A DNA stretch of 64,000 nt. Source: a virus. Within the stretch, counting starts at the first letter, position 1, and every line of letters starts with the position of its first letter. The stretch covers positions 2,665 through 66,664 of the IMG/VR virus record IMGVR_UViG_3300027973_000003, one strand, 5' to 3'. Positions 1-64,000 of this stretch are shown here, piece by piece. The position numbers were made by a program, and so were the translations under genes. Below the pieces are notes generated by a model. It was not told the DNA's origin, ran no database searches, and was given only the letters and a program-made list of their open reading frames with translations.

Positions 1-12
1 CTTGTGTCATTT

Positions 13-279
13 TTAGACCTGTTCAGCTTGCGCCTGTTGTGCTTCTGCTTGACGTTCTGCGGCAGATTGGATTGGGGCAGCGATCACGATGTCATCTTTA
101 GAACCTGTGATTGACTTGCCTTCACCTAATAAGCGCTGAACTTCAGCAGCAATAATTTCTTCCATAGCAATACGGCAACGCTCATGAACTGCGTTTTGAA
201 TCCAGTCGTCTTGGCTAAATGCCACTACGCCTAGAGCTTTGTTTTCTGCATCAGAAAGTGTAATTGTGTATGTTGCCAT
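13..279 (-). CDS. hypothetical virion-associated protein (tail-fibre partner)
   Basis: 88 aa ORF with AGGAG RBS, directly downstream of a C1q-type fibre gene. Confidence 0.6.
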   Translation of the reverse strand: MATYTITLSDAENKALGVVAFSQDDWIQNAVHERCRIAMEEIIAAEVQRLLGEGKSITGSKDDIVIAAPIQSAAERQAEAQQAQAEQV

Positions 280-293
280 TTTATTTCTCCTAA

Positions 294-1586
294 TTAACCT
301 ATTAACCAGCCACCAAAATAACCAAACACCGCTTCACTACCATATATTGGTTGTCCGCTGTCATTAAACAAATCAACATAATCACCAGCAGCTAGCGTTT
401 TAGTTACCTCTACATGCACAAAATCAAAATATGCTGCTGTGCTATCGTAAAAGTTTTGATTTTTTTGTACATATGATCCATTTACACGTAAACCAACCCT
501 TGGTCCTGTGTGGGTTCCAGCAGAACCATTATCTAGTACGGATGCGTAAAAATGATAAGTACCAGCTACGGGAGCAGTAAATCTAGATGTAGAAGTGCTG
601 TAGTTTGAGCCAACGTTTGTAAGCACAACGTTAAATGTAATTTGTACACCACCAGTTTGTGCTCCGTTGTCTTTTTGTGCATGAAATATTGGCTGGTAAG
701 GCATTGTTACAATTCCAGTACCAGAAATTCGCATACGCTCAGTAGCGTTTGTATTAAATGTAATTGGAGTTGCAGAAGCTGTGTATAAATTTAAACTGCC
801 AGCCCCACCCCAATTGCTGTTTCCACTTGAAGGTACAAAAATAGCAGTTTGATTAGCGTTTGTGTTGCTACCGATCCAAATTTCACTATAAGCAGTACCG
901 CCGCTGTTTGTGTTTTGTACTTTTATTCCTTGGTCAGCATTTGCATTTCCGATAACACTAAGGTTATAACTTGGGCTACTAGTACCAATACTAACTTGAC
1001 TAGACGAATTCCAAGCAGGACCGCCTGTGCTTAATTTAGCTGGGGTTACAGCACCATCCACAATATTAGAAGAACTTACTGCGCCAGCAGCATTAGGGAT
1101 TGCGTTGGCTACAGAGCTGACTTGGAAGGACTCTACAGTAACAAGATTGCCAGCCGCAGCACCCGTAGTAAGAACAACAGTAGTTCCGTTAGAAGCAGTA
1201 TAGTCAGCGCTGCCCAGCAAAACTCCATTAAGGTAGACATTGATGAATCCCACGGTGTAAGAAGGCGGTGTGAATGTAGTCTGTCCTGCTGTAGCTGTGA
1301 ACTCCGTTACGGTTCTGTAAGCTGTGGTAGTTACGCCTGTTACTGGAACACCAAGATAGCGGCATGAGATATTACCTGTGCCAGTCGGCGGAGCAGTTGT
1401 GAAGTTAAGCGTGTTGCCAACTACACCATAAGTAGATGGGTCTTGAACTACACCAGATACCACCACAAGTACGTTAGTAGTCCCAGCAGGAGCCACCGAC
1501 ATTGTGAAAGCCGTAGTAGAGCCGTTACCGCTAAATTGGTCGGTAACAAAAGCCGATTGGTATATGGGGTTTCCAATGTATGGCAT
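294..1586 (-). CDS. tail fibre / receptor-binding protein with C-terminal C1q-like domain
   Basis: MPYIGN + FSGNGSTTAFT N-terminal module, TNATERMRI fibre repeat, C1q signature FTAPVAGTYHF and C-terminal FGGWLIG. Confidence 0.8.
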   Translation of the reverse strand: MPYIGNPIYQSAFVTDQFSGNGSTTAFTMSVAPAGTTNVLVVVSGVVQDPSTYGVVGNTLNFTTAPPTGTGNISCRYLGVPVTGVTTTAYRTVTEFTATAGQTTFTPPSYTVGFINVYLNGVLLGSADYTASNGTTVVLTTGAAAGNLVTVESFQVSSVANAIPNAAGAVSSSNIVDGAVTPAKLSTGGPAWNSSSQVSIGTSSPSYNLSVIGNANADQGIKVQNTNSGGTAYSEIWIGSNTNANQTAIFVPSSGNSNWGGAGSLNLYTASATPITFNTNATERMRISGTGIVTMPYQPIFHAQKDNGAQTGGVQITFNVVLTNVGSNYSTSTSRFTAPVAGTYHFYASVLDNGSAGTHTGPRVGLRVNGSYVQKNQNFYDSTAAYFDFVHVEVTKTLAAGDYVDLFNDSGQPIYGSEAVFGYFGGWLIG

Positions 1587-1588
1587 AT

Positions 1589-2170
1589 TTAACCCGCTAT
1601 TTCCATGGCTGTAATTGTTGTAGTACCCCTATCGTCAGCACTAAACTGAACTTCATTTCCATTAAGCGAGCGAAAATATACTGTGTATGTAACTGAAGAT
1701 GTAGTAGATGGACTATCTAAAACTGACATTGAATGCGGTGTAAGTACCCAACTACCGCCTGGAGTTGAAACTCGCTCAAACCCAAAATTAGTACTACTTA
1801 AATTTGTAGAGTTTCTGTATATAGTGCAATACATTGTACTTGAAGCAGATGTACCCATATAAGCTCCTCCGCCAGCAACTGTTATTAAAATTTTTGAAGT
1901 AGTTGCTCTTGGTGTTATTGAAATACCAAAACCTGTAGTAACAAAACTACTAGATGATGTACCAATAGTTGAAGTACCAATTTGATTTTGAAGAACTTGC
2001 AAAACAGACCCAGTAGGCAAAGATGCAGACGGTAGTACCCCAGAAGTCTGAGTAGCTAAAGCAACAGCGCCAGTAGCTATCTTTGCAGAAGTAACAGCAC
2101 CCGCAGCAATATCAACTGCGACAACTGCGCTATCCGCAATTCCGTTGGTTCCTATTTGACTGATTGGCAT
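1589..2170 (-). CDS. short tail fibre-like protein
   Basis: AVTSAKIA repeats, GSVLQV...ITAMEIAG beta-sandwich tip typical of phage fibre proteins. Confidence 0.65.
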   Translation of the reverse strand: MPISQIGTNGIADSAVVAVDIAAGAVTSAKIATGAVALATQTSGVLPSASLPTGSVLQVLQNQIGTSTIGTSSSSFVTTGFGISITPRATTSKILITVAGGGAYMGTSASSTMYCTIYRNSTNLSSTNFGFERVSTPGGSWVLTPHSMSVLDSPSTTSSVTYTVYFRSLNGNEVQFSADDRGTTTITAMEIAG

Positions 2171-2466
2171 TATTTAGCCTCTTCAACTACAGGAACTTCC
2201 CATAGCCATGTATCAGTATTTAGTGTAGCGTCTTCAGATGGTTTTGGGGCGATAAACACATCGTTTTCTCTATCGTATGTGTAGCCAATACCAGCGTAGT
2301 TACCACGCAATGGTGTGCCACCTTGAGTATGCTGATTGCCAATGGTGTTATAGGATGTTTGAATCCACTCACCAGGGCTTGAATCTACGAATGTTTTAAA
2401 GAAATCAGGCTCAGCCACAATCACTTGTGTAACTTTACCGTCAACTACTTTTGCAAAATGTCCCAT
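2170..2466 (-). CDS. conserved hypothetical phage protein (partner of glycine-rich fibre)
   Basis: MGHFAKV...WIQTSYN...LRGNYAGIGYTYD motif, coupled to neighbours. Confidence 0.65.
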   Translation of the reverse strand: MGHFAKVVDGKVTQVIVAEPDFFKTFVDSSPGEWIQTSYNTIGNQHTQGGTPLRGNYAGIGYTYDRENDVFIAPKPSEDATLNTDTWLWEVPVVEEAK

Positions 2467-2475
2467 GTTTTCTCC

Positions 2476-3882
2476 TTAAGCTGTATATGTACCAGATGAT
2501 GTAAATGTATGATAAGTGTATCCACCTGACGAAGTTACAGTTCCGCCAGTGCCTTTTTGAGATCCGAGGTAACGAATAATTACAATACCAGAGCCACCAG
2601 ATGCTCCTGCTTGGTTGTCTTGAGAGCCGCCAGCTGGGCCATTAACTGAACTACCTCCAGCTCCACCGCCTGTGTTGGCAGAACCATTTGCGCCCGCAAG
2701 ATATACTTGAGAAGATGCTCTTGCTCCATTACCGCCACCGCCCAATCCACCTGTACCAGCAGTTTTACCACCTTCAGTCCAAGGCGCAGCTCCACCACCT
2801 CCGCCACCAGCGTAATATGTGCCTAGCGATTTCCAATTAATTCCTACACCACCGTTACCAGCAACAGCAGTTGAATTACTACCACTAGCGCTTCCACCTG
2901 CACCACCTGCACCACCACCGCCGCCGCCAACACGGTCACTAGAATTTAGACCGTATCCGCCAGAACTACCTTGACCAGTAGTTCCAGAACCAGGAGTATT
3001 TGGAGAGGTGTATCCACCGCCACCGCCTGATCCACCAGAATTTGCTGTGTATCCTGGATAAGCTCCCCCTGCTCCGCCGCCTATAGCAGTTTGGCTAAAC
3101 CCAGTTGAATTACTACCGTTGTTTCCATTTCCACCTCCAGCAGCTCCAGCTCCACCAGCACCGATAACTATTGAATATGTGTTTCCAGAAATTAATGAAA
3201 TCGCTGCGTCAATAGCTCCACCAGCCCCTCCGCCACCACCGCCTGTAGCGTGTTCTCCTGCCTTACAAGAACCTCCACCAGCTACAATTAAATAGTCTGC
3301 TGTATAAGGTACAGTTATCCAACTAGGGGCTGCACTAGGGCCATTAGACTGCAATACTTGACCCGCAGTTCCATAAGAAGGAGTTGTTCCAACACCTAAA
3401 GCGCCGTTAGCGGTCAAAGCTAATAGTGAAGCACGAGCAGAAGTACCGCCGTTGTACAGCGTTATGCCTTCTGATGGGCCTACAGTAACCCGACCTGTAC
3501 CTGTAACGTAGTCAACAATCGTGCCAGCAAGGTATGCGTTACCAAAGTCGCCAGTAGAGAGTAAGCCACCACCAGTAGTAGTAATGTCACCAATAACCGT
3601 TGGGTCTTGGGAGATAGCAGCGTAGGTAGTAATTAAACTGGTGTACTCAACCCAGATGTTATTTGTGCCTGATAGCGGAGCAGAAGTAAATGTAATGGCA
3701 CTACCAGCTACAGTAAATGCAGAACTTGGGTTTTGAATGACGTTATCAACAGCAACAATCATCTGCGCCACAGAAGATACTGGGCGTGTCAAAGTAAAAG
3801 TTACAGTTACACCATTACCACTAAAGTAATCAATGGCTGGGGTAAACCCTTGGTTCTGAACTGTATTACCGATATATGGCAT
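2476..3882 (-). CDS. glycine-rich tail fibre / adhesin
   Basis: MPYIGN module, GTAGQVLQSNG linker, DYLIVAGGG...GGSGIVIIRY glycine-rich domain. Confidence 0.8.
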   Translation of the reverse strand: MPYIGNTVQNQGFTPAIDYFSGNGVTVTFTLTRPVSSVAQMIVAVDNVIQNPSSAFTVAGSAITFTSAPLSGTNNIWVEYTSLITTYAAISQDPTVIGDITTTGGGLLSTGDFGNAYLAGTIVDYVTGTGRVTVGPSEGITLYNGGTSARASLLALTANGALGVGTTPSYGTAGQVLQSNGPSAAPSWITVPYTADYLIVAGGGSCKAGEHATGGGGGGAGGAIDAAISLISGNTYSIVIGAGGAGAAGGGNGNNGSNSTGFSQTAIGGGAGGAYPGYTANSGGSGGGGGYTSPNTPGSGTTGQGSSGGYGLNSSDRVGGGGGGAGGAGGSASGSNSTAVAGNGGVGINWKSLGTYYAGGGGGGAAPWTEGGKTAGTGGLGGGGNGARASSQVYLAGANGSANTGGGAGGSSVNGPAGGSQDNQAGASGGSGIVIIRYLGSQKGTGGTVTSSGGYTYHTFTSSGTYTA

Positions 3883-3883
3883 A

Positions 3884-4210
3884 TTAGGTCGCAGTCAAAG
3901 CAGAAACAATGCAATCACCAGACGAGGCGCTGCCGTTTTGAACATAAAGAGCATCACTAGTCTTCATCACTACACGGTTGCCTTGGATTACTTCAAGCGA
4001 ACCGCCAACAGGCACAGTAGCGTTATAGACCAAATAGTAGTTAACAGAAGAGCGAGTCAAGTAAACCGAAGTAGTAATCGGCGCAGTTGAAGTATTAGAT
4101 ATGATGCAGCTAGAAATAGCCACAGTACCAGAAGCAACGCTAGTAATAATATTGACTGCGGATATGCCAACGTTTTTGGCTACGAACGAGGTGTTTGAAT
4201 AAGTTGCCAT
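3884..4210 (-). CDS. hypothetical virion structural protein
   Basis: 108 aa beta-rich ORF in tail operon. Confidence 0.55.
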   Translation of the reverse strand: MATYSNTSFVAKNVGISAVNIITSVASGTVAISSCIISNTSTAPITTSVYLTRSSVNYYLVYNATVPVGGSLEVIQGNRVVMKTSDALYVQNGSASSGDCIVSALTAT

Positions 4211-4211
4211 A

Positions 4212-5078
4212 TTAGCCCATCATAAAGGATAAGAAGTACGCATCATCAACTGGAGAAGAACCCCAAGTAGGAGGAGCGCCAGAACCATTTGTTGTTAATA
4301 CTGAACCAGCCGTACCATATACGCCGTTAAACGCAATCGCACCAACCGCATTAATAGTCATAGCATCAGTAGCAGAACTATTAGTTACTAAGTGAATTGC
4401 ATTACTTGAAATAGTACCAACAACAATATCGGTGCTGCCAGAAATAAAGTAAGCATTGTTTGGCGCATTAATAGCGCCTGTACCAACATAACCAGATGAG
4501 TTAATACCCATCGTAGCGTAGTTAGTTGTTGCTGTCCCAGTGTCGTTGTAAGCAATAAACTCAGCCGTTGCCGAAGAGCCACTAGATAAGTTCTGAATAG
4601 CCGCTTGGTAGTAGCTTGGGTGCGTTGCAACAAAATTAGAAGCCAGACCTGTATCGGTAAAACCTAATGCCCCGCCAACAACTAAGTTACTTGTATTAGC
4701 GTTAGTAGCTAGGGTTACGTTAGGTACTGTGAATCGTGCTGGTAATGTGACGTTGTTGCTTGCGTCTGTGTTGACAGAGTTCTCAGCTGGGTAAGTAACA
4801 AATACAGTCTGTGTGCCAGAGCTAAAGTTAACTAGGGCAGTAGTGCCAAGGTAGTTAGCATAAACAGTTGTACGGGCAAGCGTACCTGCACCTACAGTAC
4901 CAAGACCTACTTCCCACTTTGCTCCGCCTTGATCCGCAATACAGTAAAAGGTTGTGTTGCCATTACCAATAGATGAACTAAAGGTCTGATAGCCTAAAGC
5001 CGCACCACCAAGCGTAACTGTGCCTGTACCTGGTGCGGTAGCTGATTCTTGTACTCTGTCTTTTAAGACCAAGGCCAT
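4212..5078 (-). CDS. tail fibre-like structural protein
   Basis: MALVLKDRVQE...WEVGLGT N-terminus common in phage tail proteins; GTAGSVLTTNG linker. Confidence 0.65.
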   Translation of the reverse strand: MALVLKDRVQESATAPGTGTVTLGGAALGYQTFSSSIGNGNTTFYCIADQGGAKWEVGLGTVGAGTLARTTVYANYLGTTALVNFSSGTQTVFVTYPAENSVNTDASNNVTLPARFTVPNVTLATNANTSNLVVGGALGFTDTGLASNFVATHPSYYQAAIQNLSSGSSATAEFIAYNDTGTATTNYATMGINSSGYVGTGAINAPNNAYFISGSTDIVVGTISSNAIHLVTNSSATDAMTINAVGAIAFNGVYGTAGSVLTTNGSGAPPTWGSSPVDDAYFLSFMMG

Positions 5079-5088
5079 TTATGGCTCC

Positions 5089-5682
5089 TTAGCCAGCAGC
5101 GCTGAGTGTATACGTTACGTTAATAGTATCGCCAGATGTTACCGTCTTAGAACCAGCCGTAAACGCACCGATGCTAAACAAAGTACCTGTAGTGTTATCA
5201 ATCGCTGTAGAACCACCAACGTTAATGAACGCACCGTACACAGTACCAGAGCCAGTCATGCTAAACACCACCGCAGCGCTGGTTGACAGAACGGAGGGAT
5301 TCGCTGTCGTTGCTGCTGAGAAAGATGGAGTTTTACGGGTTCCAGAGTAGGTTGGGGCATTGGCGCCACCAACTTCAAACCAGCCAGCATGGCTAGCTTG
5401 AGTATCAGCATAAGCAGGAGTAAACGTACCAGAACCATTAGCGCCTCCAAGACCCATAACAATTGCACCGCCACCTGAGTTAGCAAAGTAAGAGTCCATT
5501 AGATTCTTACGACCAACGTTTGTAGTTAAGTTTGTAAATGTATCAGACCACTTTTCAACGCCATTAGCGTCGTAGCACGTAGCAACGTATACACCTTCTA
5601 AGCCAACAGTCTCGGCTGAACCACCACCGTAGGAAGCACAAGCCCCGAAGCTATCGCCTAATTTTGTAATTTCAGAACTCAT
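5089..5682 (-). CDS. hypothetical tail structural protein
   Basis: 197 aa, ends KTVTSGDTINVTYTL; tail operon context. Confidence 0.6.
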   Translation of the reverse strand: MSSEITKLGDSFGACASYGGGSAETVGLEGVYVATCYDANGVEKWSDTFTNLTTNVGRKNLMDSYFANSGGGAIVMGLGGANGSGTFTPAYADTQASHAGWFEVGGANAPTYSGTRKTPSFSAATTANPSVLSTSAAVVFSMTGSGTVYGAFINVGGSTAIDNTTGTLFSIGAFTAGSKTVTSGDTINVTYTLSAAG

Positions 5683-5690
5683 AATTTCTC

Positions 5691-6116
5691 CTAAGAAACT
5701 CTAATAATGGCACTTGTTGCGTTTGCCGTTGGGAATTGCACTGTAAATGTATTTGTTGCTATTTTATCGCTACCAAAATTTAGCACACAAACAGCGGCCC
5801 CAGTAGTGCTATTGTAGATTAATGCACCCCTAGTAGTAAAGGACGCTGGGCTCCAAATAGCGGGTAAAAATGAAACAAAAGCTGTTTGATCTGGGTTACT
5901 AAAGTCTGGCGGTATAACAGTTAGAGCTAAACCCCCTGCCGTGTACCCAGTACCTGTAATTTCGTTATTAGTAGTGTAGGCAGTAGTATCGCTATCTAGG
6001 TTAGCAAAAGCAGTATATAAAGCAATCTTGTATGTGTAGGGGGTACCCACGGCAAAGTTCTCTAAAGCCTTTAAAAGGTTTAGTTTAAATACGGTAGTTT
6101 GGCCCTGAACTATCAT
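5691..6116 (-). CDS. hypothetical tail structural protein
   Basis: KIALYT...NEITGTGYTAGG...GALIYN motif common in podovirus tail modules. Confidence 0.65.
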   Translation of the reverse strand: MIVQGQTTVFKLNLLKALENFAVGTPYTYKIALYTAFANLDSDTTAYTTNNEITGTGYTAGGLALTVIPPDFSNPDQTAFVSFLPAIWSPASFTTRGALIYNSTTGAAVCVLNFGSDKIATNTFTVQFPTANATSAIIRVS

Positions 6117-7054
6117 GAATTAACTTGCAATATAGTTTGACCGTTACGGTATGCATCACCACGCTCAAGACCGTCGCCAAGACGTTTAAGCTGTGCAATA
6201 GCTTCTTCGTACATCTTTTGGTAATAGGCAACCATATCTTGCTCGCCCTTCATAAAGATAATAGCCTCTCGCATTGCTCCATAAAACAGTACTGGGTCAT
6301 AGTTATCACCTAACCAGCTTCTACCAGTTGAGTTAGATACTGTAGCTACAGTAATGGTAAACCCTGATCCAGTAGATCCTAGTGAAGAGCAAGAAAGAAT
6401 ATCGCCAGCAACATAGAAATTGCCGCCAAACTTTAAAGTTACGCTAGTAACAGTCTGTCCAGTTACTACAATATCCGCTGTAGCATTAGCTCCAGATCCC
6501 CCAGTTAACAAAACGTTTTGGTATACACCATTGGTATATAGCGCCCCTGCGCTAAACGTACCAGCCAATGTAGCAATTTGACCTTGCACAATTGTGGGCG
6601 GGTAGTAGAAATAGTGCATCTCTACTGTGTAGCTTTGGTCTGGGGTTGGGGCTACCATCAAAGTCATTTCATTGACATTAGAATACTGAGCACCAAATAG
6701 AGCATAGTATTTAGGAACCCCGCCAGGAGTACCTTGGTAGGTAGATCCAGTTAAAGTTACAGCTGGGTAAGCCGCACGTAAGTAGTTAACATCTTTGTTA
6801 ATAAGGTAGTTGTAATTATTGGTTGAATCAATAACCGCAATCGAGTAGTTAGAGAGCCAATCATCTGGCAAAGAAATATACTGATTACCTGACGTCATGG
6901 TACCTGTAACGTTTTTACGTAAAGATGGGATTTGAACTGCGTTATATATACGGTCTTCAGCTTCCTGTACAAATACAGGAATGTTTGCTACAAACAACTG
7001 CTCAGTGTTCTCAGCGTACGACTGAATTGAGTTATATAACGTTTCGTAATTCAT
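6113..7054 (-). CDS. putative head-tail adaptor / tail tubular protein
   Basis: MNYETLYNSIQ...GVPKYYA...VAPTPDQSYTVEMHY pattern with an internal Ig-like insertion. Confidence 0.6.
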   Translation of the reverse strand: MNYETLYNSIQSYAENTEQLFVANIPVFVQEAEDRIYNAVQIPSLRKNVTGTMTSGNQYISLPDDWLSNYSIAVIDSTNNYNYLINKDVNYLRAAYPAVTLTGSTYQGTPGGVPKYYALFGAQYSNVNEMTLMVAPTPDQSYTVEMHYFYYPPTIVQGQIATLAGTFSAGALYTNGVYQNVLLTGGSGANATADIVVTGQTVTSVTLKFGGNFYVAGDILSCSSLGSTGSGFTITVATVSNSTGRSWLGDNYDPVLFYGAMREAIIFMKGEQDMVAYYQKMYEEAIAQLKRLGDGLERGDAYRNGQTILQVNS

Positions 7055-7296
7055 TAGCCCATTTTCCCGCTAATCTTGCGACCTTTAGTAGCAGCGCCAT
7101 AACCACGCATAACACCCACACCGTATGGGTTAATAGGGGCGTAGTTGCCTTTGCTAATACCGCCTACAGAAATATTTTCTTTTTCCATAACTTTAGCGCC
7201 AGCTTCATACCCGCTATAGGTATTAACGTTAGTTTGTTCACCACTCATTTTATGCGGCTCATCATAAGCCTGAGCAGGCTTGTTGTTTTTAGCCAT
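7054..7296 (-). CDS. small basic virion protein
   Basis: 80 aa, C-terminal MRGYGAATKG motif; RBS and coupling. Confidence 0.6.
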   Translation of the reverse strand: MAKNNKPAQAYDEPHKMSGEQTNVNTYSGYEAGAKVMEKENISVGGISKGNYAPINPYGVGVMRGYGAATKGRKISGKMG

Positions 7297-7298
7297 GA

Positions 7299-7484
7299 TT
7301 AACGACCTCTTTGGTTATTCGCACGTGCCATATTGCGACCAACAGCTTTCATAGCTTTGCCAGTTACACCAGCAGATTTTTTGCCACCAGTTTGAACTTT
7401 AGCCGTTGGGCCTGAATCGCCTAAATTTTTACCTTTAGTTTTGCCTTTGGACTCAATACCGCTAGCGCCTTTTTTGAATGTCAT
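7299..7484 (-). CDS. small basic virion protein
   Basis: 61 aa K/G-rich with KGKTKG motif, AGGAG RBS. Confidence 0.6.
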   Translation of the reverse strand: MTFKKGASGIESKGKTKGKNLGDSGPTAKVQTGGKKSAGVTGKAMKAVGRNMARANNQRGR

Positions 7485-7493
7485 AATAAACTC

Positions 7494-7922
7494 CTAAGTT
7501 GTTACTACGGTTACGGTTCCTGTTTGCCCTATAGCCACTAAAGCATTAGGAGTTAAAACAGTATCAAAACTACTTGCACCACCTACAGGGTTCCAACCCC
7601 ATTGAATCTGTCTACTACCATCGCTAGGATAACCAGCATTTGCGGTGTTATTACTAGCAGTCTGCGACGTATATAAACCAGTATTACCAGATGCATAATA
7701 GGATACATCAGGACGTGGTTCCCGTACAGCCTGTGGATCATTTACTGGGTACATACCTAACTGCAACTGCGGCTGATCTGGATCCCAACAAGTTTTACAA
7801 ACTTTAACCTTATATGGCTTTGTCTTCAATACTTGGATGCGTAATTCTTTAAGCATGTACCGCTGGTCACAACGATCACATTCCGCTATTGCCCACTTAC
7901 CAGAAGCAAACTTACTAGGCAC
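7494..7922 (-). CDS. conserved phage protein with CxxC pairs (possible Zn ribbon)
   Basis: CDRC...CKTCWD...DPQAVREPRPD. Confidence 0.65.
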   Translation of the reverse strand: MPSKFASGKWAIAECDRCDQRYMLKELRIQVLKTKPYKVKVCKTCWDPDQPQLQLGMYPVNDPQAVREPRPDVSYYASGNTGLYTSQTASNNTANAGYPSDGSRQIQWGWNPVGGASSFDTVLTPNALVAIGQTGTVTVVTT

Positions 7923-7924
7923 AA

Positions 7925-8872
7925 TTACCTCGAATAGAACATATTGCGTGGCACAAACCGAATCGGGGCTTTTTCCCGATCTTCGTCTGCAGCTAATTTA
8001 AACTGTTCCTCGTACTCCGCTTTTAAGAACGGAACCCTTGAGAGGTCCATACCTACAATCTTCTGGGACATATAAAAAGCCAACCCAGCTGCCATACAAG
8101 GAATCCAACGGAACGGGATATCCTGAGTAGACACACCAGTGCCCGCATCTTGCAGGCGACGCATACGCCAATAAACAACAGTGAACTGCTGTCCAGGAAC
8201 CCCAGTAGGCCAGATATTAATGTTTGGCAGGTAATTTACGTAGATTGGGGCAGCTATTGAATGGGTTGCAGCTGTAGTGCCGTTTTGCCCACGGTAACAA
8301 TTTAAAAGCTGGTTGTAGACCCCATTAGAGTCAGCCCCAATGTTTTGATAAAGAATGGTCTCGTTATCAATGTTGATATATCCCTGACTACGCAGGTTAG
8401 CCGTAGAAGCTACAGTTAGAGTAGTAGCAGTTGCGCTTGCAGCCGCAGCTAAAGTGGTTGTAGCCGTTGCATCGACGTTGCCTGACTGCCTATCTATCCA
8501 AACTTGAATTGGGCGCCCTGTGGCGTTTTTAGTAGGTATTGTGAGGTAATCATCAGCTGATATACGGGTAAGGTTAATATCAACTTGGTTTTGTCCTGTA
8601 CCAGTACGGGTTACTTGGTCGTAGAAATCAATGGTATCTACTGGGATTGGGTAGCTGATTTGCCCAGCATTAATGTTAATAGGGATTTGACCCTGCTCAA
8701 TAGTCCAAAGATTAATGCCACGGTTTGCCCACTCAATGGTCATCATATTGACGCTACGACGGGCAGTTCTAAACTCATAGCCCGTACGCACCTGTGAACC
8801 ACAACGCTCAAAAGCTTCCTCGATAAGGTCGCCCATATCTAGGTTAAATGTGGTTACGCCAGTAGTACTCAT
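7925..8872 (-). CDS. putative head-tail connector/adaptor protein
   Basis: LIEEAFERCG...EWANRGINLWT...GRPIQVW...DIPFRWIPCMAAGLA; position after capsid genes. Confidence 0.65.
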   Translation of the reverse strand: MSTTGVTTFNLDMGDLIEEAFERCGSQVRTGYEFRTARRSVNMMTIEWANRGINLWTIEQGQIPININAGQISYPIPVDTIDFYDQVTRTGTGQNQVDINLTRISADDYLTIPTKNATGRPIQVWIDRQSGNVDATATTTLAAAASATATTLTVASTANLRSQGYINIDNETILYQNIGADSNGVYNQLLNCYRGQNGTTAATHSIAAPIYVNYLPNINIWPTGVPGQQFTVVYWRMRRLQDAGTGVSTQDIPFRWIPCMAAGLAFYMSQKIVGMDLSRVPFLKAEYEEQFKLAADEDREKAPIRFVPRNMFYSR

Positions 8873-9084
8873 TTAGTAGCCTTTTTAACAACTTTTGTAG
8901 CTTTTTTACCAACAGCCTGTTTAGTTCTAGTTGCTCTAGATGGTAAAGCACGTGTTTTCTTTACAGCTGGTTTTTTAACTGGTCTATCCAAACCAAAGAA
9001 ATCTTTATCCTCTTTAGGGGAAACCACAATTTCAACTTGTGGTTTTTTGAATAAATTAAATATCCAACTAATCGCAAAGTTCAT
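8869..9084 (-). CDS. small lysine-rich (histone H1-like) protein
   Basis: VKKPAVKK...KKATKVVKKATK low-complexity tail. Confidence 0.5.
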   Translation of the reverse strand: MNFAISWIFNLFKKPQVEIVVSPKEDKDFFGLDRPVKKPAVKKTRALPSRATRTKQAVGKKATKVVKKATK

Positions 9085-9335
9085 TATTTCTTCCTCGCTG
9101 TTTTTGCAGATTTAATAAAGTCCGCTTTAGTAGGCGCGCCCTTAGCCCCAGGCTTACGCATTGTTTCACCAGAGCCAGCTGCAATACGTGCTTGCTTTTT
9201 ATGAATATTTGCGTATAGGCCAACTTTGCCGCCTTCTTTAAATTGAGTAAAGTCAGTATTATCCCTACGTGCTTTCTTTTTAGCACCAGGCATTTTAGAT
9301 GGGGCTATGTCGCCCATACCTCGACTTGGTCTCAT
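9084..9335 (-). CDS. small basic virion protein
   Basis: MRPSRGMG...FKEGGKVGLYANIHKK...PGAKGAPT motif. Confidence 0.65.
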   Translation of the reverse strand: MRPSRGMGDIAPSKMPGAKKKARRDNTDFTQFKEGGKVGLYANIHKKQARIAAGSGETMRKPGAKGAPTKADFIKSAKTARKK

Positions 9336-9592
9336 GCTCTTGTCTTTCCACGAATAGCACAGCCATCAGCACGGGCAGAGGCAGATTTAACTTTGCCACC
9401 TTTCTTCATGCCACTAGCCATTGCAGGTTTTTTGCCATTACTAACTTCTTCTTGGGCAATACGACGCATTTCTTCTTTTTTTGCTTCTTCGTCTGGGTTA
9501 ATCATATTGATTAGTTTATCCCGCAACCCAGGGACGGCTGCACCAAAACCAATAGCTTTTAAATTGCTAATACCGTCTTTAATAAAGTCCAT
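9332..9592 (-). CDS. small basic virion protein
   Basis: MKKGGKVKSASARADGCAIRGKTRA C-terminus; start placed at MDFIK just after the upstream stop. Confidence 0.6.
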   Translation of the reverse strand: MDFIKDGISNLKAIGFGAAVPGLRDKLINMINPDEEAKKEEMRRIAQEEVSNGKKPAMASGMKKGGKVKSASARADGCAIRGKTRA

Positions 9593-9594
9593 GA

Positions 9595-9966
9595 TTACAT
9601 CTTCCCGCCGCCACACATGGAGATCATTGTGCCTTTGGTTTTGCCTTTAGTAGCACAACCGTCCGCACGTGCTGAGGCGCTGCCGCCTTTAGCTAACTTC
9701 AATGTTGTGCCTTTGCCGCCTTTATGTTCTTGAGCATCATGCTGTTTCATAGCTTTTTTAATCATGGACACGTCTTGCTTTTTGTCCATTTTCATATCTT
9801 CTTTCATGTCGCTTTTCATAGATCCACCTTTATTAAATTTCTTGCCTTTGTCGGCAGTTAAAAATTCCTCACCAATTGAGGATTTAATTCCAACCTTCTT
9901 AGCAAAAGCTGGGTTCTTGGCAACGGCAGCCATAAAGTTGTGTTGTTTTTTACTTGTACTAGGCAT
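9595..9966 (-). CDS. small basic virion protein
   Basis: MPSTSKKQHNFMAAVA...ASARADGCATKGKTKG. Confidence 0.65.
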   Translation of the reverse strand: MPSTSKKQHNFMAAVAKNPAFAKKVGIKSSIGEEFLTADKGKKFNKGGSMKSDMKEDMKMDKKQDVSMIKKAMKQHDAQEHKGGKGTTLKLAKGGSASARADGCATKGKTKGTMISMCGGGKM

Positions 9967-9967
9967 T

Positions 9968-10219
9968 TTACTTTCCTAAATATCCTCTAAAACCACTCAT
10001 AAATATTCCAGCTATTGTGACTAACGCTGCTATTGCCAAGCCAGCTAGAGTCTTTTCAATAACCGCTTTACGAAACTCAGCTCTGTTAGCTTCAGCTTTA
10101 ATTGCCATCCTAACCCAATGCACTTCCTCTTGAGATAGCGGATGCTGTTCAACTGCTTCGCTAACGGCGGTTTTAACAAGCTGTATTAGCTCTATTCTGG
10201 TTTGGTCATCTAAAGTCAT
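9968..10219 (-). CDS. hypothetical membrane protein
   Basis: C-terminal hydrophobic helix LAGLAIAALVTIAGIF; TAATG coupling to upstream gene. Confidence 0.5.
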   Translation of the reverse strand: MTLDDQTRIELIQLVKTAVSEAVEQHPLSQEEVHWVRMAIKAEANRAEFRKAVIEKTLAGLAIAALVTIAGIFMSGFRGYLGK

Positions 10220-10476
10220 TAGCATTTCCACCTTTTTAAGCTAGCTGCTTTACGAGTAGGTTTGCCATTTTCATCTTTCATTGGTCCAGGCATTCCAGAC
10301 ATGCGAGCACAAAACGACTTTTTACGTGGTCCGCCTTCGGGCTGTGGGGCCTTTAGATTAGAACCTGTAGCAGCATTATACTTAGCACGACCTTTGGCAG
10401 TAAGACCAGCCCCCTTAGATACAGGGAGCTTTTCGCCTCTACCAATAGCGAGAGAGGGGCCTTTTTTCTTAGCCAT
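10219..10476 (-). CDS. conserved basic phage protein
   Basis: GLTAKGRAKYN...RKKSFCARM...LKRWKC motif widespread in phage head modules. Confidence 0.7.
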   Translation of the reverse strand: MAKKKGPSLAIGRGEKLPVSKGAGLTAKGRAKYNAATGSNLKAPQPEGGPRKKSFCARMSGMPGPMKDENGKPTRKAASLKRWKC

Positions 10477-10759
10477 AGAATACGGTTACGCCTGTTACAG
10501 ATGCACTTAAAGCTAAATATAACGTGCTACTAAATCTAACCCCTTCACCAGGAATATCAAAGGTGTAGGTATTTGGGTTTGAATTACTTGCTATATCAAT
10601 TTCTAGTAAAACAGCGCCAGATGAACCGCCATCTTTAAACTGAATAGTAGCCGCAGTGCTTACGGCTGGACAAATAATCAGCCCTTTTAAACGTGTAGGC
10701 CCATTAAAAAGCGTACCAGCAGCACTTGCGTGAGCCGATTTAACGTCAGTTTGCATCAT
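10469..10759 (-). CDS. hypothetical virion protein
   Basis: MQTDVKS...IPGEGVRF...VTVFYG; AGGAG RBS. Confidence 0.65.
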   Translation of the reverse strand: MMQTDVKSAHASAAGTLFNGPTRLKGLIICPAVSTAATIQFKDGGSSGAVLLEIDIASNSNPNTYTFDIPGEGVRFSSTLYLALSASVTGVTVFYG

Positions 10760-10815
10760 AATTAATCTCCTAAAGTTGAAAAAGAGGTAGGGTTTGTACT
10801 ACCCCCGAAGATTAA

Positions 10816-11307
10816 TTAAGCCTGCTGAGCTGTAGGAGCGTATGTACCGTCACCTTGGCGAACTACGTATTGGCAAGTAATAGTAGCTGCACCACCAGAA
10901 GCTGTTCCAGCGCAAGCATAAGTAGCTTGGATTAGAACGTCAGATGAGCCTACGTTTACGTACGTGCCAATACTTGCACCAGTGATGGTAAATGTTGCAC
11001 GACCAACAGACAAAGGTGTTGTAGTAGCGCCACCAACAGTACCTAATGTAGTACCAGTAGAGGTTGCAATAGTGATGGTATTACCTGTAGTACCAGCATA
11101 AGCGGTAGTAATATCAACAGTAAAGCTTAAAATCTGTGAGCCAGCTGGCAACACAAATTCTGTAGTAGCAGTAGTGTCGTTTACGGTAGTTACGCCTGTT
11201 TGGGTGCAAACAGTAGCGCCCATATTGCGAATTGTGCCAGCAGTAGTGCCAGTAGTGTTTTTAACAGTGCCCAATAGCCAAGGGCCTAAATGTGTAGCTA
11301 ATCCCAT
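10816..11307 (-). CDS. putative capsid decoration / minor head protein
   Basis: T-rich beta protein immediately after the major capsid gene; GGAG RBS before MGLATHLG. Confidence 0.55.
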   Translation of the reverse strand: MGLATHLGPWLLGTVKNTTGTTAGTIRNMGATVCTQTGVTTVNDTTATTEFVLPAGSQILSFTVDITTAYAGTTGNTITIATSTGTTLGTVGGATTTPLSVGRATFTITGASIGTYVNVGSSDVLIQATYACAGTASGGAATITCQYVVRQGDGTYAPTAQQA

Positions 11308-11313
11308 AATATT

Positions 11314-11390
11314 CTCCATACAGAGTTGAACTTATTAGTCTTGTATGCGCCTGCGCGGGGCAGTCTAATAAGCGGTTAATCCCGCGATAT
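11314..11390 (-). ncRNA. candidate double-pseudoknot cis-regulatory RNA leader
   Basis: interleaved complementary blocks CGCGGG/CCCGCG, CUUAUUAG/CUAAUAAG, CAUACA/UGUAUG, the last abutting the RBS. Confidence 0.5.
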
Positions 11391-11404
11391 ATGAATCTTA
11401 CAAC

Positions 11405-11440
11405 AAAAAAATAAAAAGGGGGGTTTTTACGCCCCCTTTC
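11405..11440 (-). terminator. rho-independent terminator after major capsid gene
   Basis: AAAGGGGG/CCCCCTTT stem followed by a U-rich run on the minus strand. Confidence 0.7.
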
Positions 11441-11450
11441 TTTTACAACA

Positions 11451-12359
11451 TTAGGCTCCTGGGGAACCGTACATTCCTAGTGGATCAGACCAGCCGAATG
11501 AATAACGCTCACGAGACTTGTAACGTACGTTACCAGTATCAAAGTCGCCGTCCATAGAGTTCTGGAGTGGTACACGAACGAAATGCTTCATGCCGTTAGG
11601 AACGTCAGTTGTTAAATACCAACCGTTGGAATCGGTCAAGAAGTGGTTAATGGTGTAACCCTCTGGAATCGAACCATTGTTCTTAATAGCATTGATGTCG
11701 TTGTCAGTTGTACCAACACGCAATTCTGTCTCGAGCAAACGAGTAGCAACGAACTGCAATGCAGGTGGAACGATCAATTTCTTAGGTTTAGCAGCGATTA
11801 GCAAGCTACGCTCATCTGTCCAAGCAGCAATTTGAATAACAGCATTTTCCAATGATGTTTCGTTCAAGTCAGCTGGAACAGCTGGAGTGTTGCTGTTTGT
11901 GCCACCAGAAACTAAGTTATGAGTTGTGGAGAACAAAGAAGTACCGTCACCACCAACATAAGTTTGGTTGAAACCGTTGTTTAAAACGGCAGCAGCTTTA
12001 ACTTGTTTGGTGTAAGCCATAGCACGAGCCAATGCCTTTGTATAGCGAGCAGATAAAGAATCGTAGAGGTTGTCTTCGATTGCTTCTTCAGTCAAGCTAA
12101 AGCCAAGGGCAATAGTTTCGTGGTTGTAGCGAGCAGTCCATGCTTCTTGTGCATTGTCATAAGCGATGGCTTGGCCTTCGTTTTTAACAGGTGCAGCGGA
12201 GAAGCCAGAAAGCTTGGTCTCTTCTTCAAAAGAACGCTCAGAGGTCTCTGTTTCGTAGATCTCTTTGTGCTCTTCGCCGTAGCGAGCGTACTCTAATCCG
12301 AACAATGCATTCAGTCCAGGTAAGAGCTCTTTTAGTAGTTGTGCGCGTGAAATAGCCAT
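11451..12359 (-). CDS. major capsid protein (Mu gpT-like, HK97 fold)
   Basis: MAISRAQLLKELLPGLNALFG...KPKKLIVPPAL...YKSRERYSFGWSDPLG; follows scaffold; has own terminator. Confidence 0.9.
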   Translation of the reverse strand: MAISRAQLLKELLPGLNALFGLEYARYGEEHKEIYETETSERSFEEETKLSGFSAAPVKNEGQAIAYDNAQEAWTARYNHETIALGFSLTEEAIEDNLYDSLSARYTKALARAMAYTKQVKAAAVLNNGFNQTYVGGDGTSLFSTTHNLVSGGTNSNTPAVPADLNETSLENAVIQIAAWTDERSLLIAAKPKKLIVPPALQFVATRLLETELRVGTTDNDINAIKNNGSIPEGYTINHFLTDSNGWYLTTDVPNGMKHFVRVPLQNSMDGDFDTGNVRYKSRERYSFGWSDPLGMYGSPGA

Positions 12360-12373
12360 TATTTAGCTCCTAA

Positions 12374-13240
12374 TTAAACGCCAGTAGTATTGTTGTAGCT
12401 ATGGAAATTTCCGTTCCATGTTACCAATACTTCAGGATAGCCGAGGAAAGTAACTTGAGTACCAGAAGCGATTGTTACAGCTGAACTTAAAGTTACAGTT
12501 GTGCTATTCACGTTTGTTACATATACATAGTTACCACTATATCCACCAGTACCGCTTGGTGAACTAATTTGCATACCAGCTTGGATGTTGCTGTTAGCTG
12601 CAGTTAGAGTCAACGTAGAGCTTGAACCAGAAGTAGAAGCTGTTTGTGTGACTGCATATACAGTATCAGGAACAACACCAACTACACGCAAAGGAGCAGC
12701 GGCTGTTACACGTACGTTACCTGTACCGTTAGATACAACACCGCCAGAAACGGAGGTTAAGGAATCACCAGTAGTGGTGGAACCGCCTGCGCCAGACAAT
12801 GGGTATACGTTAGTACCGATAAATTGTGGGTTCATATAGCCAGCACCTGCAGAGGTGTTAGACAATGATGTTCCCTGTGATCCTACTGCTACTTTAAATA
12901 CTACGCGTGGGTCATCAATTACATAAGCAATTGCGTCATTAGCGACAGTACTTGCAGGCCAATATTGTGATTGAATAGGTTGTAATGTGCTTGGATTAGT
13001 GTAAGCACAACCTACAAACACACCAATGGTGCCAGCGATAGGGGTTGTTGGAGAAGATGCGCAGGAATAAGAACCTGTCACCAATGTGCCAGCGGATAGC
13101 TGAACAATTTGACCATAAAACAAACTAGTGCCATAGCCAGATGCAATAGGGATCATACGAGTTGATCCTGCATATGGTAGACCACCAATCTCGTTTCTGG
13201 CCAGAAGTCCGTAAGGACCTGATACTGTTGGGTATGCCAT
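12374..13240 (-). CDS. putative head decoration/cement protein
   Basis: PYGL...IASGY...GVFVGCAYTNP...AYVIDDP motif; directly upstream of the major capsid gene. Confidence 0.6.
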   Translation of the reverse strand: MAYPTVSGPYGLLARNEIGGLPYAGSTRMIPIASGYGTSLFYGQIVQLSAGTLVTGSYSCASSPTTPIAGTIGVFVGCAYTNPSTLQPIQSQYWPASTVANDAIAYVIDDPRVVFKVAVGSQGTSLSNTSAGAGYMNPQFIGTNVYPLSGAGGSTTTGDSLTSVSGGVVSNGTGNVRVTAAAPLRVVGVVPDTVYAVTQTASTSGSSSTLTLTAANSNIQAGMQISSPSGTGGYSGNYVYVTNVNSTTVTLSSAVTIASGTQVTFLGYPEVLVTWNGNFHSYNNTTGV

Positions 13241-13257
13241 AAAAAACTCCTGATTAG

Positions 13258-13707
13258 TTAATTGCCTTTACCAAATGATACGTCAGACCGACCTTCTTTA
13301 AAAATCGGCATGCGAGCATCGCTTTGGCGCATTAAATTGTTATCTACAGCCAACGTCTGAGCATCTGTCTGTTTTTGGAAATGTGCATTCCGCTGTTTGA
13401 CAAACTCTTCTGGAGTCTTGCAAAGTAACAACCCGCCAATCTCAATTTTGTCCTTAAAGCGACTATTGGGATCAACTAGCAGTGAAAATTGTGGTTGTTC
13501 TTCTACTGATACAGGTTCCCAACCCTCGCGTAACTTGGCTGACAAGTTGCGAGCATCGCTCTGATCTAGTGTTGAAGTACGAATCCAACGATATGCGTAC
13601 CCTGGTTGTTTATCTGGTTCAGGTAACAACTCTGGCTGCTGCCACTGCTTAGGGCGTTCTGCCGTCATACGGGTATCTAATTCGCGAGCAAGTTTATTTG
13701 TTGCCAT
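13258..13707 (-). CDS. conserved head-module protein
   Basis: GYAYRWIR...REGWEPV...IGGLLLCK motif. Confidence 0.65.
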   Translation of the reverse strand: MATNKLARELDTRMTAERPKQWQQPELLPEPDKQPGYAYRWIRTSTLDQSDARNLSAKLREGWEPVSVEEQPQFSLLVDPNSRFKDKIEIGGLLLCKTPEEFVKQRNAHFQKQTDAQTLAVDNNLMRQSDARMPIFKEGRSDVSFGKGN

Positions 13708-13709
13708 TT

Positions 13710-14696
13710 TTAAGCCTCCAGTTTTTGCATTTCACGAGCATATTGCTCAGGGGTTAAGCCAAGTTTTTTAGCCAATGCTACTTGGCTAGCCTTCAGTACG
13801 ATTCTTTTAGCCGCTGTACTTCGCGTTGCTGGCGCTACCACTGGTGCCGACTTTGTTTCAGCGCGTTGACTGGGCCTGTCGCCCCCAGCCTGCGTATCTA
13901 CTGCTTCTACTTCTTCCGAAAAATTCTCGGGAAAACGTTTGCGCATAGTGTTATCTATACGTTTGAAATACTCTTCGGAACCAATATAACTCTTTCCAAA
14001 TTCTTTTTCAAGCTTTGTGTGCGTTCCTAATGCTAACGCTGTCATTTCTTCATCTGGCCCATACCACGTATTCTTTTCTAACCATTTTGCAGTAAGAGGG
14101 TCAATTTGTGGTTTGGCTGGTTGTTGGTATGCCTGTTGAGCCTGTTCAAAAGTCTCTTCTTCAGCTTGTGGGGCAGGTTTAAAGTTTCTAGCTCTATCTT
14201 GTTTGAGGCTGGCCTCAGTTAATTTAGCTTGCGCTTCAACCATTCTATCGGTATCGCCAGAGTCAACAGCCTCTCTATATGCCTGCTTTGCAATCTCTAA
14301 CTGAAGATCGGCAGCATTTTGGAAGGTGCTAATGTACTCTTTTTCACCTGTGGAATAGGCTTCTTTGAGCTTTTTATGCTCATCCATCACGCGTTTAGCA
14401 AGATTAATAGCCTCTTGTTGCTCACGTAATGCAGCTTCTTTCTCACGGCGCTCGTCGTGCCAAGCCTTTTTCATCTTGTCGATGCGGTCTTTTACGCGCT
14501 TAGAATAGTCTTCGTGGTTGTCTTTTTCTAACTCCTCGACTTCTTCTTTAGAAAGAGGGGGTTCTGCAAACTTATCGGCAACAGGGGTGTCATCTTCAAT
14601 TTCTAATGAAAAATCGCCGCCCTCTGCTAATGTATCTACGGGTTTACCCTTAATTTCGTCGGGGAATTTAAATTCTTCTTGGTCTAATTCAGCCAT
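13710..14696 (-). CDS. capsid scaffolding protein
   Basis: acidic coiled coil, C-terminal QVALAKKLGLTPEQYA capsid-binding helix; located between portal and capsid genes. Confidence 0.7.
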   Translation of the reverse strand: MAELDQEEFKFPDEIKGKPVDTLAEGGDFSLEIEDDTPVADKFAEPPLSKEEVEELEKDNHEDYSKRVKDRIDKMKKAWHDERREKEAALREQQEAINLAKRVMDEHKKLKEAYSTGEKEYISTFQNAADLQLEIAKQAYREAVDSGDTDRMVEAQAKLTEASLKQDRARNFKPAPQAEEETFEQAQQAYQQPAKPQIDPLTAKWLEKNTWYGPDEEMTALALGTHTKLEKEFGKSYIGSEEYFKRIDNTMRKRFPENFSEEVEAVDTQAGGDRPSQRAETKSAPVVAPATRSTAAKRIVLKASQVALAKKLGLTPEQYAREMQKLEA

Positions 14697-14707
14697 AGTG
14701 TTTCTCC

Positions 14708-15115
14708 TTAAATGAACTTACGTTTAATGCCGCGTGGATCGTCAACTACCGCTTCCACTGAGTCATCGTTAATAATGCGGAATTCACGGTCATGGATAAC
14801 TAGGCGGGTGCCTGAGTTTGGGCGAACTAAAATAAAGTCGCCTTGTTTACACCATGGTCCATTTGGGAATCGCGTTTTATCTTGATAACAATCTGGCCCT
14901 AAGTCCACTACGAATAGCACTGTAGTTAACAGCTCATCGTGCCTGCGCATTTCTTCAGGTTTGATAATGCCGCTTTCAAAGGCTTCTTCTGCTTCGGGGA
15001 TTGCGCAAAGAATTCTATAACCTTGCGGTTTAGGTAGCTGCTTTGCTTTTTCCTCCTGCGACTTAGCCATTAAAGCGCCAAGGTCTACAGCTTGTGTTAA
15101 ATCAATACTACTCAT
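14708..15115 (-). CDS. groES: co-chaperonin GroES (Cpn10-like)
   Basis: PKPQGYRILC...ESGII...VVDLGP...WCKQGDFILV...FRIINDDSVEAVV. Confidence 0.85.
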   Translation of the reverse strand: MSSIDLTQAVDLGALMAKSQEEKAKQLPKPQGYRILCAIPEAEEAFESGIIKPEEMRRHDELLTTVLFVVDLGPDCYQDKTRFPNGPWCKQGDFILVRPNSGTRLVIHDREFRIINDDSVEAVVDDPRGIKRKFI

Positions 15116-15302
15116 CAGAATTCTCCAGATTTTTAGCAAGGTCTAATAGGTAAGACTCTGCGGTGAGAAGACCTCGAATTTCACCACAGATAGCGCGGTA
15201 TTCCGCGAAATCTTTAGCTGCACCACTGGAAACGGCGTCAGCTAATTGAGAGCGCTTGTCTCGATATTGCCTAAGCAATACGTCTAGCGTGTTGTCCATC
15301 AT
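15108..15302 (-). CDS. hypothetical protein
   Basis: 64 aa, DFAEYRAICGEIRGL motif between portal and GroES. Confidence 0.65.
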   Translation of the reverse strand: MMDNTLDVLLRQYRDKRSQLADAVSSGAAKDFAEYRAICGEIRGLLTAESYLLDLAKNLENSDE

Positions 15303-17797
15303 TTATTGGATTTCTCCTTGTTTTGGTTGTTTCTATTACCTTCCATCCTTCTTTGTTGAAGGTCTGCGTTTTTATGCGCTATATCAGCACCAAGACGTAA
15401 TCCCTCAATCTTGTCTTTTGACTCTTGTTGGGCTTTATCTTTGGCGGCTTTTGCTCCAACTTGCATTCCAGCAATTTCTTTCTGGGCTGCAATACGAGAC
15501 TCTTCAACACGGATTTGGTCAGCTTTTGCTGCCGCATCAATCTGAAGTTTTTGCTGCTTAAGTTGCAGATCCTGTTGCTTAATTTGCAGTTCTTGCATTT
15601 GCATTTGGATCAGTGGGTCTTGCGCTGCTTGAGCGTTTTGCTTAGCTTTCTCTTCAGCTTGGTTCTGGCCGAGAAGTTGTTGTGCAGCTTGCGCTGCTAG
15701 TTGCGAGACGCGAACCTCAATCTCTTGTGGTATTCCGTCTTCGTTGATTTCATCTGTAGTTGGCAATTCTGCGCCCATGATTTCTTCCATCTGGCGGCGA
15801 TATTCGTAGCCAAGATGTTCTGCAATATGAGCTTGCATAGCTGCGCCAATTTGTTGTGCCATAGGACTTTGACCAACCAGACCCATAATTTTTGGATCTT
15901 GCATTGCGCCCATGTGTACTGCAATGTGAGCTTTGTGGTCTTGGTACAAGAAAGCTTTGACTGGTTTCATCATGAGAATGTTTTGGTTCTCGGTGATTGG
16001 GTCCGCTGGCTTCTTATCTTCTTGAGTAGGCACAAGTTTTTGGTAATTTTTAATCCCCAACACATCCAACATCTGACGATGCAGTAGTGGCAAATCATAT
16101 AGCTGTGGGGCAGTCTGAGCTAGTTGTAAAGCAGCTTGATATTGCACTACTTTTTGCGACATGGTTGCCGCATTGGGGTCTGATACAGGAATAACGTTTA
16201 CCAAATCGTAATCAGACTTCTTAGCCCTGCGACTACCTTCTTCTGGTTCAAATGAATATTCTTCTGGTGTGTATTCAGCAATAATGTTCTTTAATAGCTT
16301 GAACTCTTGCTTCATTGAATAGTGGATACGAGCTTGAACTGCGCTCATTACCTTCAATGTTCTTTCTAAAATTGCTAATGTAGTCCCAACTGGGGAGTTA
16401 GCAGACATATCTGATACTTTCATATCAGCTGCTGCTGCAAAGCGGCGACCTTCGTCAATGATTTGATTCATTAACTGGTACAAGGTCTGGCTTGGCTCTT
16501 TATATGGTAGCGGCAGGATGTTATCGCGCATTGTTCCGCTTGGAACGTCTACATCACGGAATTCTCCTGGTGCTATTGGTGTGTCATCTCCTTTAACACG
16601 CAATCCACGGGTCTTAAAGCCACCTGGCAAGTTGCTAAGGGTTCCTGCATCAACCAGCTGACGGAGGATACTAGTTCCTGACTTAGCAAAAGCCCCGATA
16701 AGATGAATAAGTCCAAAATGATAAAAGCCAAAACCAGGAATGTAACCGTAGTGAACAAAGTGGTTACGCTTCGCATTAGTTTTGTCATCAGGCTGCCAAT
16801 TACGACGGATAGCGAGAACATTTGACGTTCCTTTCTCGATAGTCACAACATAAGGCAGACCAATACCTGTAGGTTTACCTTTTTTGTCTTTGTGCTCGTA
16901 CCCAGGAATATCTAAGTTGACGTGCATCTCAAGAACTTTAAAGCGATCATCCGATGTTGCACGGAATCCCATCTTTTCTGCAATCTTTTTCTCTACTTCA
17001 TCTAGTGTATTAACTGGATCACCTAAGTCACACTCACGATAGAAGCCCGCAGCTTGCAATCGGAGTAACTCATTCTTAGTTTTGCGCATAACGTGGGTTA
17101 CACGCTCCGCAGTATCAAGATTGCTCGCACCATAAGGTACAACAATGTCTTCTGCTGGTACAAATATAGAGGCTTGACGATCTAATGCTGGGTCAAAGTA
17201 CACTTTTTTGAACGCATTACCTGCTAAACCCAAGCCCCACAACATTCTTTCGTGCTCTGGACGGTATTCTTTCATCACATCCGTAAGCTGGTAGTTCATG
17301 TCTTCTTTGACACGCTCTGCTGCATCTTTTTTCTCTGGCGTTTCTTTGCCAATGATCTCAATTTTGACTGGGCCTGCGGCTGGGAACGTCTCCATCATGG
17401 TTTCTGATTGGAATTTAACGAGCGCTTCGCTCATTAATGGGTGATATACACCGCATGCGCCTTCCCAAGGCTCACTTCTATCTTCAATTTTCATACCTAA
17501 CAGCTCTAAACCGTCAACGTATGTCTGCATCCAATCTTTACGGGCACTAATGTCGTCTTCAAAGTCACTAACTAAGTCACTTGCTAGCGATTGGAGCTCA
17601 TCTTCGTCAATATATTCAGCTAAGTTAGCATTAAAGTCATCTTCTGACTCTTGGTCAGGCTTAATTTCTATAGTTAAGGGCCCTGCGTTTATCTCAACTG
17701 ACTCTGGATCTTCAATGGAAATCTCTAATGGCGCTTCTTCCTCTGCCATAGCGTCCATACCCATAGGGGCTGCATAAAGACCTTTTTCCATCGCCAT
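15299..17797 (-). CDS. portal protein (P22-like, with long coiled-coil barrel)
   Basis: 832 aa after TerL; GNAFKKVYFD, LRQLVDAGTLSNLPGG, Q-rich C-terminal helix. Confidence 0.85.
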   Translation of the reverse strand: MAMEKGLYAAPMGMDAMAEEEAPLEISIEDPESVEINAGPLTIEIKPDQESEDDFNANLAEYIDEDELQSLASDLVSDFEDDISARKDWMQTYVDGLELLGMKIEDRSEPWEGACGVYHPLMSEALVKFQSETMMETFPAAGPVKIEIIGKETPEKKDAAERVKEDMNYQLTDVMKEYRPEHERMLWGLGLAGNAFKKVYFDPALDRQASIFVPAEDIVVPYGASNLDTAERVTHVMRKTKNELLRLQAAGFYRECDLGDPVNTLDEVEKKIAEKMGFRATSDDRFKVLEMHVNLDIPGYEHKDKKGKPTGIGLPYVVTIEKGTSNVLAIRRNWQPDDKTNAKRNHFVHYGYIPGFGFYHFGLIHLIGAFAKSGTSILRQLVDAGTLSNLPGGFKTRGLRVKGDDTPIAPGEFRDVDVPSGTMRDNILPLPYKEPSQTLYQLMNQIIDEGRRFAAAADMKVSDMSANSPVGTTLAILERTLKVMSAVQARIHYSMKQEFKLLKNIIAEYTPEEYSFEPEEGSRRAKKSDYDLVNVIPVSDPNAATMSQKVVQYQAALQLAQTAPQLYDLPLLHRQMLDVLGIKNYQKLVPTQEDKKPADPITENQNILMMKPVKAFLYQDHKAHIAVHMGAMQDPKIMGLVGQSPMAQQIGAAMQAHIAEHLGYEYRRQMEEIMGAELPTTDEINEDGIPQEIEVRVSQLAAQAAQQLLGQNQAEEKAKQNAQAAQDPLIQMQMQELQIKQQDLQLKQQKLQIDAAAKADQIRVEESRIAAQKEIAGMQVGAKAAKDKAQQESKDKIEGLRLGADIAHKNADLQQRRMEGNRNNQNKEKSNK

Positions 17798-17806
17798 AAT
17801 TTATCC

Positions 17807-19366
17807 TTAATAGTAGGGCTGTTTCCTACGAAATTCTCTTGGTTCATCTTCTTCATCTGATTCCAGACGAATAAAGCCACCACGCCTGAATCTTAACAGG
17901 GCTTGGCTCATGGAGTCCACTAAGTCGTCGTGTTCGCCCGACGGAAATGACGCAACTTCTTCCACTAGCTCATCTGCCCAGCGTGTTCCTGGTACCCATA
18001 CTCTACCAGATGCAAATATATCTGCAACTGAATTTAAACGAGAAATTTTATCATTGCCTTTTGACGGAGTGTACTCCTGTACGGGCAAACCCATAGCCCT
18101 TAACTCAAAAACAAGGGGCGCACCTGATGCTTTTGCCTCAACTATAAGCGAATCAGGGTTCCATTCTTTGTATTGTTCTACCGCTTTTTGCTTTAATTCG
18201 GGGAACTCCATACGTCTTTTAAATGAATTTAAAGCAATAATATTTGCTTGTGGGCGCCCTGTATCGTCATCTTGATAGAAAACACCCCATGTTGTACATG
18301 CAGAATAGTCAGCTCGTTCGGTTTTAAGAAAGGCTGTATCCCAAGACTGGATAATAAATTCGCATGGGGGCGGGGTATCTTCTTGCCAATTACGCCACCA
18401 CTCTCGTTTAATAATTGCAGAGACTTCCGAAGTGGGGTTCTGCATATACTGCGCCATCCACTTAGATACTGGAAGTTCTTCCCGCAGTGCAAACAATTCC
18501 TTTTGGCTCCAAAACTCAGGCCAAAGCGGGGTGTCATCATCCCAAAGTGCTGGAAATTCAATAACATCCCAGCCTTCACCGTTTCTCTGGGCATCTGCTT
18601 TTAATACCTGACCAGTCAAGTCTTTCTTAGACCACCGTGTCATAACAATAATAATTGCCCCGCCTGGCTGCAGACGTTGACGAGGTCCTGAGTTATACCA
18701 CTCGTAGGTTTTGTCGTAAATGTCCGAGTTAGTTTCGGCTAAGATCGCCTCTTGTTCTGAATGTGGGTCGTCAATAATAAGGACGTCCGCGCCCTTACCC
18801 GTAACAGCGCCCCCAACACCGATAGCGAAATAGTCTCCACCATGGTTAGTCGCCCAACGTCCAGCCGCTTTAGAGTCAGACTGCAATCCAACATTTGGGA
18901 ATATCGACTTATAAACTTCTGAGTCGACCAAGTTCCTGACTTTTCGTCCAAATCCAACAGCAAGCTCTGCAGTATGGGCTGTTTCAATAATCTTTTTTTG
19001 TGGGAATTTACCCAGAAACCAAGCAGGTAACAAATAAGACGCGAATTCACTTTTTGTATGACGTGGAGGCATATTAATAATAAGCCGTTTGCATTCACCT
19101 TTAGCCACCCTTTCAAATGCTCGGGCCATATCCGCATGGTGTTTACCAGCTATGAATGTAGGCCACACTTTGTTAACAAATGCCAAGAAGTCCACCGTAG
19201 CTTCTTCCTTGGTTTTGAATGTATCTAGAAGTTCTAAGTCTTCTAAGATTCTTGCCTGCTCGTGTTCTGGGAACAAGTGTATGTACTTAGGGATATCCCT
19301 TAGAGACAGGTTAGCCACAACCTTTTCTACTTGTTCGGGTGTTAACTTTTCAGCTGTCGCTGTCAT
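17807..19366 (-). CDS. terL: terminase large subunit
   Basis: Walker A MPPRHTKS, Walker B LIIDDP, coupling motif VMTRW, nuclease SWDTA...HDDLVDS. Confidence 0.95.
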   Translation of the reverse strand: MTATAEKLTPEQVEKVVANLSLRDIPKYIHLFPEHEQARILEDLELLDTFKTKEEATVDFLAFVNKVWPTFIAGKHHADMARAFERVAKGECKRLIINMPPRHTKSEFASYLLPAWFLGKFPQKKIIETAHTAELAVGFGRKVRNLVDSEVYKSIFPNVGLQSDSKAAGRWATNHGGDYFAIGVGGAVTGKGADVLIIDDPHSEQEAILAETNSDIYDKTYEWYNSGPRQRLQPGGAIIIVMTRWSKKDLTGQVLKADAQRNGEGWDVIEFPALWDDDTPLWPEFWSQKELFALREELPVSKWMAQYMQNPTSEVSAIIKREWWRNWQEDTPPPCEFIIQSWDTAFLKTERADYSACTTWGVFYQDDDTGRPQANIIALNSFKRRMEFPELKQKAVEQYKEWNPDSLIVEAKASGAPLVFELRAMGLPVQEYTPSKGNDKISRLNSVADIFASGRVWVPGTRWADELVEEVASFPSGEHDDLVDSMSQALLRFRRGGFIRLESDEEDEPREFRRKQPYY

Positions 19367-19952
19367 TTGTTCTATCTATAGCTGGCCCAAACTCTTCGTC
19401 TAAGGCATGGGTTGAACTGGGTGAGACATTCTTGACGTCTACATCTACGGCGCTACTTCTAAGTAGCCGCCCGATGCGCTCTTTGATCGCGCTCTCTAAA
19501 TCACCAGAGTTCTTATAGTTAACCGTTACTTCTGAGCGTTCTGTAAATAGTGCGATATCACTATGCTTGCCCAGTAACTCTAGGGCTTTAAGCTCAAACC
19601 TAGGGTCCCCACAGTTGGCTAACTCTAGTAGTTTATTAGTAAGCGCTGACCTGACATCACTGACATCCACCGCAAGTCTTGCTGTGTATACACGTAGGAA
19701 CTCTTTAGCAGCATAAGCTGCCATCGGGTTGTTTAGTGCTTTCTCATCTTTACTCTTTAGCGCCTGGTCGATAAGCGTCTTGGTTTTCCCCAAGTTCTCA
19801 GGGTCTATCTCAGGAACGCTTGCACCTAATTGCTCAATTGCTTCTTGGGTGTTTACGGCAATACCGAGTGCCTCGACAAAGTCTTTGGGCTTGTCGTCGA
19901 TTGGGTGATACGGAATCGCAACGTCGTTGGTTGGTTCTATATGTACGGTCAT
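19350..19952 (-). CDS. putative terminase small subunit
   Basis: 200 aa overlapping the TerL start; ELKALELLGKH motif. Confidence 0.6.
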   Translation of the reverse strand: MTVHIEPTNDVAIPYHPIDDKPKDFVEALGIAVNTQEAIEQLGASVPEIDPENLGKTKTLIDQALKSKDEKALNNPMAAYAAKEFLRVYTARLAVDVSDVRSALTNKLLELANCGDPRFELKALELLGKHSDIALFTERSEVTVNYKNSGDLESAIKERIGRLLRSSAVDVDVKNVSPSSTHALDEEFGPAIDRTNDSDS

Positions 19953-20064
19953 AAATTGTTAGCAGGAGTTAATCCAGTTTCACGAAATATAACACAACAA
20001 ATAAATTAGGTGGGGTGATTTGATGCACGTACACCCCCAACGTGACTCACGTGACTAAGCCTTG

Positions 20065-20187
20065 TTATTTTACTTTAAAAAATTCTTTGGCTGTTGACAA
20101 CACGCAGCTTACCCAAAAGTCATACGCTTCTTGCGTACGGTTAAGGACTTGCTCAAACTTCTTGTACTGCTCATCAAATGTAAACAT
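20065..20187 (-). CDS. 40 aa amphipathic peptide (possible mini-phasin)
   Basis: AAGGAG RBS before MFTFDEQ; own extended -10 promoter with overlapping palindrome. Confidence 0.55.
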   Translation of the reverse strand: MFTFDEQYKKFEQVLNRTQEAYDFWVSCVLSTAKEFFKVK

Positions 20188-20219
20188 AGGGTTTCTCCTT
20201 AGTGGTGTGTATGGTGTGT

Positions 20220-20249
20220 AGTATACCACACAATTGTTGCGCTGCAACA
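20220..20249 (-). promoter_or_regulatory. sigma70-type promoter overlapped by PhaR-like palindrome TGTTGC-GCT-GCAACA
   Basis: TTGCAG-N16-TATACT with TGn extension on the minus strand; palindrome at 20235-20249. Confidence 0.45.
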
Positions 20250-20428
20250 TCTTTACAATCGCCCACACTTTTCTTTACAAAAAACCCCGATCGGGAAGAT
20301 TTTCCTATTTTTGCCTACTTTTTCGTCAGAATTGCCCGTTCGGGAAACTTTTTTATACCTATGGGTTGTAATTAAGGTTCCGTTTTGGTACCTATGGGTT
20401 ATGTTTTGCATGATTTTTTATTAAAGTT

Positions 20429-20785
20429 TCATGCACTTTTTCTTTTAAGGCGCTCGTCGTGGTGGTGTATCCGATGGCAGTTAGCGCACAGGACTATGCA
20501 TTTTTTAATCTCTTCGTAGGCTTTGGCGAACTGTCCGTTAGATATGAACTGGTGGACACTGCCTGATTTTGTACTGGGGTCTTCGTGGTGAAAGTCCATT
20601 GCTGCTATATGGCTGTACCCGCATGCCGTGCACTTAAGCGTGGCTTTGAAGATGTACCACTTTAGTCGCTCTTTAATCTTAGTGGTCTTGGTTGCTACCT
20701 TGCTTTTGTCTTTGTTCTTTGAATAGTACGTTCGGCTATATCCAGCCTGTTTTTCTTTTTTAACTTTTGGGTCCTTATACGGCAT
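20429..20785 (-). CDS. HNH endonuclease
   Basis: CTACG...DFHH...CIVLCANCHRIHH. Confidence 0.85.
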   Translation of the reverse strand: MPYKDPKVKKEKQAGYSRTYYSKNKDKSKVATKTTKIKERLKWYIFKATLKCTACGYSHIAAMDFHHEDPSTKSGSVHQFISNGQFAKAYEEIKKCIVLCANCHRIHHHDERLKRKSA

Positions 20786-21206
20786 CGTTTAAGCGGTATG
20801 TTTTTATTGGCTCGCTACTGTTTGCATCTACATTGCATGCCCACTTTACCGATTCTTCCGCTGTCAACCCCATGCGCATACAGACTTCTGCTGCCATGGC
20901 TCCAGACCCAATTGCCATAAATGATCTGATTCTTTCCCACTCCAGGTCGTCCCCACAGGAGAACAATCCATCTTTAGTTAGCTTGAGAAAGGAGCTGTCC
21001 GATTTTAGTTTTGGTTTTGTTTTGCTCTTCTTGCCCAGGTAATCTAAGACCTTCTCGGCATCCACGTAGTTACCAGCTACGCCCATCCAGCCACCATCTA
21101 TTGCAAATACTTTTTCTTCAAAGTACTTAATCCCCGAATCAGAATCCGTGAACTGACTATCTGCTACCAGTATCTTCTTATCCCAGTCACCGATGATTGT
21201 CGTCAT
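20775..21206 (-). CDS. Ntn-hydrolase (proteasome/HslV-like) peptidase
   Basis: N-terminal MTTII, ADSQ, GVAG and AIGSGA motifs. Confidence 0.7.
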   Translation of the reverse strand: MTTIIGDWDKKILVADSQFTDSDSGIKYFEEKVFAIDGGWMGVAGNYVDAEKVLDYLGKKSKTKPKLKSDSSFLKLTKDGLFSCGDDLEWERIRSFMAIGSGAMAAEVCMRMGLTAEESVKWACNVDANSSEPIKTYRLNDAV

Positions 21207-21314
21207 TTCTGTGGTACCTATCGTTAGGGTTATTAAGCATACTTTGAATCAGGCTATCAATCGTACTAAACCACTGAATCACTTTCATGCCATCATGCTG
21301 CATGATCGTAAAAC

Positions 21315-21470
21315 TCATTCTTCTTTCTGCCCTACAACCTTATAGACTTGATTGACTATATTTAAAACGTGTTCTATATCCTCGGGCGTTAACTGGCCCA
21401 TCAGCTGCAATATCTTTATTACTGCAACGTCGTTGTTTAGTGGTACTGGTTTGACTAGGTTTTCAATCAT
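21315..21470 (-). CDS. hypothetical protein
   Basis: 51 aa from MIENLV, ATGA-coupled to the upstream ORF. Confidence 0.45.
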   Translation of the reverse strand: MIENLVKPVPLNNDVAVIKILQLMGQLTPEDIEHVLNIVNQVYKVVGQKEE

Positions 21471-21613
21471 TTGGTAGCAATCAGATAGGCGCCGTAATTG
21501 GCAAAACAATATCCTGAGTACATGCAGGCTAAACCCATATTGCCTTTGAGCGCTTGCTCCGCAGCTATATAAGCGTAGATTAATCCCGTCACAATAATCA
21601 GCCAAGAACTCAT
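21467..21613 (-). CDS. small membrane protein
   Basis: 48 aa MSSWLIIVTGLIYAYIAAEQ...YSGYCFANYG, two hydrophobic segments. Confidence 0.55.
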   Translation of the reverse strand: MSSWLIIVTGLIYAYIAAEQALKGNMGLACMYSGYCFANYGAYLIATK

Positions 21614-22015
21614 AGCAAAATGGTATCCCCTTGATATGTCAGATATTTTACAAAAAAATATACCCCCCTGGGGGTATTGAAATAAAAAAGATAGGGGGTG
21701 TGTTTCTATGAGCACCTTGAGCATGTGCTTGTGGATACTTTGATAGGGGGTGGGGGGTTAAGTACTTATTGCCGATTACATCGGGTCCACGACGTGCGGG
21801 CTTAAGAGGGCCAAGTCGACTAAGAAGCCAAGTTCTACCTAGTTGTAGCTATGTAACACAAATAGCACAAAGTTCTTAAACGAAGGTATCTAACGTGCAA
21901 ATTATTGAGTAGAGGGGACTTAGGATTCCTTTTTTTAATTTTGGGGTCATGGGGTTGTTACTGCAAACCTTTTCTAACATTGTTAGCCATAGCCCTATTT
22001 TTGTTTCCAAAGAAT

Positions 22016-22044
22016 TTGCTTTAGGGGTTATTTTGTGTTATAAT
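22016..22044 (+). promoter_or_regulatory. strong sigma70 early promoter
   Basis: TTGCTT-N17-TATAAT with TGn extended -10. Confidence 0.8.
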
Positions 22045-22121
22045 ATAACCATGCAACAGAGAAGTAAAGGTCAATGTTAGATACCTCTTAAATCTAACAA
22101 TGTTAGAAAAGGAATTAAATC

Positions 22122-22592
22122 ATGGAAAAGACTTTATTGGCTCAACGTTTAGAAAATGCTCGTAACGCAATAGTGGCAAACGCTGTAAATACTGGTGAAC
22201 TCATTGGCTCTTATGCTAGTGCAATGCAAGAATCATTTGACATGGTGCTAGAAAATGGTGAGGTTGTTAAGTGGTTTAATCTCAAGGGCAAGGCTAAAGT
22301 AGGTGTTAAGGCTGAATATGCTTTATTCGTTGATGCCCTAAAATCTGCTGACCTCGAGGGTAATAAGTATGTTTACTGGCAGAGAGTTAAGGAAGCAAGT
22401 GGTTATCAAACTGCAGGTAATACAGTAAAAGCAAGCCTGACTATTGATGCCCGTAACCTTGCTGACCTTAAAACGATTTTGGGTCGCATCTTGAATAACG
22501 AATCAGACGATGATGCTGAATTGTCAAATCAAGCAAAATCACACCTAACCGAAGCATTCTCAATTCTAGGTGGTGACATTACCAAAATCTAA
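22122..22592 (+). CDS. hypothetical first early protein
   Basis: 156 aa, AAGGA RBS, own promoter and terminator, flanked by palindromes. Confidence 0.75.
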   Translation: MEKTLLAQRLENARNAIVANAVNTGELIGSYASAMQESFDMVLENGEVVKWFNLKGKAKVGVKAEYALFVDALKSADLEGNKYVYWQRVKEASGYQTAGNTVKASLTIDARNLADLKTILGRILNNESDDDAELSNQAKSHLTEAFSILGGDITKI

Positions 22593-22610
22593 CAATGTTA
22601 GATTTGACCG

Positions 22611-22670
22611 AAGCCCTGATTCGTCAGGGCTTTTTTTGTGCCCATTCGGTTCGCACCGCGTGGGTTTTTT
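22611..22670 (+). terminator. tandem rho-independent terminators
   Basis: AAGCCCTGA-TTCG-TCAGGGCTT + T-run; second CCCA...TGGG hairpin + T6. Confidence 0.85.
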
Positions 22671-22729
22671 GTTTCCGCCTAGCAGAATAATGATAGTTCC
22701 AAGAAACGATAGGGCGAAACGAGGGAATT

Positions 22730-23160
22730 TCCTTTGTTAGAGGCAAAACTAACATTGTTAGAAACTGGGCTACAAAACTCTAACAATAGAAGCCTTTATA
22801 ATCAAGGACTTACAAGCATTGTTAGAAAGTGAAAAAGGACTCTAACAATATAAAAAGCCTTTAGAATCAAGGACTTACAAGCGTTTTTGGGGGTATTGTT
22901 AGAAAATGGAGAAAAACTAGGGAACGGAATCTGAAAAGAGCCTTTCACGCAGTGCAAACTTCCAGCACTAAAGCAAAAAGTTCTGCAAGCCTCTCTCTAT
23001 CTCTATTTTCTCTAACTTTATAACAATATATCTTTTTCTAACACCAAAGCCTTTTACTTATTGGATTTTACATTGTTAGAATTTCTTTTTATTTTTCTAA
23101 CAATACCCTGTTTTTTCTAACATTACCCCACTTTTTCTAACATTGCTCACTCAACCCAAA
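22730..23160. other. origin-like / nucleoprotein assembly region
   Basis: non-coding and AT-rich; TTTTTCTAACA half-sites at 20-bp spacing, a 16-bp inverted repeat, two WATCAANNNNTTR (IHF consensus) sites in a direct repeat. Confidence 0.55.
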
Positions 23161-23162
23161 AC

Positions 23163-23191
23163 TTGCAATAGGTCTAACAATGTGATACAAT
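23163..23191 (+). promoter_or_regulatory. sigma70 early promoter with palindrome-like operator in the spacer
   Basis: TTGCAA-N17-TACAAT with TGn; CTAACAATGTGAT between the hexamers. Confidence 0.75.
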
Positions 23192-23274
23192 ATAGGTATG
23201 AGTGGGAATATGTTTCTTATCGTTTACATTTATCAGCCGTTCCTAACAATGTTAGTTTTTACAAGGAGAAGTAT

Positions 23275-23373
23275 ATGAATCGTTTTATCGCCATCGTTGC
23301 CTTAGTAGTTGCACCACTTTATTTCGTGATGCATTTTGTATTGTTTCTATTAGCTAACACAGGAGTCAAATAA
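23275..23373 (+). CDS. 32 aa single-TM early peptide
   Basis: AAGGAG RBS; MNRFIAIVALVVAPLYFVMHFVLFLLA. Confidence 0.6.
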   Translation: MNRFIAIVALVVAPLYFVMHFVLFLLANTGVK

Positions 23374-23678
23374 TGGGCAAACTAAAACAGTCAATCATTG
23401 CAGAGCAAGAGAAGCGCCAGTTCGTATTCGACTTTGACGATGAGCCACAGACCATGCAACGCAAACTTACTACTACTCAAATGGTGGCAAGTAACTGGGT
23501 TCGTTACTACCATGTCAATAAACTTAAACCGAACACAGAGAAGTATAAGCAAGCGCAACATGCATACCTTTGTGGTATTGGCTTGATGCTAGGTGAGCAG
23601 ATGCCAACGCTATTGTCTTTGTGTTTATCGAGTGGCAGAGATATTGCAAGTGTAATCGAACGAACACAACCAAGATAA
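23373..23678 (+). CDS. hypothetical early protein
   Basis: 101 aa, AGGAG RBS. Confidence 0.65.
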   Translation: MGKLKQSIIAEQEKRQFVFDFDDEPQTMQRKLTTTQMVASNWVRYYHVNKLKPNTEKYKQAQHAYLCGIGLMLGEQMPTLLSLCLSSGRDIASVIERTQPR

Positions 23679-23699
23679 TTTTGACAGGAGAATCTAACA

Positions 23700-23906
23700 A
23701 TGTTATACGGAATTGATTGTGATTGCGGTATGGAGATTGATGCAAGGAGAGTGGCTATTGGCTACTTTGTATGCCTAGATTGTGGTGACAAGCAAGCTAA
23801 GGCTAAGAAGTTTGTAGTCCAAATACCTTACGGCAAAGGCGCATACCAGTATATTCACAACCCGATGGAAGATTTGAAATACACCAACCCAAAGAGGACA
23901 ACATGA
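23700..23906 (+). CDS. DksA/TraR-like C4 zinc-finger protein
   Basis: CDCGMEIDARR...CLDC. Confidence 0.55.
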   Translation: MLYGIDCDCGMEIDARRVAIGYFVCLDCGDKQAKAKKFVVQIPYGKGAYQYIHNPMEDLKYTNPKRTT

Positions 23907-23988
23907 ACTACTCAGAGTATTTAAAAGCTAAGTATGGCTCAGACAAGTTTGCTGATGTGTTACGCAAATGCATAGAGGAGAGGAAGAA

Positions 23989-24258
23989 ATGAAAGTAAAG
24001 GACAAAGACTATTACGAGTTATGCGACATGGTATTTAGTCTAGGTGCAGAGCAACGCAAGAAAGTTCTAACATTGTTAGACGACATGCAAGACCCAAAAG
24101 ACCGAGGAACAATCTTTGACCACGCATTGACCAAAGCCTATGAGTATGCAGAGAGTGGGCGAAACGACAAGCTAGCCAAAGAGGGCATTGCATGCGATGC
24201 ATACCGAGATGGATTTTTAGATGGAGTGGCTTACAGAATGGGTGGGTTCAATGCATAA
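23989..24258 (+). CDS. hypothetical early protein
   Basis: GAGGA RBS before MKVKDK; AYRDGFLDG motif. Confidence 0.6.
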   Translation: MKVKDKDYYELCDMVFSLGAEQRKKVLTLLDDMQDPKDRGTIFDHALTKAYEYAESGRNDKLAKEGIACDAYRDGFLDGVAYRMGGFNA

Positions 24259-24439
24259 GTATAAGTATTACAAAGGGCAACGCATTAGTGAGTTGCTTAC
24301 GCAGATAGATGAGTTGAGTAGGGCATTGGAAGATAACAATGATGCCTATAAAAACGAGACGCAAGCATTAAGAGCAATGGAAGCAATGGCTACGCTAGCA
24401 ATAGCAAAGGCAAAACTAACCGCACTACAAGGAGAATGA
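24251..24439 (+). CDS. hypothetical early protein
   Basis: 62 aa helical ORF coupled to neighbours. Confidence 0.5.
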   Translation: MHKYKYYKGQRISELLTQIDELSRALEDNNDAYKNETQALRAMEAMATLAIAKAKLTALQGE

Positions 24440-24440
24440 C

Positions 24441-24623
24441 ATGATTAAAAGTCTTGACGATATTTTGTTGGATGCAGAAGATGCGTTCTATGAGTTTGAT
24501 GATGAGCAAGGCAATATCTTTGACGATGATGACCGCATGCTATTCATCGAGGGATACAACCAAGGAGTTGAAGCATTTCGCAAGCAAGCCCTAACATTGT
24601 TATACAACATGAGGAGTGAGTGA
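24441..24623 (+). CDS. small acidic early protein (possible DNA mimic)
   Basis: AAGGAG RBS; D/E-rich DAEDAFYEFDDEQGNIFDDDD. Confidence 0.6.
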   Translation: MIKSLDDILLDAEDAFYEFDDEQGNIFDDDDRMLFIEGYNQGVEAFRKQALTLLYNMRSE

Positions 24624-25119
24624 GATGGGATACCGAAGCACGATAGCGTTTTGCTTATCAGTCAATGAGGAGAACAGGGAGAATGGGGATGGCACTCATT
24701 CTCTTTACTTTGATAGGGCTAAGTTCAAAGAGATGGTCGGGTTCATGAAACTAACTAAGTTCTATGAGATTGCGACAGACTCAGAGTATGACTTGCTTAG
24801 TAAGGAAAGCCCGCACCTTGGATGGGCAGAGGGCAAGATTGTTTTCTATGCAGAAGATTGGAAGTGGTATTCCGACTATCCATTGGTGGTGGCATTTAAC
24901 GATATGTGGAATTCGATGCAAGACATAGAGGGTATAAGCGGATACTTCTTGCGAGTAGGCGAGGGTGATGGCAACCAGTTGGATATAGACGAGGAAGAAT
25001 TCGGAGATGACCCTGACTACCAACACTTTAGCCCCCATGCATCTATGTATTTTAGTGGCGAAGGATTTTTAGGAGAGCAAGATACGAACGAAGAAGCGAA
25101 GGAACAGGTGACTACCTAA
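24616..25119 (+). CDS. acidic hypothetical early protein
   Basis: MGYRS...WKWY...FLRVGE motif, acidic tail. Confidence 0.65.
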   Translation: MSEMGYRSTIAFCLSVNEENRENGDGTHSLYFDRAKFKEMVGFMKLTKFYEIATDSEYDLLSKESPHLGWAEGKIVFYAEDWKWYSDYPLVVAFNDMWNSMQDIEGISGYFLRVGEGDGNQLDIDEEEFGDDPDYQHFSPHASMYFSGEGFLGEQDTNEEAKEQVTT

Positions 25120-25196
25120 CATTGTTAGGAATATTAGCGTATGTGTATGGTAGTTACAAATAGTAGCGTAGGCATATAACAATTAAGGAGTTATAA

Positions 25197-26132
25197 ATGT
25201 TTGGATATAGTAGAAACTCAGGCATCAGTTGGATGCGTGATTATGGGGATGCGTTCCATAAGTATCAGTCCACTACCGATATCAGAGGTAGGGTAAAAGA
25301 ACCTAAGCGCCCGCTTGGTCAGCGCAAGAGTGTCGATATGTATTCCATCAGACTCAAAGACGATGGCTCGATGGGTGTTGAGTGTGTGCTTTATCAGACC
25401 CCAGTTGTTACATTCTACCCAACAGGGCTAGTTGAATTGCGTAGTGATGGGTGGGCAAGTGCATCTACCGCTAGCTTTATCAATGAGGTTACAAACTACT
25501 CGGCTCGTATATTTAACGGCTCACTATGTGTAAGCGTAGCTGGTATAGAAAGTAGGATAGATGAAGGTGTCTTAAAGATAGAGGGTAATCGCATCCTTAA
25601 TCTAGTTGCGGATAAGACCCATTCAGTTATCAGAAGCGAAGCTAACAAAGTTAGAAAACAGTATGCCGAGTTCCTTAAGTATGGTTGTGCATTGGTGCGC
25701 CTCAAAGCTGAGGGCTTTCTTCTAGCAGAGTATGAAGAAACCTTTGGCAGAACTAGCAATGGTTCGTTTGTTGGTTTGCCCGAGGGTATAAGCAAATCAT
25801 ACAGGACTAACTTTATTGATGATGTGCATGCGTTCTTTGCATTGGCTAAGGAAAGCGGGGCGGATAAGCATGTTGCTCATTACAAAGCAGTCTTAGCTAT
25901 GGCTTGGGCATTCGGCTCTAATACTTATAGTGGAAGCTATACCGCAACAGGCACTCATATAAACGAGGCTAGCTTTAAGAGAGCATTCGATAACTTAGTG
26001 CTTGGCTATCACAGAGATGAGGTATTTGTGGAGAGGGTAAGAGAAGAAGGACAAGTAAAGAAAGACCCCTATGGCAAATACTATGAGAGTGGATGGGGAA
26101 GATTCCATTCTAACAATGTTAGTCAAACCTAA
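25197..26132 (+). CDS. hypothetical early protein
   Basis: 311 aa, AAGGAG RBS; LYQTPVVTFYPTG motif. Confidence 0.7.
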   Translation: MFGYSRNSGISWMRDYGDAFHKYQSTTDIRGRVKEPKRPLGQRKSVDMYSIRLKDDGSMGVECVLYQTPVVTFYPTGLVELRSDGWASASTASFINEVTNYSARIFNGSLCVSVAGIESRIDEGVLKIEGNRILNLVADKTHSVIRSEANKVRKQYAEFLKYGCALVRLKAEGFLLAEYEETFGRTSNGSFVGLPEGISKSYRTNFIDDVHAFFALAKESGADKHVAHYKAVLAMAWAFGSNTYSGSYTATGTHINEASFKRAFDNLVLGYHRDEVFVERVREEGQVKKDPYGKYYESGWGRFHSNNVSQT

Positions 26133-26136
26133 GAAC

Positions 26137-26165
26137 TTGCATTGGGATACTAATTGTGTTACAAT
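26137..26165 (+). promoter_or_regulatory. sigma70 early promoter
   Basis: TTGCAT-N17-TACAAT with TGn; downstream AGTGGGAAT shared with the 23163 promoter; palindromes on both sides. Confidence 0.75.
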
Positions 26166-26294
26166 ATATGTATAGTGGGAATTTATTACATCATAAGTGG
26201 TGAATTTCCTAACATTGTTAGGTGTAGTGTAGTAACAGTAGTATGTTTATAGGCAGCCGTAGTAATCATCAATCAATTAAAACGAGGAATCAAA

Positions 26295-27362
26295 ATGGCA
26301 GAAATCAATTTCGGTAAGACTGTATCAATCGCACAGGCTTGCAACATCATTCTTTCAACACCAATGAACCGCTACTTCTTAAGAGGTGAGCCAGGGATAG
26401 GCAAATCATCTATCCTTAAGACGCTATCCGCAAGCCTACCTGACCATGAGGTGTCATACATTGATGTGCCGAACATGGACTTGGGTGATATCGCTATGCC
26501 CGTTATCGACAGAGAAACAAAGACTACTGCCTATTACCCTAACAGTAGATTCAAGATTCATCTTGGCAAGCCAGTCATAACAATGTTAGATGAGTATACG
26601 AAAGGCGCAGACCCTATTAAGAACATGCTCCACCCGATGCTCGAGGTAGCTAACCCACGACTAGGTGATATCTCATTACTGCCTGAGTCTATTACTTTCT
26701 TGACAGGCAATCTATCTAGTGATGGTGTAGGCGACTCCCTGAAGGCGCATAGTATGAATCGTATTATTCCGCTACATGTAAGAAAGCCTGATGCAGATGA
26801 GTGGATTGGTTGGGCTATCAATAACGACATAGCACCTGAGGTTATCGCATGGGTTAAACAGTTCCCGCATGCAATGGCTAGCTATCTTGATGGCTCACAG
26901 TCAGACAATCCGTATATCTTTAATCCAAAGAAAGTGCAGTCAGCATTCGTATCGCCTCGTTCATTGGAGAGGGTATCTAACATTGTTAAGGTCAGGTCAC
27001 AGTTAGATGCCGATAGCTTGATATGTGCAATGAGTGGTGCGGTGGGCGAATCAGCTAGTAGGGATATGCAAGCATACATAGAGTTCTCAGACCAGCTTCC
27101 TACATGGGAGTCGGTAGTTGCAGACCCACGACATGCCAAAGTTCCCGAGGGTGCGGGCGCTTGTGCAATTATTGTATTCGGTGCTATCGCTAAGGTTACT
27201 AAGGACACCATCAGTCCGTTCATGCAATACCTTGAACGCTTTGAACCCGAGTGGCAAGCATGCTTTGCTATCAACATTGCGAAGTCCCCAAGCAAGCAGT
27301 CAGTTGCATTTAGTTCAGCTAAGTTTGCTGATTGGGTGCAGAAGAATGAAGATTTGTTATGA
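26295..27362 (+). CDS. MoxR-like AAA+ ATPase
   Basis: Walker A GEPGIGKS, Walker B MLDE, TGN sensor, SPRSLE. Confidence 0.85.
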   Translation: MAEINFGKTVSIAQACNIILSTPMNRYFLRGEPGIGKSSILKTLSASLPDHEVSYIDVPNMDLGDIAMPVIDRETKTTAYYPNSRFKIHLGKPVITMLDEYTKGADPIKNMLHPMLEVANPRLGDISLLPESITFLTGNLSSDGVGDSLKAHSMNRIIPLHVRKPDADEWIGWAINNDIAPEVIAWVKQFPHAMASYLDGSQSDNPYIFNPKKVQSAFVSPRSLERVSNIVKVRSQLDADSLICAMSGAVGESASRDMQAYIEFSDQLPTWESVVADPRHAKVPEGAGACAIIVFGAIAKVTKDTISPFMQYLERFEPEWQACFAINIAKSPSKQSVAFSSAKFADWVQKNEDLL

Positions 27363-27535
27363 CCGAGGAGAAAGTCAAACAACAGGGCAGACCACGCCTT
27401 GATAAGGATACTAAGGTTAGCAGAGAAAGGGTAAGGCAGATACAGAACCATGCCCTAGGTAAGCTACGCAAACTTATGTATGAGCGTGGGTATAAGTTCG
27501 AGGATTTTTTTGATGACAAGCAAAAGGGAAACTAA
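27359..27535 (+). CDS. 58 aa sigma70 region 4.2-like peptide (not in ORF track)
   Basis: MTEEKV...VSRERVRQIQNHALGKLRK; ATGA overlap with the AAA gene, stop 2 nt before the VWA gene start. Confidence 0.65.
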   Translation: MTEEKVKQQGRPRLDKDTKVSRERVRQIQNHALGKLRKLMYERGYKFEDFFDDKQKGN

Positions 27536-27537
27536 CA

Positions 27538-28761
27538 ATGTTAGACATAGTAGAAGATAAGCAAGCAGTAAAGGACAAGGAAGAACGCAGACTGAGCAAG
27601 ATTAAGATTGCCATTATGCGTAACCCTAAATTCGCTTTGTGGTCAGGCTTGATGACTGTTGGTAAAACTAGAGTAGTAGATAGTATCTTTGTTACCACAG
27701 CGAACACGAATGGTCGTGATGAGAATTACAGTCGTGATTTCATTAAACGCTTAGACGACAAAGAGTTGGCATTCGTGGTGTTACATGAAACATTGCACAA
27801 GGCTTATCGTCATCTGTTTATATGGCGCAAGTTGTGGGAAGAAAACGCACAGATTGCAAACATGGCATGCGACTATGTAATCAATCTTCAGCTAGTGGAC
27901 ATGGATAAAGACCAACAAATGCTAGCTATGCCTATGCATGAGGGTAAGGTAGTAGGGCTAGTCGATGAACGCTTTCGTGGCATGAACGCTAAGCAAGTAT
28001 TCGACATACTCAAAGAGGAAGAACCTGAGGGTGGGTATGGCGGTGGCGATGGTGGCTTTGATGAACACGATTGGGAAGGTGCGAAAGAACTAACCGAGGA
28101 GCAGAAGAAACAATTAGCCAAAGAAGTAGACCAAGCGATTCGCCAAGGACTTATTGCCCATGAGAAGTTAGTAGGCAAGGGCGGCGGTGGACTTAATCGT
28201 GAACTCGAGGACTTGATGCACCCTGAGGTGGATTGGAAAGAGGTGCTGAAAGAATTCGTTCGTTCTACTTGTAATGCCAAAGATGCTAGCAGTTGGCGCA
28301 GAGTCAATCGTCGCTTCCTCGGTAGTGATATGTATATGCCTACTCTAATAGGGGAGAAGGTAGGGCATCTCGTTATCGGTGTAGATACAAGTGGCTCAGT
28401 AGGGGGCAAGGAACTATCAGAGTTTCTTTCCGAGGTGCAAGGCATTGCTGAGGAAGTCCATCCCGAGAAAGTCGATTTGATTTATTGGGATGGGGCGGTG
28501 GCTGGTCATGAAGAATACGATGGCAACACAGTTTCTAACATTGTTAGTTCTACCCAACCAAAAGGCGGTGGTGGCACAGACCCGACTTGCGTGATGCATT
28601 ACTTGAAAGAGAACGCAATTAGACCTGAGGCAATCATCATGCTGACGGATGGATATATCGGTAACTGGGGAGACGAGTGGGATGCGCCAATTCTATGGAC
28701 TATTGTCAGAAATTCAAAGACTTATGCCCCAGTTGGTAAAACAATTCATATTAAGGAGTAA
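27538..28761 (+). CDS. metallopeptidase-like + VWA domain protein (DUF2201-like)
   Basis: HETLH zinc motif, NMACDYVIN, MIDAS DTSGS...GGGGTD...LTDG. Confidence 0.85.
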   Translation: MLDIVEDKQAVKDKEERRLSKIKIAIMRNPKFALWSGLMTVGKTRVVDSIFVTTANTNGRDENYSRDFIKRLDDKELAFVVLHETLHKAYRHLFIWRKLWEENAQIANMACDYVINLQLVDMDKDQQMLAMPMHEGKVVGLVDERFRGMNAKQVFDILKEEEPEGGYGGGDGGFDEHDWEGAKELTEEQKKQLAKEVDQAIRQGLIAHEKLVGKGGGGLNRELEDLMHPEVDWKEVLKEFVRSTCNAKDASSWRRVNRRFLGSDMYMPTLIGEKVGHLVIGVDTSGSVGGKELSEFLSEVQGIAEEVHPEKVDLIYWDGAVAGHEEYDGNTVSNIVSSTQPKGGGGTDPTCVMHYLKENAIRPEAIIMLTDGYIGNWGDEWDAPILWTIVRNSKTYAPVGKTIHIKE

Positions 28762-28765
28762 TCGT

Positions 28766-29008
28766 ATGAGCAAAGTAGTGGTAAGTCTTGGGTGGAATAA
28801 CGAGTATGTATTAGATGCAGACAAGGCTCTAACATTGTTAGATTTACTTAAAGATGCAGAGATATACAAGGAGCAATACCAACCGATAGAAAAGGGCGGG
28901 ACTAGCTACCATATATTTCAGCATGACAAGGATGTATGCAACATGCGTGTGCTTAGCAAGAACTTTTATAACCTAGCGAAGTTGGCTGGTAAACCTGAGG
29001 AGAAGTGA
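28766..29008 (+). CDS. hypothetical protein
   Basis: AAGGAG RBS before MSKVVV. Confidence 0.6.
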   Translation: MSKVVVSLGWNNEYVLDADKALTLLDLLKDAEIYKEQYQPIEKGGTSYHIFQHDKDVCNMRVLSKNFYNLAKLAGKPEEK

Positions 29009-29009
29009 T

Positions 29010-29876
29010 ATGAGTATTTCGTCATCTGCAGTATTAGTAGAACTAAACATTAGTGTATGGACTGCTAACAAGTTGGACAAAGGTGCAACCGATAGTGTGC
29101 TTGCAAGTAATTCGGCAAGTAAAGATAGCGCACAAGTGCGTAAGAACCTAATGGCTGGCACAGACAAGCGTAAGAAGATAGCTGACTACGCTGCTAGGGC
29201 TAGGCTCTACCACAATCAGACTACATTATCGTGGTCAGACAAAGGTGCGAGGCTTCTTCCTACTAGCTTGTTTATGGACTACAAGGCGAACATGAATGTG
29301 TATGAGAAGAATATGAACGTAATGATTGCCGACTTCTATACAAACTATGCAGACCTGATTGAGTTATCAAAGCATCACATGGGCGACTTGTTTAATCCTT
29401 ATGACTATCCTGATATTGATGAGTTGCGTAGCAAGTTTGGATTCCGATTGGTATTCTCTCCGTTGCCTGAGAGTGGGGACTTCCGCTTGGATATTCCGCA
29501 ACAAGATATGGTCGAGATGCAAGACAAGTATGAGTTGGCATTTAACGACAGGCTAGCAGATGCAATGCGTGAGCCATGGGAGAAGTTGCATAAAGCGTTG
29601 AGCCATCTATCTGACAAGCTGACTGACGAAGAGAATCAACAGGTGGATGGTAAGAATACTAAGCGTTATCACGATACCCTTATCACTAGCAATCAGGAGT
29701 TGTGCAGTCTATTGACCCACTTGAATGTAACCAAAGACCCATTGCTAGAACAAGCACGACGGGAGTTGGAACTAACAATGTTAGGTTTAGATATTGAAGA
29801 TATCAAGGATAGCGCAGACTGCCGTAAAGAAGTGAAGTCTAAGGTAGATGACATTCTTAACAAGTTTAATTGGTAA
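29010..29876 (+). CDS. DUF3150-like protein of MoxR/VWA modules
   Basis: VLVELNISVWTA.KLD...W.DKGARLLP...DYP...SKF; helical C-terminus. Confidence 0.6.
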   Translation: MSISSSAVLVELNISVWTANKLDKGATDSVLASNSASKDSAQVRKNLMAGTDKRKKIADYAARARLYHNQTTLSWSDKGARLLPTSLFMDYKANMNVYEKNMNVMIADFYTNYADLIELSKHHMGDLFNPYDYPDIDELRSKFGFRLVFSPLPESGDFRLDIPQQDMVEMQDKYELAFNDRLADAMREPWEKLHKALSHLSDKLTDEENQQVDGKNTKRYHDTLITSNQELCSLLTHLNVTKDPLLEQARRELELTMLGLDIEDIKDSADCRKEVKSKVDDILNKFNW

Positions 29877-29885
29877 GGGGGACTT

Positions 29886-29984
29886 ATGTTTACTGTGTTA
29901 GTAACAATACTTGCAATAACAGGGGCGGTGACTTGGGCTTTTGCCATATATGTTTTGGTTAATATTTATTTAGGAGAGAAGTAA
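29886..29984 (+). CDS. 32 aa single-TM peptide (not in ORF track)
   Basis: AGGGGG RBS; MFTVLVTILAITGAVTWAFAIYVLVNIYLGEK. Confidence 0.5.
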   Translation: MFTVLVTILAITGAVTWAFAIYVLVNIYLGEK

Positions 29985-30845
29985 ATGACATACGACAATG
30001 TAAAACTTAAATCAACAGACAGGGGCGATGGGGTCAAGATAGATTCAAAGATTGATTCCTTCCTGCAACCCTTAATTGAGAAGCTAGCACTCAAGTATCC
30101 ACAATGGACATTTGAAGAGGACAACACTAACTATAAGTGGGACAACATCAACGGCAAAAGCGTTAAGTCAGACCTTACTGCTACATGCTTTAAGGTAATG
30201 GATAAGCGTGAGGAGTTGGGTTCTATATATACGCAAACTTACCACTCTAGCCATGGGCAACAGTTTTGTGTAGATAACTTCCGAGTGCAACAGTTGCGTG
30301 AGCGTGGCAACGGCATGAAAACAATCCACGAAAAGAAAGCCCTCAAGCATATAGATAAATTCTTTGGTAAGAAGAACTTAGATGAGAAGTTAGCTGATGC
30401 AAAAAACCAAGCGCAACAATGTGTCAGTCGTGTATCTAATGACTTATCCAGTAAGTTTGATTGGGATTGGAATAGATTTACCGAGTTATCAAAACAATTT
30501 ATTGTGCAAAAACATTGGGAAGAATTTGTAGGTTATGTAGACCAAGCTATCCCTAATGCAAATTTTGATATAAATAAAATGCCCGAAAAGTTTGAGCGTA
30601 AGCTAGCTGGTCAGCAAGTTAAAGATGCATTTAATAAAGACGAACATTATCTTATATATGTGGATGGTCAAAACTATGCTATATTTCGCAAGAATGAGCC
30701 TACTCAAATTAAAGTAAGCGAAGAGTTGCCTGAGTTTATCCGTAGAAGTGTGGGCATGCTCAAGCTAGTAGATGACAACCAAATACTTAGCGGTATTGGG
30801 TGTCGTGTTAACGCAACCACTTATGTTGTGTTGCAACAAATCTAA
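29985..30845 (+). CDS. hypothetical protein
   Basis: 286 aa, AGGAG RBS; C-terminal LPE...VGMLKLV...GIGCRV. Confidence 0.7.
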   Translation: MTYDNVKLKSTDRGDGVKIDSKIDSFLQPLIEKLALKYPQWTFEEDNTNYKWDNINGKSVKSDLTATCFKVMDKREELGSIYTQTYHSSHGQQFCVDNFRVQQLRERGNGMKTIHEKKALKHIDKFFGKKNLDEKLADAKNQAQQCVSRVSNDLSSKFDWDWNRFTELSKQFIVQKHWEEFVGYVDQAIPNANFDINKMPEKFERKLAGQQVKDAFNKDEHYLIYVDGQNYAIFRKNEPTQIKVSEELPEFIRRSVGMLKLVDDNQILSGIGCRVNATTYVVLQQI

Positions 30846-30863
30846 CATTGTTAGGAGAGTGCT

Positions 30864-31070
30864 ATGTTATTTAAAAAGAAATTATCAGTAGTAGCAGAGT
30901 CAAAAAAAGAAAGGGTAATCCCTATGATACTTGATAAGAACTCAAGGTTTGTATACACAGGCGGTTCTGATGTATTAAAAACTTTTAAGAAGTATGGGTT
31001 CGTTCCGCCTAGTGAGTATCGTGATGACTATTTATTTAAACTTAACAGAGAAACCTCGAAAGGAGAATGA
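30864..31070 (+). CDS. hypothetical protein
   Basis: AGGAG RBS; DVLKTFKKYGFVPPSE. Confidence 0.6.
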   Translation: MLFKKKLSVVAESKKERVIPMILDKNSRFVYTGGSDVLKTFKKYGFVPPSEYRDDYLFKLNRETSKGE

Positions 31071-31279
31071 TGGATGAGGTAATAAGAAAAGGTAGGGGCA
31101 AAGCAAGTAAGCCAGCAATGGTTTACTTTCCCCTTAGAGTTAGCGTAGAAGTAGCACAGTTTTTTGAGGCTTATCCGAACAAAAGCAAAAAGATTCGGGA
31201 AGTCTTAGAGCAATTTATAAACAAAGAAAAAGGACTTAAAGATGAGAACAATAAGCAAGAAATCACAGAAGTTAAATGA
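31067..31279 (+). CDS. putative ribbon-helix-helix DNA-binding protein
   Basis: KGRGK arm, alternating strand VYFPLRV followed by two helices. Confidence 0.5.
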   Translation: MMDEVIRKGRGKASKPAMVYFPLRVSVEVAQFFEAYPNKSKKIREVLEQFINKEKGLKDENNKQEITEVK

Positions 31280-31670
31280 CTATCTAGCAGAGAACCCTGA
31301 TGTAAAGGCTAGCATGGTAGCCAAGTTGTTTAAAGCAACAGTGCAGTCTATATATCAGCGTAGGGCTAAACTAAAGTTGGCAGCGGGTAAAAGTGCAAAG
31401 CGTGGTCGCCCTCGCCAGATACCTTCAACGCTTGTGCCTAACGCAGTAATGTCAATGGCAGTATATGCGGATGATAAGGTGAATAGCCCGAGCCACTATA
31501 AAGTAGGTGGTATTGAGACTATCGACTTTATCGAAGCTAAAGGTTTGGACTACCATTTAGGTAATGTAGTCAAGTATATTAGTCGTGCTGAGTTCAAAGA
31601 TACTAAGTTGGAAAACCTAAAGAAAGCACAATGGTATCTCAATCGTGTGGTATCTAACTTAGAGAAATAA
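31242..31670 (+). CDS. DUF3310 (SaV-like) protein with N-terminal HTH-like segment
   Basis: VNSPSHY..GGIETIDFI...GNVVKYISRA...LKKAQWYL; N-terminal ASMVAKLFKATVQSIY. Confidence 0.75.
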   Translation: MRTISKKSQKLNDYLAENPDVKASMVAKLFKATVQSIYQRRAKLKLAAGKSAKRGRPRQIPSTLVPNAVMSMAVYADDKVNSPSHYKVGGIETIDFIEAKGLDYHLGNVVKYISRAEFKDTKLENLKKAQWYLNRVVSNLEK

Positions 31671-31674
31671 TATT

Positions 31675-31811
31675 AGGGGGGTAAGTTTACTCGCTACTAC
31701 TAGTAGCCTTGTAGATGCAAATGTGGTGGCTCTCGGCTAGTTCCCCCCAAGACATTTCGACTAGCCGAATCCTTATAGCCCGACGAGGGGCGGGTAATCT
31801 ACATACCCCCT
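31675..31811 (+). ncRNA. candidate structured RNA (multi-stem, pseudoknot)
   Basis: five complementary stems plus AAAUGU/ACAUUU pseudoknot pairing in a 190-bp intergenic gap; strand assumed from the operon. Confidence 0.55.
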
Positions 31812-31826
31812 CATTTTCTTCTTGCC

Positions 31827-31854
31827 TTGACAAAGTCAAACCCTGTGTTATCAT
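31827..31854 (+). promoter_or_regulatory. middle promoter with TTGAC-AAA-GTCAA palindrome over the -35; leaderless mRNA
   Basis: TTGACA-N16-TATCAT with TGn; ATG 6 nt after the -10. Confidence 0.7.
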
Positions 31855-31860
31855 AAGGGC

Positions 31861-32175
31861 ATGGCACAAACACCCGAAAAAAAAGTAAAAGACAAAGTTG
31901 TAAAGATACTAAAGAAGCATGGTATCTATTACTTCTTCCCCGCAACGCATGGCTTTGGGCGCTCAGGTGTGCCTGATGTTGTGTGTTGCTTTAACTCATT
32001 ATTCATGGGCATAGAATGCAAGGCTGGAACTAATAAGCCTACTGCACTACAAGAAAAAGAAATGGCAGACATCCGTAGTGCGGGTGGAGTGACCTTTGTT
32101 ATCAACGAAACGAATCTAACAATGTTAGAAAGTTGGATTACGGATGAAAATTTTGACTTTGATGGGAGATGCTAA
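31861..32175 (+). CDS. VRR-NUC domain nuclease / Holliday junction resolvase-like
   Basis: TPEKKVK...GVPDVV...IECKAG..KPTALQ. Confidence 0.85.
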   Translation: MAQTPEKKVKDKVVKILKKHGIYYFFPATHGFGRSGVPDVVCCFNSLFMGIECKAGTNKPTALQEKEMADIRSAGGVTFVINETNLTMLESWITDENFDFDGRC

Positions 32176-32540
32176 TGAATCAAGGAGTTCAGATTTTATT
32201 AGAGCGTATGCGTAGCAACCCTGATGAATTTATACCGACTGTGCATGGGTATTACCCTAAAAAATGGCAAGACATTTTACTTGCCATTCAAATGCGAGCC
32301 GAAGGGGGTAAGGACTACCAAGACCAACTACCTTTCCTCAGCAATGAGGAAGTCAAAGCCCTATGGGATGGTATGCAACAACTACAGGGCGAGCTGTTTA
32401 CTAAGAAGGTTATGAATATTCTGCTACAAGATGCAACGGAACTATCATCTTCTTTCACACAACTCTCGGACGATACGATTTATATTAAAAACGATGGTGC
32501 AGTATCAGGAACAATTACTGGAAAGTTGCGTTACCCATGA
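32169..32540 (+). CDS. hypothetical protein
   Basis: MNQGVQILLERMRSNPDEF; coupled to neighbours. Confidence 0.6.
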   Translation: MLMNQGVQILLERMRSNPDEFIPTVHGYYPKKWQDILLAIQMRAEGGKDYQDQLPFLSNEEVKALWDGMQQLQGELFTKKVMNILLQDATELSSSFTQLSDDTIYIKNDGAVSGTITGKLRYP

Positions 32541-34360
32541 AAATATACTGCATTGATTTTGAGACCTATTACTCTCAGGCCTACTCATTAACTAAATTAA
32601 CCACCGAAGAATACATCCGTGGAGAGGAGTTTGAGGTGATTGGTGTTGCCGTACAAGAACAAGGTGGGGACCCGCAGTGGTTTAGTGGTACTCAAGAAGC
32701 CACAAAGAAATGGCTAGAACAGTTTGAGTTTGAGAACAATCTAGTATGTGCCCACAATGCCATGTTTGATATGGCTATCCTTAGTTTTGTATTTGATATA
32801 AGACCTAAGTCCATTGCGGATACTCTATCAATGGCAAGAGCAATATACGGAACTGAAGTTGGCGGAAGCCTTAAAGCATTAGCTGAATACCATGCGATTG
32901 GTGTTAAAGGCACAGAAGTATTACAGGCATTAGGCAAGCACAGGATTGACTTTACCCCCGAAGAATTGCGTTCCTATGGCGAATACTGCAAAAATGATAC
33001 TGCGCTAGCCATGCAGTTACTAGAGATATTGGGCGAAAGTTTTCCTGTGGTTGAGTTTAAGTTGATTGACTTGACCATCCGTATGTTTACTGAACCTACT
33101 CTTCAGTTGTACAAGCCCTTGTTAGAAACGCACCTCAAAGCGGTACAAGATAAGAAAAGCGCCCTTCTTGATAATGGATTGCTAACCAAAGAGGCACTAC
33201 TGAGTAACGATAAGTTTGCTGATTTGCTAAAGACATGTGGGATAGAACCACCTACTAAAATAAGTCCAGCTACAGGAAAAGAAACCTGGGCATTTGCTAA
33301 AACGGATGAGGGCTTTAAAGCATTGCTTGAACACGAGAATCAAACTGTGCAGTTATTAGCAACAGCTCGTCTTGGCATTAAGTCTACACTAGAAGAAACA
33401 AGGACTGAACGCTTTATTGGTATTGCGGATCGGGGTTTACTACCTATACCACTACGCTACTATGCGGCTCATACAGGGCGGTGGGGCGGTGATGACAAAG
33501 TTAATTTACAAAACCTACCAAGAAGTTCACCACTTAAAAGTGCAATTCGTGCCCCTAGTGGTTACAAGATAATTGATAGCGACTCATCGCAGATTGAGGC
33601 TAGAACATTAGCGTGGTTGGCTGAACAGAATGATTTGGTTGATGCATTTGAAAGGGGTGAAGATGTTTACAAGATCATGGCATCGTCTATATATGGCAAG
33701 AGCGAAGAAGAAATTACGAAGGATGAAAGGTTCGTCGGGAAGACTACAATTCTCGGATGTGGCTACGGCATGGGCAGTAAGAAATTCCAAACCCAACTCA
33801 AGACTTTCAATGTGGAAATTGAGGAGGGGGAATCCAATCGTATTATCCAAGTCTACCGCGAGACTTATGACTGGATTCCTGCTCTTTGGAGAAAAGCGGG
33901 GTTAGCTTTAGATGCCATCATCAACAATCAAAGCATGTCGTTAGGTCGGGTTGGAGTGCTAGAGGTTGAAGGTATAAAAGGCATTCGTCTGCCAAATGGG
34001 TTGTATATGAAGTACCCAAACCTACGCAAGATAACTAATGAACAAGGTAAGACCGAATATGTATACGACACCAAAAAAGGTAAGGCAACTATACCTAACA
34101 GAATATATGGTGGGAAGGTTATTGAGAACGTATGTCAGGCTTTAGCTCGCATTATTATTGGCGAGCAGATGCTACAAGTAGCAAAGAAATACAAGGTTGT
34201 AATGACTGTGCATGATGCGATTGCTTGCGTAGTACCTGAGGCAGAAGCAAAGACAGCTCAAGAATACGTCGAGTTGTGTATGAAGATGCGACCAAAGTGG
34301 GCATTAGAGTTACCACTTAGTTGTGAGTCGGGCATTGGCAATAGTTATGGTGAGTGCTAG
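32537..34360 (+). CDS. polA: DNA polymerase family A with 3'-5' exonuclease
   Basis: IDFETY, AHNAMFD, HTGRW, NLQNLP, DSSQIEAR, KTTILGCGYG, VHDA. Confidence 0.95.
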   Translation: MKIYCIDFETYYSQAYSLTKLTTEEYIRGEEFEVIGVAVQEQGGDPQWFSGTQEATKKWLEQFEFENNLVCAHNAMFDMAILSFVFDIRPKSIADTLSMARAIYGTEVGGSLKALAEYHAIGVKGTEVLQALGKHRIDFTPEELRSYGEYCKNDTALAMQLLEILGESFPVVEFKLIDLTIRMFTEPTLQLYKPLLETHLKAVQDKKSALLDNGLLTKEALLSNDKFADLLKTCGIEPPTKISPATGKETWAFAKTDEGFKALLEHENQTVQLLATARLGIKSTLEETRTERFIGIADRGLLPIPLRYYAAHTGRWGGDDKVNLQNLPRSSPLKSAIRAPSGYKIIDSDSSQIEARTLAWLAEQNDLVDAFERGEDVYKIMASSIYGKSEEEITKDERFVGKTTILGCGYGMGSKKFQTQLKTFNVEIEEGESNRIIQVYRETYDWIPALWRKAGLALDAIINNQSMSLGRVGVLEVEGIKGIRLPNGLYMKYPNLRKITNEQGKTEYVYDTKKGKATIPNRIYGGKVIENVCQALARIIIGEQMLQVAKKYKVVMTVHDAIACVVPEAEAKTAQEYVELCMKMRPKWALELPLSCESGIGNSYGEC

Positions 34361-34965
34361 TGGGCAAGATTAATAAACACTACAACGATTATCAAGACCG
34401 TGAAGTATTGCGGTCATTGGGTACACATCCTTGGACTGGAGCTTTACCAGCAACGTATTATATTGAGGAAGATATTACTTATGAAACAGTTGACCCTGAG
34501 ACTATTGAAGCGTTGATTGAGTATAGAACTGCTGAGGATGATATTGAATTAAATGACCTTAGACGAATTACACAAGATATGCTAGATTCAATGACCCGTA
34601 GAGAAGCTAAAATATTGCGTTTGCGGTTTGGTATTGGGCTTGCGCAAGAAAGCACTCTTGACGAGATTGGTCATGTGTTTAATTGCACTAGAGAACGTAT
34701 TCGTCAGATTGAAGCTAAAGCATTGCGCAAGATGCGTCACTTTAGTAGGAGCAATCAGCTTAGGGTGTTTGTTAATGATGATGCTACTTGTTCATTATGG
34801 GATAGGTTGTTAGAACCAGTCCCCACGATAGATGATTATGAAGGTTGGGGATACATACAGGCTGTTGAGTTTCTTGAACGAGACATGGTTGCTTGGAGAA
34901 AAAGAAATGACGAAGCAATTAAAAAATTAACAGACGCTAAAAAGAATTTAAGAGGACTAATATGA
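34354..34965 (+). CDS. sigma70 region 4 domain protein
   Basis: LDSMTRREAKILRLRFGI...TLDEIGHVFNCTRERIRQIEAKALRKMRH, RpoD region-4-like. Confidence 0.85.
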   Translation: MLVGKINKHYNDYQDREVLRSLGTHPWTGALPATYYIEEDITYETVDPETIEALIEYRTAEDDIELNDLRRITQDMLDSMTRREAKILRLRFGIGLAQESTLDEIGHVFNCTRERIRQIEAKALRKMRHFSRSNQLRVFVNDDATCSLWDRLLEPVPTIDDYEGWGYIQAVEFLERDMVAWRKRNDEAIKKLTDAKKNLRGLI

Positions 34966-35165
34966 ACAATGAACCAGTAGTGTGGACTGCTTGCTTGGAT
35001 TGTGGCAAAAGGGTTACAGGGGATTCTATTCATACTTGTTCACCACAGTTAAAGACACTAACAGATGAAGAAATAATTGAGGTGTGGAATGCGTTTGAAA
35101 GAACTGACAACATACCAATTATTGATTTTGCTAGAGCAATACTAAGAAAGGCACAAGAGAAATGA
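34962..35165 (+). CDS. hypothetical protein
   Basis: CLDC..., LTDEEI...FARAILRKAQEK motif. Confidence 0.6.
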   Translation: MNNEPVVWTACLDCGKRVTGDSIHTCSPQLKTLTDEEIIEVWNAFERTDNIPIIDFARAILRKAQEK

Positions 35166-35359
35166 ATGATGAAGATTTAAGACAGGCTTTTGCTTTAATG
35201 CTAACGGCTGGGTTTGCAATTAAAGGCGAGATAAACCCAAAAGCAATATGGGATATAGCAGATATGCTTGTTGAGGCAAAAAATAATAATGAAGAAGAAC
35301 TTGGAATCGCAGCGGTTAAAACAAAAAGGCAATATGTCCGAAAAACTGACTATAAATGA
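35162..35359 (+). CDS. hypothetical protein
   Basis: DLRQAFA...IADMLVEA motif; ATGA coupling. Confidence 0.6.
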   Translation: MNDEDLRQAFALMLTAGFAIKGEINPKAIWDIADMLVEAKNNNEEELGIAAVKTKRQYVRKTDYK

Positions 35360-35470
35360 GGTGATGGATGAAGTGCTACCGTTACTTGTACAGAAGTATG
35401 TAGTGCCGAAGTTTGATGGGATAACAGATGTAACTTACACAATAGGTAAAGTACCCCGAAGGAGAAAAAG

Positions 35471-35731
35471 ATGAAGAAAATATTATTAATTACAGGATTG
35501 TTAGGGGCATGCTCGTCATCCCCTTATATAGACAACTCCAAGCTACCTGATACTACGCTACTAGTAGATAAAGAACTTACACAAATGAGCCGAAATCAAG
35601 TGATAATGGCGGTTCAAGAGTGCGAATCTAGTGGGCTTAGACCAGTCATGGTTATGTCTAGACGCAAGATAAACGGCTACTTGTCAGACGTCCCAGTTGA
35701 TGTAACTTGCTCACCGAGATACGGAAAATAA
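35471..35731 (+). CDS. putative lipoprotein
   Basis: MKKILLITGLLGAC signal peptide with lipobox. Confidence 0.65.
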   Translation: MKKILLITGLLGACSSSPYIDNSKLPDTTLLVDKELTQMSRNQVIMAVQECESSGLRPVMVMSRRKINGYLSDVPVDVTCSPRYGK

Positions 35732-35732
35732 T

Positions 35733-36404
35733 ATGCCAGCATGGTCATACAGTAGCTTAAAAACATTTCAACAGTGCCCTAAAAAGTATTACCACTTAAA
35801 GGTTGCTAAGGATGTGAAAGACGACGGCAGTGAAGCTACTATCTATGGCAAAGAACTACACAAGGTAGCAGAAAATTACGTACGTGATAACGTACCAATT
35901 CCCGAGCGTTTTAAATTTATCCAAAAAACAGTAGATGCGCTTAAGAACATCCCAGGTGAGAAGCATACTGAGATTGAATTAGGTGTAACCAATACTGGCG
36001 GGAAACTTAGTGCCTGTGGGTTCTATGACAAAAATGCGTGGTATAGAGGTATTGCAGATTTACTAATCATTAACGGTGACGAAGGCTATTTGGTTGACTA
36101 CAAAAGTAGTAAAAATGCCAAGTATGCAGACTTAAAACAATTAGATTTATTAGCGGCGGCGGTATTTATACACTTCCCTGATATTAAGAGTCTTAAGTCT
36201 GCTTTGATATTCGTAGTTAGTAACGAATTTGTTAATAAAGAACACAGTTCACAGCACAAATTAGCTTATTTTGAGCACGTTCGGTTTGATTTAGAGCGTC
36301 TTGAAGTGGCTATGAAAACAGGGGTATGGAATGCAGTATCGAGCCCGCTATGTGGCTGGTGTCCTGTAAAAACATGCCAAAACTATAAAGAAAGAAGAAA
36401 ATGA
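35733..36404 (+). CDS. PD-(D/E)XK Cas4-like exonuclease
   Basis: WSYS...CP, G.ELH, IADL, VDYK, CGWCPVKTC. Confidence 0.85.
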   Translation: MPAWSYSSLKTFQQCPKKYYHLKVAKDVKDDGSEATIYGKELHKVAENYVRDNVPIPERFKFIQKTVDALKNIPGEKHTEIELGVTNTGGKLSACGFYDKNAWYRGIADLLIINGDEGYLVDYKSSKNAKYADLKQLDLLAAAVFIHFPDIKSLKSALIFVVSNEFVNKEHSSQHKLAYFEHVRFDLERLEVAMKTGVWNAVSSPLCGWCPVKTCQNYKERRK

Positions 36405-36781
36405 ACGACGAGAAAATGCCTTTGGTACTAAATAAACCTGATTTTAAATATGAATTTAATTCTTGGTTGCCAATTCAATTAACTGTTCAAGTCGGAGAAA
36501 ACGGACACAAAACAGAAGCCCAAAGCCTTATACATATCAGGACAGATAATGGTGGGTATCCTATGACTTTAGCAGTGCAAACAGGGGATTACTCAAATCG
36601 TAAATGGCAAGTAGTAGAAGATATATATGACATAGGTATTTTAGTAGAGGGCAGTTGGGAACGTCAGGGGCTTATAGAAGCTTTGCAACGGGCTGGCTTG
36701 ATGTTGATGCCTTATTACGGCAAAATGGATAGCAACCTACAGGAGGAAGAAAATGCCTTACAAGAACAAATCAGATCGTAA
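36401..36781 (+). CDS. hypothetical protein
   Basis: 126 aa ORF coupled to neighbours. Confidence 0.55.
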   Translation: MNDEKMPLVLNKPDFKYEFNSWLPIQLTVQVGENGHKTEAQSLIHIRTDNGGYPMTLAVQTGDYSNRKWQVVEDIYDIGILVEGSWERQGLIEALQRAGLMLMPYYGKMDSNLQEEENALQEQIRS

Positions 36782-37037
36782 ATACACACAAGCCACCGCT
36801 TACGAGGATACTCCTGAGCAAGTAAAAAATAGAGTTGCACGAAACAGAGCACGTGCCCAGTTAATGAAAGAGGGAAGGGTATCAAAAGGGGATGGAAAAG
36901 ACGTTGACCACATTAAGCCTCTCAGCAAGGGGGGCTCAAGCTCTAAAGGTAATCTCAAGGTTAAATCCGCTAGCAGTAACCGTTCGTTCAGTAGAAACTC
37001 AGACCACACGGTTAAGCGGAATGTCTCAAAAAAGTAG
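36753..37037 (+). CDS. small HNH endonuclease-like protein
   Basis: GDGKDVDHIKPLSKGG...NL...NRS; GGAGG RBS. Confidence 0.75.
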   Translation: MPYKNKSDRKYTQATAYEDTPEQVKNRVARNRARAQLMKEGRVSKGDGKDVDHIKPLSKGGSSSKGNLKVKSASSNRSFSRNSDHTVKRNVSKK

Positions 37038-38418
37038 CATCCTAACTGATTACGATTGGCCTGGAAAATACAAGCCTTTTGCACATCAGAAACAAACCGC
37101 TGATTTTTTAACACTTAACCGAAAAGCCTTCTGTTTTAACGAACAGGGTACGGGTAAAACGGCTAGCGTAATATGGGCATGCGACTACCTCATGAATCTA
37201 GGGGTAATAAAACGTGTGCTTGTTATTTGCCCGTTATCCATTATGAAATCAGCGTGGCAAGCCGACCTATTTAAATTTGCTATACACCGCACATGCGATG
37301 TAGCTTATGGCGAAGCTAAAAAACGCAGGAAGATAATTGAAGCTGGCGCAGAGTTTGTCATTATTAACTTTGATGGGGTAGAGATTGTTAAAGAAACCAT
37401 ATTAAAAGGTGGTTTTGATTTAGTTGTAGTTGATGAGGCAAGTGCCTATAAGAACGCACAAACAACCCGCTGGAAGACCCTTAAAGAAGTAGCTAACAGC
37501 GTTAAAGGCATGTGGATGCTTACTGGTACTCCAGCAGCCCAATCCCCCGTAGATGCCTATGGTTTAGCAAAGATTATCAACCCTGATAAAACCCCTAAAT
37601 TCTATGGTCAGTTCCGTGACCAAGTTATGTATAAAGTTGGCATGTATCGCTGGCTACCTAAACCCCAAGCTCAGCAAGTTGTACATACAGTATTGCAACC
37701 CGCTATACGGTTTGAGAAAGACCAATGTCTAGACCTACCCGATGTAACCTTTGTAGAACGGGATGCCCCCCTAACTGCCCAGCAAATGAAGTATTACAGA
37801 TTGCTTAAAAAACAAATGGTTATGTCAGCCGATGGTGAGCAAGTAACTTCTGTAAACGCAGCGACTAATATCAACAAGCTTCTTCAGATCTCTGGCGGTG
37901 CAGTGTATACGGATACTAGAGAAGTTATAGAGTTTGATGTATCCAACAGATTACGTGCAATCCAAGAGGTTATTGAAGAGGCTTCGCACAAGGTCCTGGT
38001 CTTTGTTCCGTTTACTCATACTATAGAATTGCTAAAGGCATACCTTACCAAAGCAGGCATAACGTGTGACGTTATTAATGGGCAAGTTAGCGTTAATAAA
38101 AGACACGAAATAATCAATGACTTTCAAGAAACAGATAAGGTGCAAGTGCTTATCATACAGCCCCAAGCTGCGTCACATGGGTTAACCCTTACAGCCGCCA
38201 ACGTAATAATTTGGTACGCTCCTGTGACTAGTGTAGAAACATATCTACAAGCTAATGCACGTATTAACCGCCCTGGACAAAAGAATGCTATGACAATCGT
38301 GCATATAAAAGGTAGCGAAGTTGAAGCTAGACTGTATAGCATGTTGTCTAGTAACATAGACAACCACGTAAAAATAATAGACTTGTACAGGCAAGAAATT
38401 ATTTCTGATATAGCTTGA
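37021..38418 (+). CDS. SNF2-family (SF2) helicase
   Basis: EQGTGKT, VVDEA, LTGTP, GLTLTAA, QANARINRPGQ. Confidence 0.9.
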   Translation: MSQKSSILTDYDWPGKYKPFAHQKQTADFLTLNRKAFCFNEQGTGKTASVIWACDYLMNLGVIKRVLVICPLSIMKSAWQADLFKFAIHRTCDVAYGEAKKRRKIIEAGAEFVIINFDGVEIVKETILKGGFDLVVVDEASAYKNAQTTRWKTLKEVANSVKGMWMLTGTPAAQSPVDAYGLAKIINPDKTPKFYGQFRDQVMYKVGMYRWLPKPQAQQVVHTVLQPAIRFEKDQCLDLPDVTFVERDAPLTAQQMKYYRLLKKQMVMSADGEQVTSVNAATNINKLLQISGGAVYTDTREVIEFDVSNRLRAIQEVIEEASHKVLVFVPFTHTIELLKAYLTKAGITCDVINGQVSVNKRHEIINDFQETDKVQVLIIQPQAASHGLTLTAANVIIWYAPVTSVETYLQANARINRPGQKNAMTIVHIKGSEVEARLYSMLSSNIDNHVKIIDLYRQEIISDIA

Positions 38419-38442
38419 CAATGTCAAACAGTGTGGTAGTAT
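38415..38442 (+). promoter_or_regulatory. middle promoter with TTGACA-A-TGTCAA palindrome over the -35
   Basis: TTGACA-N16-TAGTAT with TGn; same layout as the 31827 promoter. Confidence 0.7.
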
Positions 38443-38469
38443 GGAGGTGTGGTAACAAAGGAGCTAAAC

Positions 38470-38877
38470 ATGGACAATTTGCACGAAGTACCAGCTGATA
38501 TATTGGCTGAAACATATATAAAAATAAGAGATAAAAGAGCCGAGTTAAAAGAGCAATTTGAATCTCAAGATGAAGCATTAAAAGAGCAACAAGATTTATT
38601 AGCAGAAGAAATGCTAGAGGTTTGTTATGAGAATAACGCCGATAGTATTAAGACACCAGCAGGGACAATTATTCGTAAAGTGGATACACGGTACTGGACG
38701 ACTGATTGGGATTCTATGTATCAGTTTATTGAAGAACATGATGCATACCCCCTGCTCGAGAAGAGATTGCATCAAACCAATCTTAAGCAGTTTCTCGAAG
38801 AGAATCCCGAACTGTTACCTGCTGGTTTACAAGCAGACAGAAAATACACCGTGGTCGTTAGAAGGAGCAAATCATGA
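38470..38877 (+). CDS. conserved replication-module protein
   Basis: AAGGAG RBS; YIKIRD...SIKTPAGT...DWDSMY...LLEKR. Confidence 0.7.
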   Translation: MDNLHEVPADILAETYIKIRDKRAELKEQFESQDEALKEQQDLLAEEMLEVCYENNADSIKTPAGTIIRKVDTRYWTTDWDSMYQFIEEHDAYPLLEKRLHQTNLKQFLEENPELLPAGLQADRKYTVVVRRSKS

Positions 38878-39758
38878 GCAACATTTCTATTTTTAAACAA
38901 GAGTCATCCCCTGTAGCTGGTCGTGAGGTTAGTGAATTATCTAAATCACTAGCTGGTAATGGTGGTACTTCCCGTCGTATTACTATGTCTAAAGGTGTGT
39001 TTCGTCGCATCGTAAATGGCAAAGAAGCGGGTAAGATTAAAGGCGGTAGTATGAACGTCATTGTTGTTAATGCGTTACCTAAAGTATCTCGTCAATACTA
39101 TGCATCTTCATTTGATCCTGATGCGGCGCCTACTCTGCCAGACTGCTGGTCAAACCTAGGTGATGTACCTGACCCTAAAGCTGCTAACCCACAAGCATCA
39201 AGCTGCGCTAATTGCGAACAGAACATTGATGGCTCAGGCACAGGCGGTAAAGGTCGTGCATGTCGTTTTAATCGTCGTGTAGCCGTATTGCTTGAAGGCG
39301 ATATGAGTGGCGAGGTATACCAATTTAATATCCCTGCTAAGTCTTTGTTTGGTAAGGGCACTGGTAACACCCACCCATTTGAGAGCTATATTAAGTTCTT
39401 GCCAGCTAACGGCGAAAGCATTGATCGAATCATTACTCAGATTTCTTTTGATGAAGATGAAACTGCTGACGTATTAAAGTTCACTCCTGTACGTCATTTA
39501 AGCAATGAAGAAATTGATGTTGTAGAAGAAGCTCAACAAAGCGGTGACAGCAAACGGGTTATTCAGTTAACCGTAGCTCAGCAAGATGGTGTTGTTAAGC
39601 TACCCCCAGCAGCTAAAACTCCAGCGGTTGCTAGAGAAAAGGTTGAAGTTGAAGAAGTACAAGAGCCTGTTAAACGTCCGTCTAAGAAAGCAGAAGCGCC
39701 CTCTGCTACACCTAAAGCTGCATTGGCTGATGTAATTAGCGCTTGGAGTGATAACTAA
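38874..39758 (+). CDS. putative ssDNA-binding/annealing protein with Cys (Zn) motif
   Basis: PDCWS...CANC.QN..GS...ACR; replication-operon position. Confidence 0.55.
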   Translation: MSNISIFKQESSPVAGREVSELSKSLAGNGGTSRRITMSKGVFRRIVNGKEAGKIKGGSMNVIVVNALPKVSRQYYASSFDPDAAPTLPDCWSNLGDVPDPKAANPQASSCANCEQNIDGSGTGGKGRACRFNRRVAVLLEGDMSGEVYQFNIPAKSLFGKGTGNTHPFESYIKFLPANGESIDRIITQISFDEDETADVLKFTPVRHLSNEEIDVVEEAQQSGDSKRVIQLTVAQQDGVVKLPPAAKTPAVAREKVEVEEVQEPVKRPSKKAEAPSATPKAALADVISAWSDN

Positions 39759-39990
39759 AGTGAGCTTAGGGTACAGTGCCAATACTATTTTGCTAAACAA
39801 AAAAGCAGATGTGAATCGGCTCGGTGTATCGCTTGGTAGGGCTGCTATAAAAAAAGGTGTATCAGTAGTTGATATTGCATCGTCATTAAGTGTAAGTCGA
39901 CAAACTGTATATAACTGGTTCGTGGGGGCTTACGACCCTAAAGCAGACCAAGCCAAGAATATTGCCAAACTACTAGCAAGACTTAAGTAA
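39748..39990 (+). CDS. Cro/XRE-like HTH regulator
   Basis: SVVDIASSLSVSRQTVYNWFVG; start uncertain. Confidence 0.75.
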   Translation: MITKVSLGYSANTILLNKKADVNRLGVSLGRAAIKKGVSVVDIASSLSVSRQTVYNWFVGAYDPKADQAKNIAKLLARLK

Positions 39991-40012
39991 ACTGTAAGAC
40001 CGTGCAAACGGA

Positions 40013-40036
40013 GGGGGGAGTAGTCCCCCCATTTTT
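40013..40036 (+). terminator. terminator/attenuator before primase-helicase
   Basis: GGGGGGA-GTAG-TCCCCCC stem + ATTTTT. Confidence 0.6.
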
Positions 40037-40054
40037 AACAAAACGAGAACACAT

Positions 40055-42907
40055 ATGACTAACCTTGATCTATTAAACAGAGTGCTTGCCGAAGATGGCT
40101 GGTACGCTGTGCTTGGGATCAAAAATAAGTCCGTGATACAAAAGCTTGTTCAAACACGTGAAGAAGTAATTGAAACATCTGAAAAGTTTATAGCTGAAAA
40201 AAGAGATGTGTACTTCGGTTGCTCTAAGTTCGAGACCAGTGATAACCGCACAAAAGATAACGTAAAAGTAATTAAGGCATTTTGGATTGACCTTGATTGC
40301 GGAGAAGCTAAAGCGGAAGTTAACGAGAAGACTGGCAGACCTGATGGCTATATTGACCAAGCAACAGCCTTACAAGAGTTTAAAAAGTTTTGTGAGACTA
40401 TCGGACTACCCAAGCCAATCTTAGTAAATTCAGGCAGAGGCATACACGCTTATTGGCCTCTTAGTGCACCCGTAACACGTGCTGAGTGGGAACCAGTAGC
40501 TAATCGCTTGAATGAGTTGTGCGTTATACAAAAGCTATATGTAGATGCTTCCGTATTTGAAGCGGCTCGTGTGCTTAGGATTCCTGGGACGTTGAACTTT
40601 AAAGACGAACCACCTAAGCCAGTAGAAGTAATCGACATGAGCGCGGAAGATGTTGAGTATGAAGATATCAAAAAGATATTAGGTGTATCGGAGAAAGCCT
40701 TTCAGCCCAAAGTAACCCAAGAGTTATCTGAGTTACAAAAAGCCATGGCTGCCAATACTACATTTAAGTTTGGCAAAATTATGATGCGTAGTGCAAAGGG
40801 TGAAGGATGCGCCCAGTTGTTGCACTGCTATCAAAACCAAGATTCAATTAGTGAACCCCTATGGTTTAGCGCTCTTTCAATTGCACACCGTTGCACAGAT
40901 AGAGAAACTGCAATTCACAAGATTTCAGATAATCATTCAGACTATTCGCCTGAGGATACAGAAGCTAAAGCAAGCCACACAGAGTTTGCTCATACATGTT
41001 CAACATTTGAAAAACATAATCCAGGGGGTTGTGAAGGATGCCCTTGGAAGGGTCGTATTAAATCCCCAATTAATTTGGGTAGAGAAGTAGTTAAGGCAGA
41101 AGATACTGAGGTGGAAGAGACAGAATCAGAAGCTATTCAAAGCCTTTCTATACCTTCATACCCAAACCCATATTTCCGTGGTGGTAGTGGCGGAGTATAC
41201 ATACAGCCCAAGGAAGAAGAGGAAGATGCTCAGTGCGTTTATGAGCATGATCTGTATGTAGTCAAACGCATGAAAGACCCAGACCCCGAGATTGGTGAAG
41301 TTGTATTAATGCGGGTGCATTTGCCTGCAGATGGAATACGTGACTTTATTATTCCGCTAGCTATTGTTGGCTCTAAAGACAGACTTAGAGAAGCGCTGGC
41401 TACTAATGGGGTGCTAGGTTACAAAAAACAAAACGACCTAATAACGCATTACGTTATGACATTTGTCAAAACGCTGCAATACAAGAAGAAAGCAGAACTT
41501 ATGAGAACACAATTTGGATGGGCTGATAAGAACAGTAAGTTCATTATTGGCGATAGAGAGATTAGCAAGGATGGTATTTTCCATAGCCCACCGTCAGCTG
41601 CTACTAAGCAGTTTTCAGAACACATGCACCCTATGGGCACACTAGAAAAATGGAAAGAGGTGTTTAATCTTTACTCCGCCCCTGGTTTAGAACCGCATGC
41701 ATTTGCCGCTCTTACTGCGTTTGGGGCCCCTTTACTAAAGTTCACTGGACATAGCGGAGCAATCATAAACTTAATCCATAAAGAATCAGGTACGGGTAAA
41801 TCAACAGCTTTGTATATGTGCAACAGCGTCTACGGGCATCCCGATAAGTTAGCAGCCATTTGGAAAGACACGCTTGCAGCTAAGATGATTCACTTGGGTG
41901 TGATGAATAACTTACCGTTCACTGTGGATGAGATTACCAACATTAGTCCTGCAGACTTCTCAACCCTAGCTTATAGCATGTCCCAAGGACGTGGTGCAAA
42001 CCGTTCTAAGTCCAGCGCCAATGAGCTTCGCACCAACACAACCACTTGGCAGACTATGTCTTTAGCCAGTTCTAACGCTAGCTTCTATGAAAAACTAGGA
42101 GTGCATAAAAACAGCCCAGACGGTGAGATGATGCGACTATTAGAGTATCGGATACACCCAACCAATATTATCCCTAGCGCAGTTGCAAAGCAGATGTTTG
42201 ACCACCAGTTGAAAGAAAACTATGGACACGCTGGGGATATTTACTGTTCATATCTAGTTAACGAGTTGGAAGAAGCTATTGGCGGAGTACGTGCAGTCCA
42301 AGCCCGTATTGACCAAGAAATGAAACTAACAAACCGTGAACGCTTTTGGTCTGCTCTTATAGCTTGTAACCTTACAGGCGGAATCATTGCACGTAACCTT
42401 GGTCTAATTAACTATGACATGAAGGCTATATATAACTGGGCAATGACGATGTTAACTGAAGTACGTAATGAGATTGCACCGCCTACTAATAATGCTGGCT
42501 CTGTAATTGGTGACTTTATGAACCGCCATATGCGCAGTCTGCTGGTAGTAAACGATGAGGTAGACAAGCGTACCAAGATGCACTCTGTACCCCTACAGGA
42601 GCCCTATAGCAATGAGTTAGTAATGCGCTATGAGCCTGACACCAAGAAGTTATTTATCGTAGCTAAAGCCTTTAAAGCGTACTGCGTTGAGTTCCAAGTA
42701 GGTTACAGGGATACGCTAACTGAGCTGGGTAAGAACGGCACATACGTAAATGCTGGAAATAAACGCATGTCTAAAGGTATGAAGATTACATCGCCAGGGG
42801 TACATGCACTTGAGTTTGATTGCACCATCCCTGATTTTATTGACATCGAAGGCATCGTAGAAGCGGCTAAAGAAAATGCTAATAGAGAAGATAAGCTACA
42901 AAATTAA
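40055..42907 (+). CDS. primase-helicase (AEP-like primase + DUF927 helicase)
   Basis: WIDLD, VNSGRGIHAYW, RVLRIPGT, Cys cluster, Walker A SGTGKST, VDE. Confidence 0.85.
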   Translation: MTNLDLLNRVLAEDGWYAVLGIKNKSVIQKLVQTREEVIETSEKFIAEKRDVYFGCSKFETSDNRTKDNVKVIKAFWIDLDCGEAKAEVNEKTGRPDGYIDQATALQEFKKFCETIGLPKPILVNSGRGIHAYWPLSAPVTRAEWEPVANRLNELCVIQKLYVDASVFEAARVLRIPGTLNFKDEPPKPVEVIDMSAEDVEYEDIKKILGVSEKAFQPKVTQELSELQKAMAANTTFKFGKIMMRSAKGEGCAQLLHCYQNQDSISEPLWFSALSIAHRCTDRETAIHKISDNHSDYSPEDTEAKASHTEFAHTCSTFEKHNPGGCEGCPWKGRIKSPINLGREVVKAEDTEVEETESEAIQSLSIPSYPNPYFRGGSGGVYIQPKEEEEDAQCVYEHDLYVVKRMKDPDPEIGEVVLMRVHLPADGIRDFIIPLAIVGSKDRLREALATNGVLGYKKQNDLITHYVMTFVKTLQYKKKAELMRTQFGWADKNSKFIIGDREISKDGIFHSPPSAATKQFSEHMHPMGTLEKWKEVFNLYSAPGLEPHAFAALTAFGAPLLKFTGHSGAIINLIHKESGTGKSTALYMCNSVYGHPDKLAAIWKDTLAAKMIHLGVMNNLPFTVDEITNISPADFSTLAYSMSQGRGANRSKSSANELRTNTTTWQTMSLASSNASFYEKLGVHKNSPDGEMMRLLEYRIHPTNIIPSAVAKQMFDHQLKENYGHAGDIYCSYLVNELEEAIGGVRAVQARIDQEMKLTNRERFWSALIACNLTGGIIARNLGLINYDMKAIYNWAMTMLTEVRNEIAPPTNNAGSVIGDFMNRHMRSLLVVNDEVDKRTKMHSVPLQEPYSNELVMRYEPDTKKLFIVAKAFKAYCVEFQVGYRDTLTELGKNGTYVNAGNKRMSKGMKITSPGVHALEFDCTIPDFIDIEGIVEAAKENANREDKLQN

Positions 42908-43070
42908 TTGGAGAAACTTCAAGCAGGGGTACTCGTTCTTTATCCCTTGCTTAGATACGTCTGCAGCTGAAGATGAATTGCTACGTGTTACAAAAAGATT
43001 AAAGATGGAAATCTTTATGAAGGTGTCAGTTGAAGAGGGAATAAAAGGTTTACGGGTGTGGAGAATTTAA
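42876..43070 (+). CDS. hypothetical protein
   Basis: GYSFFIPCLD...GLRVWRI motif; last gene of the arm. Confidence 0.65.
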   Translation: MLIEKISYKINWRNFKQGYSFFIPCLDTSAAEDELLRVTKRLKMEIFMKVSVEEGIKGLRVWRI

Positions 43071-43082
43071 TCTATACTTTGA

Positions 43083-43160
43083 GCATGCAGTTTCTCGTCT
43101 GCATGTCCTCGGAAGAAGCTCCTTCCACACCTTAGCCCCCGCCTAGTGCGGGGGTTTTTT
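43083..43160 (+). ncRNA. candidate sRNA with anti-SD loops ending in an intrinsic terminator
   Basis: TTTACG-N18-TATACT promoter at 43049-43078, two hairpins and a terminator. Confidence 0.45.
43134..43160 (+). terminator. rho-independent terminator at the convergence of the two arms
   Basis: AGCCCCCGC-CTAGT-GCGGGGGTT + T-run. Confidence 0.85.
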
Positions 43161-46100
43161 ATTGTCCCTCTGGTACTGGGGCTGCCCGTTTAGCAGAAGG
43201 AAGCAAGTAAGGCAGTAACTTCTCATCCATATACTGACCACGGTAAGTTAAACCACGTTTCTTAGCATAATTCTTAAGTGAGGAGTCAATCGTATCTGCT
43301 TCAATCAAGAACTTCTCCATAGGGTAGCGTTTGTTGTATTCACGTATTTGATTAAATACAGTCTTTAACTCGCCAGGCCCTTTCTCCGCATCAAATACAA
43401 CCTCATCTAGACGTTTAAGTATTTCAGCACGTTTATTTTGCGCCTCAACAAGTTGTTTTTGCATTGCAAAGTTGTGTTCTTGTATGCGAGCAAGACGGCT
43501 AGATTGGAATCCAAGCGTTGTAGCTATTAAGTTAAGGGTGTTAATTTCTTCTCTCTTAAGCATATCCGCACCACCTTTTGTCTCCGCACCTTCTGTACCA
43601 ATACGATAAGCAGTTAAAGAACCTTTAAAGAATGCAGGTACAAGTTTTTCTAACCCACGAATAATACGTCCGTTGTTAAAATCATCAACTACACCAGTTA
43701 TATTTATACCTGTAGATACACCAGGACCCATATTAGCAATAATGTTGTTAATAACAGTTTCAGTAAAATTTCTACCTGGCTTAGCTTCTCTAAACCACAT
43801 GCCATCAAAAGAGGTACGGGAACCAATGTTAATGTCAGTTAAGGCAGATACAGGACCTTTCTCTAACATATCACTTAATCTGTGCTGGCGACCATCTAAA
43901 CCCGTTACCATGTTGTTGCCAAAGTATTTAGGTAAGAAATCATAGCGGAAACGTAAGTTTGAATCTTCTGCAGTTAATGGGTTCTTAGCACGTCGGGCTT
44001 TCTTTTCTTCGTCATCGCCACTAAAGAACGCATCAATAACGGAGCATATTAAACTATATCCAGGCATACCTACTAATCCGTGGAACATACCGCCCATGAC
44101 CAAGACGCCAGCTAAACGGTGCATAGCTTCAACACGTTGTTCTATAGGGGTAGAAAGACGAATAATTTGATAACCATTACGTAGGAAGAAAGACGTCATA
44201 AAGACTGCATACATCTTGAACTGCCCAACAGTTTTACCAAATGCGTTACGAAGAATACGTGGTCTATTAAAATTATCGTAACGGCCCAGAAGTTCATGTG
44301 TTGTATCTACTGCCTTATCCACAGACTTTTGAAAGTCTTTTGTTTTTGCGTACTCAAGTTCAAACGCCATCATGTAAGTTAATTCTCGGCTCATACGCTC
44401 AGAGCCATTAAACATAGCAGTTATACCGTTAAGGCCTACACGAAGTGCTGTTCCTGGCAAGTTCTTAAAAGAGGAATCTGGGGTACGGTTTCTGTTTGTC
44501 AGAACAGAAGTATTGGTAAGAGTAGTTACTTCTCTATCTATTGCGGCTTGAAAAGCCCGCTGCAAAATAGGGCTGCTTTTAACCATCTTAGAAGAACCCA
44601 TAGAAGGCGCAGTAAACTCTACGTCTCCATTAGCTTGTTCTTGGGTAATGCCCATAGACTTCCAAATTTGAGAGTACTTTGCAAACGCTTTAGCAGATGC
44701 ACCATAACCGTACTCTGCATTTAAAGAAGGCATAACCATAACAGGTACAGAAGCCATCTGAGTAGCAGCAGATGCCGCACTAGTAAGCAGCATAAGGAAC
44801 GCAAACTGATTAACCCTTGTTGCTATTTTTCCTGGGTCAGGCGGATTAATTTCTTCTTGCGCACGTTGGCTAAGCTCGTTTACAAACAACTCCATCTTGG
44901 CGCGTTCCATAGCGGGCATACCCTCTAAAGAATCTCTTGCGCGTTGGATTGAAGCTGTAATATCGTTTGCGTATTTTAGTTTAGACAACTGGTTTGCATA
45001 ACTAGTAGCTGAGTTTTTAAAGTTACGGAAGATATCAGATGTAAAACCAGTAACATTCTCAGAATGCAAGAACTGCTTACGGAAGCTACGCTCAGGCATA
45101 GTCATTAAGTAAGTTTGATAAAGCTGGTCTTTTAGTTCTTCTTTAAAAGCAGCATTAGCTTCTGCCGCTGTAGCATATTTACTAGAATCAAACTTAGGGT
45201 TTACTACTGTCTCGTCAATTGCAGCAAACATTTCTTGCAACATAACACTGCTATCTTGGAAGTCTTTACGTAAAGAAGTTATGTCATCCCCCGCTGAGAA
45301 ATTGGGGTCATCTATTTTTAAACCAAGTTCTTTAGATCTTTCTAATAAAAATTTATTGCGTTCTCTACCACTTTCAAATAAGTAAAACTCTCGTCCAGTA
45401 GGCCCTTTAGCTACACGTAACCAGTATTTGCCGTAGCGCAAGAATGGGAAATACTCTTCTGGCAATGACGGCAATTCTAGCCCATCATAATCTTCATCTT
45501 TTCCACCTTTGGTTTGCTCTTGCATTAAGCGCACTGACTTGAGCAACTTAGCTTTAGCGGCATCATCAATCTTTAAAGCGTCAATTTGGTCATTTAATAA
45601 AGTGCGGGTGGCAGTGTAATTATCAATGTAGAACTGGCGAACCATTTCATACATCTCGTGCCCACCCTTTTGCTTACCTAGGGCATCCCACTTTGCATAT
45701 ACTTTGTTAATACTGTTAATACGTCTAGTTCTTTGCCCTGTATAAGCTGCTTTTTGTTCTTTAGTACTATTTGGATTAGCTATAAGAGCATCATAGTGTT
45801 TAACGATAGGGTCTTGGGCAATATAAGTTGCAGCATCAGGTGCTTTGGTAGGGCTAACTTTTTCTAAACGGGCAGTATGCATAGCGTCAGCTAAAGTCTG
45901 CATACCATTTTTACGTACAAAAGCCCCTAACTTATCAGCTTTCTTAGCCGAAGCAGCTAACATTCTGGTGCGCATAGCAGACATTTCTTGCTGTAGCTTG
46001 TCTGATTCTTCTAAGCCAGGAATCTGATCGCCTTTCCAGCGCAGTATGTCTACTGTCTGCATATTAAAGAGCATGGCGCTGATAGCCTCATTGCCCATTG

Positions 46101-49100
46101 CAGCATAATTTAAGTTAAATAAATCTTTATAGTCTTCAAAGGTATGACCGTCTGGAATCATACTGCCAACCAAACCTGTAGTAGTTGTTGAGTTCTTAGA
46201 TAGACGAAGTTTTTCCTCAGTCTTATCAACTTTCTTGGCCGCAGTGTTTGCTTTCTTAGCTGCGTTAGCTTCTTCAGTTGGGCTTACTTCTTGTTCTTTA
46301 ATACGTAGCAGCTTATCTGTAATGATGACTAAGTCTTGTAAAGCGGACTTGTGATCTTCGCCCATATTAAACATGGTGCGTAAACTTTGAACAAAACGAG
46401 TAAAGAGTTTGCTAATAACCCCAGGTTTTTCACCAAAGTACTCACCAGGTGCTAATGCTAAGAATTCTTGCATAGCAGGTGTAGTTAGACCGTAGGCTAC
46501 AAATTCCTTAATATCTGTAAAGGCATCATAAGGAATAGCTAACATTGCATTACTAAGCATGCCTTGTTCTTTAAGTTTGTCGTATAGCATCCCTGCTTCA
46601 GCCATTGTTTCTTCTAATTCTTTAACGGCAACACGAAGTTCGTTAGGAATAGGGCGACCCTCTAACTTAGCTTGTAAATAAGAGTTAATACGTTTAACGG
46701 TTGCACCGTGCAAAGCTTCGTGTAAGAACACAGTATTGTTAATACCGCCTTCACGCAATAAATAAATTGTATTACGGCCTGGCACATAAAGACCAACTGC
46801 ACCATTCATACTATTTTGCAAAGACTTGCTAGGTAAATCTAAGTGGCTGTCTACAACTACCAGCTTTACTCCATTAAGGTAAGGTGCAAGTCGTTTTGCT
46901 AATGCTTTTTCAAATGCATTGCCATTTTTAGTAAGCCAAGTTAATGCTGCTCTAGCCTGAGTAAACGTTTCAAACTTAGGATTATCTTCTCCGTTTGTGT
47001 ATTCAACTAATTGAGCACGGGATGGAGCATTTAATTTTTGTCGTGTTTCAGCACGGTTCTTAGCAAGCTCACGTTCTTGTGGCGTAGCTTTTGCTAGTAA
47101 GGCTTTAGCAACGGTACCCGCTTTATTATTACGATGTGCAGGGCTAGTAGATAGTACATGCGCATCTTCCAGTGCTTGGCGACGGCGCTCATTAAATTCG
47201 TTTTGAGCTACCTCAGCAGCATCAATACTTTCAAACTGTTCTGGATCAAAAGTTTCATCCATAACCTTCTGAGATTTTTCAGCTAGTCTAATAGCATCTC
47301 TAGTAGCTGCTTGTGAACCCTTACGAACTTCGGCTTTAGCGGCTTGTTGTTCTGGGGTAAGCACCGCCTTAGGTCTGCCAGCTTTCCCTTTAGTTACTTT
47401 AGGTATGGCCGATTGTGTAACGTCAGGAGTTACAGTAGTTTCTTCTGTTTGGTCAGGCGTGATAGTTTCTGAAGAAGGAGGGGTAGGTTGCCCCATAGCC
47501 TCCACCATTTGTTTTTGGCGCAGACTTTCAGTAGCTGCTTTAAATGCTTGTTCTTGGGTTAAGTTGTATTTAGTTTTTAAACTAGCTACTAGTGAACTAA
47601 ACTCATTTTCTGTTCCAGCTCCAACATTTCCAGGAGTCCCGCTAGTTCCGCCCAATCCGACAGGTTGAGCTCCAGGAGTTCCTTTGGTAGTTTGTTGTAA
47701 GGTAGTTTGTACGTTAGGTGCTGAAACGCTAGACTCACGTGCTCTGGTGATAAGTTCAGGTTCATATCCTGCCTCCTTTAAATCTTCTTCTGCCAATCTT
47801 CCCGCATCTTCACGGGAAAAGCCACTACTTTCATAACGAGTTACAGCATCAAGGTATTCTTTTGTTAATGTATCTTCTTCATTAGTAGTTTGTTCTTTAC
47901 CAGCAAATCTTTGCTTGACGCTATCTATAAGCGCACCAAGCTCTTCTTTATTGGAAGTATTAAAATCTTCTAGTTTTTGTTTTAGCGAACTAATAACCCC
48001 AGGTTTTTCTTCAGTGGTTTGTTCTGGCGCTGTTTGTTGTTTGGGCGGAACAAATCCTTGTTGCTCCATTAATTCACGTGCTGTAGGTACTTTATCGCCT
48101 TCAGGTACTTTTTCATTAAATTGTTTGGCTACTCTGTTAGCAGCGGCACCGCCACCTAACATCATACCGCCCTGTACTACAGTAGCTACCATAGTATCGG
48201 CAGCACCTTGTAAAAATTCTTTAATGCCAGCCTCGGGGTTCATGCCGTAGCCTTTATCTACTGCAAACTGACCAGCGTAGGTTAGTTGTTCACCTGGAAT
48301 CTCTTTAACTAAAGCTTTTGAAAAGTAACCAGCTAGTTCTTTAAGTGGTACACCTTTAGCAGCTGCTTTAATACCCTCTAAAGTATTGCCCAATCCAAAC
48401 TTTTCCCCAATAACTTCAAACGCACCGTATAGTGCGGATCTACCTGTGCTATCCCCAACATCTAAACCAGCACGGCGACTGTCGTCGTAGGTTTGTCCAA
48501 AAGACTGCATGAACATAGTAGTAAGGGGCAACACCTGGGATTGGATAGCAGTGCCCGATATTAGTGCAGGCAACTGAGTAATAATAGAAGTAGTAGCATC
48601 AGAAGTTATTTTTCCTAGATAGCTCTCAGGACCTACCTCTCGCAATGCTTTTTGTTCGCTAGATAGCTGACCTAAAACACCTTTTACTCCTTTGTCTTCT
48701 ACACCTAATACATCTTGGGCAAATTGTGCAGCGCCACCCCACCCTTGCATAAAATTAATAGAAGCCTTACGACCAATTTGTTTAAGGTTTTGCCCAAAAG
48801 CTTCAACTGCATTCATATCAGGAGTTACGCCGTAGGCTGCTTTAGTTCTATCAGCGGCAGTAGACATCTTGCTTATGTCGCCTGTGTATAGGCTTGTAGG
48901 CATTTCAGTTGGGCCAACTGGGGAATTAAACGGTGTAATACGTTCTTCTGGACCTAACTTAGTACCAGCCAATATGCTTGGCTTCTCATCTTTTTTAGGT
49001 TCTTCTTTAGGTGGCTCTACGGCAACAACTTTTTTTCCACCAAATTGGGCAGCTAAGTCATCCTCGGGGGCGGCTTGAACAACTTTCTTACCCCCAAACT

Positions 49101-49176
49101 GTGCGGCTAGATCATCGGATGAATCCGTTTTTACACGCTTCCCACCAAATTGGGATGCCAATTCATCAAGTTCCAT
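43159..49176 (-). CDS. giant internal virion / DNA ejection (polyvalent) protein
   Basis: 2005 aa helical protein, last late gene; HEALH metallopeptidase-like motif; hydrophobic C-terminal segments. Confidence 0.75.
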   Translation of the reverse strand: MELDELASQFGGKRVKTDSSDDLAAQFGGKKVVQAAPEDDLAAQFGGKKVVAVEPPKEEPKKDEKPSILAGTKLGPEERITPFNSPVGPTEMPTSLYTGDISKMSTAADRTKAAYGVTPDMNAVEAFGQNLKQIGRKASINFMQGWGGAAQFAQDVLGVEDKGVKGVLGQLSSEQKALREVGPESYLGKITSDATTSIITQLPALISGTAIQSQVLPLTTMFMQSFGQTYDDSRRAGLDVGDSTGRSALYGAFEVIGEKFGLGNTLEGIKAAAKGVPLKELAGYFSKALVKEIPGEQLTYAGQFAVDKGYGMNPEAGIKEFLQGAADTMVATVVQGGMMLGGGAAANRVAKQFNEKVPEGDKVPTARELMEQQGFVPPKQQTAPEQTTEEKPGVISSLKQKLEDFNTSNKEELGALIDSVKQRFAGKEQTTNEEDTLTKEYLDAVTRYESSGFSREDAGRLAEEDLKEAGYEPELITRARESSVSAPNVQTTLQQTTKGTPGAQPVGLGGTSGTPGNVGAGTENEFSSLVASLKTKYNLTQEQAFKAATESLRQKQMVEAMGQPTPPSSETITPDQTEETTVTPDVTQSAIPKVTKGKAGRPKAVLTPEQQAAKAEVRKGSQAATRDAIRLAEKSQKVMDETFDPEQFESIDAAEVAQNEFNERRRQALEDAHVLSTSPAHRNNKAGTVAKALLAKATPQERELAKNRAETRQKLNAPSRAQLVEYTNGEDNPKFETFTQARAALTWLTKNGNAFEKALAKRLAPYLNGVKLVVVDSHLDLPSKSLQNSMNGAVGLYVPGRNTIYLLREGGINNTVFLHEALHGATVKRINSYLQAKLEGRPIPNELRVAVKELEETMAEAGMLYDKLKEQGMLSNAMLAIPYDAFTDIKEFVAYGLTTPAMQEFLALAPGEYFGEKPGVISKLFTRFVQSLRTMFNMGEDHKSALQDLVIITDKLLRIKEQEVSPTEEANAAKKANTAAKKVDKTEEKLRLSKNSTTTTGLVGSMIPDGHTFEDYKDLFNLNYAAMGNEAISAMLFNMQTVDILRWKGDQIPGLEESDKLQQEMSAMRTRMLAASAKKADKLGAFVRKNGMQTLADAMHTARLEKVSPTKAPDAATYIAQDPIVKHYDALIANPNSTKEQKAAYTGQRTRRINSINKVYAKWDALGKQKGGHEMYEMVRQFYIDNYTATRTLLNDQIDALKIDDAAKAKLLKSVRLMQEQTKGGKDEDYDGLELPSLPEEYFPFLRYGKYWLRVAKGPTGREFYLFESGRERNKFLLERSKELGLKIDDPNFSAGDDITSLRKDFQDSSVMLQEMFAAIDETVVNPKFDSSKYATAAEANAAFKEELKDQLYQTYLMTMPERSFRKQFLHSENVTGFTSDIFRNFKNSATSYANQLSKLKYANDITASIQRARDSLEGMPAMERAKMELFVNELSQRAQEEINPPDPGKIATRVNQFAFLMLLTSAASAATQMASVPVMVMPSLNAEYGYGASAKAFAKYSQIWKSMGITQEQANGDVEFTAPSMGSSKMVKSSPILQRAFQAAIDREVTTLTNTSVLTNRNRTPDSSFKNLPGTALRVGLNGITAMFNGSERMSRELTYMMAFELEYAKTKDFQKSVDKAVDTTHELLGRYDNFNRPRILRNAFGKTVGQFKMYAVFMTSFFLRNGYQIIRLSTPIEQRVEAMHRLAGVLVMGGMFHGLVGMPGYSLICSVIDAFFSGDDEEKKARRAKNPLTAEDSNLRFRYDFLPKYFGNNMVTGLDGRQHRLSDMLEKGPVSALTDINIGSRTSFDGMWFREAKPGRNFTETVINNIIANMGPGVSTGINITGVVDDFNNGRIIRGLEKLVPAFFKGSLTAYRIGTEGAETKGGADMLKREEINTLNLIATTLGFQSSRLARIQEHNFAMQKQLVEAQNKRAEILKRLDEVVFDAEKGPGELKTVFNQIREYNKRYPMEKFLIEADTIDSSLKNYAKKRGLTYRGQYMDEKLLPYLLPSAKRAAPVPEGQ

Positions 49177-49185
49177 AGCCTAGCC

Positions 49186-51477
49186 TTATTTTTTCTTTTT
49201 CTTTGCATCCAAATATTTATCCGCAGATGCCTGGTCAGGGAACTCGTAGCCGTCAACAACTACTGGATTATTTCCGCCCGAACCACCAGCTGGGGATTCA
49301 TCACTAACTAACTTAGCTGCTTCATTGTACCGCTTAGTAACAGCATTTTTCTCTTTTTGCTTATCAGCTTCAAGCTGCTTACGTTCAGCATCTGTTTCAG
49401 CCATTAATAAGCGAGTTGCATATGCAGCATCAATGTTCTTGTGCTCTGCACCAATTTTAGCTTCCATATTGACACCAAGTTTAGCGCCAGTACCACCAGT
49501 AAGTGCGATAGCTTGGGCACGTGCTTTTTGCATGGTTGCTGGGTCTTTTGGATCCGCACCTTTTTGTACTAACGCATTAAATTCAGCAGTGGTAGTTTTA
49601 TCTAAATCAGTAGCACGATTAGCACTCATACCAGCAGCTTTAAGGTGTGCATCAGCATTAATACGCGCAACTTCAAGGGCTTTCTTATTGTTTTCAGCAT
49701 TTGTACGTAGTGCATTAGCTTCTTTATTAAGACCCAAAGCCTCAAGACGGTCAGCATTTTGAAGTTCCGCTTGGCTCTTCATTACATCTGCTTCTGCTTT
49801 CTTAATAGATTGCAAGCCAGTTCTAAACGATGGAGTAGTTTCTCTAGCAGCTTTAAGGGCAGCGTAACCTAACGGGCCAGTCTGTGTGCCTAAGTTAGAG
49901 AAGTAGTCCATCATCATTAGACCCTTCTGACTTTCTTTATCTGCACCCAAACCAGATATCTGCTTATCAATAAATTCTTTATATTTAGCATTAGGGCCGC
50001 TAGTAATGCCAGCACGTTCTAGCGCAGCTTTTTGTTGTTTCTCAGCTAGATTTAAATACTGTAAATCTTCGTCTTCTACTTGGCTACCATCAGGACCAGC
50101 AAAAGCAATGATGCCGCCACCAGCCATACTATCCATAGACGGTGCAGGTAAAGCCGCAATACCTTCACTCATTGCCTGTGCTTGTGGCGGGGTTACTTGC
50201 TGTCCTGCCTTAGCAGCCATCTGGTGTTCCATCATTACTTCTGCAGCTAGCTTGCGTACTTCCTCGCTTGGAGAAGACTGCATAACTTTTTGTAACTGAG
50301 CCATACCGTTAGGCATATTAGCAACTTGTTCAAGTTTGGCGCGCATGCTATCAACTACACTGCCCTCAGGACCAGCATAGCCAGGAACTGCACCGCCTTC
50401 TCTCATGCCAACAATGCCGCCTTCTTTTTGACCAAACGCTTTATATGCGCCAGCCAGAGTACCAACCGCACCAAGTCCTTGAGTTAAGTAGCTAGGAGTA
50501 GCTTGGTATTGTTGACTAGACATGTTCTGCATAGGCAGACCACGAAGCATAGAGTTCATCATACCCAACTGCATAAATGGATACTGCTGAGCCGTAGCGT
50601 AATCTTGAATAGATTGATTAATCTTATTCTGTTCAAGGCTTTGTTGTTGTGCACCCAAAGTACCTTGGGTATTAATAATGCCTTGTTGAGCTGCAAGCTG
50701 CTGACCACCTAACTGACCTAAACCTTGACCAGCGTTAATAGCTTGACCAAAACCTTGCAATGCACCTTGTTGACCTTGTAGACCTAAGTTAGCACCAAAC
50801 TGCTGGGCTTGTTGAGCTTGTTGGAAAGCCTTGTCATAGCCTTGAGCAATAGCTTGTTGAGCTGCCATCTGTTGATTTTGTTGGTTTAAACCTTGCATCA
50901 AAGCATTACGTGAACCACCAAAAGCGCCAGCAGAAGTAGCAGCGCCTTGTTCTTGTGCACCTTTAATACCAAACTGTTGGTTTAATTGCTGTAGTTGTGG
51001 GGCTAAAGACTGAGCAAGGTACGGGTTCATATACGCACCAACACTGCCTGGGCCGTACATACTAGTAGCTTGGTTTTGATACTGGTTGCCAGCGTTAGCC
51101 ATATTAGCCGCTGTACCTAATGCGCCCACTCCACCTACTGCAGTTAAATCAGATCCTGCACCAATCTGTTCTGGAGTTTGTAAGTTATATGCACCTTGCT
51201 GCGCAGACTGTTGAAGGGGGGAGAAAGGGGCAAAGTAGTTATTTGGGTCTGTACTATATGGCTGATAAGGTCTAAACCCAGACATGTCATCGGTGTAAAT
51301 TTGTTTCTGGGCAGAGGACAACATGTTCTCTACATAGGGACGTGCATATTCTGGAACGTTTGAAGACGTAGTAGTACTAGTAACTTGTTGTGGTCCGCCA
51401 CCTCCACCACCGCCTTTACCCCCACCACCTTGGAAGGTATGACCTAGTACTTTGTTTTTCCAGTTTAATATGCTCAT
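49186..51477 (-). CDS. DNA transfer / ejection protein
   Basis: GGGGKGG N-terminus, YMNPY, AGAFGGSR, Q-rich helices typical of podovirus pilot proteins. Confidence 0.75.
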   Translation of the reverse strand: MSILNWKNKVLGHTFQGGGGKGGGGGGGPQQVTSTTTSSNVPEYARPYVENMLSSAQKQIYTDDMSGFRPYQPYSTDPNNYFAPFSPLQQSAQQGAYNLQTPEQIGAGSDLTAVGGVGALGTAANMANAGNQYQNQATSMYGPGSVGAYMNPYLAQSLAPQLQQLNQQFGIKGAQEQGAATSAGAFGGSRNALMQGLNQQNQQMAAQQAIAQGYDKAFQQAQQAQQFGANLGLQGQQGALQGFGQAINAGQGLGQLGGQQLAAQQGIINTQGTLGAQQQSLEQNKINQSIQDYATAQQYPFMQLGMMNSMLRGLPMQNMSSQQYQATPSYLTQGLGAVGTLAGAYKAFGQKEGGIVGMREGGAVPGYAGPEGSVVDSMRAKLEQVANMPNGMAQLQKVMQSSPSEEVRKLAAEVMMEHQMAAKAGQQVTPPQAQAMSEGIAALPAPSMDSMAGGGIIAFAGPDGSQVEDEDLQYLNLAEKQQKAALERAGITSGPNAKYKEFIDKQISGLGADKESQKGLMMMDYFSNLGTQTGPLGYAALKAARETTPSFRTGLQSIKKAEADVMKSQAELQNADRLEALGLNKEANALRTNAENNKKALEVARINADAHLKAAGMSANRATDLDKTTTAEFNALVQKGADPKDPATMQKARAQAIALTGGTGAKLGVNMEAKIGAEHKNIDAAYATRLLMAETDAERKQLEADKQKEKNAVTKRYNEAAKLVSDESPAGGSGGNNPVVVDGYEFPDQASADKYLDAKKKKK

Positions 51478-51905
51478 TTATTTCGCTCCCTGATCCATCT
51501 GCAATCAGCTTTATTCATTTCAAAAACAACTAAATCACCGCCATCGCAATGCACACCAGGGAATCGAATTGCTTCTGTAAACCCTAGTTTCTTGTCATAT
51601 TCCATGGCCCTTGTATTTAGGCTATTAACAATTCCAAATGCTTTTTCTAAACCTAAATGGTTAAACGGATAATCGAACGCACCAAATAATAGCCCTTTAG
51701 GGGTATACCCACCCTTTAAGTTGACCATATGCATCTGGCACGTTTTACCAATAAACGCCGTATAACCTATTACCCACTCAATATTACTTGCTTCATCAGT
51801 CCAAAACAAGGCTTGTAAATCCCAGCATGGCTGCACTCCTACTTCTTTTAATAATATATCTGCTGCTATTTGCTTTGCTTCTAGTGATTGCGCACTTTGT
51901 AGCAT
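51474..51905 (-). CDS. GNAT-fold acetyltransferase-like virion assembly protein
   Basis: AFDYPFNHLG...N.RA..Y.KKLGF..E motif. Confidence 0.7.
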   Translation of the reverse strand: MLQSAQSLEAKQIAADILLKEVGVQPCWDLQALFWTDEASNIEWVIGYTAFIGKTCQMHMVNLKGGYTPKGLLFGAFDYPFNHLGLEKAFGIVNSLNTRAMEYDKKLGFTEAIRFPGVHCDGGDLVVFEMNKADCRWIRERNK

Positions 51906-51908
51906 TAT

Positions 51909-52388
51909 TTAATCTCCCCCTCCACCATAACCACCCGTGGCTTGTGGTTCAGCTACAGGTTCAGGTGTAGGTGCTGGTGGCATTACAGGGGGCGCTACTC
52001 TAGTTAAATTCTGTTGAACTTGTGCCATGTCAGGCCTATACATTTGCCCATAACCTTGTTGTGGCATACCCTGTTGCATCATTCTTTGTGGGTTAAATTG
52101 CTGTTGGTTAAATTGTTGCGGGTTATATCCAGACAATATCCTACTTAACATAGATTGTAATGGGGAAACATATTGTTGTTGCCCAAGACCTCTTTGCATT
52201 TGCATTTGTGGCTGCATCTGCTGCATTCTTTGTTGTTGCACAAATGGAGATATTTGAGCAGGGGCTTGTTGTTGCCTATATACATTAGGAGGTGGGGGAG
52301 CTTGATACGCAGCCCCGTTACCTTGCTCAGGAGCTTGCTGCTGTTTATTTAATATAGCTTGAATTGGAGAACTTATACTTCCACCCAT
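51909..52388 (-). CDS. Q/P/M-rich low-complexity protein
   Basis: AGGAG RBS; QQQRMQQMQPQMQMQ and FNQQQFNPQ repeats. Confidence 0.6.
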   Translation of the reverse strand: MGGSISSPIQAILNKQQQAPEQGNGAAYQAPPPPNVYRQQQAPAQISPFVQQQRMQQMQPQMQMQRGLGQQQYVSPLQSMLSRILSGYNPQQFNQQQFNPQRMMQQGMPQQGYGQMYRPDMAQVQQNLTRVAPPVMPPAPTPEPVAEPQATGGYGGGGD

Positions 52389-52397
52389 TATCTTCTC

Positions 52398-54116
52398 CTA
52401 TGCTGGCATGTATTTATTAACATTAACGGCAGGGGCTTGTTTCTTTTTGCCTGTACGAGCTTTACGAATCTTGTCCATCATCCCGTATAACCGTTTAGCA
52501 CCAGCGTCAGTAGAGCCATTCCCAAGATGAGAGACGACATCCGCAGGCACAACAAACTCACCGTCAGCCAATCTGGCAGGTTGTTTTTTACCAATAACGG
52601 CAGGGATGCTGTCAGACATACCATCGCCAGGACCTTTAAGCATACGTCCACCATCTGAATATCCTCCAATACCATGCATCATACCGCCACCAGCTGCGGA
52701 TTCAACATCAGGAATATCGCCTAAACCTTTAATGCTAGTCTTAGGTAGTTTAGCTTTGCCTAAATTTGCAGCAGCAAGAATCTTATTAAGACGAATCATT
52801 GAAGCTTGGTCAGCTGGTTTTTTAGCAGTGTCTGGGTCGCTATCGCTGTACACACCTTTTACTGGTAAATGAGATAAAGGTTGAACCTTATCATAAGTAG
52901 AATAGGAGCTAGGTACATAACCGCCAGGAGCATAACCAGCAATGCCACCAGAAGCCATGCTAACTTGACCTGTTAAAGGATTAGTGTTTTGCTCGTAGCT
53001 AGCCATACTTTGCTGGGCAGATGTAGGCATTTGGCTTGGGGTTGCATAATGCGCATTATCTTGCTGGCTCATTGGGTACATATCTTTACCCATAAAATCT
53101 ACATTAGCAGCTTGATTACCATCCATTAACCCAGGGGTAGGGGGATTGGCGTCCATTATCCCGCCACTAGCTGCATATGTAGGATATTGTGCTTCGTAGT
53201 ATGGGTTAGGGCGAGATGGATCACGCCCTCTAAAGTTAGGAGAAAGGCGTTGTAAATAGTCACCGTCGTCCGAAGTATCTTGCATTGGGGCACCCGCAAT
53301 ACCTTTTTGACCAAAGCTGTCTAAAATTGCTGGGGCAGCAGCCATAGCTAAATTCATCTTGTTATTACCAGCAAAATCTAAAGCACTAGAACCAGAACTA
53401 AAGGCATCTTTAAAACCTTGTCCCATAGCTTGCGTTGGAGATGTTGGAACAGGAGCGTTTGCATAGTTAACCGCACCTGCACTCTTAGCTGCATCTATTG
53501 GATTTGGCATACTACTAGCCGCACTTTGGAGGTTTTGCAATTGCTCAGGGGCTACGTTAGGGAAATTTTGCGCATTAAGGCTATTTTGAATAGCGTTAGT
53601 AGTTGCATCTCTACTTGAACCCGCTAGCATTTCAGAAGGACTAAATCCGCTAGTTGCTGGGTTATACCCTTGTGGAAGAGCCTCAAGCCCTGCTTTAGCA
53701 ACAGCCTCAGTACCTACATTAACGCCTTGGGTTACACCCTTTTCAGCTAAAGTAGACGCACCCATTTCAGCTAGACCACCAGCTAAGTTAGCACCACCAT
53801 AGGCGCTTAAACCAGCCATTAAGCCTTTTTCTAAACTGCCAGTAGCTACACCATAGCCAGCACCCATAATGCCAGCAGCTGCTAAAGGACCAACTCCAGG
53901 GATCATCATTAGAGCTGCGCCACCCAACATTGGGATTAAGCTCTCTAAAAAACCAGCTTCGGGTAAACCCGTATGTGGGTTAATAGTTAAAGAACCTCCA
54001 CTTGCCATAGCTAAGTCTTGCAGACCCTTAACCTCGCGGGGGGTCATGTGTACAAGCATTGTGTCGTTGTTACGACCATGGGATTCTAAGTGTTTAGCGG
54101 CAGTGTGTAGGCTCAT
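52398..54116 (-). CDS. internal virion protein
   Basis: GRNNDTMLVHM...INPHTGLPEA N-terminus; GPGDGMSDSIPA...LADGEFVVPA C-terminus. Confidence 0.7.
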   Translation of the reverse strand: MSLHTAAKHLESHGRNNDTMLVHMTPREVKGLQDLAMASGGSLTINPHTGLPEAGFLESLIPMLGGAALMMIPGVGPLAAAGIMGAGYGVATGSLEKGLMAGLSAYGGANLAGGLAEMGASTLAEKGVTQGVNVGTEAVAKAGLEALPQGYNPATSGFSPSEMLAGSSRDATTNAIQNSLNAQNFPNVAPEQLQNLQSAASSMPNPIDAAKSAGAVNYANAPVPTSPTQAMGQGFKDAFSSGSSALDFAGNNKMNLAMAAAPAILDSFGQKGIAGAPMQDTSDDGDYLQRLSPNFRGRDPSRPNPYYEAQYPTYAASGGIMDANPPTPGLMDGNQAANVDFMGKDMYPMSQQDNAHYATPSQMPTSAQQSMASYEQNTNPLTGQVSMASGGIAGYAPGGYVPSSYSTYDKVQPLSHLPVKGVYSDSDPDTAKKPADQASMIRLNKILAAANLGKAKLPKTSIKGLGDIPDVESAAGGGMMHGIGGYSDGGRMLKGPGDGMSDSIPAVIGKKQPARLADGEFVVPADVVSHLGNGSTDAGAKRLYGMMDKIRKARTGKKKQAPAVNVNKYMPA

Positions 54117-54154
54117 GTGCGCCCCTCAGGGTTGATTATGTTGAAGTTTATCAT

Positions 54155-54466
54155 TTAAACAGTTGTCCCACTAGCGTTTTTCCAGACTGTGCCGTTCCAC
54201 CAAATAGGGATGCCTAGGGTAGTATCAAAAAATGGTTGCCCAACACCTAACGGTGCTTGCACTGTACTAATAGGCCTGCTAGAAGTAGGTCCAGAATTAG
54301 GAATAACTACAGATTGTGTAAAGTTATCTATCTGATTAAAGTACAAACGCAAGGCATTAAGCACCTGATCTTGGTAGTACTGTGTGTATTCAACGGGCGC
54401 AATAGGTAAGTTAGGCGCTTTAGATGAAAGCAATACACTAGATTTAGCTGGGGTAGTATTAGCCAT
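54155..54466 (-). CDS. hypothetical virion protein
   Basis: PNLPIAPVEY...LRLYFNQID; FFDTTLGIPIWWNG. Confidence 0.65.
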   Translation of the reverse strand: MANTTPAKSSVLLSSKAPNLPIAPVEYTQYYQDQVLNALRLYFNQIDNFTQSVVIPNSGPTSSRPISTVQAPLGVGQPFFDTTLGIPIWWNGTVWKNASGTTV

Positions 54467-56853
54467 TATCTACGTCCATCTGGGCGAATATCAATACGTG
54501 GGCTACCCAACTGCCATGCCACCCCAAGAGTATTTGACTCAATACGGAATGCCATTTGACGCCCACGAAGGCGGGTATAGACCTGACCATCAAACTCTTG
54601 GACGGTGTATTGCGGAACAGTAGTGTAGTTTTGTGCACTAGCTATTTGTGGGTTATCAGCAGTTCCGTAAGGAGTACCAGAGTTTTGGCGTGGTTTAACC
54701 GTCATTGTGACTGAAGGCTGGTTAACAGTAGACCCGTTAAAATTAACGTCAGGAAGTATTCTCCAGACAAAACCAAAGTTATGACCATCACCAATATCAA
54801 AATCAGAACTTTGTACGTAGGCATCTATAGGTTGTGGGCTTGATGTAGCTTGGTCATCCGTACCATTTTCATGGTAAAGCAAACGTCCATTATAGTCTGC
54901 AGCAATAGGGTAGGGCTGTGTACCAGACTGAATCCAAGCAGAACGGTTTAAATTGCCGTAGTACCAAACTCGGTCAAGATAGTTGTAAATGACGTATTTA
55001 TCAACAACAGTATTGCTACTAGACTGGCTAACGTAATACCACCATACCTCGTTATACGCTTCGTTAGAACCTGCAAACACTTGATATGCTTGGTCGTTGT
55101 TAATATCAGTAAAAATGTATTGGCGTAAGGAGCAAGGAAGAACCTCAACTCGGCCTGAATACATGTAGAAACGGTCACGACCCATCCAGTAAGTTACGTT
55201 ATTAACCGTAATCATGGAATTAGGGGATATAACAGATATGTTATCCATTAGCACTTGGAAACCCCATACATAAGGAGAACCTAGGTACTGCTGAGAATAC
55301 AAGCAAGAGTCAGTCCAAACCAGAATCTCTTGGCGGGTAGTACGTGCCGCCATAATATAAGAGCCATTAGTTAGTGTGAACTCACCTGACTGGTTAGTAA
55401 CTTGAGGTATCCATTGGTATGCGTTAGCTTGATCTGACCAGCGAACAAGCATTGGGTTAAATGTAGTAGAAGGGGTTCCAGGCACATAAGGGTTTGCACC
55501 GTAAGCTATTACAAACTCTTGGATTGAAGAAGCTACTACTTGATAGGTAGCGGTAGGAACAAAAGCCCCTGCATAAGTAAACGAGTAATTACCAGCACTA
55601 GAACCAGTAGTAGTTGTAGTAATTGGTACTGTAGTAGCCCCAGTAATATAGTTTGCTGCCACCCTAGTACCCGCTGGTAGATTAGTACCAGATATATACA
55701 TGTAAGGGTAAATATAAGGTGCATTAGCAGCAGTTACTGTAATGCTAGTTGCAGAGCCAGCAAATGTAGACGCATCAGTAAATATAGTTGTTGTATCGGC
55801 TAAAGAACTTAAATATTTGGCACGAGTGCTTACGCCACCAGAGTTTTGCCAGTAGAAAATAGGACCACCACGAGGTGCAATAACAAGGTCAGCACCAAAG
55901 TTATCGTTAGACCATAGGCGCAACTGCTGACCAATACCAGAAGAATAACCAAGACCCCAGCCTTGTGAGCCTGATTGTTCGGTAACTACTACGGCAGAAC
56001 CTCCGCCTGTTGCAGTTGAAGTAGCTGCTTTAGCTAATGTAATTTGGTAAGTATTAGTAGTTACTGCAGAAATAACATAGGTAGTATTAAGTACATCAGC
56101 TGGGATACCAGCAAAAGTAGTAGCCCCACTAAAGGCAACATAAGTGCCGTTAGACATACCATGAGCATTTTGTGTAACAGTAACTGTAGTAGTGCTATTA
56201 GCTGAAAATGGGTTAGCCCCTAAGTTAACTAAGACAGGGGTAGGCACACCACTCCAAGGACCCGCACCCCAGCCAGTACCAATAGAATAGACGTTCAAAC
56301 CTATTGGATATTCGTATTCGGTAGTTACCGTACCGCCACCAGTTGCGCTTGAAGAAGCATTAGCAAGTGTTTGGATTGTGTAGGTTGTACCACTTAAAAT
56401 AGCAGTAACAACATATTCTCCGTTAATCAATAACCCACCAACAACAGAAGCACCAGAAAAATCAACGTGGTCGCCAACTGCAGGGTTATATGATGCGTCA
56501 GTTACTGTAACGGTCTTAGACCCAGAAACTGTAGTAAATGGGTTTGTAAGGGTATTAGTTCTTACTATGGGGGTAACGTCGTTATATACACCGCCAAAAT
56601 AAATATAGTATTGGGTATTTGTACCTACTCCAATATAAGCATTACCAACACCAGCATCGCCAGATGACCATACCCAAATAGATCTAGCAACACCGTCATA
56701 GGTATTATTTGATACTTGAGTCCAACCACCAATTTTTTCTGGGAAGCCAGAACGAAAACGAATTTTATCCCCGTCATACCAACCGCCTTCGTTGGCGTAA
56801 TCAGTACCTTCTCGGTTTAATCCAGGTCGAAATTGTAGTTTTTGTAATGGCAT
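54466..56853 (-). CDS. tail tubular B / packaged-DNA stabilisation (nozzle) protein
   Basis: MPLQKLQFRPG...KIRFRSGFPEKIGGW; VRWSDQ beta-propeller repeats; RIDIRPDGRR end. Confidence 0.75.
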   Translation of the reverse strand: MPLQKLQFRPGLNREGTDYANEGGWYDGDKIRFRSGFPEKIGGWTQVSNNTYDGVARSIWVWSSGDAGVGNAYIGVGTNTQYYIYFGGVYNDVTPIVRTNTLTNPFTTVSGSKTVTVTDASYNPAVGDHVDFSGASVVGGLLINGEYVVTAILSGTTYTIQTLANASSSATGGGTVTTEYEYPIGLNVYSIGTGWGAGPWSGVPTPVLVNLGANPFSANSTTTVTVTQNAHGMSNGTYVAFSGATTFAGIPADVLNTTYVISAVTTNTYQITLAKAATSTATGGGSAVVVTEQSGSQGWGLGYSSGIGQQLRLWSNDNFGADLVIAPRGGPIFYWQNSGGVSTRAKYLSSLADTTTIFTDASTFAGSATSITVTAANAPYIYPYMYISGTNLPAGTRVAANYITGATTVPITTTTTGSSAGNYSFTYAGAFVPTATYQVVASSIQEFVIAYGANPYVPGTPSTTFNPMLVRWSDQANAYQWIPQVTNQSGEFTLTNGSYIMAARTTRQEILVWTDSCLYSQQYLGSPYVWGFQVLMDNISVISPNSMITVNNVTYWMGRDRFYMYSGRVEVLPCSLRQYIFTDINNDQAYQVFAGSNEAYNEVWWYYVSQSSSNTVVDKYVIYNYLDRVWYYGNLNRSAWIQSGTQPYPIAADYNGRLLYHENGTDDQATSSPQPIDAYVQSSDFDIGDGHNFGFVWRILPDVNFNGSTVNQPSVTMTVKPRQNSGTPYGTADNPQIASAQNYTTVPQYTVQEFDGQVYTRLRGRQMAFRIESNTLGVAWQLGSPRIDIRPDGRR

Positions 56854-56859
56854 ACGGGA

Positions 56860-57447
56860 TTACCCTAATACAGATAGTGCTTTCGCAATTTTGGCTTTGC
56901 GGTCATCTAAACCTATCAAGCCACCATTAATACGTTTTGTCATTGTCTCAATATCTGAAGCATCTGCCAAGCTATTTAAGCCTTTCTTATTCCAAAACCA
57001 GCCAGCACTTAAAGCCGCATATTTAGGATCAAGTAGCCAATCAGGATTCCCAATAAGATCCACACCCAAACCAGATCCGCAGTTTGCATAGTTTTCCTTG
57101 CCAGTTAGCTGGATAAGACCCCTTCCTAAATACTTAGAAGCCTCTTCTTCGCTGGTGTTACCTAGCCTTCCGTTATAAACTTTGCCAGCAATCTTAGCTG
57201 GTTGGCGGGCGTATTGGTCTGCAATTTCTTTAGTAGGGAAACGGCTAGGCCAAGTCTTCATTAAACCTTCAGCGCTATAGTTTAAGTTTTCTTGCAAAGT
57301 CTTGAAATTACCAGACTCATGAGCACACTGACCAATAAACGCTGCTTGACGCTGTGGTGTAGAGATATCATATTTAGCAAAAGCTTCTTCTAGCGGGGCA
57401 AGCCATTTGTGGTCAATACCCAATTTGTCTAGTTGGTCATACGTCAT
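56860..57447 (-). CDS. endolysin, glycoside hydrolase family 19
   Basis: AAFIGQCAHESG...ENLNYS...GRGLIQLTGKENY...TKRINGG. Confidence 0.9.
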   Translation of the reverse strand: MTYDQLDKLGIDHKWLAPLEEAFAKYDISTPQRQAAFIGQCAHESGNFKTLQENLNYSAEGLMKTWPSRFPTKEIADQYARQPAKIAGKVYNGRLGNTSEEEASKYLGRGLIQLTGKENYANCGSGLGVDLIGNPDWLLDPKYAALSAGWFWNKKGLNSLADASDIETMTKRINGGLIGLDDRKAKIAKALSVLG

Positions 57448-57652
57448 CTTTGTCTGATCCTATTTTAATGCCTGTAATAAGCCCTATAAAACCACCTACA
57501 ATTGTTTGAAATGCTGGACCAATAATGGCAAATACTTTGTCTGTATCAAAATTAGGGTCTACTACAGCATAGGCAAACATTAAAAGCATAGCTACAACAA
57601 TAGCTACTAAAGACCAAGCTGCAATAACTAAGATGTGTTCTCTATGATTCAT
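57437..57652 (-). CDS. two-TM membrane protein (lysis accessory)
   Basis: two hydrophobic helices, located between holin and lysin. Confidence 0.55.
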   Translation of the reverse strand: MNHREHILVIAAWSLVAIVVAMLLMFAYAVVDPNFDTDKVFAIIGPAFQTIVGGFIGLITGIKIGSDKDDV

Positions 57653-58049
57653 TTTTTTTGCTCTTCATATCCATAATCTTCTCAAGGGTGCGTCCACCAA
57701 AGTAAAAGGACATAATTAACATACCCCATTGACCTAGCAATTCTACGTAAGTTTTGTTAGTATCTAGGTCAAATGCTGACATCATGGCAAACACAAAATA
57801 ACCTACAAGGATAGCAATCAATGTCATGGGACGAATGTTTTTCGACAGCCAACTATCTGATAACATATCTGCTTCTTGTCGCTTGGTCAGTTCTTGAGCT
57901 TCTGCCGTATCTGCTGCTAACTCTGCTAACCTTCCTTGTTGTTGTAGCTCTACCAACTTGGCTTGTGCTTCGGCTTTGGCGGCTGGGTCGGGAATAACCT
58001 TATCCAGAATTTTCATTCCTACACTAATAATATCGTCAATACCAAACAT
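57642..58049 (-). CDS. holin (3TM / GTA-holin type)
   Basis: LDKVIPDP...SDSWLSKNIRP...FYFGGRTLEK. Confidence 0.8.
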   Translation of the reverse strand: MFGIDDIISVGMKILDKVIPDPAAKAEAQAKLVELQQQGRLAELAADTAEAQELTKRQEADMLSDSWLSKNIRPMTLIAILVGYFVFAMMSAFDLDTNKTYVELLGQWGMLIMSFYFGGRTLEKIMDMKSKKNES

Positions 58050-58498
58050 TATTTAATCCCCCAAGTTAAATACCACGCTATAACTGCTGCAGCTGCAAAG
58101 CAATAAAACTGCACTCTGCGTACAGCTTTTAGGTCATGCTGATATTCTTCGTTGTCTTTGCGTTGCATATTCTCAATATCCATTTTAATTTTTAAAACTG
58201 CTTCCCATTCTTTAGCACCGTACTTCTTTACAAAATCAATCTTAAGTTTTGCCTCCTCATCGGAGATTTGCTTCTTATGCTTCCAAGATTCAAGCGCTTT
58301 AATTAACGCCCGCTCTTTTTTAAATTCTGCTTCTCGTCTTGCCCTAATACGTTCGTTAGCTTGCTTTTGGGCTACGTCTGTTGCATCGTGTTGTACATTT
58401 TCAATACTTTTAGACAGCCCTTTAGAGGCTTCTCGACTTGCATCAAGACTCCCGCTAAGAGTTTTCACTCCTTCCGTTAAACCAAAAGGGTCTACCAT
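58049..58498 (-). CDS. coiled-coil protein with C-terminal TM
   Basis: 149 aa, C-terminal FYCFAAAAVIAWYLTW. Confidence 0.6.
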   Translation of the reverse strand: MVDPFGLTEGVKTLSGSLDASREASKGLSKSIENVQHDATDVAQKQANERIRARREAEFKKERALIKALESWKHKKQISDEEAKLKIDFVKKYGAKEWEAVLKIKMDIENMQRKDNEEYQHDLKAVRRVQFYCFAAAAVIAWYLTWGIK

Positions 58499-58506
58499 AA
58501 TTCATT

Positions 58507-59301
58507 TTATGCACCGTTATTCTCATGTTTTGGCTTAGTGACAAAGCTTTGCCTAACGGCTTCAAACCTTTCATATTCTTCTGGACTAATAACAGCAGCA
58601 TCAATGTTCTGCCTCATCATTTTTGCATGATCTTCAAGTTCTTGTATATTGCCCTTATAGCTAAATTCCTTAGTAATTCCCTTGGTATCGTAAAAATCAC
58701 AAATAAGGTGGTAGCGGTCTTCAGTAGAGTCATTACGAATCTGATGCCAGTTATTTACCCATACCCCATAGGCTTTACCCGCTTCCATATGCAAAGTAAC
58801 ACCCTCAGAAATAAACACGCATTTCTTATTAGTAATCAATGGGATATGAAACCTAGCCATATATTCGTTGCCATCAGCATCTCTGTGTACTAATGATTTA
58901 GCACCAGCCTTTAAACATGTAACACGCACCCGCCTTGGGTACATACCAGCATCTTCTAACTGCCCAACAATAGACGCAAGTTCTCCCTTACACGCTTGGG
59001 TAGGGTTTTTATGTTCCATAGAATGTGCGATATCAAAGAACTTAAGCGACTTATAGTTGTTGTCATTTTTAGGGAAGTAGACTTCCATCGCCTCTCCCTC
59101 ATCGTTCTGGAAAAAATCCCAACCATCTCGCCAATCACCAGTACGGGAAGTAATAGACCAACCACCAAAGCCATGGTAAGCCACTGTCTCATACTCTTCT
59201 CCTTGGATAACTTGTGCACCTAACGGAAACACAAAATGCTTTACGTCCTCCACCAATTTGGCGTGGTCAAACTTAATAAAGTCAAACTCTTCGTAAAACA
59301 T
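58507..59301 (-). CDS. aspartyl/asparaginyl beta-hydroxylase-like 2OG-Fe(II) oxygenase
   Basis: RVRVTCL...HRD...RFHIPLITN...HQIRN....RYHLI. Confidence 0.8.
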   Translation of the reverse strand: MFYEEFDFIKFDHAKLVEDVKHFVFPLGAQVIQGEEYETVAYHGFGGWSITSRTGDWRDGWDFFQNDEGEAMEVYFPKNDNNYKSLKFFDIAHSMEHKNPTQACKGELASIVGQLEDAGMYPRRVRVTCLKAGAKSLVHRDADGNEYMARFHIPLITNKKCVFISEGVTLHMEAGKAYGVWVNNWHQIRNDSTEDRYHLICDFYDTKGITKEFSYKGNIQELEDHAKMMRQNIDAAVISPEEYERFEAVRQSFVTKPKHENNGA

Positions 59302-59837
59302 TAAACGTTCCCCGTTTCTACTAGCATATGTAACACATCATAAAAACCATGCTTATCTGTACCTAGGCATAGCAACGTACGCTCCCCACTACCTTGTACA
59401 TCATGTACATGGTCTATACCTAGAAGATACGCATCCCCAGGCTTAGCAACAAAAGACCCACGGTTAGCTAGTTCGTCTTGTGAAAAGATGTACCCGTTAG
59501 TCTGGTTTTCTATCTGACGCTTAACTGCCTTTGGTTCTGGGGTATAAAACGTAGTTACATAATTACCAGGTTCTATATAAAAATTAATTGAAGTCTTAAC
59601 TTCGCTGTCAGTATGCGGAGGAACCGCACCATTAATCTTTAGCAGTGATAAATGAAAGTCATTACGGTAACGCAAGGGGATAGTAAACCAGACGCCTCCC
59701 CCTGCTAGCTCAGCATCGTAGTACGTTATGACATCGCCGTAGGAGATTTGTTTTCCCCCTTGGGCGTAATCAAGATTGCTGAACTGTTTCTTGAGTATTC
59801 TGAACACGGCTTTCTTTCCATATTTTGTACTCAGCAA
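59301..59837 (-). CDS. cupin / 2OG-Fe(II) oxygenase-like protein
   Basis: PPHTD...SINFYI...HDV....R (HxD...H...R triad). Confidence 0.6.
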   Translation of the reverse strand: MLSTKYGKKAVFRILKKQFSNLDYAQGGKQISYGDVITYYDAELAGGGVWFTIPLRYRNDFHLSLLKINGAVPPHTDSEVKTSINFYIEPGNYVTTFYTPEPKAVKRQIENQTNGYIFSQDELANRGSFVAKPGDAYLLGIDHVHDVQGSGERTLLCLGTDKHGFYDVLHMLVETGNV

Positions 59838-60159
59838 TAATTGGACAGCTATATTCCCAGTTAATACCAGTATGCGGGTTCTTATTAGCAGCTGCCCAGT
59901 GCTTGTCCTGTATGTACTCTAAGATTGGAATACCGTCATGGAAAATCTTTTCTAGGATGTCAGCATAGTCATTTAGCATCTGGAACATGCGTTCTTTATC
60001 CTGACCTTCAAGCCTAAGAATGTCTTTGTTCATCTGGTTATCAAAGTAATGAACAACCAATTCACGATACTTTTCTACTTCTTCTGGCGACACATTTGCA
60101 TAAACCGTTGGTGTTGGAAGCGGTTCTTCAACGTAGGGTTGATTTAAATTTTCATCCAT
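59770..60159 (-). CDS. hypothetical protein
   Basis: AAGGAG RBS; overlaps both neighbours in the cassette. Confidence 0.55.
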   Translation of the reverse strand: MDENLNQPYVEEPLPTPTVYANVSPEEVEKYRELVVHYFDNQMNKDILRLEGQDKERMFQMLNDYADILEKIFHDGIPILEYIQDKHWAAANKNPHTGINWEYSCPIIAEYKIWKESRVQNTQETVQQS

Positions 60160-61016
60160 TTTTTCACTCCTTCAATACTAAATTTATTAACAGAAACAAT
60201 TGCAGAAGCAGTCCAATGGCTCATCCAAAATAACGCCCACATACCCCATAAAGTCAAGATACGGTGTCCACGGCGATGTGGAATGTAATCAATAAGGCGA
60301 CTAATAGGTTTACCAATAGCCATAAGAACTCGACCACGCAGATTGTCTTGAGGGCGAGCACCCATTAAATACGCCATATGCTCTGACCAAGGAATGCCAA
60401 TACGTAAGGCCATAGCAGTAATAGCTTCTTTTTGTGCCATAGCACGTTGCTCTTTAGGTAGCCATAGGAAGCAATCTGGTCCTTTGCCATCCATCCAAGC
60501 AGTCACGGTTCTAGCCCAGCGAATATACCCACGATACACACGACGGTCATTTTGACGCAACCACTTGCCATACTTCTGGTCAGCTACCCAAACATTAGGG
60601 TCCATATAGCCAAACTCATAGAGCTTAGCGCAGATAATCTTAGAGCAGTTGCAAGCGCAGTTACAGTTATAAGAAACTGGGGAAATACTGCAGTTGTAAG
60701 TACAGGCGCAGTTAGTGCCGTCTTGTAGATAGGCTTGTGGTTGGCAGTTAGCACAGTTAATAGCTGAACAGTTTGTACAGTTAGTGCATTGAATGTTGCC
60801 GCAGTTACAGTTATAGGCGCAGTTACCGTTATTGCAATTACCTTGCGTAGTATTCTGAAAATACGATTTGCTATAGAACGCACCCATATTAGGCGAGCTA
60901 GCTGGTGTTAAAAGCAACCCATTTAGAAAAGACAAGTCGTCAGTAAAGGTGGCGGACTGCCCAATCTCTACGCTAACCGCGCCAATACTTATTGGACCTG
61001 ATGCTGGTAATGTCAT
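60144..61016 (-). CDS. fibre-tip adhesin-like protein with Asn-Cys repeat region and KIIC C-terminal domain
   Basis: MTLPASGPISI...FYSKS N-terminus; 16 Cys in about 65 aa (13 as NC); KIICAKLY...GY..WA domain and hydrophobic tail. Confidence 0.7.
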   Translation of the reverse strand: MTLPASGPISIGAVSVEIGQSATFTDDLSFLNGLLLTPASSPNMGAFYSKSYFQNTTQGNCNNGNCAYNCNCGNIQCTNCTNCSAINCANCQPQAYLQDGTNCACTYNCSISPVSYNCNCACNCSKIICAKLYEFGYMDPNVWVADQKYGKWLRQNDRRVYRGYIRWARTVTAWMDGKGPDCFLWLPKEQRAMAQKEAITAMALRIGIPWSEHMAYLMGARPQDNLRGRVLMAIGKPISRLIDYIPHRRGHRILTLWGMWALFWMSHWTASAIVSVNKFSIEGVKKWMKI

Positions 61017-62443
61017 GCTGCTACCCTCGATTTTCCATAAACTTCAACATTATCAATTTTCTCAACCACTTCACTGACTACCTTAATAGGGATAATCCGT
61101 TTAACTGGTTTCTCTTCGTGTTTTAAAACTGTACCAAAAACGTCTTGCCTTTCAGGAGGCAAACTATCATTCTTTATTAAAGTCGGTATATACCCAGTCA
61201 TTTTATGAATTGACGCAGCAAACAGCGTTACGTTGTCTGAATACGCATTTGCACAGGAGACTTCCCAGAACTTATTATCTAAGAACATACAAGCGCCTTT
61301 GCATAAATGCAGAACTGGACACTTAGGGCAAGCGTCCCGATTAGACCAATGAGTAGAAGTATACAAAGCGACTTTATCGTAGGCATCTAGATTACCCCCT
61401 AAGTGCGATTCACCATTCTTGCTAGTCTCAGCAGCACTGACATTTTGACAAGTAAGCACGTTCCCATTAAGATCAACAGCTAGGGTATGCTCATTATCCA
61501 TGCCACACTTTTGTCCTAAATATTTAGAATTGGACTGAGATAGCACTGCATGGGTAAACCCGTTAATTTTGTCAATGATTGCTTGAAACCCAATATACCC
61601 ATCATTAGCGTAGATTTCTTTAAATGTAGTGCGTCTAAAGTTAAAGTGGTCTTGCAAGGTAGCTAAAGAATTAGTGATGCCGTCTTCATCATAAGCATCA
61701 ACTAGTGTGCCTTCGCCCAGCACAATGTTAGGGTTGCCAGTTAGGTTTATAAACCACTCATGAATAGCTTTGCGGCTCTGATTGTTCTTAGACAGCATGG
61801 AGTTAAAGCTGATACCCTTCTTAAGGCGGGTCATCATACGGTAGAAACCTAGAATAGTTTCTTTCTTTTCTGGGTCATCAAATGGGTCAGGTCCACGCAC
61901 AGACTGCCCAGGACCATCATGGCTAATAGACACCGAGAAGTCCATCATCATAAGCCAATCAATAATTTCCTCAGTCAAAATAGAACCGTTGGTAATCATG
62001 GAAAACTGTGCATATGGCATGCGTTCTCTAAGGGCCTCAGCTAAAGGTTTAAGGGTTTTCCAGTAGACAAGTGGCTCGCCACCCCAAAATTCAATCTTTA
62101 AACCGTGTTCTTCAGAAAATTCTAAAGTGTTTAATTTCTGTAGAAAGGAATCAATATCTTTGTGGGATGTAGATTCTGGGCGCTCAACAAACTTTTGAGA
62201 GCAGTAGTCACAGGTGTAATTGCACCCAAGCCCCATCTGTATCTTTAGAAGCACAATGTGATTGGACTTGTGAAGGGGTTGATACTTACTAAATTTAGTG
62301 GCAAGAGGCTGTTCTTGCTGGGCTTGCATATCAGGAAACTTAAACTCATTCCCGTCCGCATCTTTCAGAACGTTTGTCTCGTTGTCATACAGAAATACTT
62401 TTTTGTCTAGCGCATTTTTTTCTGCGTGTATTTCAAATAGCAA
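61013..62443 (-). CDS. radical SAM/SPASM domain enzyme (peptide/protein maturase-like)
   Basis: CNYTCDYC, FWGGEPL, ITNG, ISHDG; SPASM CG...C...CPKCPVLHLCKGAC...C. Confidence 0.9.
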   Translation of the reverse strand: MLFEIHAEKNALDKKVFLYDNETNVLKDADGNEFKFPDMQAQQEQPLATKFSKYQPLHKSNHIVLLKIQMGLGCNYTCDYCSQKFVERPESTSHKDIDSFLQKLNTLEFSEEHGLKIEFWGGEPLVYWKTLKPLAEALRERMPYAQFSMITNGSILTEEIIDWLMMMDFSVSISHDGPGQSVRGPDPFDDPEKKETILGFYRMMTRLKKGISFNSMLSKNNQSRKAIHEWFINLTGNPNIVLGEGTLVDAYDEDGITNSLATLQDHFNFRRTTFKEIYANDGYIGFQAIIDKINGFTHAVLSQSNSKYLGQKCGMDNEHTLAVDLNGNVLTCQNVSAAETSKNGESHLGGNLDAYDKVALYTSTHWSNRDACPKCPVLHLCKGACMFLDNKFWEVSCANAYSDNVTLFAASIHKMTGYIPTLIKNDSLPPERQDVFGTVLKHEEKPVKRIIPIKVVSEVVEKIDNVEVYGKSRVAA

Positions 62444-62453
62444 GTGATTCTCC

Positions 62454-63272
62454 TTAGATTGAGCCGTAAGCGGTGATGTTACCTGTACATACTAGGTTGC
62501 CAGAAGAATCCAAACGCATCTTGTTTACACCGCCATAACGGAAATAAAGATAGCCACCAGACTCAAGAACTGTATAGTTTGTAGTACCAATTTGGATTGC
62601 ACTTGGTACTGATGTGATGGCGCTAATTTTGTTTGTTACTAAGGCTGTAGAAGCTGCATTGGTTGAGTTATCGCCTGTAGTTACGGTAGGTACAGTAGTT
62701 GTGCCTACGTGGTTAGAAGCACCGTTAAAAGTTGCTGTGCCAGTATGGGTAGTTGTGCTAGCAAATGTTGCAGCACCGTTAAGAGTAGTAACCCCAGAAA
62801 CAGTTAATGCACCTGTGTCGGTAATAGCGCTAGCAGTTAAAGTTCCGTTTACGTTAAAGTTACCAGCAGAACCAGTTTGGGCGGAGAAGAAGTTAGTACC
62901 GTCGCAATAAACCTGACCTACTGTGTTATTAGGAATAGACACAATAGAGCCTGTAGCACCGCCAATAGTGACTGCGTAGCCACCAGAAGTATTGTTGTTA
63001 ACAATATAGAACTTCTTAACTAGGGGGGCTACGATTTGCCATACTGCTGAATTAGTACCAGTAGCCACAATAACCATGCAACGAGCTTCGTCTGACACTC
63101 CATTTAAGCTAGATAGGGTGTAGTTTGAGTTAGCCATGGTAATTGGGGCAACCCCAGTAACGGCTTGTTCAATCAAGTTCCAGTTGGTATTAGTAGTTGA
63201 CCCCCAGATACCTGACTGCTCTCCAGCACCGATCTGTTGAATCTTTAAACTTGTTGTATATGAAGAAGCCAT
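62454..63272 (-). CDS. tail fibre protein
   Basis: MASSYT...GEQSGIWGSTTNTN anchor, DNSTNAASTA, C-terminal LDSSGNLVCTGNITAYG. Confidence 0.75.
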   Translation of the reverse strand: MASSYTTSLKIQQIGAGEQSGIWGSTTNTNWNLIEQAVTGVAPITMANSNYTLSSLNGVSDEARCMVIVATGTNSAVWQIVAPLVKKFYIVNNNTSGGYAVTIGGATGSIVSIPNNTVGQVYCDGTNFFSAQTGSAGNFNVNGTLTASAITDTGALTVSGVTTLNGAATFASTTTHTGTATFNGASNHVGTTTVPTVTTGDNSTNAASTALVTNKISAITSVPSAIQIGTTNYTVLESGGYLYFRYGGVNKMRLDSSGNLVCTGNITAYGSI

Positions 63273-63275
63273 AAT

Positions 63276-63998
63276 CTATCCTTGGTTATTATCTATTGGA
63301 GTCCAAACTGTACCCTGAGTGTTATTTACAGTATTCCAGCTACCGCCTCCAGCATTCTGTATATTATTCCATGTAGTGCTTTGGCTGTCATTAATTAAGA
63401 ACCAGCCACGAATGGTCAGCAACTCAGCCAAAACCATGGTTTCAGCAATCAAACCAATAAAGTCAACTCTTGCCTGTTCGGTATCTAGCAGGGTTAATGC
63501 TTCTTGGACTAAGGTGCTAGTGTCGCGGTTTCCTGTATAAACATCAGTAAATGTAATTAATTCTGCTTGCACTGCAGCAAAATTTACCAAAGCAGCCCAG
63601 ACATCTGAGAATGACATGGACTCAGTATCTAAACCTACAAAGTTAGAGTTAGCTGCATATACATCTGTGAACGTGATGGTCTCGGCTTGGGTAGGTCTAA
63701 ACGCTACTTGGACTGCCTCTACATCGGTTAGGGTAAAGGATTCAGCCAGCGCTCTTGCACCTGTCCAGTTGCCTGTAGCTTGGTCATCTAATGAGAAGTT
63801 CTCAAAAATAAATGGGTAAAAGTTAAACGCTGGGGTATCTTGGGTAGATAACGTAAATGATTCAAAAAGGCTTGGGTTAAATGCCATTGCATTGGCATAC
63901 ACATCCGTCAGGGTCATGGTCTCAGCTATGTCAACTGGGTAAGCAACCCCACCTAATGAAGCAAAAGGCGATTGAGCAAAGGTGCTGATTCCGAACAT
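63276..63998 (-). CDS. tail-associated repeat protein
   Basis: MFGISTFAQSPFASL start; about 19-aa (A)E(T/S)x(T/S)(L/F)TD repeats; W-spaced C-terminal repeats. Confidence 0.65.
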   Translation of the reverse strand: MFGISTFAQSPFASLGGVAYPVDIAETMTLTDVYANAMAFNPSLFESFTLSTQDTPAFNFYPFIFENFSLDDQATGNWTGARALAESFTLTDVEAVQVAFRPTQAETITFTDVYAANSNFVGLDTESMSFSDVWAALVNFAAVQAELITFTDVYTGNRDTSTLVQEALTLLDTEQARVDFIGLIAETMVLAELLTIRGWFLINDSQSTTWNNIQNAGGGSWNTVNNTQGTVWTPIDNNQG

Positions 63999-64000
63999 TA

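Follow-up and report, generated by a model that had tools for sequence, protein, structure and literature searches.

A 13-bp palindrome repeated along the early arm of a phage genome and its possible use as a multi-operator array

A 13-bp palindrome, CTAACAWTGTTAG, recurs many times along one arm of a viral genome, which raises the question of what reads it and to what effect. The stretch analyzed here (the window) comprises 64,000 nucleotides, bases 2665-66664 of a 66,664-bp IMG/VR record. It holds 15 perfect copies, whereas none of 100 dinucleotide-preserving shuffles contained a single one. Allowing up to two mismatches brought the count to 23 (15 perfect, 5 with one mismatch, 3 with two); the shuffles had 2.97 on average and never more than 8. 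The original prediction had given the 15 perfect copies with exact coordinates, but its four one-mismatch copies have to be extended to five (23694, 24591, 25642, 26577, 26977) and its total of 19 to 20 copies at up to one mismatch. All 23 copies fall within 21974-32128. Scanning the whole record at up to one mismatch returned the same 20 copies and no further ones, so the proposed confinement to the early arm holds genome-wide; the motif read backwards, used as control in a whole-record scan, gave 0 matches.

The features of the region are collected in Table 1. The early-arm genes all lie on one strand, and the palindrome makes use of all three reading frames. Its internal TAA serves as stop codon of 22122-22592, 24616-25119, 27359-27535 and 29985-30845 and its internal ATG as start codon of 23700-23906 and 27538-28761, in agreement with the copies noted earlier over stops (22589, 25116, 27532, 30842) and starts (23694, 27532). 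Intragenic copies had been described in two frames, and these are frame 0 (L-T-L/M-L) and frame 1 (N-I/N-V). Simulated random placement predicts that 3.3 site centres fall no more than 30 bp from the start or stop of a gene, whereas 9 of 20 do (P=0.003), and that 3.3 inter-site intervals measure 350-560 bp, whereas 11 of 19 do (P=0.0002). Half of the sites (10/20) are not entirely intragenic, in a span that is 85% coding; those away from promoters either lie where one gene meets the next or follow one another at intervals of about 0.5 kb.

Table 1. Sites, promoters and genes of the early arm (positions in the window)
Feature	Position	Strand	Remark
perfect site, putative P1 upstream operator	21974..21986	.	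centre about -71, untranscribed divergent gap
promoter P1	22016..22044	+	TTGCTT, 17 nt, TATAAT after TG; drives first early gene; read from sequence
perfect site, putative P1 downstream operator	22094..22106	.	about +49, directly ahead of 22122 ribosome-binding site
first early gene, 156 aa, no known family	22122..22592	+	always first gene of array in relatives
perfect site	22589..22601	.	TAA = stop of 22122-22592
intrinsic-terminator-like hairpin and T run	22610..22643	+	3' of first early gene
non-coding hub	22735..23180	.	11 orphan CTAACA half-sites
perfect site, intergenic	22749..22761	.	
two-mismatch copy, right half of split palindrome	22813..22825	.	
two-mismatch copy	23067..23079	.	
promoter P2	23163..23191	+	TTGCAA, 17 nt, TACAAT after TG
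two-mismatch copy	23174..23186	.	in P2 spacer
perfect site	23243..23255	.	about +51 of P2; ATG at 23277 is 34 nt on
one-mismatch site	23694..23706	.	ATG = start of 23700-23906
perfect site	24067..24079	.	within 23968-24258, frame 0
one-mismatch site	24591..24603	.	end of 24441-24623, 25 nt ahead of start at 24616
perfect site	25116..25128	.	TAA = stop of 24616-25119
conserved early core gene, 311 aa	25197..26132	+	confident predicted fold, no solved analogue
one-mismatch site	25642..25654	.	mid 25197-26132, frame 1
perfect site, putative P3 upstream operator	26110..26122	.	centre about -56, in end of 25197-26132
promoter P3	26137..26165	+	TTGCAT, 17 nt, TACAAT after TG; read from sequence
perfect site, putative P3 downstream operator	26209..26221	.	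about +43
MoxR-like AAA ATPase, conserved early core	26295..27362	+	
one-mismatch site	26577..26589	.	within MoxR-like ATPase gene; position kept in relatives
one-mismatch site	26977..26989	.	within MoxR-like ATPase gene; position kept in relatives
perfect site	27532..27544	.	TAA stops 27359-27535, ATG starts 27538-28761
DUF2201 protein (metallopeptidase-like and VWA-like domains), conserved core	27538..28761	+	
perfect site	28535..28547	.	within DUF2201 gene, frame 1
perfect site	28829..28841	.	within 28766-29008, frame 0
DUF3150-like conserved core gene	29010..29876	+	name from annotation of phage MinM2 homologue
perfect site	29772..29784	.	within 29010-29876, frame 0
candidate binder, 286 aa	29985..30845	+	predicted symmetric homodimer
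perfect site	30842..30854	.	TAA = stop of 29985-30845
last perfect site	32116..32128	.	within 31861-32175 (Hjc-like nuclease), ~420 bp ahead of DNA polymerase gene

The original prediction held that selection acts on the DNA itself, and several observations support this. The centre base of the 20 sites is A or T in a ratio of 10:10, and the flanks are symmetric, with T at position -1 and A at position +1 in 11/20 sites each. The site at 21974 lies upstream of P1 in an untranscribed divergent gap. In relatives, 1333 of 1380 specified bases of orthologous sites were identical (96.6%; 115 site-by-locus comparisons), against 7843 of 9855 bases in their flanks (79.6%). Together with the use of all frames, this indicates from the sequence that the palindrome is read as double-stranded DNA and is under purifying selection at the DNA level. 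A symmetric reader would therefore be a dimeric one, and the symmetry of centre and flanks thus lends support to the dimeric protein proposed before. Some single genomes mix palindromes with 1- and 2-base centres; these and the orphan half-sites of the non-coding hub would suit a protein whose recognition unit is the CTAACA half-site.

A scan of related phages, suggested earlier as a check, showed that the arrays recur, almost all of them in the early arm. Using the DUF2201 protein (27538-28761) as query for gathering relatives, a palindrome was found in at least 5 copies in 55 and in at least 8 copies in 38 of 80 related IMG/VR loci; 34 of the 80 have exactly the motif described here. Eight complete relatives also carry lineage-specific palindrome arrays, nearly all in the early arm; those of G001, G002, G004, G005, G006, G007 and G008 are confined to an early arm of 9-17 kb, with 36 of the 37 perfect sites of G006, G007 and G008 inside it. 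Between close relatives the motif changes in the length of its centre or in its outer base. The array is thus a clade-wide feature with lineage-specific sequences. In the cultured cyanophage Pag-Yong1, of whose 65 kb a stretch of 35 kb was examined, GGTTCAGSCTGAACC-type palindromes occur 19 times; these sites are GC-rich and almost purely intergenic (16/19 outside annotated genes in a stretch that is 87% coding), and two are in the late arm.

Copies next to promoters had been pointed out, and three early promoters proved to be bracketed. Each of the predicted sigma-70-like promoters P1, P2 and P3 is followed by a site at about +43 to +51, and upstream copies accompany P1 (about -71) and P3 (about -56), the paired sites being 99-120 bp apart. 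The P1 layout is kept in L006, L028, L039, L052 and L016 in the order site, TTGxxx, 17 nt, TGnTAnAAT, ~45 nt, site, ribosome-binding site and ATG; L052 builds this bracket with a 14-bp palindrome variant.

Among the three functions originally proposed, silencing of early genes appears to fit best, because the sites bracket three early promoters and spread along operons; segregation found no support, as no ParB_N, integrase or resolvase was found in the genome. The phage is taken to be virulent, and since it has no integrase this is not a classical immunity system. The reading we prefer, and hold to be somewhat better than an even bet, is a multi-operator array that lets a dimeric regulator turn off early transcription in an integrase-less phage. 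The palindromes would be operators for a symmetric, dimeric, sequence-specific protein, most likely phage-encoded. Promoter-bracketing sites (about -56/-71 and +43 to +51) would block initiation, the pairs 99-120 bp apart may allow a repression loop, and copies at junctions and every ~0.5 kb would increase occupancy locally and put roadblocks in the path of the elongating polymerase. After accumulation of the protein, presumably at the early-to-middle switch, the whole 10-kb early arm would be silenced. Repression by the bound protein is assumed here; the sequence alone fits activation equally.

Known systems share parts of this architecture. According to PMC9283540, mycobacteriophage L5 and cluster A have more than 20 13-bp sites for one protein, the repressor gp71; these operators and stoperators occur at promoters and in the narrow gaps between genes, are proposed to stop initiation and elongation, and have a specificity that evolves between relatives, and they are asymmetric, read by a two-domain monomer, oriented with transcription and spread genome-wide in a temperate phage. 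The array studied here is similar to L5, as described there, in its many 13-bp sites at promoters and along operons and its lineage-evolving specificity, but its sites are palindromic, orientation-free, restricted to the early arm and often intragenic, in a genome without integrase or recognisable repressor. PMC10516654 describes SPBRE of SPbeta as a 15-bp element confined to prophage promoter regions, located at about 10 phage genes and bound by MrpR, and as spotted in silico 24 years before this binder, whose tyrosine-recombinase-like fold was unexpected. As with SPBRE thus portrayed, the repeated element here was noticed in silico ahead of its binder; unlike SPbeta with MrpR, the genome has no Phage_integrase-family match.

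The temperate phage phiC31 carries conserved 17-bp inverted repeats in many early-region copies, which are intergenic and bound by repressor c. Both phages repeat a strongly conserved inverted sequence many times within their early region, but the repeats here measure 13 bp and those of phiC31, a temperate phage, are intergenic. The sole link is weak: the first gene (22122) has the Phage_Repressor_c cluster as language-model neighbour, at a score of 0.79 that the tool grades as 'often chance', and Pfam gave no support for Phage_Repressor_c in any of 18 first-gene family members. In E. coli, gal OE/OI form a single operator pair with similar spacing, at which a host LacI-family repressor with HU builds a repression loop around the promoter. 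Identical palindromic operators ~100-120 bp apart, upstream of and inside the transcribed region, are found here too, but with three promoters and ~14 further sites. Multicopy 13-bp palindromes are known as well from matS/MatP and the KorB OB sites of RK2. An 800-kb part of the host chromosome is marked by matS, whose reader is an enterobacterial host protein, and KorB belongs to the ParB family. Both share with the array a 13-bp palindrome with free centre base, 12-23 copies and the definition of a DNA domain or regulon, but the sequences differ and no ParB-family protein was found here. The resemblance to matS noticed originally is one of layout and not of sequence.

Several early-arm and neighbouring proteins had been named as possible binders, and none gained support. 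In the RHH protein (31067-31279) the base-facing strand residues vary among phages with identical motif and recur in phages with other motifs, and the same holds for the recognition helix of the HTH in 31242-31670. The HTH protein 39748-39990 was not found in 2/6 complete array-bearing genomes, and the 22122-22592 product has no DNA-binding signature, although it is always the first array gene. All recognisable DNA-binding proteins of the early arm failed the consistency test with the motif, no protein was conserved solely in same-motif genomes, and covariation at matched divergence gave no clear signal (at most +4.7 identity points, for 31242-31670; the C-domain of 29985 reached +3.2).

The product of 29985-30845 can be put forward as candidate binder, a tentative lead that is possible but doubtful. 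Its gene was found in 78/86 sequence sources searched, including 6/6 complete genomes then compared; array-less relatives carry it as well. The predicted homodimer scored 0.61, against 0.00 for the best control, and this mark was reached by 20/30 proteins solved as one-chain pairs and by 1/23 single-chain proteins. Three runs shared at least 95% of contacts, with partner pLDDT of at least 85, and placed the interface in a helical hairpin (132-216) and the C-domain, leaving the N-terminal alpha/beta domains free. The N-domain fold matched frataxin/YdhG-like proteins (Z 7.2), YjbR (Z 5.6) and the C-terminal domain of T4 MotA with DNA (Z 4.8), all within the range that the tool calls common for unrelated models.

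The non-coding hub raises another reading. Of its half-sites, two are split palindromes and three are direct repeats TTTTTCTAACAWT with 20-bp spacing directly upstream of P2; the 2-kb segment holding the hub has the lowest GC of the genome (0.382). It is kept in L005, L006 and L012, with regional sequence similarity to L016 and L012. The hub is a candidate regulatory hub or origin of replication. As an origin, it would turn the palindromes into initiator or iteron sites, with the DUF927 primase-helicase (40055-42907) as a possible initiator that the dispersed copies titrate or load along the early arm. The regularly spaced and inverted half-sites and the low GC agree with this, as do the conservation of the primase-helicase C-terminal region in 5/6 complete genomes and the binding of repeated origin sequences by P4-type primase-helicases. 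We consider it unlikely nonetheless: the hub is restricted to the closest relatives and the arrays are clade-wide, 20 sites in 10 kb with conserved promoter bracketing are not origin architecture, and G005 has an array with no detected homologue of the DUF927 primase.

A host global regulator or nucleoid protein as reader, by which the phage would couple early expression to host state or shield and compact early-arm DNA, seems quite unlikely to us. It would agree with the failure of any phage-encoded binder to emerge from the candidate tests. In unrelated bacteria (MAGs), the same 13-mer occurs in pairs 111-126 bp apart at TetR/flavodoxin divergent promoters and is therefore an ordinary operator-type sequence. 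This agrees with the operator reading preferred above and also speaks for a host reader. However, loci with the same motif span 40.5% to 53.4% GC, suggesting different hosts, and the differences in centre length and outer base among close relatives are more easily explained by a co-evolving phage factor.

Sites enriched at gene boundaries might also be junction markers at which co-infecting relatives recombine and so shuffle gene cassettes, a role suggested for the short identical gene-boundary sequences of T4-type phages (PeSL elements). Relatives differ greatly in the genes of the first 3 kb, and in G004, G002 and Pag-Yong1 the sites coincide almost exactly with gene junctions. Against nine relatives, however, homology breakpoints were mostly 50-200 bp off the sites, a 13-bp identity offers little length for homologous recombination, the genome yielded no site-specific recombinase, and position-conserved copies inside core genes as well as promoter bracketing would be left unexplained, making this improbable.

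Very little likelihood remains for an action in early mRNA, where a hairpin or a site for a sequence-specific nuclease or repressor would set stability or translation at gene junctions, as RegB and RegA do in T4. Many copies do overlap stops, starts or 5' leaders, and the intergenic, GC-rich Pag-Yong1 sites would form more stable stems and would thus also fit an RNA-level hairpin. But the 10:10 centre base shows no strand bias on an arm transcribed from one strand, no early transcript includes the first site, hairpins at the sites are weak (-1.8 to -7.0 kcal/mol; 3/6 no better than shuffles), and one-mismatch copies disrupt the palindrome with no compensating changes.

Domain organisation, partition or protection of first-entering DNA is given very little weight as well: the regular ~0.5 kb spacing would suit it, and if packaging were of the P22-like headful type, starting near the terminase genes and proceeding through the late arm, the early arm would be the last DNA to go into the capsid and the first to reach the cell, but no ParB_N-family protein was found, nothing connects the sites with ejection, and the 127-bp 'direct terminal repeat' at the record ends is probably the overlap of a circular assembly, because its length is a common assembler word length, and hence no guide to the true ends. 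The phage bearing the palindromes is a freshwater phage.

The palindrome CTAACAWTGTTAG occurs in 15 perfect copies in the window, at exactly the positions first reported, and not once in 100 dinucleotide-preserving shuffles. When up to two mismatches were allowed, 23 copies were found (15 perfect, five with one mismatch and three with two), whereas the shuffles averaged 2.97 and never exceeded 8; the original prediction had listed four one-mismatch copies and overlooked one. All 23 copies lie between 21974 and 32128. The genome-wide scan proposed with the prediction was carried out on the full 66,664-bp record with at most one mismatch and returned the same 20 sites and none elsewhere (control pattern, 0), thereby confirming their restriction to 10 kb of the 66.7-kb genome. 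Two arms diverge near 21,800, the late genes (terminase, portal and others) running leftward and the early and replication genes rightward to about 43,100. The array begins in the divergent gap and stops about 420 bp short of the family-A DNA polymerase gene. Functions could be assigned to few of the genes under it, namely a MoxR-like AAA ATPase, a 58-aa sigma-70 region-4 miniprotein, a DUF2201 protein with metallopeptidase-like plus VWA-like domains, DUF3310, and a Hjc-like nuclease. For integrase, resolvase and ParB_N, no match was obtained in the genome with searches that do match control genomes, and the phage therefore looks virulent.

At 127 bp, the exact terminal repeat of the record (G000) is as long as a word often used by assemblers. 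It probably stems from a circular assembly whose ends overlap and not from a physical terminal repeat; with this reading, the physical ends are not given by the record. Neither Rfam nor tRNA searches of the window gave a match, nor did the region match any cultured phage by megablast. The totals from the promoter and terminator scan did not exceed those of shuffles, and use was restricted to individual sites. Contigs from four runs showed 40/731 differences, a number too small for judging sparing of the sites.

Positions of promoters, genes and palindrome copies in the window, in bacterial contigs and in related phage records
Sequence	Feature	Position	Details
Window	P1, sigma-70-like early promoter	22016-22044	Sites at about -71 and +49
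Window	First early gene	22122-22592	
Window	Non-coding hub	22735-23180	450 bp
Window	Non-coding hub, second delimitation	22640-23160	520 bp
Window	P2, sigma-70-like early promoter	23163-23191	Two-mismatch copy in spacer; perfect site near +51; upstream, three half-sites at 20-bp spacing
Window	Protein 25197	25197-26132	311 aa
Window	P3, sigma-70-like early promoter	26137-26165	Sites at about -56 and +43
Window	MoxR-like AAA ATPase, DUF2201 and DUF3150-like core genes	26295-29876	
Window	Sigma-70 region-4 miniprotein	27359-27535	58 aa
Window	Protein 29985	29985-30845	286 aa
Window	RHH protein	31067-31279	
Window	HTH protein	31242-31670	
Window	Family-A DNA polymerase gene	32537-34360	
Window	Sigma-like protein	34354-34965	203 aa
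Window	HTH_3 protein	39748-39990	
Window	ORF at the end of the late arm	43159-49176	2005 aa; minus strand
L106, Bacillota MAG contig	13-mer pair	4364-4488	TetR/flavodoxin divergent promoter
L109, Bacillota MAG contig	13-mer pair	2689-2812	TetR/flavodoxin divergent promoter
G001 (64.5 kb)	12 copies	28728-38656	
G002 (65.0 kb)	11 copies of TAACAnTGTTA	47136-64589	GTAAC-arm listing adds outlier at 33203
G004 (64.7 kb)	12 copies	58400-64423 plus 812 and 1996	Wraps record end
G005 (59.1 kb)	9 copies	43302-51697	
G006 (66.6 kb)	12 perfect copies	5423-16433	
G007 (64.2 kb)	16 copies		15 within 15.7 kb (wrapped), 1 at 37758
G008 (63.6 kb)	9 copies	20586-29640	

Judged from its sequence, the element appears to be a double-stranded DNA site for a symmetric reader. 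All genes of the arm share one strand, yet the centre base is split evenly between A (10 copies) and T (10 copies); the symmetry continues into the flanks, where position -1 is T and position +1 is A in 11 of 20 sites each. Intragenic copies occupy frame 0 and frame 1, and frame 2 solely where the TAA of the site is a stop codon (four times), and the internal ATG serves as start codon in two copies, in agreement with the overlaps originally described. For orthologous sites in relatives, 1333/1380 specified bases were identical (96.6%; 115 site-by-locus comparisons) versus 7843/9855 (79.6%) in their 45-nt flanks, a comparison slightly biased by local alignments that contain the site itself and subject to a score threshold needing about 60 matched flank bases. 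Together with the symmetry of centre and flanks and the mixed frames, this supports the earlier claim that selection acts on the DNA.

Three promoters of the arm, read individually as TTGCxx, a 17-nt spacer and TGnTAnAAT, carry sites, whose positions in the table are counted from the transcription start. At the sigma-70-type promoters P1 and P3, identical sites lie upstream and downstream, as in an operator pair; the P1 arrangement recurs in five relatives (L006, L028, L039, L016 and L052), in L052 with a 14-bp variant palindrome having a two-base centre. Site centres within 30 bp of a gene boundary number 9 of 20 (3.3 expected, P=0.003), and 11 of the 19 intervals measure 350-560 bp (3.3 expected, P=0.0002). 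Half of the sites (10/20) are not wholly within a gene; internal copies in long genes maintain the spacing at positions that are conserved among relatives. The non-coding hub following the terminator of the first gene contains 11 orphan CTAACA half-sites, among them two split palindromes (CTAACAATA, about 30-45 bp, TATTGTTAG), as well as three half-sites at 20-bp spacing. This arrangement is shared with L005, L006 and L012 and absent from more distant relatives. The 520-bp stretch, similar in sequence to L016 and L012 and without a match in Rfam, may be an origin or a regulatory hub, or it may encode a small RNA.

Best supported is the interpretation that the sites form an array of operators at which a symmetric dimer would repress the early transcription units. 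Site pairs bracketing promoters would block initiation and possibly loop, as gal operators, which act by looping, do; the other sites would serve as roadblocks and as a reservoir holding the local concentration high. Alternatively, the palindromes could be initiator sites, they could be read by a host factor, or they could organise the arm as a domain or protect it during entry, and none of these explanations accounts for the conserved promoter bracket as simply. The same applies to markers of cassette shuffling, for which the breakpoint analysis against relatives was, in addition, not convincing. An RNA element, likewise a less simple explanation of the bracket, would have to be reconciled with five one-mismatch copies that break the palindrome with compensating changes absent, with weak hairpins (-1.8 to -7.0 kcal/mol; 3/6 no better than shuffles), and with a first site upstream of the first early promoter, outside every early transcript.

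Relatives were collected via the DUF2201 protein, which was confirmed at 278 places in IMG/VR; the 80 best of these were compared. The commonest palindrome with 5-nt arms reached at least five copies in 55 of the 80 loci and at least eight in 38; at least three perfect copies of the present motif occurred in 34, with GC contents of the same-motif loci from 40.5% to 53.4%, and the array was absent at about ten. Variants at other loci include ATAACAnTGTTAT, GTAACAnTGTTAC, CTAACTnAGTTAG, CTAACAnnTGTTAG, TAAACAnTGTTTA, GTGTTTAAACAC, ACTGTCTGACAGT and TGTTAGGGAnGTCCCTAACA, a list that is not exhaustive. One- and two-base centres are mixed within several genomes, and in G009 the centre uses all four bases. 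Records that are complete or nearly so have their arrays only in the early arm, apart from outlying copies in G002 and G007; in G004 and G002 the sites fall almost exactly on core-gene junctions. The best palindrome of G003 reaches just four copies. At 21910-24130, this record (the one behind L056) carries two GC-rich palindrome families with a 66-bp period (CGTGCCTGTCACAGGC, CAGCCGACGGCTTC), which are unrelated to the early-arm motif.

Among cultured phages, the DUF3150-like gene was found only in Planktothrix phage Pag-Yong1 (L104, OL906435) and the equal-length records MinM2 and Pra-JY27. Pag-Yong1 also has the AAA ATPase/DUF2201/DUF3150-like set, and the part of it that was covered (bases 15000-50000, 35,001 of 65,014 bp) contains 19 copies of a GGTTCAGSCTGAACC-type palindrome. 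In this stretch, which is 87% coding, 16 of the 19 copies lie outside annotated genes in short intergenic gaps; two of the 19 are in the late arm. The first gene of Pag-Yong1 gave no match to the first-gene family (A4). The finding is genuine, extends across the clade, and can be approached experimentally in a cultured cyanophage. The literature searched yielded neither the 13-mer, nor such arrays in virulent phages, nor published work naming Pag-Yong1.

The L5 stoperators, proposed earlier as an analogue, are asymmetric 13-bp sites read by a monomer and oriented with transcription, and the L5 repressor is proposed to act at operators and stoperators through initiation block and roadblocks, according to PMC9283540. 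The analogy holds for multiple copies at promoters and in short operon gaps, with 20 sites and three site-bearing promoters here. It fails for asymmetry and orientation, as the present site is a palindrome with a 10:10 A:T centre and symmetric flanks, and also for genome-wide sites in a temperate phage with an immunity repressor, as the array covers 10 kb of 66.7 kb. In SPbeta, the element SPBRE awaited its unexpected binder MrpR for decades, as described in PMC10516654. MrpR is tyrosine-recombinase-like, whereas PF00589 had no match here at E <= 0.01 in a search that all control genomes match; a very divergent copy may still be compatible with this search. The differences from L5 and SPbeta are real and comprise the strict palindrome, the early-arm confinement, regularly spaced intragenic copies, and no integrase or repressor gene. 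For the phiC31 repressor c (PF25746), the Atlas neighbour of the first-gene product scored 0.79, below the lead threshold; none of 18 first-gene family members matched PF25746 at E <= 1, and a literature search on phiC31 returned nothing relevant. ParB/KorB systems need a ParB_N protein, whereas PF02195 had no match here at E <= 0.01. MatP/matS combines GTGACRNYGTCAC, a host MatP and a chromosomal Ter domain, unlike a 10-kb phage arm, and the suggested likeness to matS is limited to layout; the motif departs from GTGACRNYGTCAC at outer and inner specified positions.

A scan of genome contigs for the motif revealed the same site pair in five bacterial MAG contigs (L105-L109, GC 49-73%), with identical 13-mers 111-126 bp apart; in three of them (L105, L107 and L108) the pairs lie near genes other than TetR and flavodoxin. 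In a Tepidiformaceae chromosome, the 13-mer belongs to a tandem repeat of 108-109 bp that precedes a Schlafen/AlbA_2-HATPase gene. Pairs at bacterial promoters mark the 13-mer as an ordinary operator-type sequence. The five contigs contained no homologues of the early-arm and replication proteins used as queries and gave no clue to the host of the phage. MtvA, a MazE-like antitoxin, binds TAACATTGTTA on a Pseudomonas plasmid (PMC11826091), and the resemblance of this site to the motif was treated as coincidence.

Several small proteins were considered as binders, including four named in the original prediction. The RHH protein was rejected because its predicted base-facing residues differ among same-motif phages and recur in other-motif phages, and the HTH protein because same-motif phages differ freely in its recognition helix. 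For the HTH_3 protein, the recognition helix is nearly identical in three different-motif genomes, and the gene was not found in two others. The first early gene, the fourth of these candidates, belongs to a very divergent family that always opens the array and is bracketed by sites; no DNA-binding signature was found in it, and tblastn at E <= 1 gave no match. As a speculation, its product could equally be an immediate-early anti-defence protein. The 58-aa miniprotein was rejected as well, as it is missing at many same-motif loci, where the AAA-DUF2201 gap is only 7-37 bp. A genome-wide ortholog table contained no proteins conserved solely in same-motif genomes, and a covariation test at matched divergence produced no clear winner. 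The miniprotein, the RHH protein and the HTH protein each have an AT-hook-like GRP/GRG basic stretch beside the HTH or RHH (QQGRPRL, KGRGKASKP and KRGRPRQ). A sigma-like protein is encoded downstream of the DNA polymerase gene; it could be a late sigma factor, and the miniprotein a sigma mimic or anti-sigma.

The conserved early core consists of 25197, the AAA ATPase, DUF2201, the DUF3150-like protein (gene 29010) and 29985. AlphaFold models of 25197 and 29985 were confident (pLDDT 90.7 and 91.5). Protein 25197, present in 63 of the searched sequence sources, has a pTM of 0.78, no solved analogue by Foldseek at E <= 0.001 and a best VIA-align Z of 3.8, and its model may represent a new fold. 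For 29985, Foldseek likewise gave nothing at E <= 0.001. Profiles of 29985, 25197 and 29010 against PDB sequences returned nothing credible, and Pfam scans of 28 and 29 members of these families gave scattered single matches only. The N-domain of 29985 (approximately residues 24-130) aligned by VIA-align, for which a best Z of 7-8 is typical of models without a true match, to the frataxin/YdhG-like 9t2w (Z 7.2, rmsd 2.9, 89 aligned), to E. coli YjbR 2fki (Z 5.6, rmsd 3.2, 82 aligned) and to the T4 MotA C-terminal domain with DNA 5jlt (Z 4.8, rmsd 5.4, 89 aligned). YjbR and MotCF share the same 'double-wing' DNA-binding fold, as stated in PMC7641849. Since these Z values are within the range common for unrelated models, the double-wing likeness is only a lead; PF04237 and MotCF were absent from the Pfam matches of 28 family members. 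The predicted 29985 homodimer scored 0.61 versus 0.00 for the best control, at a mark attained by 20/30 solved one-chain pairs and 1/23 solved single chains. Three runs concurred in at least 95% of contacts, with partner pLDDT of at least 85. The modelled interface is formed by a helical hairpin (132-216) and the C-domain and leaves both N-domains free, which is the geometry that a palindrome reader would need. Protein 29985 is the leading candidate binder, though a doubtful one.

In a wider interpretation, which we regard as unlikely as a whole, a virulent freshwater/cyanobacterial phage clade (with the DUF2201 core gene on more than 270 contigs of IMG/VR) would mark its early arm with a lineage-specific 'palindrome code' read by a new dimeric DNA-binding family from the early core. 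Placed at promoters and gene junctions and recurring roughly every 0.5-1 kb, the sites would serve to silence or organise the arm as one domain. The lead reader would be 29985, a dimer joined through a helical hairpin and carrying two free alpha/beta domains, and specificity would diversify between relatives, perhaps avoiding cross-repression in co-infection. Arrays of a single operator along operons have been described in a few temperate phages, in which they maintain prophage silence. This multi-operator silencing logic is already known; new are its use in integrase-less phages, the strict palindrome, the limitation to the early arm, the location partly within coding sequence and the regular spacing, as well as the recurrence across a vast group of uncultured phages and in one cultured cyanophage usable as experimental system. 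If the operator-array reading is confirmed, it would provide a sequence handle on early-gene timing in abundant freshwater phages, and early regions of metagenomic phage genomes could be delimited by the motif alone. There is a sizeable chance that the array conceals a new DNA-binding family; confirmation of the operator-array reading would probably bring such a family to light among the conserved early proteins without known fold or function. The 2005-aa ORF of the late arm matches no Pfam family; seven complete relatives carry weakly conserved counterparts at 20-40% identity.

Follow-up and report, generated by a model that had tools for sequence, protein, structure and literature searches.

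A restriction-word-free zone co-extensive with a palindrome array in the early region of a lake phage

Organisation of the locus

The stretch of DNA analysed (the window, 64,000 nucleotides) covers most of a phage genome of ~66.5-66.6 kb from lake metagenomes. Early and replication genes occupy a rightward block at 22.1-43.1 kb; the leftward late block begins at 21.7 kb with the genes for terminase and portal, continues across the ends of the circular assembly and closes with the gene for a 2005-aa virion protein, a gene-block polarity that is N4-like. The structural module is podovirus-type and related to HTVC023P-type phages, and the terminase, with HTVC023P-type pelagiphages and lake phages as its nearest named relatives, is of the Terminase_6C type, which cannot discriminate fixed ends from headful packaging. 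The features around the junction of the two blocks are the following.

21725..21973, no strand: non-coding gap from which the late block runs leftward and the early block rightward
21813..32577, no strand: restriction-word-free zone, ~10.7 kb with early genes, from word counts and codon choice
21974..32128, no strand: palindrome array from a motif scan, 23 copies (15 exact) of CTAACAWTGTTAG
22016..22044, plus strand: predicted early promoter P1, TTGCTT, then TGtTATAAT, extended -10; palindromes 21974 and 22094
22122..22592, plus strand: first early gene, its 156-aa product helical and of no known family; stop codon within palindrome 22589
22610..22633, plus strand: terminator-like hairpin and T run after the first gene
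22741..23142, no strand: non-coding region rich in palindromes and half-sites
23163..23191, plus strand: predicted early promoter P2, TTGCAA-17-TACAAT, extended -10
24441..25119, plus strand: two very acidic small proteins (60 aa, pI 4.1; 167 aa, pI 4.2)
26137..26165, plus strand: predicted early promoter P3, TTGCAT-17-TACAAT, extended -10; palindromes 26110 and 26209
26295..27362, plus strand: MoxR-like AAA ATPase (phrog_1297)
27359..27535, plus strand: 58-aa protein consisting of a sigma-70 region 4 helix-turn-helix
27538..28761, plus strand: DUF2201 metallopeptidase-like plus VWA-like protein; start codon within palindrome 27532
29010..29876, plus strand: conserved 288-aa core protein; homologue in Synechococcus phage MinM2 annotated DUF3150
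31067..31279, plus strand: 70-aa basic protein, ribbon-helix-helix-like sequence pattern
31792..31808, plus strand: terminator-like hairpin, then T-rich run, marking the end of the P1-P3 transcription domain
31827..31854, plus strand: predicted second-class promoter TTGACAAAGTCAAAC...TATCAT, with a twin at 38415
31861..32540, plus strand: last two zone genes, an Hjc/VRR-NUC-like nuclease and a 123-aa protein
32537..34360, plus strand: DNA polymerase I gene; avoided words return 41 nt in (GGCC 32578, GTAC 32651)

By their sequence, P1, P2 and P3 appear to be sigma-70-type promoters pointing inward from the left edge, with P3 homologous to P2, and the second-class promoter probably drives the last two zone genes together with the DNA polymerase gene. 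The P2 spacer contains the palindrome variant 23174, a further palindrome follows at 23243, and the region upstream holds two 34-nt repeats, 65 nt apart, at 22790-22888 and three 20-nt direct repeats TTTTTCTAACAWT at 23092-23151. Among the zone genes that of the MoxR-like ATPase is best conserved in relatives. A structural search with the first early gene product gave no match, the two acidic proteins might be DNA mimics, and none of the zone proteins scanned belongs to a known anti-restriction family.

Loss of restriction words from the early zone

The depletion is total and word-specific. GATC, GGCC, GTAC, CCGG, GGNCC and GGNNCC are absent from the zone, and ACGT, CGCG, CCWGG (1 copy) and GCNGC (4 against 46 expected at the density of the rest) are almost missing. 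The gaps in GATC, GGCC and GTAC reported in the initial annotation are confirmed, with sites that agree with its coordinates once site length is allowed for: GATC is interrupted between 21304 and 33428 (71 sites in the window), GGCC between 21809 and 32578 (51 in the window) and GTAC between 21762 and 32651 (226 in the window), and the approximately 39 GATC that it gave for 1-21.3 kb compare with a computed 41 in 1-21307. The last outside sites, GTAC 21762, ACGT 21792, GGCC 21809 and ACGT 21893, lie in the non-coding gap. Equally, the avoidance is selective as had been claimed, the interval holding 22 TCGA, 33 AGCT, 54 CATG and 78 TGCA. A count of 4-mers against Markov expectation, run as a check, revealed a depletion stronger than first described, with observed/expected values of 0/33 for GATC, 0/19.5 for GGCC, 0/31 for GTAC, 0/8.4 for CCGG, 1/12.7 for CGCG and 3/20.5 for ACGT, the six lowest ratios among all 136 strand-symmetrised 4-mers. 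Combined, these six words occur ~10 times per kb outside the zone and 0-1 times per kb inside, and at the density of the remaining sequence a zero count has a Poisson probability of 2e-20 (GTAC) and 8e-7 (GATC). Asymmetric words are also lost, namely CCAGA (1 observed, 28 expected), ACSGT (0 and 21) and GCAGC (3 and 33).

The sites have been removed by context-dependent synonymous codon choice, which switches only where a site would arise. Tyrosine codons following a codon that ends in G are TAC/TAT 0/29, versus 47/48 at other zone positions; aspartate codons preceding C are GAT/GAC 0/20, versus 129/71 elsewhere in the zone. Outside the zone the words are near expectation, with 235 GTAC (256 expected) and 194 ACGT (203 expected), so that the rest of the genome would need protection of another kind. 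The DNA methyltransferase families PF01555, PF00145 and PF02086 gave no match when all six frames of the genome were searched.

Recurrence in relatives, polarity and edges of the zone

Relatives were collected from IMG/VR with the DUF2201/VWA-like gene as anchor, which yielded 36 related loci of at least 14 kb each, and a site-free zone, meaning that the sites of a palindromic 4-mer leave a significant gap (P<1e-3) across the anchor gene, was found in 19 of them; the remaining 17 had no significant zone, nor had the cultured relative Pag-Yong1. Palindromic 4-mers gave 43 anchor-spanning gaps versus 2 elsewhere (527 tests), and non-palindromic 4-mers 12 versus 46 (4320 tests). The avoided words differ even among close relatives: L003, whose anchor protein is 92% identical, keeps 18 GATC in its zone and has 0 of 38 expected ACGT and 1 of 53 GTAC, L022 is without GGCC, GGNCC and GGNNCC and retains GTAC, L018 is without GCGC and GTAC, and in L076 and L065 nine to ten words are missing. 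All 16 alignable GATC sites in the zone of L003, the closest relative, are one-base variants in the window. Such turnover by point changes in conserved sequence indicates ongoing selection rather than inheritance.

This turnover bears directly on whether the zone might instead be a module exchanged among phages of many hosts, which sums the avoidance of past hosts while the rest of the genome reflects the present host alone. Module exchange at the left edge does occur, as in L063, L064, L073 and L075 a late-block protein (20775-21206) is 81-84% identical and zone proteins are only 40-48% identical, and word frequencies do differ between zone and rest (TCGA 22 observed against 7 expected from the rest, CATG 54 against 30). 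However, the core genes of the zone diverge in step with the neighbouring polymerase gene across relatives, no recombination joint is seen at the right edge, which keeps its place at the polymerase start, and past avoidance would decay without present selection, which makes a mosaic origin very improbable.

The avoidance is polar and breaks off abruptly at the left edge. For five avoided words the observed/expected ratio is 0.03 in the zone and then 0.61, 0.75, 0.65, 0.73 and finally 0.93 in the successive ~11-kb segments after it, the last of which adjoins the left edge from upstream; of the 10 loci having both flanks, 9 show weaker depletion upstream than downstream. The right edge falls within ~220 nt of the polymerase gene start in nine relatives and in the window itself. 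Here it lies inside an operon, ~700 nt past the terminator-like site closing the early-promoter domain, which means that the zone is not simply the early transcription unit.

Alternatively, entry might not be polar at all: the whole genome would enter, and a co-injected or very early shield would cover everything but the early domain, which stays accessible for host transcription and is alone under selection. Fixed ends would not be required, and the 2005-aa virion protein offers itself as an example of such a shield, being related to giant 'polyvalent/DarB-like' proteins; it matches a profile of giant phage proteins that carries a DarB-like antirestriction label (phrog_10089, E 2e-53), and the protein at the homologous position in Pag-Yong1 is annotated as 'large polyvalent protein'. 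Yet the profile match covers the C-terminal part only, a Pfam scan of the 2005-aa protein found no domain, neither methyltransferase nor helicase, and a shield predicts neither the polar gradient nor the flank asymmetry and leaves the sharp right edge within an operon unexplained. We consider this alternative distinctly unlikely.

A genome end is predicted near 21.8-21.97 kb, in the 21725..21973 gap or just to its right; headful packaging, if true, would undermine a leading segment. An end overlap of 127 nt, as circular assembly typically leaves, is present in the contig and in two complete relatives. Both zone edges are spanned by Logan contigs from two runs (assembled contigs only), and the even contig depth over the zone shows that it is not a collapsed repeat.

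The palindrome array and known systems

The 13-base CTAACAWTGTTAG is present in 15 exact copies, 20 with at most one mismatch and 23 with at most two, and no copy occurs in the other ~56 kb; shuffled sequence gives 0.21 matches at up to one mismatch. The starts are as follows.

Palindromes 1-12: 21974, 22094, 22589, 22749, 22813, 23067, 23174, 23243, 23694, 24067, 24591, 25116
Palindromes 13-23: 25642, 26110, 26209, 26577, 26977, 27532, 28535, 28829, 29772, 30842, 32116

The agreement of array and zone edges to within ~1 kb, noted previously, is closer still, as the array starts 161 nt to the right of the left edge and its last palindrome, within the nuclease gene, ends 450 nt short of the right edge. 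Palindromes flank all three early promoters and overlap start codons at 23700 and 27538 and stop codons at 22592, 25119 and 30845. From this placement they most likely are operators of a symmetric DNA-binding protein and not protection devices. The 70-aa basic protein is a tentative candidate for the binder: its match to a ribbon-helix-helix profile is weak (E 0.079), a fold search gave no match, and its putative DNA-reading strand differs among phages with an identical palindrome.

The many sites at gene junctions and on start codons would also suit intercistronic hairpins that act in early mRNA processing or translational control, a role that would leave the reading of the zone unchanged. 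Longer palindromes of relatives would fold stably (20 nt in L067; 22-24 nt with spacers of 2-3 nt in L078), and Pag-Yong1 has one in nearly every early intergenic gap. Against this, central A and T are used equally (11 versus 12) with both orientations present, one site lies upstream of P1, half-sites upstream of P2 occur as direct repeats, and a hairpin of 5 bp closed by a 3-nt loop would by estimate be only marginally stable, so that a function in RNA seems quite improbable.

On the other hand, the palindromes might be parts of the entry apparatus of a leading segment, as sites at which a DNA-binding protein, from the host or co-injected, would load or anchor and by ratcheting delimit the DNA transferred first. 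The shared edges, a right edge that is no transcription-unit boundary, a last palindrome that in most relatives keeps its position in the 3' end of the nuclease gene and the single 10-11-kb cluster holding 17 of 18 and 11 of 11 sites in the complete relatives speak for it. In contrast, the sites gather, like those of a regulator, at promoters and where genes meet, their spacing is irregular (median 451 nt, range 64 to 1274 nt), the Pag-Yong1 palindrome is spread genome-wide, and distant relatives have the zone with palindromes of other length and arm order, so that zone and array, though marking one domain, are separable. A literature search for similar arrays found none, and to our knowledge a sequence-specific entry ratchet has no precedent; we regard it as unlikely.

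We give somewhat better than even credence to a combined reading, in which the zone is the leading early segment entering first and unprotected and the palindromes are operators of a phage-encoded symmetric protein. The zone at 21.8-32.6 kb would then be the promoter-proximal part of the rightward block and the leading segment of linear virion DNA, naked in the cell and transcribed by host RNA polymerase from three strong sigma-70-type promoters, and the rest of the genome would be safe from host restriction enzymes only once its products act. Selection would thus have cleared the naked segment of all words that the host's many restriction systems target, while GTAC, ACGT and like words could remain at expected frequency elsewhere. 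The palindrome-binding protein would switch the early domain off by promoter bracketing and roadblocks at gene junctions, as with mycobacteriophage 'stoperators'. The T5/T7-style leading segment proposed in the initial annotation is retained as the best explanation of recurrence, lineage-specific words, one-base GATC variants and polarity; the role in entry or protection that it gave the palindromes found no support, as promoter bracketing and overlap with starts and stops fit regulator sites.

The principle of a site-free leading segment is already known. Conjugative plasmids also have a leading region; their DNA enters single-stranded, and the present system is a phage. The first-step-transfer segment of T5 is likewise ~10 kb without host-enzyme sites and expressed by host RNA polymerase, the rest having sites shielded by an early function. 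It lies, however, in a ~10-kb terminal repeat of 10,219 bp (PMC8594841), in contrast to the flat depth here, and one documented case compares with about ten words purged in this phage, which furthermore has a podovirus-type structural module and an array co-extensive with the zone. In T7-like Marinomonas phages (Murciavirus), as the accessible part of PMC12455610 describes, citing the EcoRI case of T5, Type I restriction depends on whether the motif lies in the part injected first, and copies elsewhere do no harm. In T7, entry is driven by transcription. Common to both systems are host promoters that point inward from the leading end and a terminator-like site close to where the early domain stops, whereas avoidance here concerns mainly Type II-like palindromes of 4-6 bp, the zone extends 700 nt beyond the terminator-like site, and a search for a single-subunit RNA polymerase (PF00940) gave no match, a weak negative with control genomes that lacked the family.

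Coliphage N4 (Schitoviridae) combines staged, transcription-dependent injection with hairpin early promoters. Likenesses include early and replication genes running rightward from the left end, late genes leftward with a giant virion protein gene at the far late end, an AAA and VWA gene pair common to N4-like Vibrio phages (~31% identity) and small inverted repeats in the leading 10-16% of the genome. In the available text of PMC4496689, N4 has three promoters, each with a GC-rich heptamer flanked by inverted repeats and read by a virion RNA polymerase, as opposed to 23 AT-rich, fully symmetric sites in both central-base orientations and good sigma-70 promoters here. The 2005-aa protein, which has no Pfam domain, showed no sequence similarity to N4 vRNAP structures.

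Stoperators lie across both arms of a temperate genome, whereas the sites here are confined to the early zone of a phage in which no tyrosine integrase family was matched. The parts of PMC9283540 available describe, for mycobacteriophage L5/Cluster A, many 13-bp repressor sites across transcribed DNA that terminate elongation; these are asymmetric and bound by a monomeric immunity repressor, and the present sites, equally 13 bp and numerous through transcribed DNA, are symmetric.

Localised loss of restriction-target words

The genome, a single contig of 66,664 bp of which bases 2665-66664 form the window, has ends that are identical over 127 nt; this identity, also present in two complete relatives, is the assembler overlap of a circular assembly and not a mapped terminal repeat. 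The phage occurs in freshwater and lake metagenomes, with all sampled words found in 2 of the 20 runs listed, which may be the source; RNA runs were not among these 20, and the phage collection contained no near-identical record. Rfam and tRNA scans of the window gave no match. Two divergent gene blocks make up the genome.

Main features of the two blocks
from 21724, leftward: late block, wrapping round the assembly and including tail proteins
17807-19366, leftward: terminase large subunit
15299-17797, leftward: portal
11451-12359, leftward: major head protein
43159-49176, minus strand: 2005-aa protein, with an ejection-protein-like gene at the distal end of the late block
22122-43070, rightward: early and replication block, opening with about 20 mostly unknown genes
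27359-27535, rightward: sigma-70 region 4 protein of 58 aa (25 bits, cut-off 24.1)
32537-34360, rightward: DNA polymerase I
34354-34965, rightward: sigma-70 region 4 protein of 203 aa (E 3e-16)
between the latter and the helicase, rightward: PD-(D/E)XK nuclease
36892-38418, rightward: helicase
40055-42907, rightward: primase

The terminase is nearest to those of the lake phage DSL-LC04, HTVC023P-type pelagiphages and the Planktothrix phage Pag-Yong1 (46-56% identity). DSL-LC04 and HTVC023P were discarded as model relatives, as they have only the structural module in common and differ in early layout.

An initial annotation had read by eye three gaps in the occurrence of GATC, GGCC and GTAC in the first part of the rightward block, and on computed count all three are exact. 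The restriction-word-free zone extends from 21813 to 32577. Compared with the expectation of a maximal-order Markov model, these palindromic sites are indeed absent from the zone and not present at normal frequency, and the selectivity proposed at the same time holds, with CATG and TGCA, and also CTAG, TATA and ATAT, at expectation in this interval. GATC, GGCC, GTAC, CCGG, CGCG and ACGT have the six lowest observed-to-expected ratios among the 136 strand-symmetrised 4-mers, the next lowest ratio being 0.60.

Palindromic words, observed / expected, inside the zone (Markov model) and outside it
GATC: 0 / 33 inside; 73 / 130 outside
GGCC: 0 / 19.5 inside; 53 / 121 outside
GTAC: 0 / 31 inside; 235 / 256 outside
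CCGG: 0 / 8.4 inside; 0 / 73 over the entire 66.6-kb genome
CGCG: 1 / 12.7 inside; 29 / 85 outside
ACGT: 3 / 20.5 inside; 194 / 203 outside

Outside the zone GTAC and ACGT are thus not avoided, while GATC, GGCC and CGCG are avoided in part. CCGG is missing from the whole genome, as is CCSGG, and so one restriction specificity is avoided throughout, beyond the leader. Among longer words the zone contains no GGNCC, no GGNNCC and a single CCWGG, and GCNGC occurs 4 times as compared with 46 at the density of the rest. Equally, asymmetric words are purged from the zone, with CCAGA/TCTGG at 1 versus 28 expected from the rest, ACSGT at 0 versus 21 and GCAGC/GCTGC at 3 versus 33, which hints at putative Type IIS, IIG or III specificities in the host. 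The edges are sharp, as the combined density of the six words passes from 10-14 per kb to 0-1 and back to 5-9 per kb.

Selection on DNA words accounts for the zone depletion, and neither composition nor codon bias does. Codons are missing precisely in the contexts in which they would complete an avoided word, and Val before C is encoded by GTA 17 times versus 26 times by other codons in the adjoining replication module.

Codon choice within the zone, in the word-forming context and for the same residue in other contexts
Tyr after a G-ending codon: TAC 0 / TAT 29; elsewhere 47 / 48
Asp before C: GAT 0 / GAC 20; elsewhere 129 / 71
Ile after G: ATC 0 / other 33; elsewhere 48 / 84
Thr before T: ACG 0 / other 25; elsewhere 19 / 95
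Val before C: GTA 0 / other 27

Palindrome array and early transcription

The zone is co-extensive with an array of the palindrome CTAACAWTGTTAG, present in 15 exact copies, 20 copies at up to one mismatch and 23 at up to two mismatches, all of them within 21974-32128 and none in the other approximately 56 kb; dinucleotide shuffles yield 0.21 matches when one mismatch is allowed. At the centre, 11 copies have A and 12 have T. Three strong sigma-70-type early promoters, each with an extended -10 element, have palindromes on both sides.

Early promoters and their palindromes
22016-22044: P1, palindromes at 21974 and 22094
23163-23191: P2, palindromes at 23067, 23174 (in the spacer) and 23243
26137-26165: P3, palindromes at 26110 and 26209

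Of the other copies, some overlap a start codon (23700, 27538) or a stop codon (22592, 25119, 30845), while the remaining copies are intragenic, in the two frames that avoid the TAA of the motif. A 400-nt non-coding stretch (22741-23142) carries more half-sites, among them a 20-nt direct repeat in three copies. By their siting at promoters and gene junctions, strand symmetry, half-site repeats and co-variation across lineages, the palindromes are compatible with operators; the binder, a putative symmetric DNA-binding protein of the phage, would silence the early domain. A role of the palindromes in DNA entry itself, as suggested in the initial annotation, is a much less probable reading.

Two known systems with arrayed sites can be compared. 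The likeness to stoperators (PMC9283540) consists in the operator-based silencing of a domain by a palindrome binder that is proposed here; the present sites are palindromic and do not have the form of asymmetric, orientation-biased 13-bp sites with a named repressor. In phage N4, three GC-rich oriented promoters, with a heptamer with inverted repeats, are read by the virion RNA polymerase (PMC4496689). Hairpin promoters of the N4 type were rejected, since the array consists of 23 symmetric AT-rich sites and no similarity to the virion RNA polymerase was found.

As to the palindrome binder, a weak candidate is a protein of 70 aa (31067-31279) that displays a ribbon-helix-helix-like pattern with a weak profile match to 2q2k (E 0.079) and a predicted model of an extended N-terminus and two helices; it has no Pfam match and no clear match with Foldseek or VIA-align, and its putative DNA-reading strand differs among phages with the same palindrome. 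Correlation of zone open reading frames with palindrome type across 80 loci singled out no binder. For the 58-aa sigma region 4 protein, -35-like elements are the likelier target, for example the inverted TTGAC repeats of a second class of promoters. The promoters of this class, at 31827-31854 and, as a twin, at 38415-38442, have in common TTGACAAWGTCAAAC, in which the inverted TTGAC repeats lie, and then TGTG and a -10-like element; they may be middle-gene promoters with a regulator site.

A T7-type single-subunit RNA polymerase was sought with PF00940 in a six-frame search that gave no match and in which no positive control matched either; PHROG and Pfam scans of the large open reading frames contained no RNA polymerase family. 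In place of a phage RNA polymerase there are the two sigma-70 region 4 proteins, and the phage probably times its genes by modifying the host polymerase. A temperate immunity region was discarded as a reading, with no tyrosine integrase match obtained.

The end of the zone does not coincide with the end of a transcription unit. A terminator-like hairpin (31792-31808) and the first of the second-class promoters lie about 700 nt before the right edge, and the promoter and terminator layout predicts a common transcript for the polymerase gene and the two zone genes before it. A zone defined purely by transcription does not fit this arrangement. The right edge resembles a DNA boundary more than an RNA boundary, and entry might physically stop here by analogy to T5.

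Conservation among relatives and polarity of the genome

A search of IMG/VR with the VWA-like protein of the zone (27538-28761) as an anchor recovered 278 encoding stretches, and 80 loci from this set were analysed further. The palindrome array is retained in relatives whose anchor protein is at least about 55-60% identical. Other lineages possess replacement palindromes, namely ATAACA.TGTTAT, GTAACA.TGTTAC, CTAAC-WWW-GTTAG and TAACA-WW-TGTTA, and furthermore TGTTTAAACA, TGTTAGTGAGCTCACTAACA or TTGTTAGGGA-N2-3-TCCCTAACAA. Clustering is equally preserved in complete relatives, where one cluster of 10-11 kb contains 17 of the 18 sites in G001 and all 11 in G003.

A significant gap (P<1e-3) in at least one palindromic 4-mer spans the anchor in 19 of the 36 loci of at least 14 kb. 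In 527 tests of palindromic 4-mers, 43 gaps span the anchor versus 2 elsewhere, as compared with 12 versus 46 in 4320 tests of non-palindromic 4-mers. A second analysis, of the 14 loci (including the window) with an array and outside sequence, found a palindromic word depleted inside in 10 and outside in none. The avoided words differ among lineages.

Avoided words in related loci, inside / outside counts
L003: ACGT 0/38, GTAC 1/53, GGCC 0/13, but GATC 18/13
L018 and kin: GTAC 0/18, GCGC 0/11
L022: GGCC, GGNCC and GGNNCC 0/11-13, but GTAC 50/22
L026: ACGT 0/28
L058: AGCT absent
L063: GCGC and ACGT absent
L076 and L065: nine to ten words absent over 10-13 kb

The four lineages that close this list have the zone without the CTAACA array, and zone and motif are therefore separable. 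All 16 alignable GATC sites in the L003 zone are represented by one-base variants in the window (GACC 8, GATT 5, others), in sequence otherwise 76-84% identical. The right edge lies within about 220 nt of the polymerase start in nine relatives and in the window itself, and in most relatives the last palindrome is located in the 3' end of the nuclease gene preceding the polymerase.

The cultured relative Pag-Yong1 (OL906435.1) shares the layout but lacks a zone; its entire genome is devoid of GTAC and GANTC, and a SAM lyase is annotated near the start of the early operon. A genome with 68.9% G+C and without GANTC and GTAC is unexpected for the labelled cyanobacterial source. In this phage (L089 and L090) GTTCAGNCTGAAC occurs 33 times with one mismatch allowed, almost always in intergenic gaps and most densely in the early operon.

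In two distant relatives, L078 and L067, the TGTTAG/CTAACA half-site is everted in longer palindromes, of 22-24 nt with a variable centre of 2-3 nt in L078 and of 20 nt in L067, where a DNA-reading module may have been kept and used in different arrangements. At the left edge, an HslV-family peptidase-like gene close to the start of the late block (20775-21206, minus strand) is 81-88% identical in some relatives with zone genes of only 40-48% identity, which indicates module exchange at this edge.

The genome was linearised at the left edge and the ratio for GATC, GGCC, GTAC, ACGT and CGCG pooled by segment.

Pooled observed/expected ratio from the left edge
zone: 0.03
next 10.5 kb, replication genes: 0.61
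third segment, about 11 kb: 0.75
fourth segment, about 11 kb: 0.65
fifth segment, about 11.5 kb: 0.73
last 12 kb, on the side of terminase and portal and next to the left edge once the map is closed: 0.93

The contrast of the zone with its flanking segments thus places the largest discontinuity of the genome at the left edge, as a linear molecule entering from the left edge would give. In the ten related loci with two flanks, several of which are close kin and not independent, depletion is weaker upstream than downstream in nine (ratios of 0.6-1.45 versus 0.43-0.90), the exception being L028 with 0.60 upstream and 0.63 downstream. We predict the genome end between about 21.81 and 21.97 kb.

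The contig ends of the relatives were discarded as physical ends, as the 'DTR' of G000, G002 and G004 is the 127-nt assembler overlap; in G002 the palindrome array is split between the two contig ends. Contigs of four runs were compared with the window; in two of these runs Logan contigs extend across both zone edges, and their depth, a coarse test as it is given per contig, is 18.8 and 13.8 in the zone versus 14.4 beside it in the first run and 19.1 versus 18.0 in the second. This depth, flat across the zone, argues against a collapsed T5-like long terminal repeat, which would be seen as doubled depth.

Proposed leading segment and candidate protection of the incoming DNA

We infer that the zone is the leading, first-exposed segment of the phage DNA, on the basis of its location where the rightward block begins, inward-pointing host-type promoters, the selectivity of avoidance, fast turnover and polarity. 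In common with a T5-type leader the zone is devoid of restriction sites that are present in the remaining genome, and in common with T7 strong host promoters, P1-P3 as recognised at the sequence level, point inward at the leading end. Localised avoidance is useful only if the rest of the DNA is not exposed to active restriction enzymes, and staged entry is the known way to keep later DNA from restriction. As GTAC and ACGT occur at expected frequency in the rest, the family must have protection against many Type II enzymes at once.

The principle is already in print for T5 and T7-like phages. The first-transferred DNA of T5 lacks an EcoRI site and gaining one renders the phage sensitive (as cited in PMC12455610), and in T7-like Marinomonas phages restriction by a Type I system depends solely on motifs located in the first-injected region (PMC12455610). 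The protecting function of T5 is still called elusive (PMC8594841). The literature found on such palindrome arrays or localised depletion in phages consisted of PMC12455610 and plasmid papers only, with no earlier account of several words depleted in one region together with a co-extensive palindrome array. In the present case about ten words are involved, and the signature is unusually clean, with conservation across a large uncultured family and readable polarity.

Self-methylation is not indicated by PF01555, PF00145 or PF02086, none of which matched in the genome, and the scan of zone proteins gave no known anti-restriction family. Candidates for the protecting function can be named by position or properties only. 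They are the first gene (22122-22592), with its own promoter and terminator and a helical predicted model (pLDDT 76) whose product has no match at E <= 0.001 in PDB or BFVD; two very acidic proteins at 24441-25119 (pI 4.1-4.2); and the conserved AAA ATPase, sigma-4-like, VWA-metallopeptidase and DUF3150-like genes. Profiles of three conserved zone proteins versus PDB sequences gave nothing meaningful, and two zone proteins fell into unnamed viral clusters only in the ESM Atlas.

A more far-reaching reading, which we consider improbable, is that this widespread uncultured freshwater family would practise two-step DNA delivery, with a leader of about 10 kb physically delimited by an array of lineage-specific palindromes as loading or stop sites for a DNA-binding protein and with a leader-encoded shield. 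It is equally doubtful that such a shield would act site-independently on many Type II enzymes, perhaps through the AAA / VWA-metallopeptidase / DUF3150 module; if true, the shield would be the function for which T5 lacks identification.

Returning to the zone as leading segment, a signature readable from sequence alone might serve to predict the leading end, injection polarity and early domain in uncultured phages, and equally reports the restriction repertoire each lineage faces. The family provides a small conserved gene set in which to seek the protecting function, with the different avoided words as natural controls, and the co-extensive palindrome array provides a regulatory or structural element with clear co-variation across lineages.

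Some genes outside the zone merit mention. For the 2005-aa protein neither a Pfam domain nor a PDB sequence match was found; the match of its C-terminal half is to the C-termini of giant phage proteins (2400-4600 aa), among them a family with the label DarB-like antirestriction, and Pag-Yong1 has a 'large polyvalent protein' at the equivalent position. The gene at 38449-38877 (plus strand) has sub-threshold weak matches to Mu Gam-like and Pam3 gp33-like families (E about 0.005) and its product is possibly a DNA-end-binding protein of the replication module. A radical SAM protein (61013-62443) is encoded in the late block region 60144-63998 (minus strand) between unknown proteins on both sides, one of which has a weak pentapeptide-repeat match.
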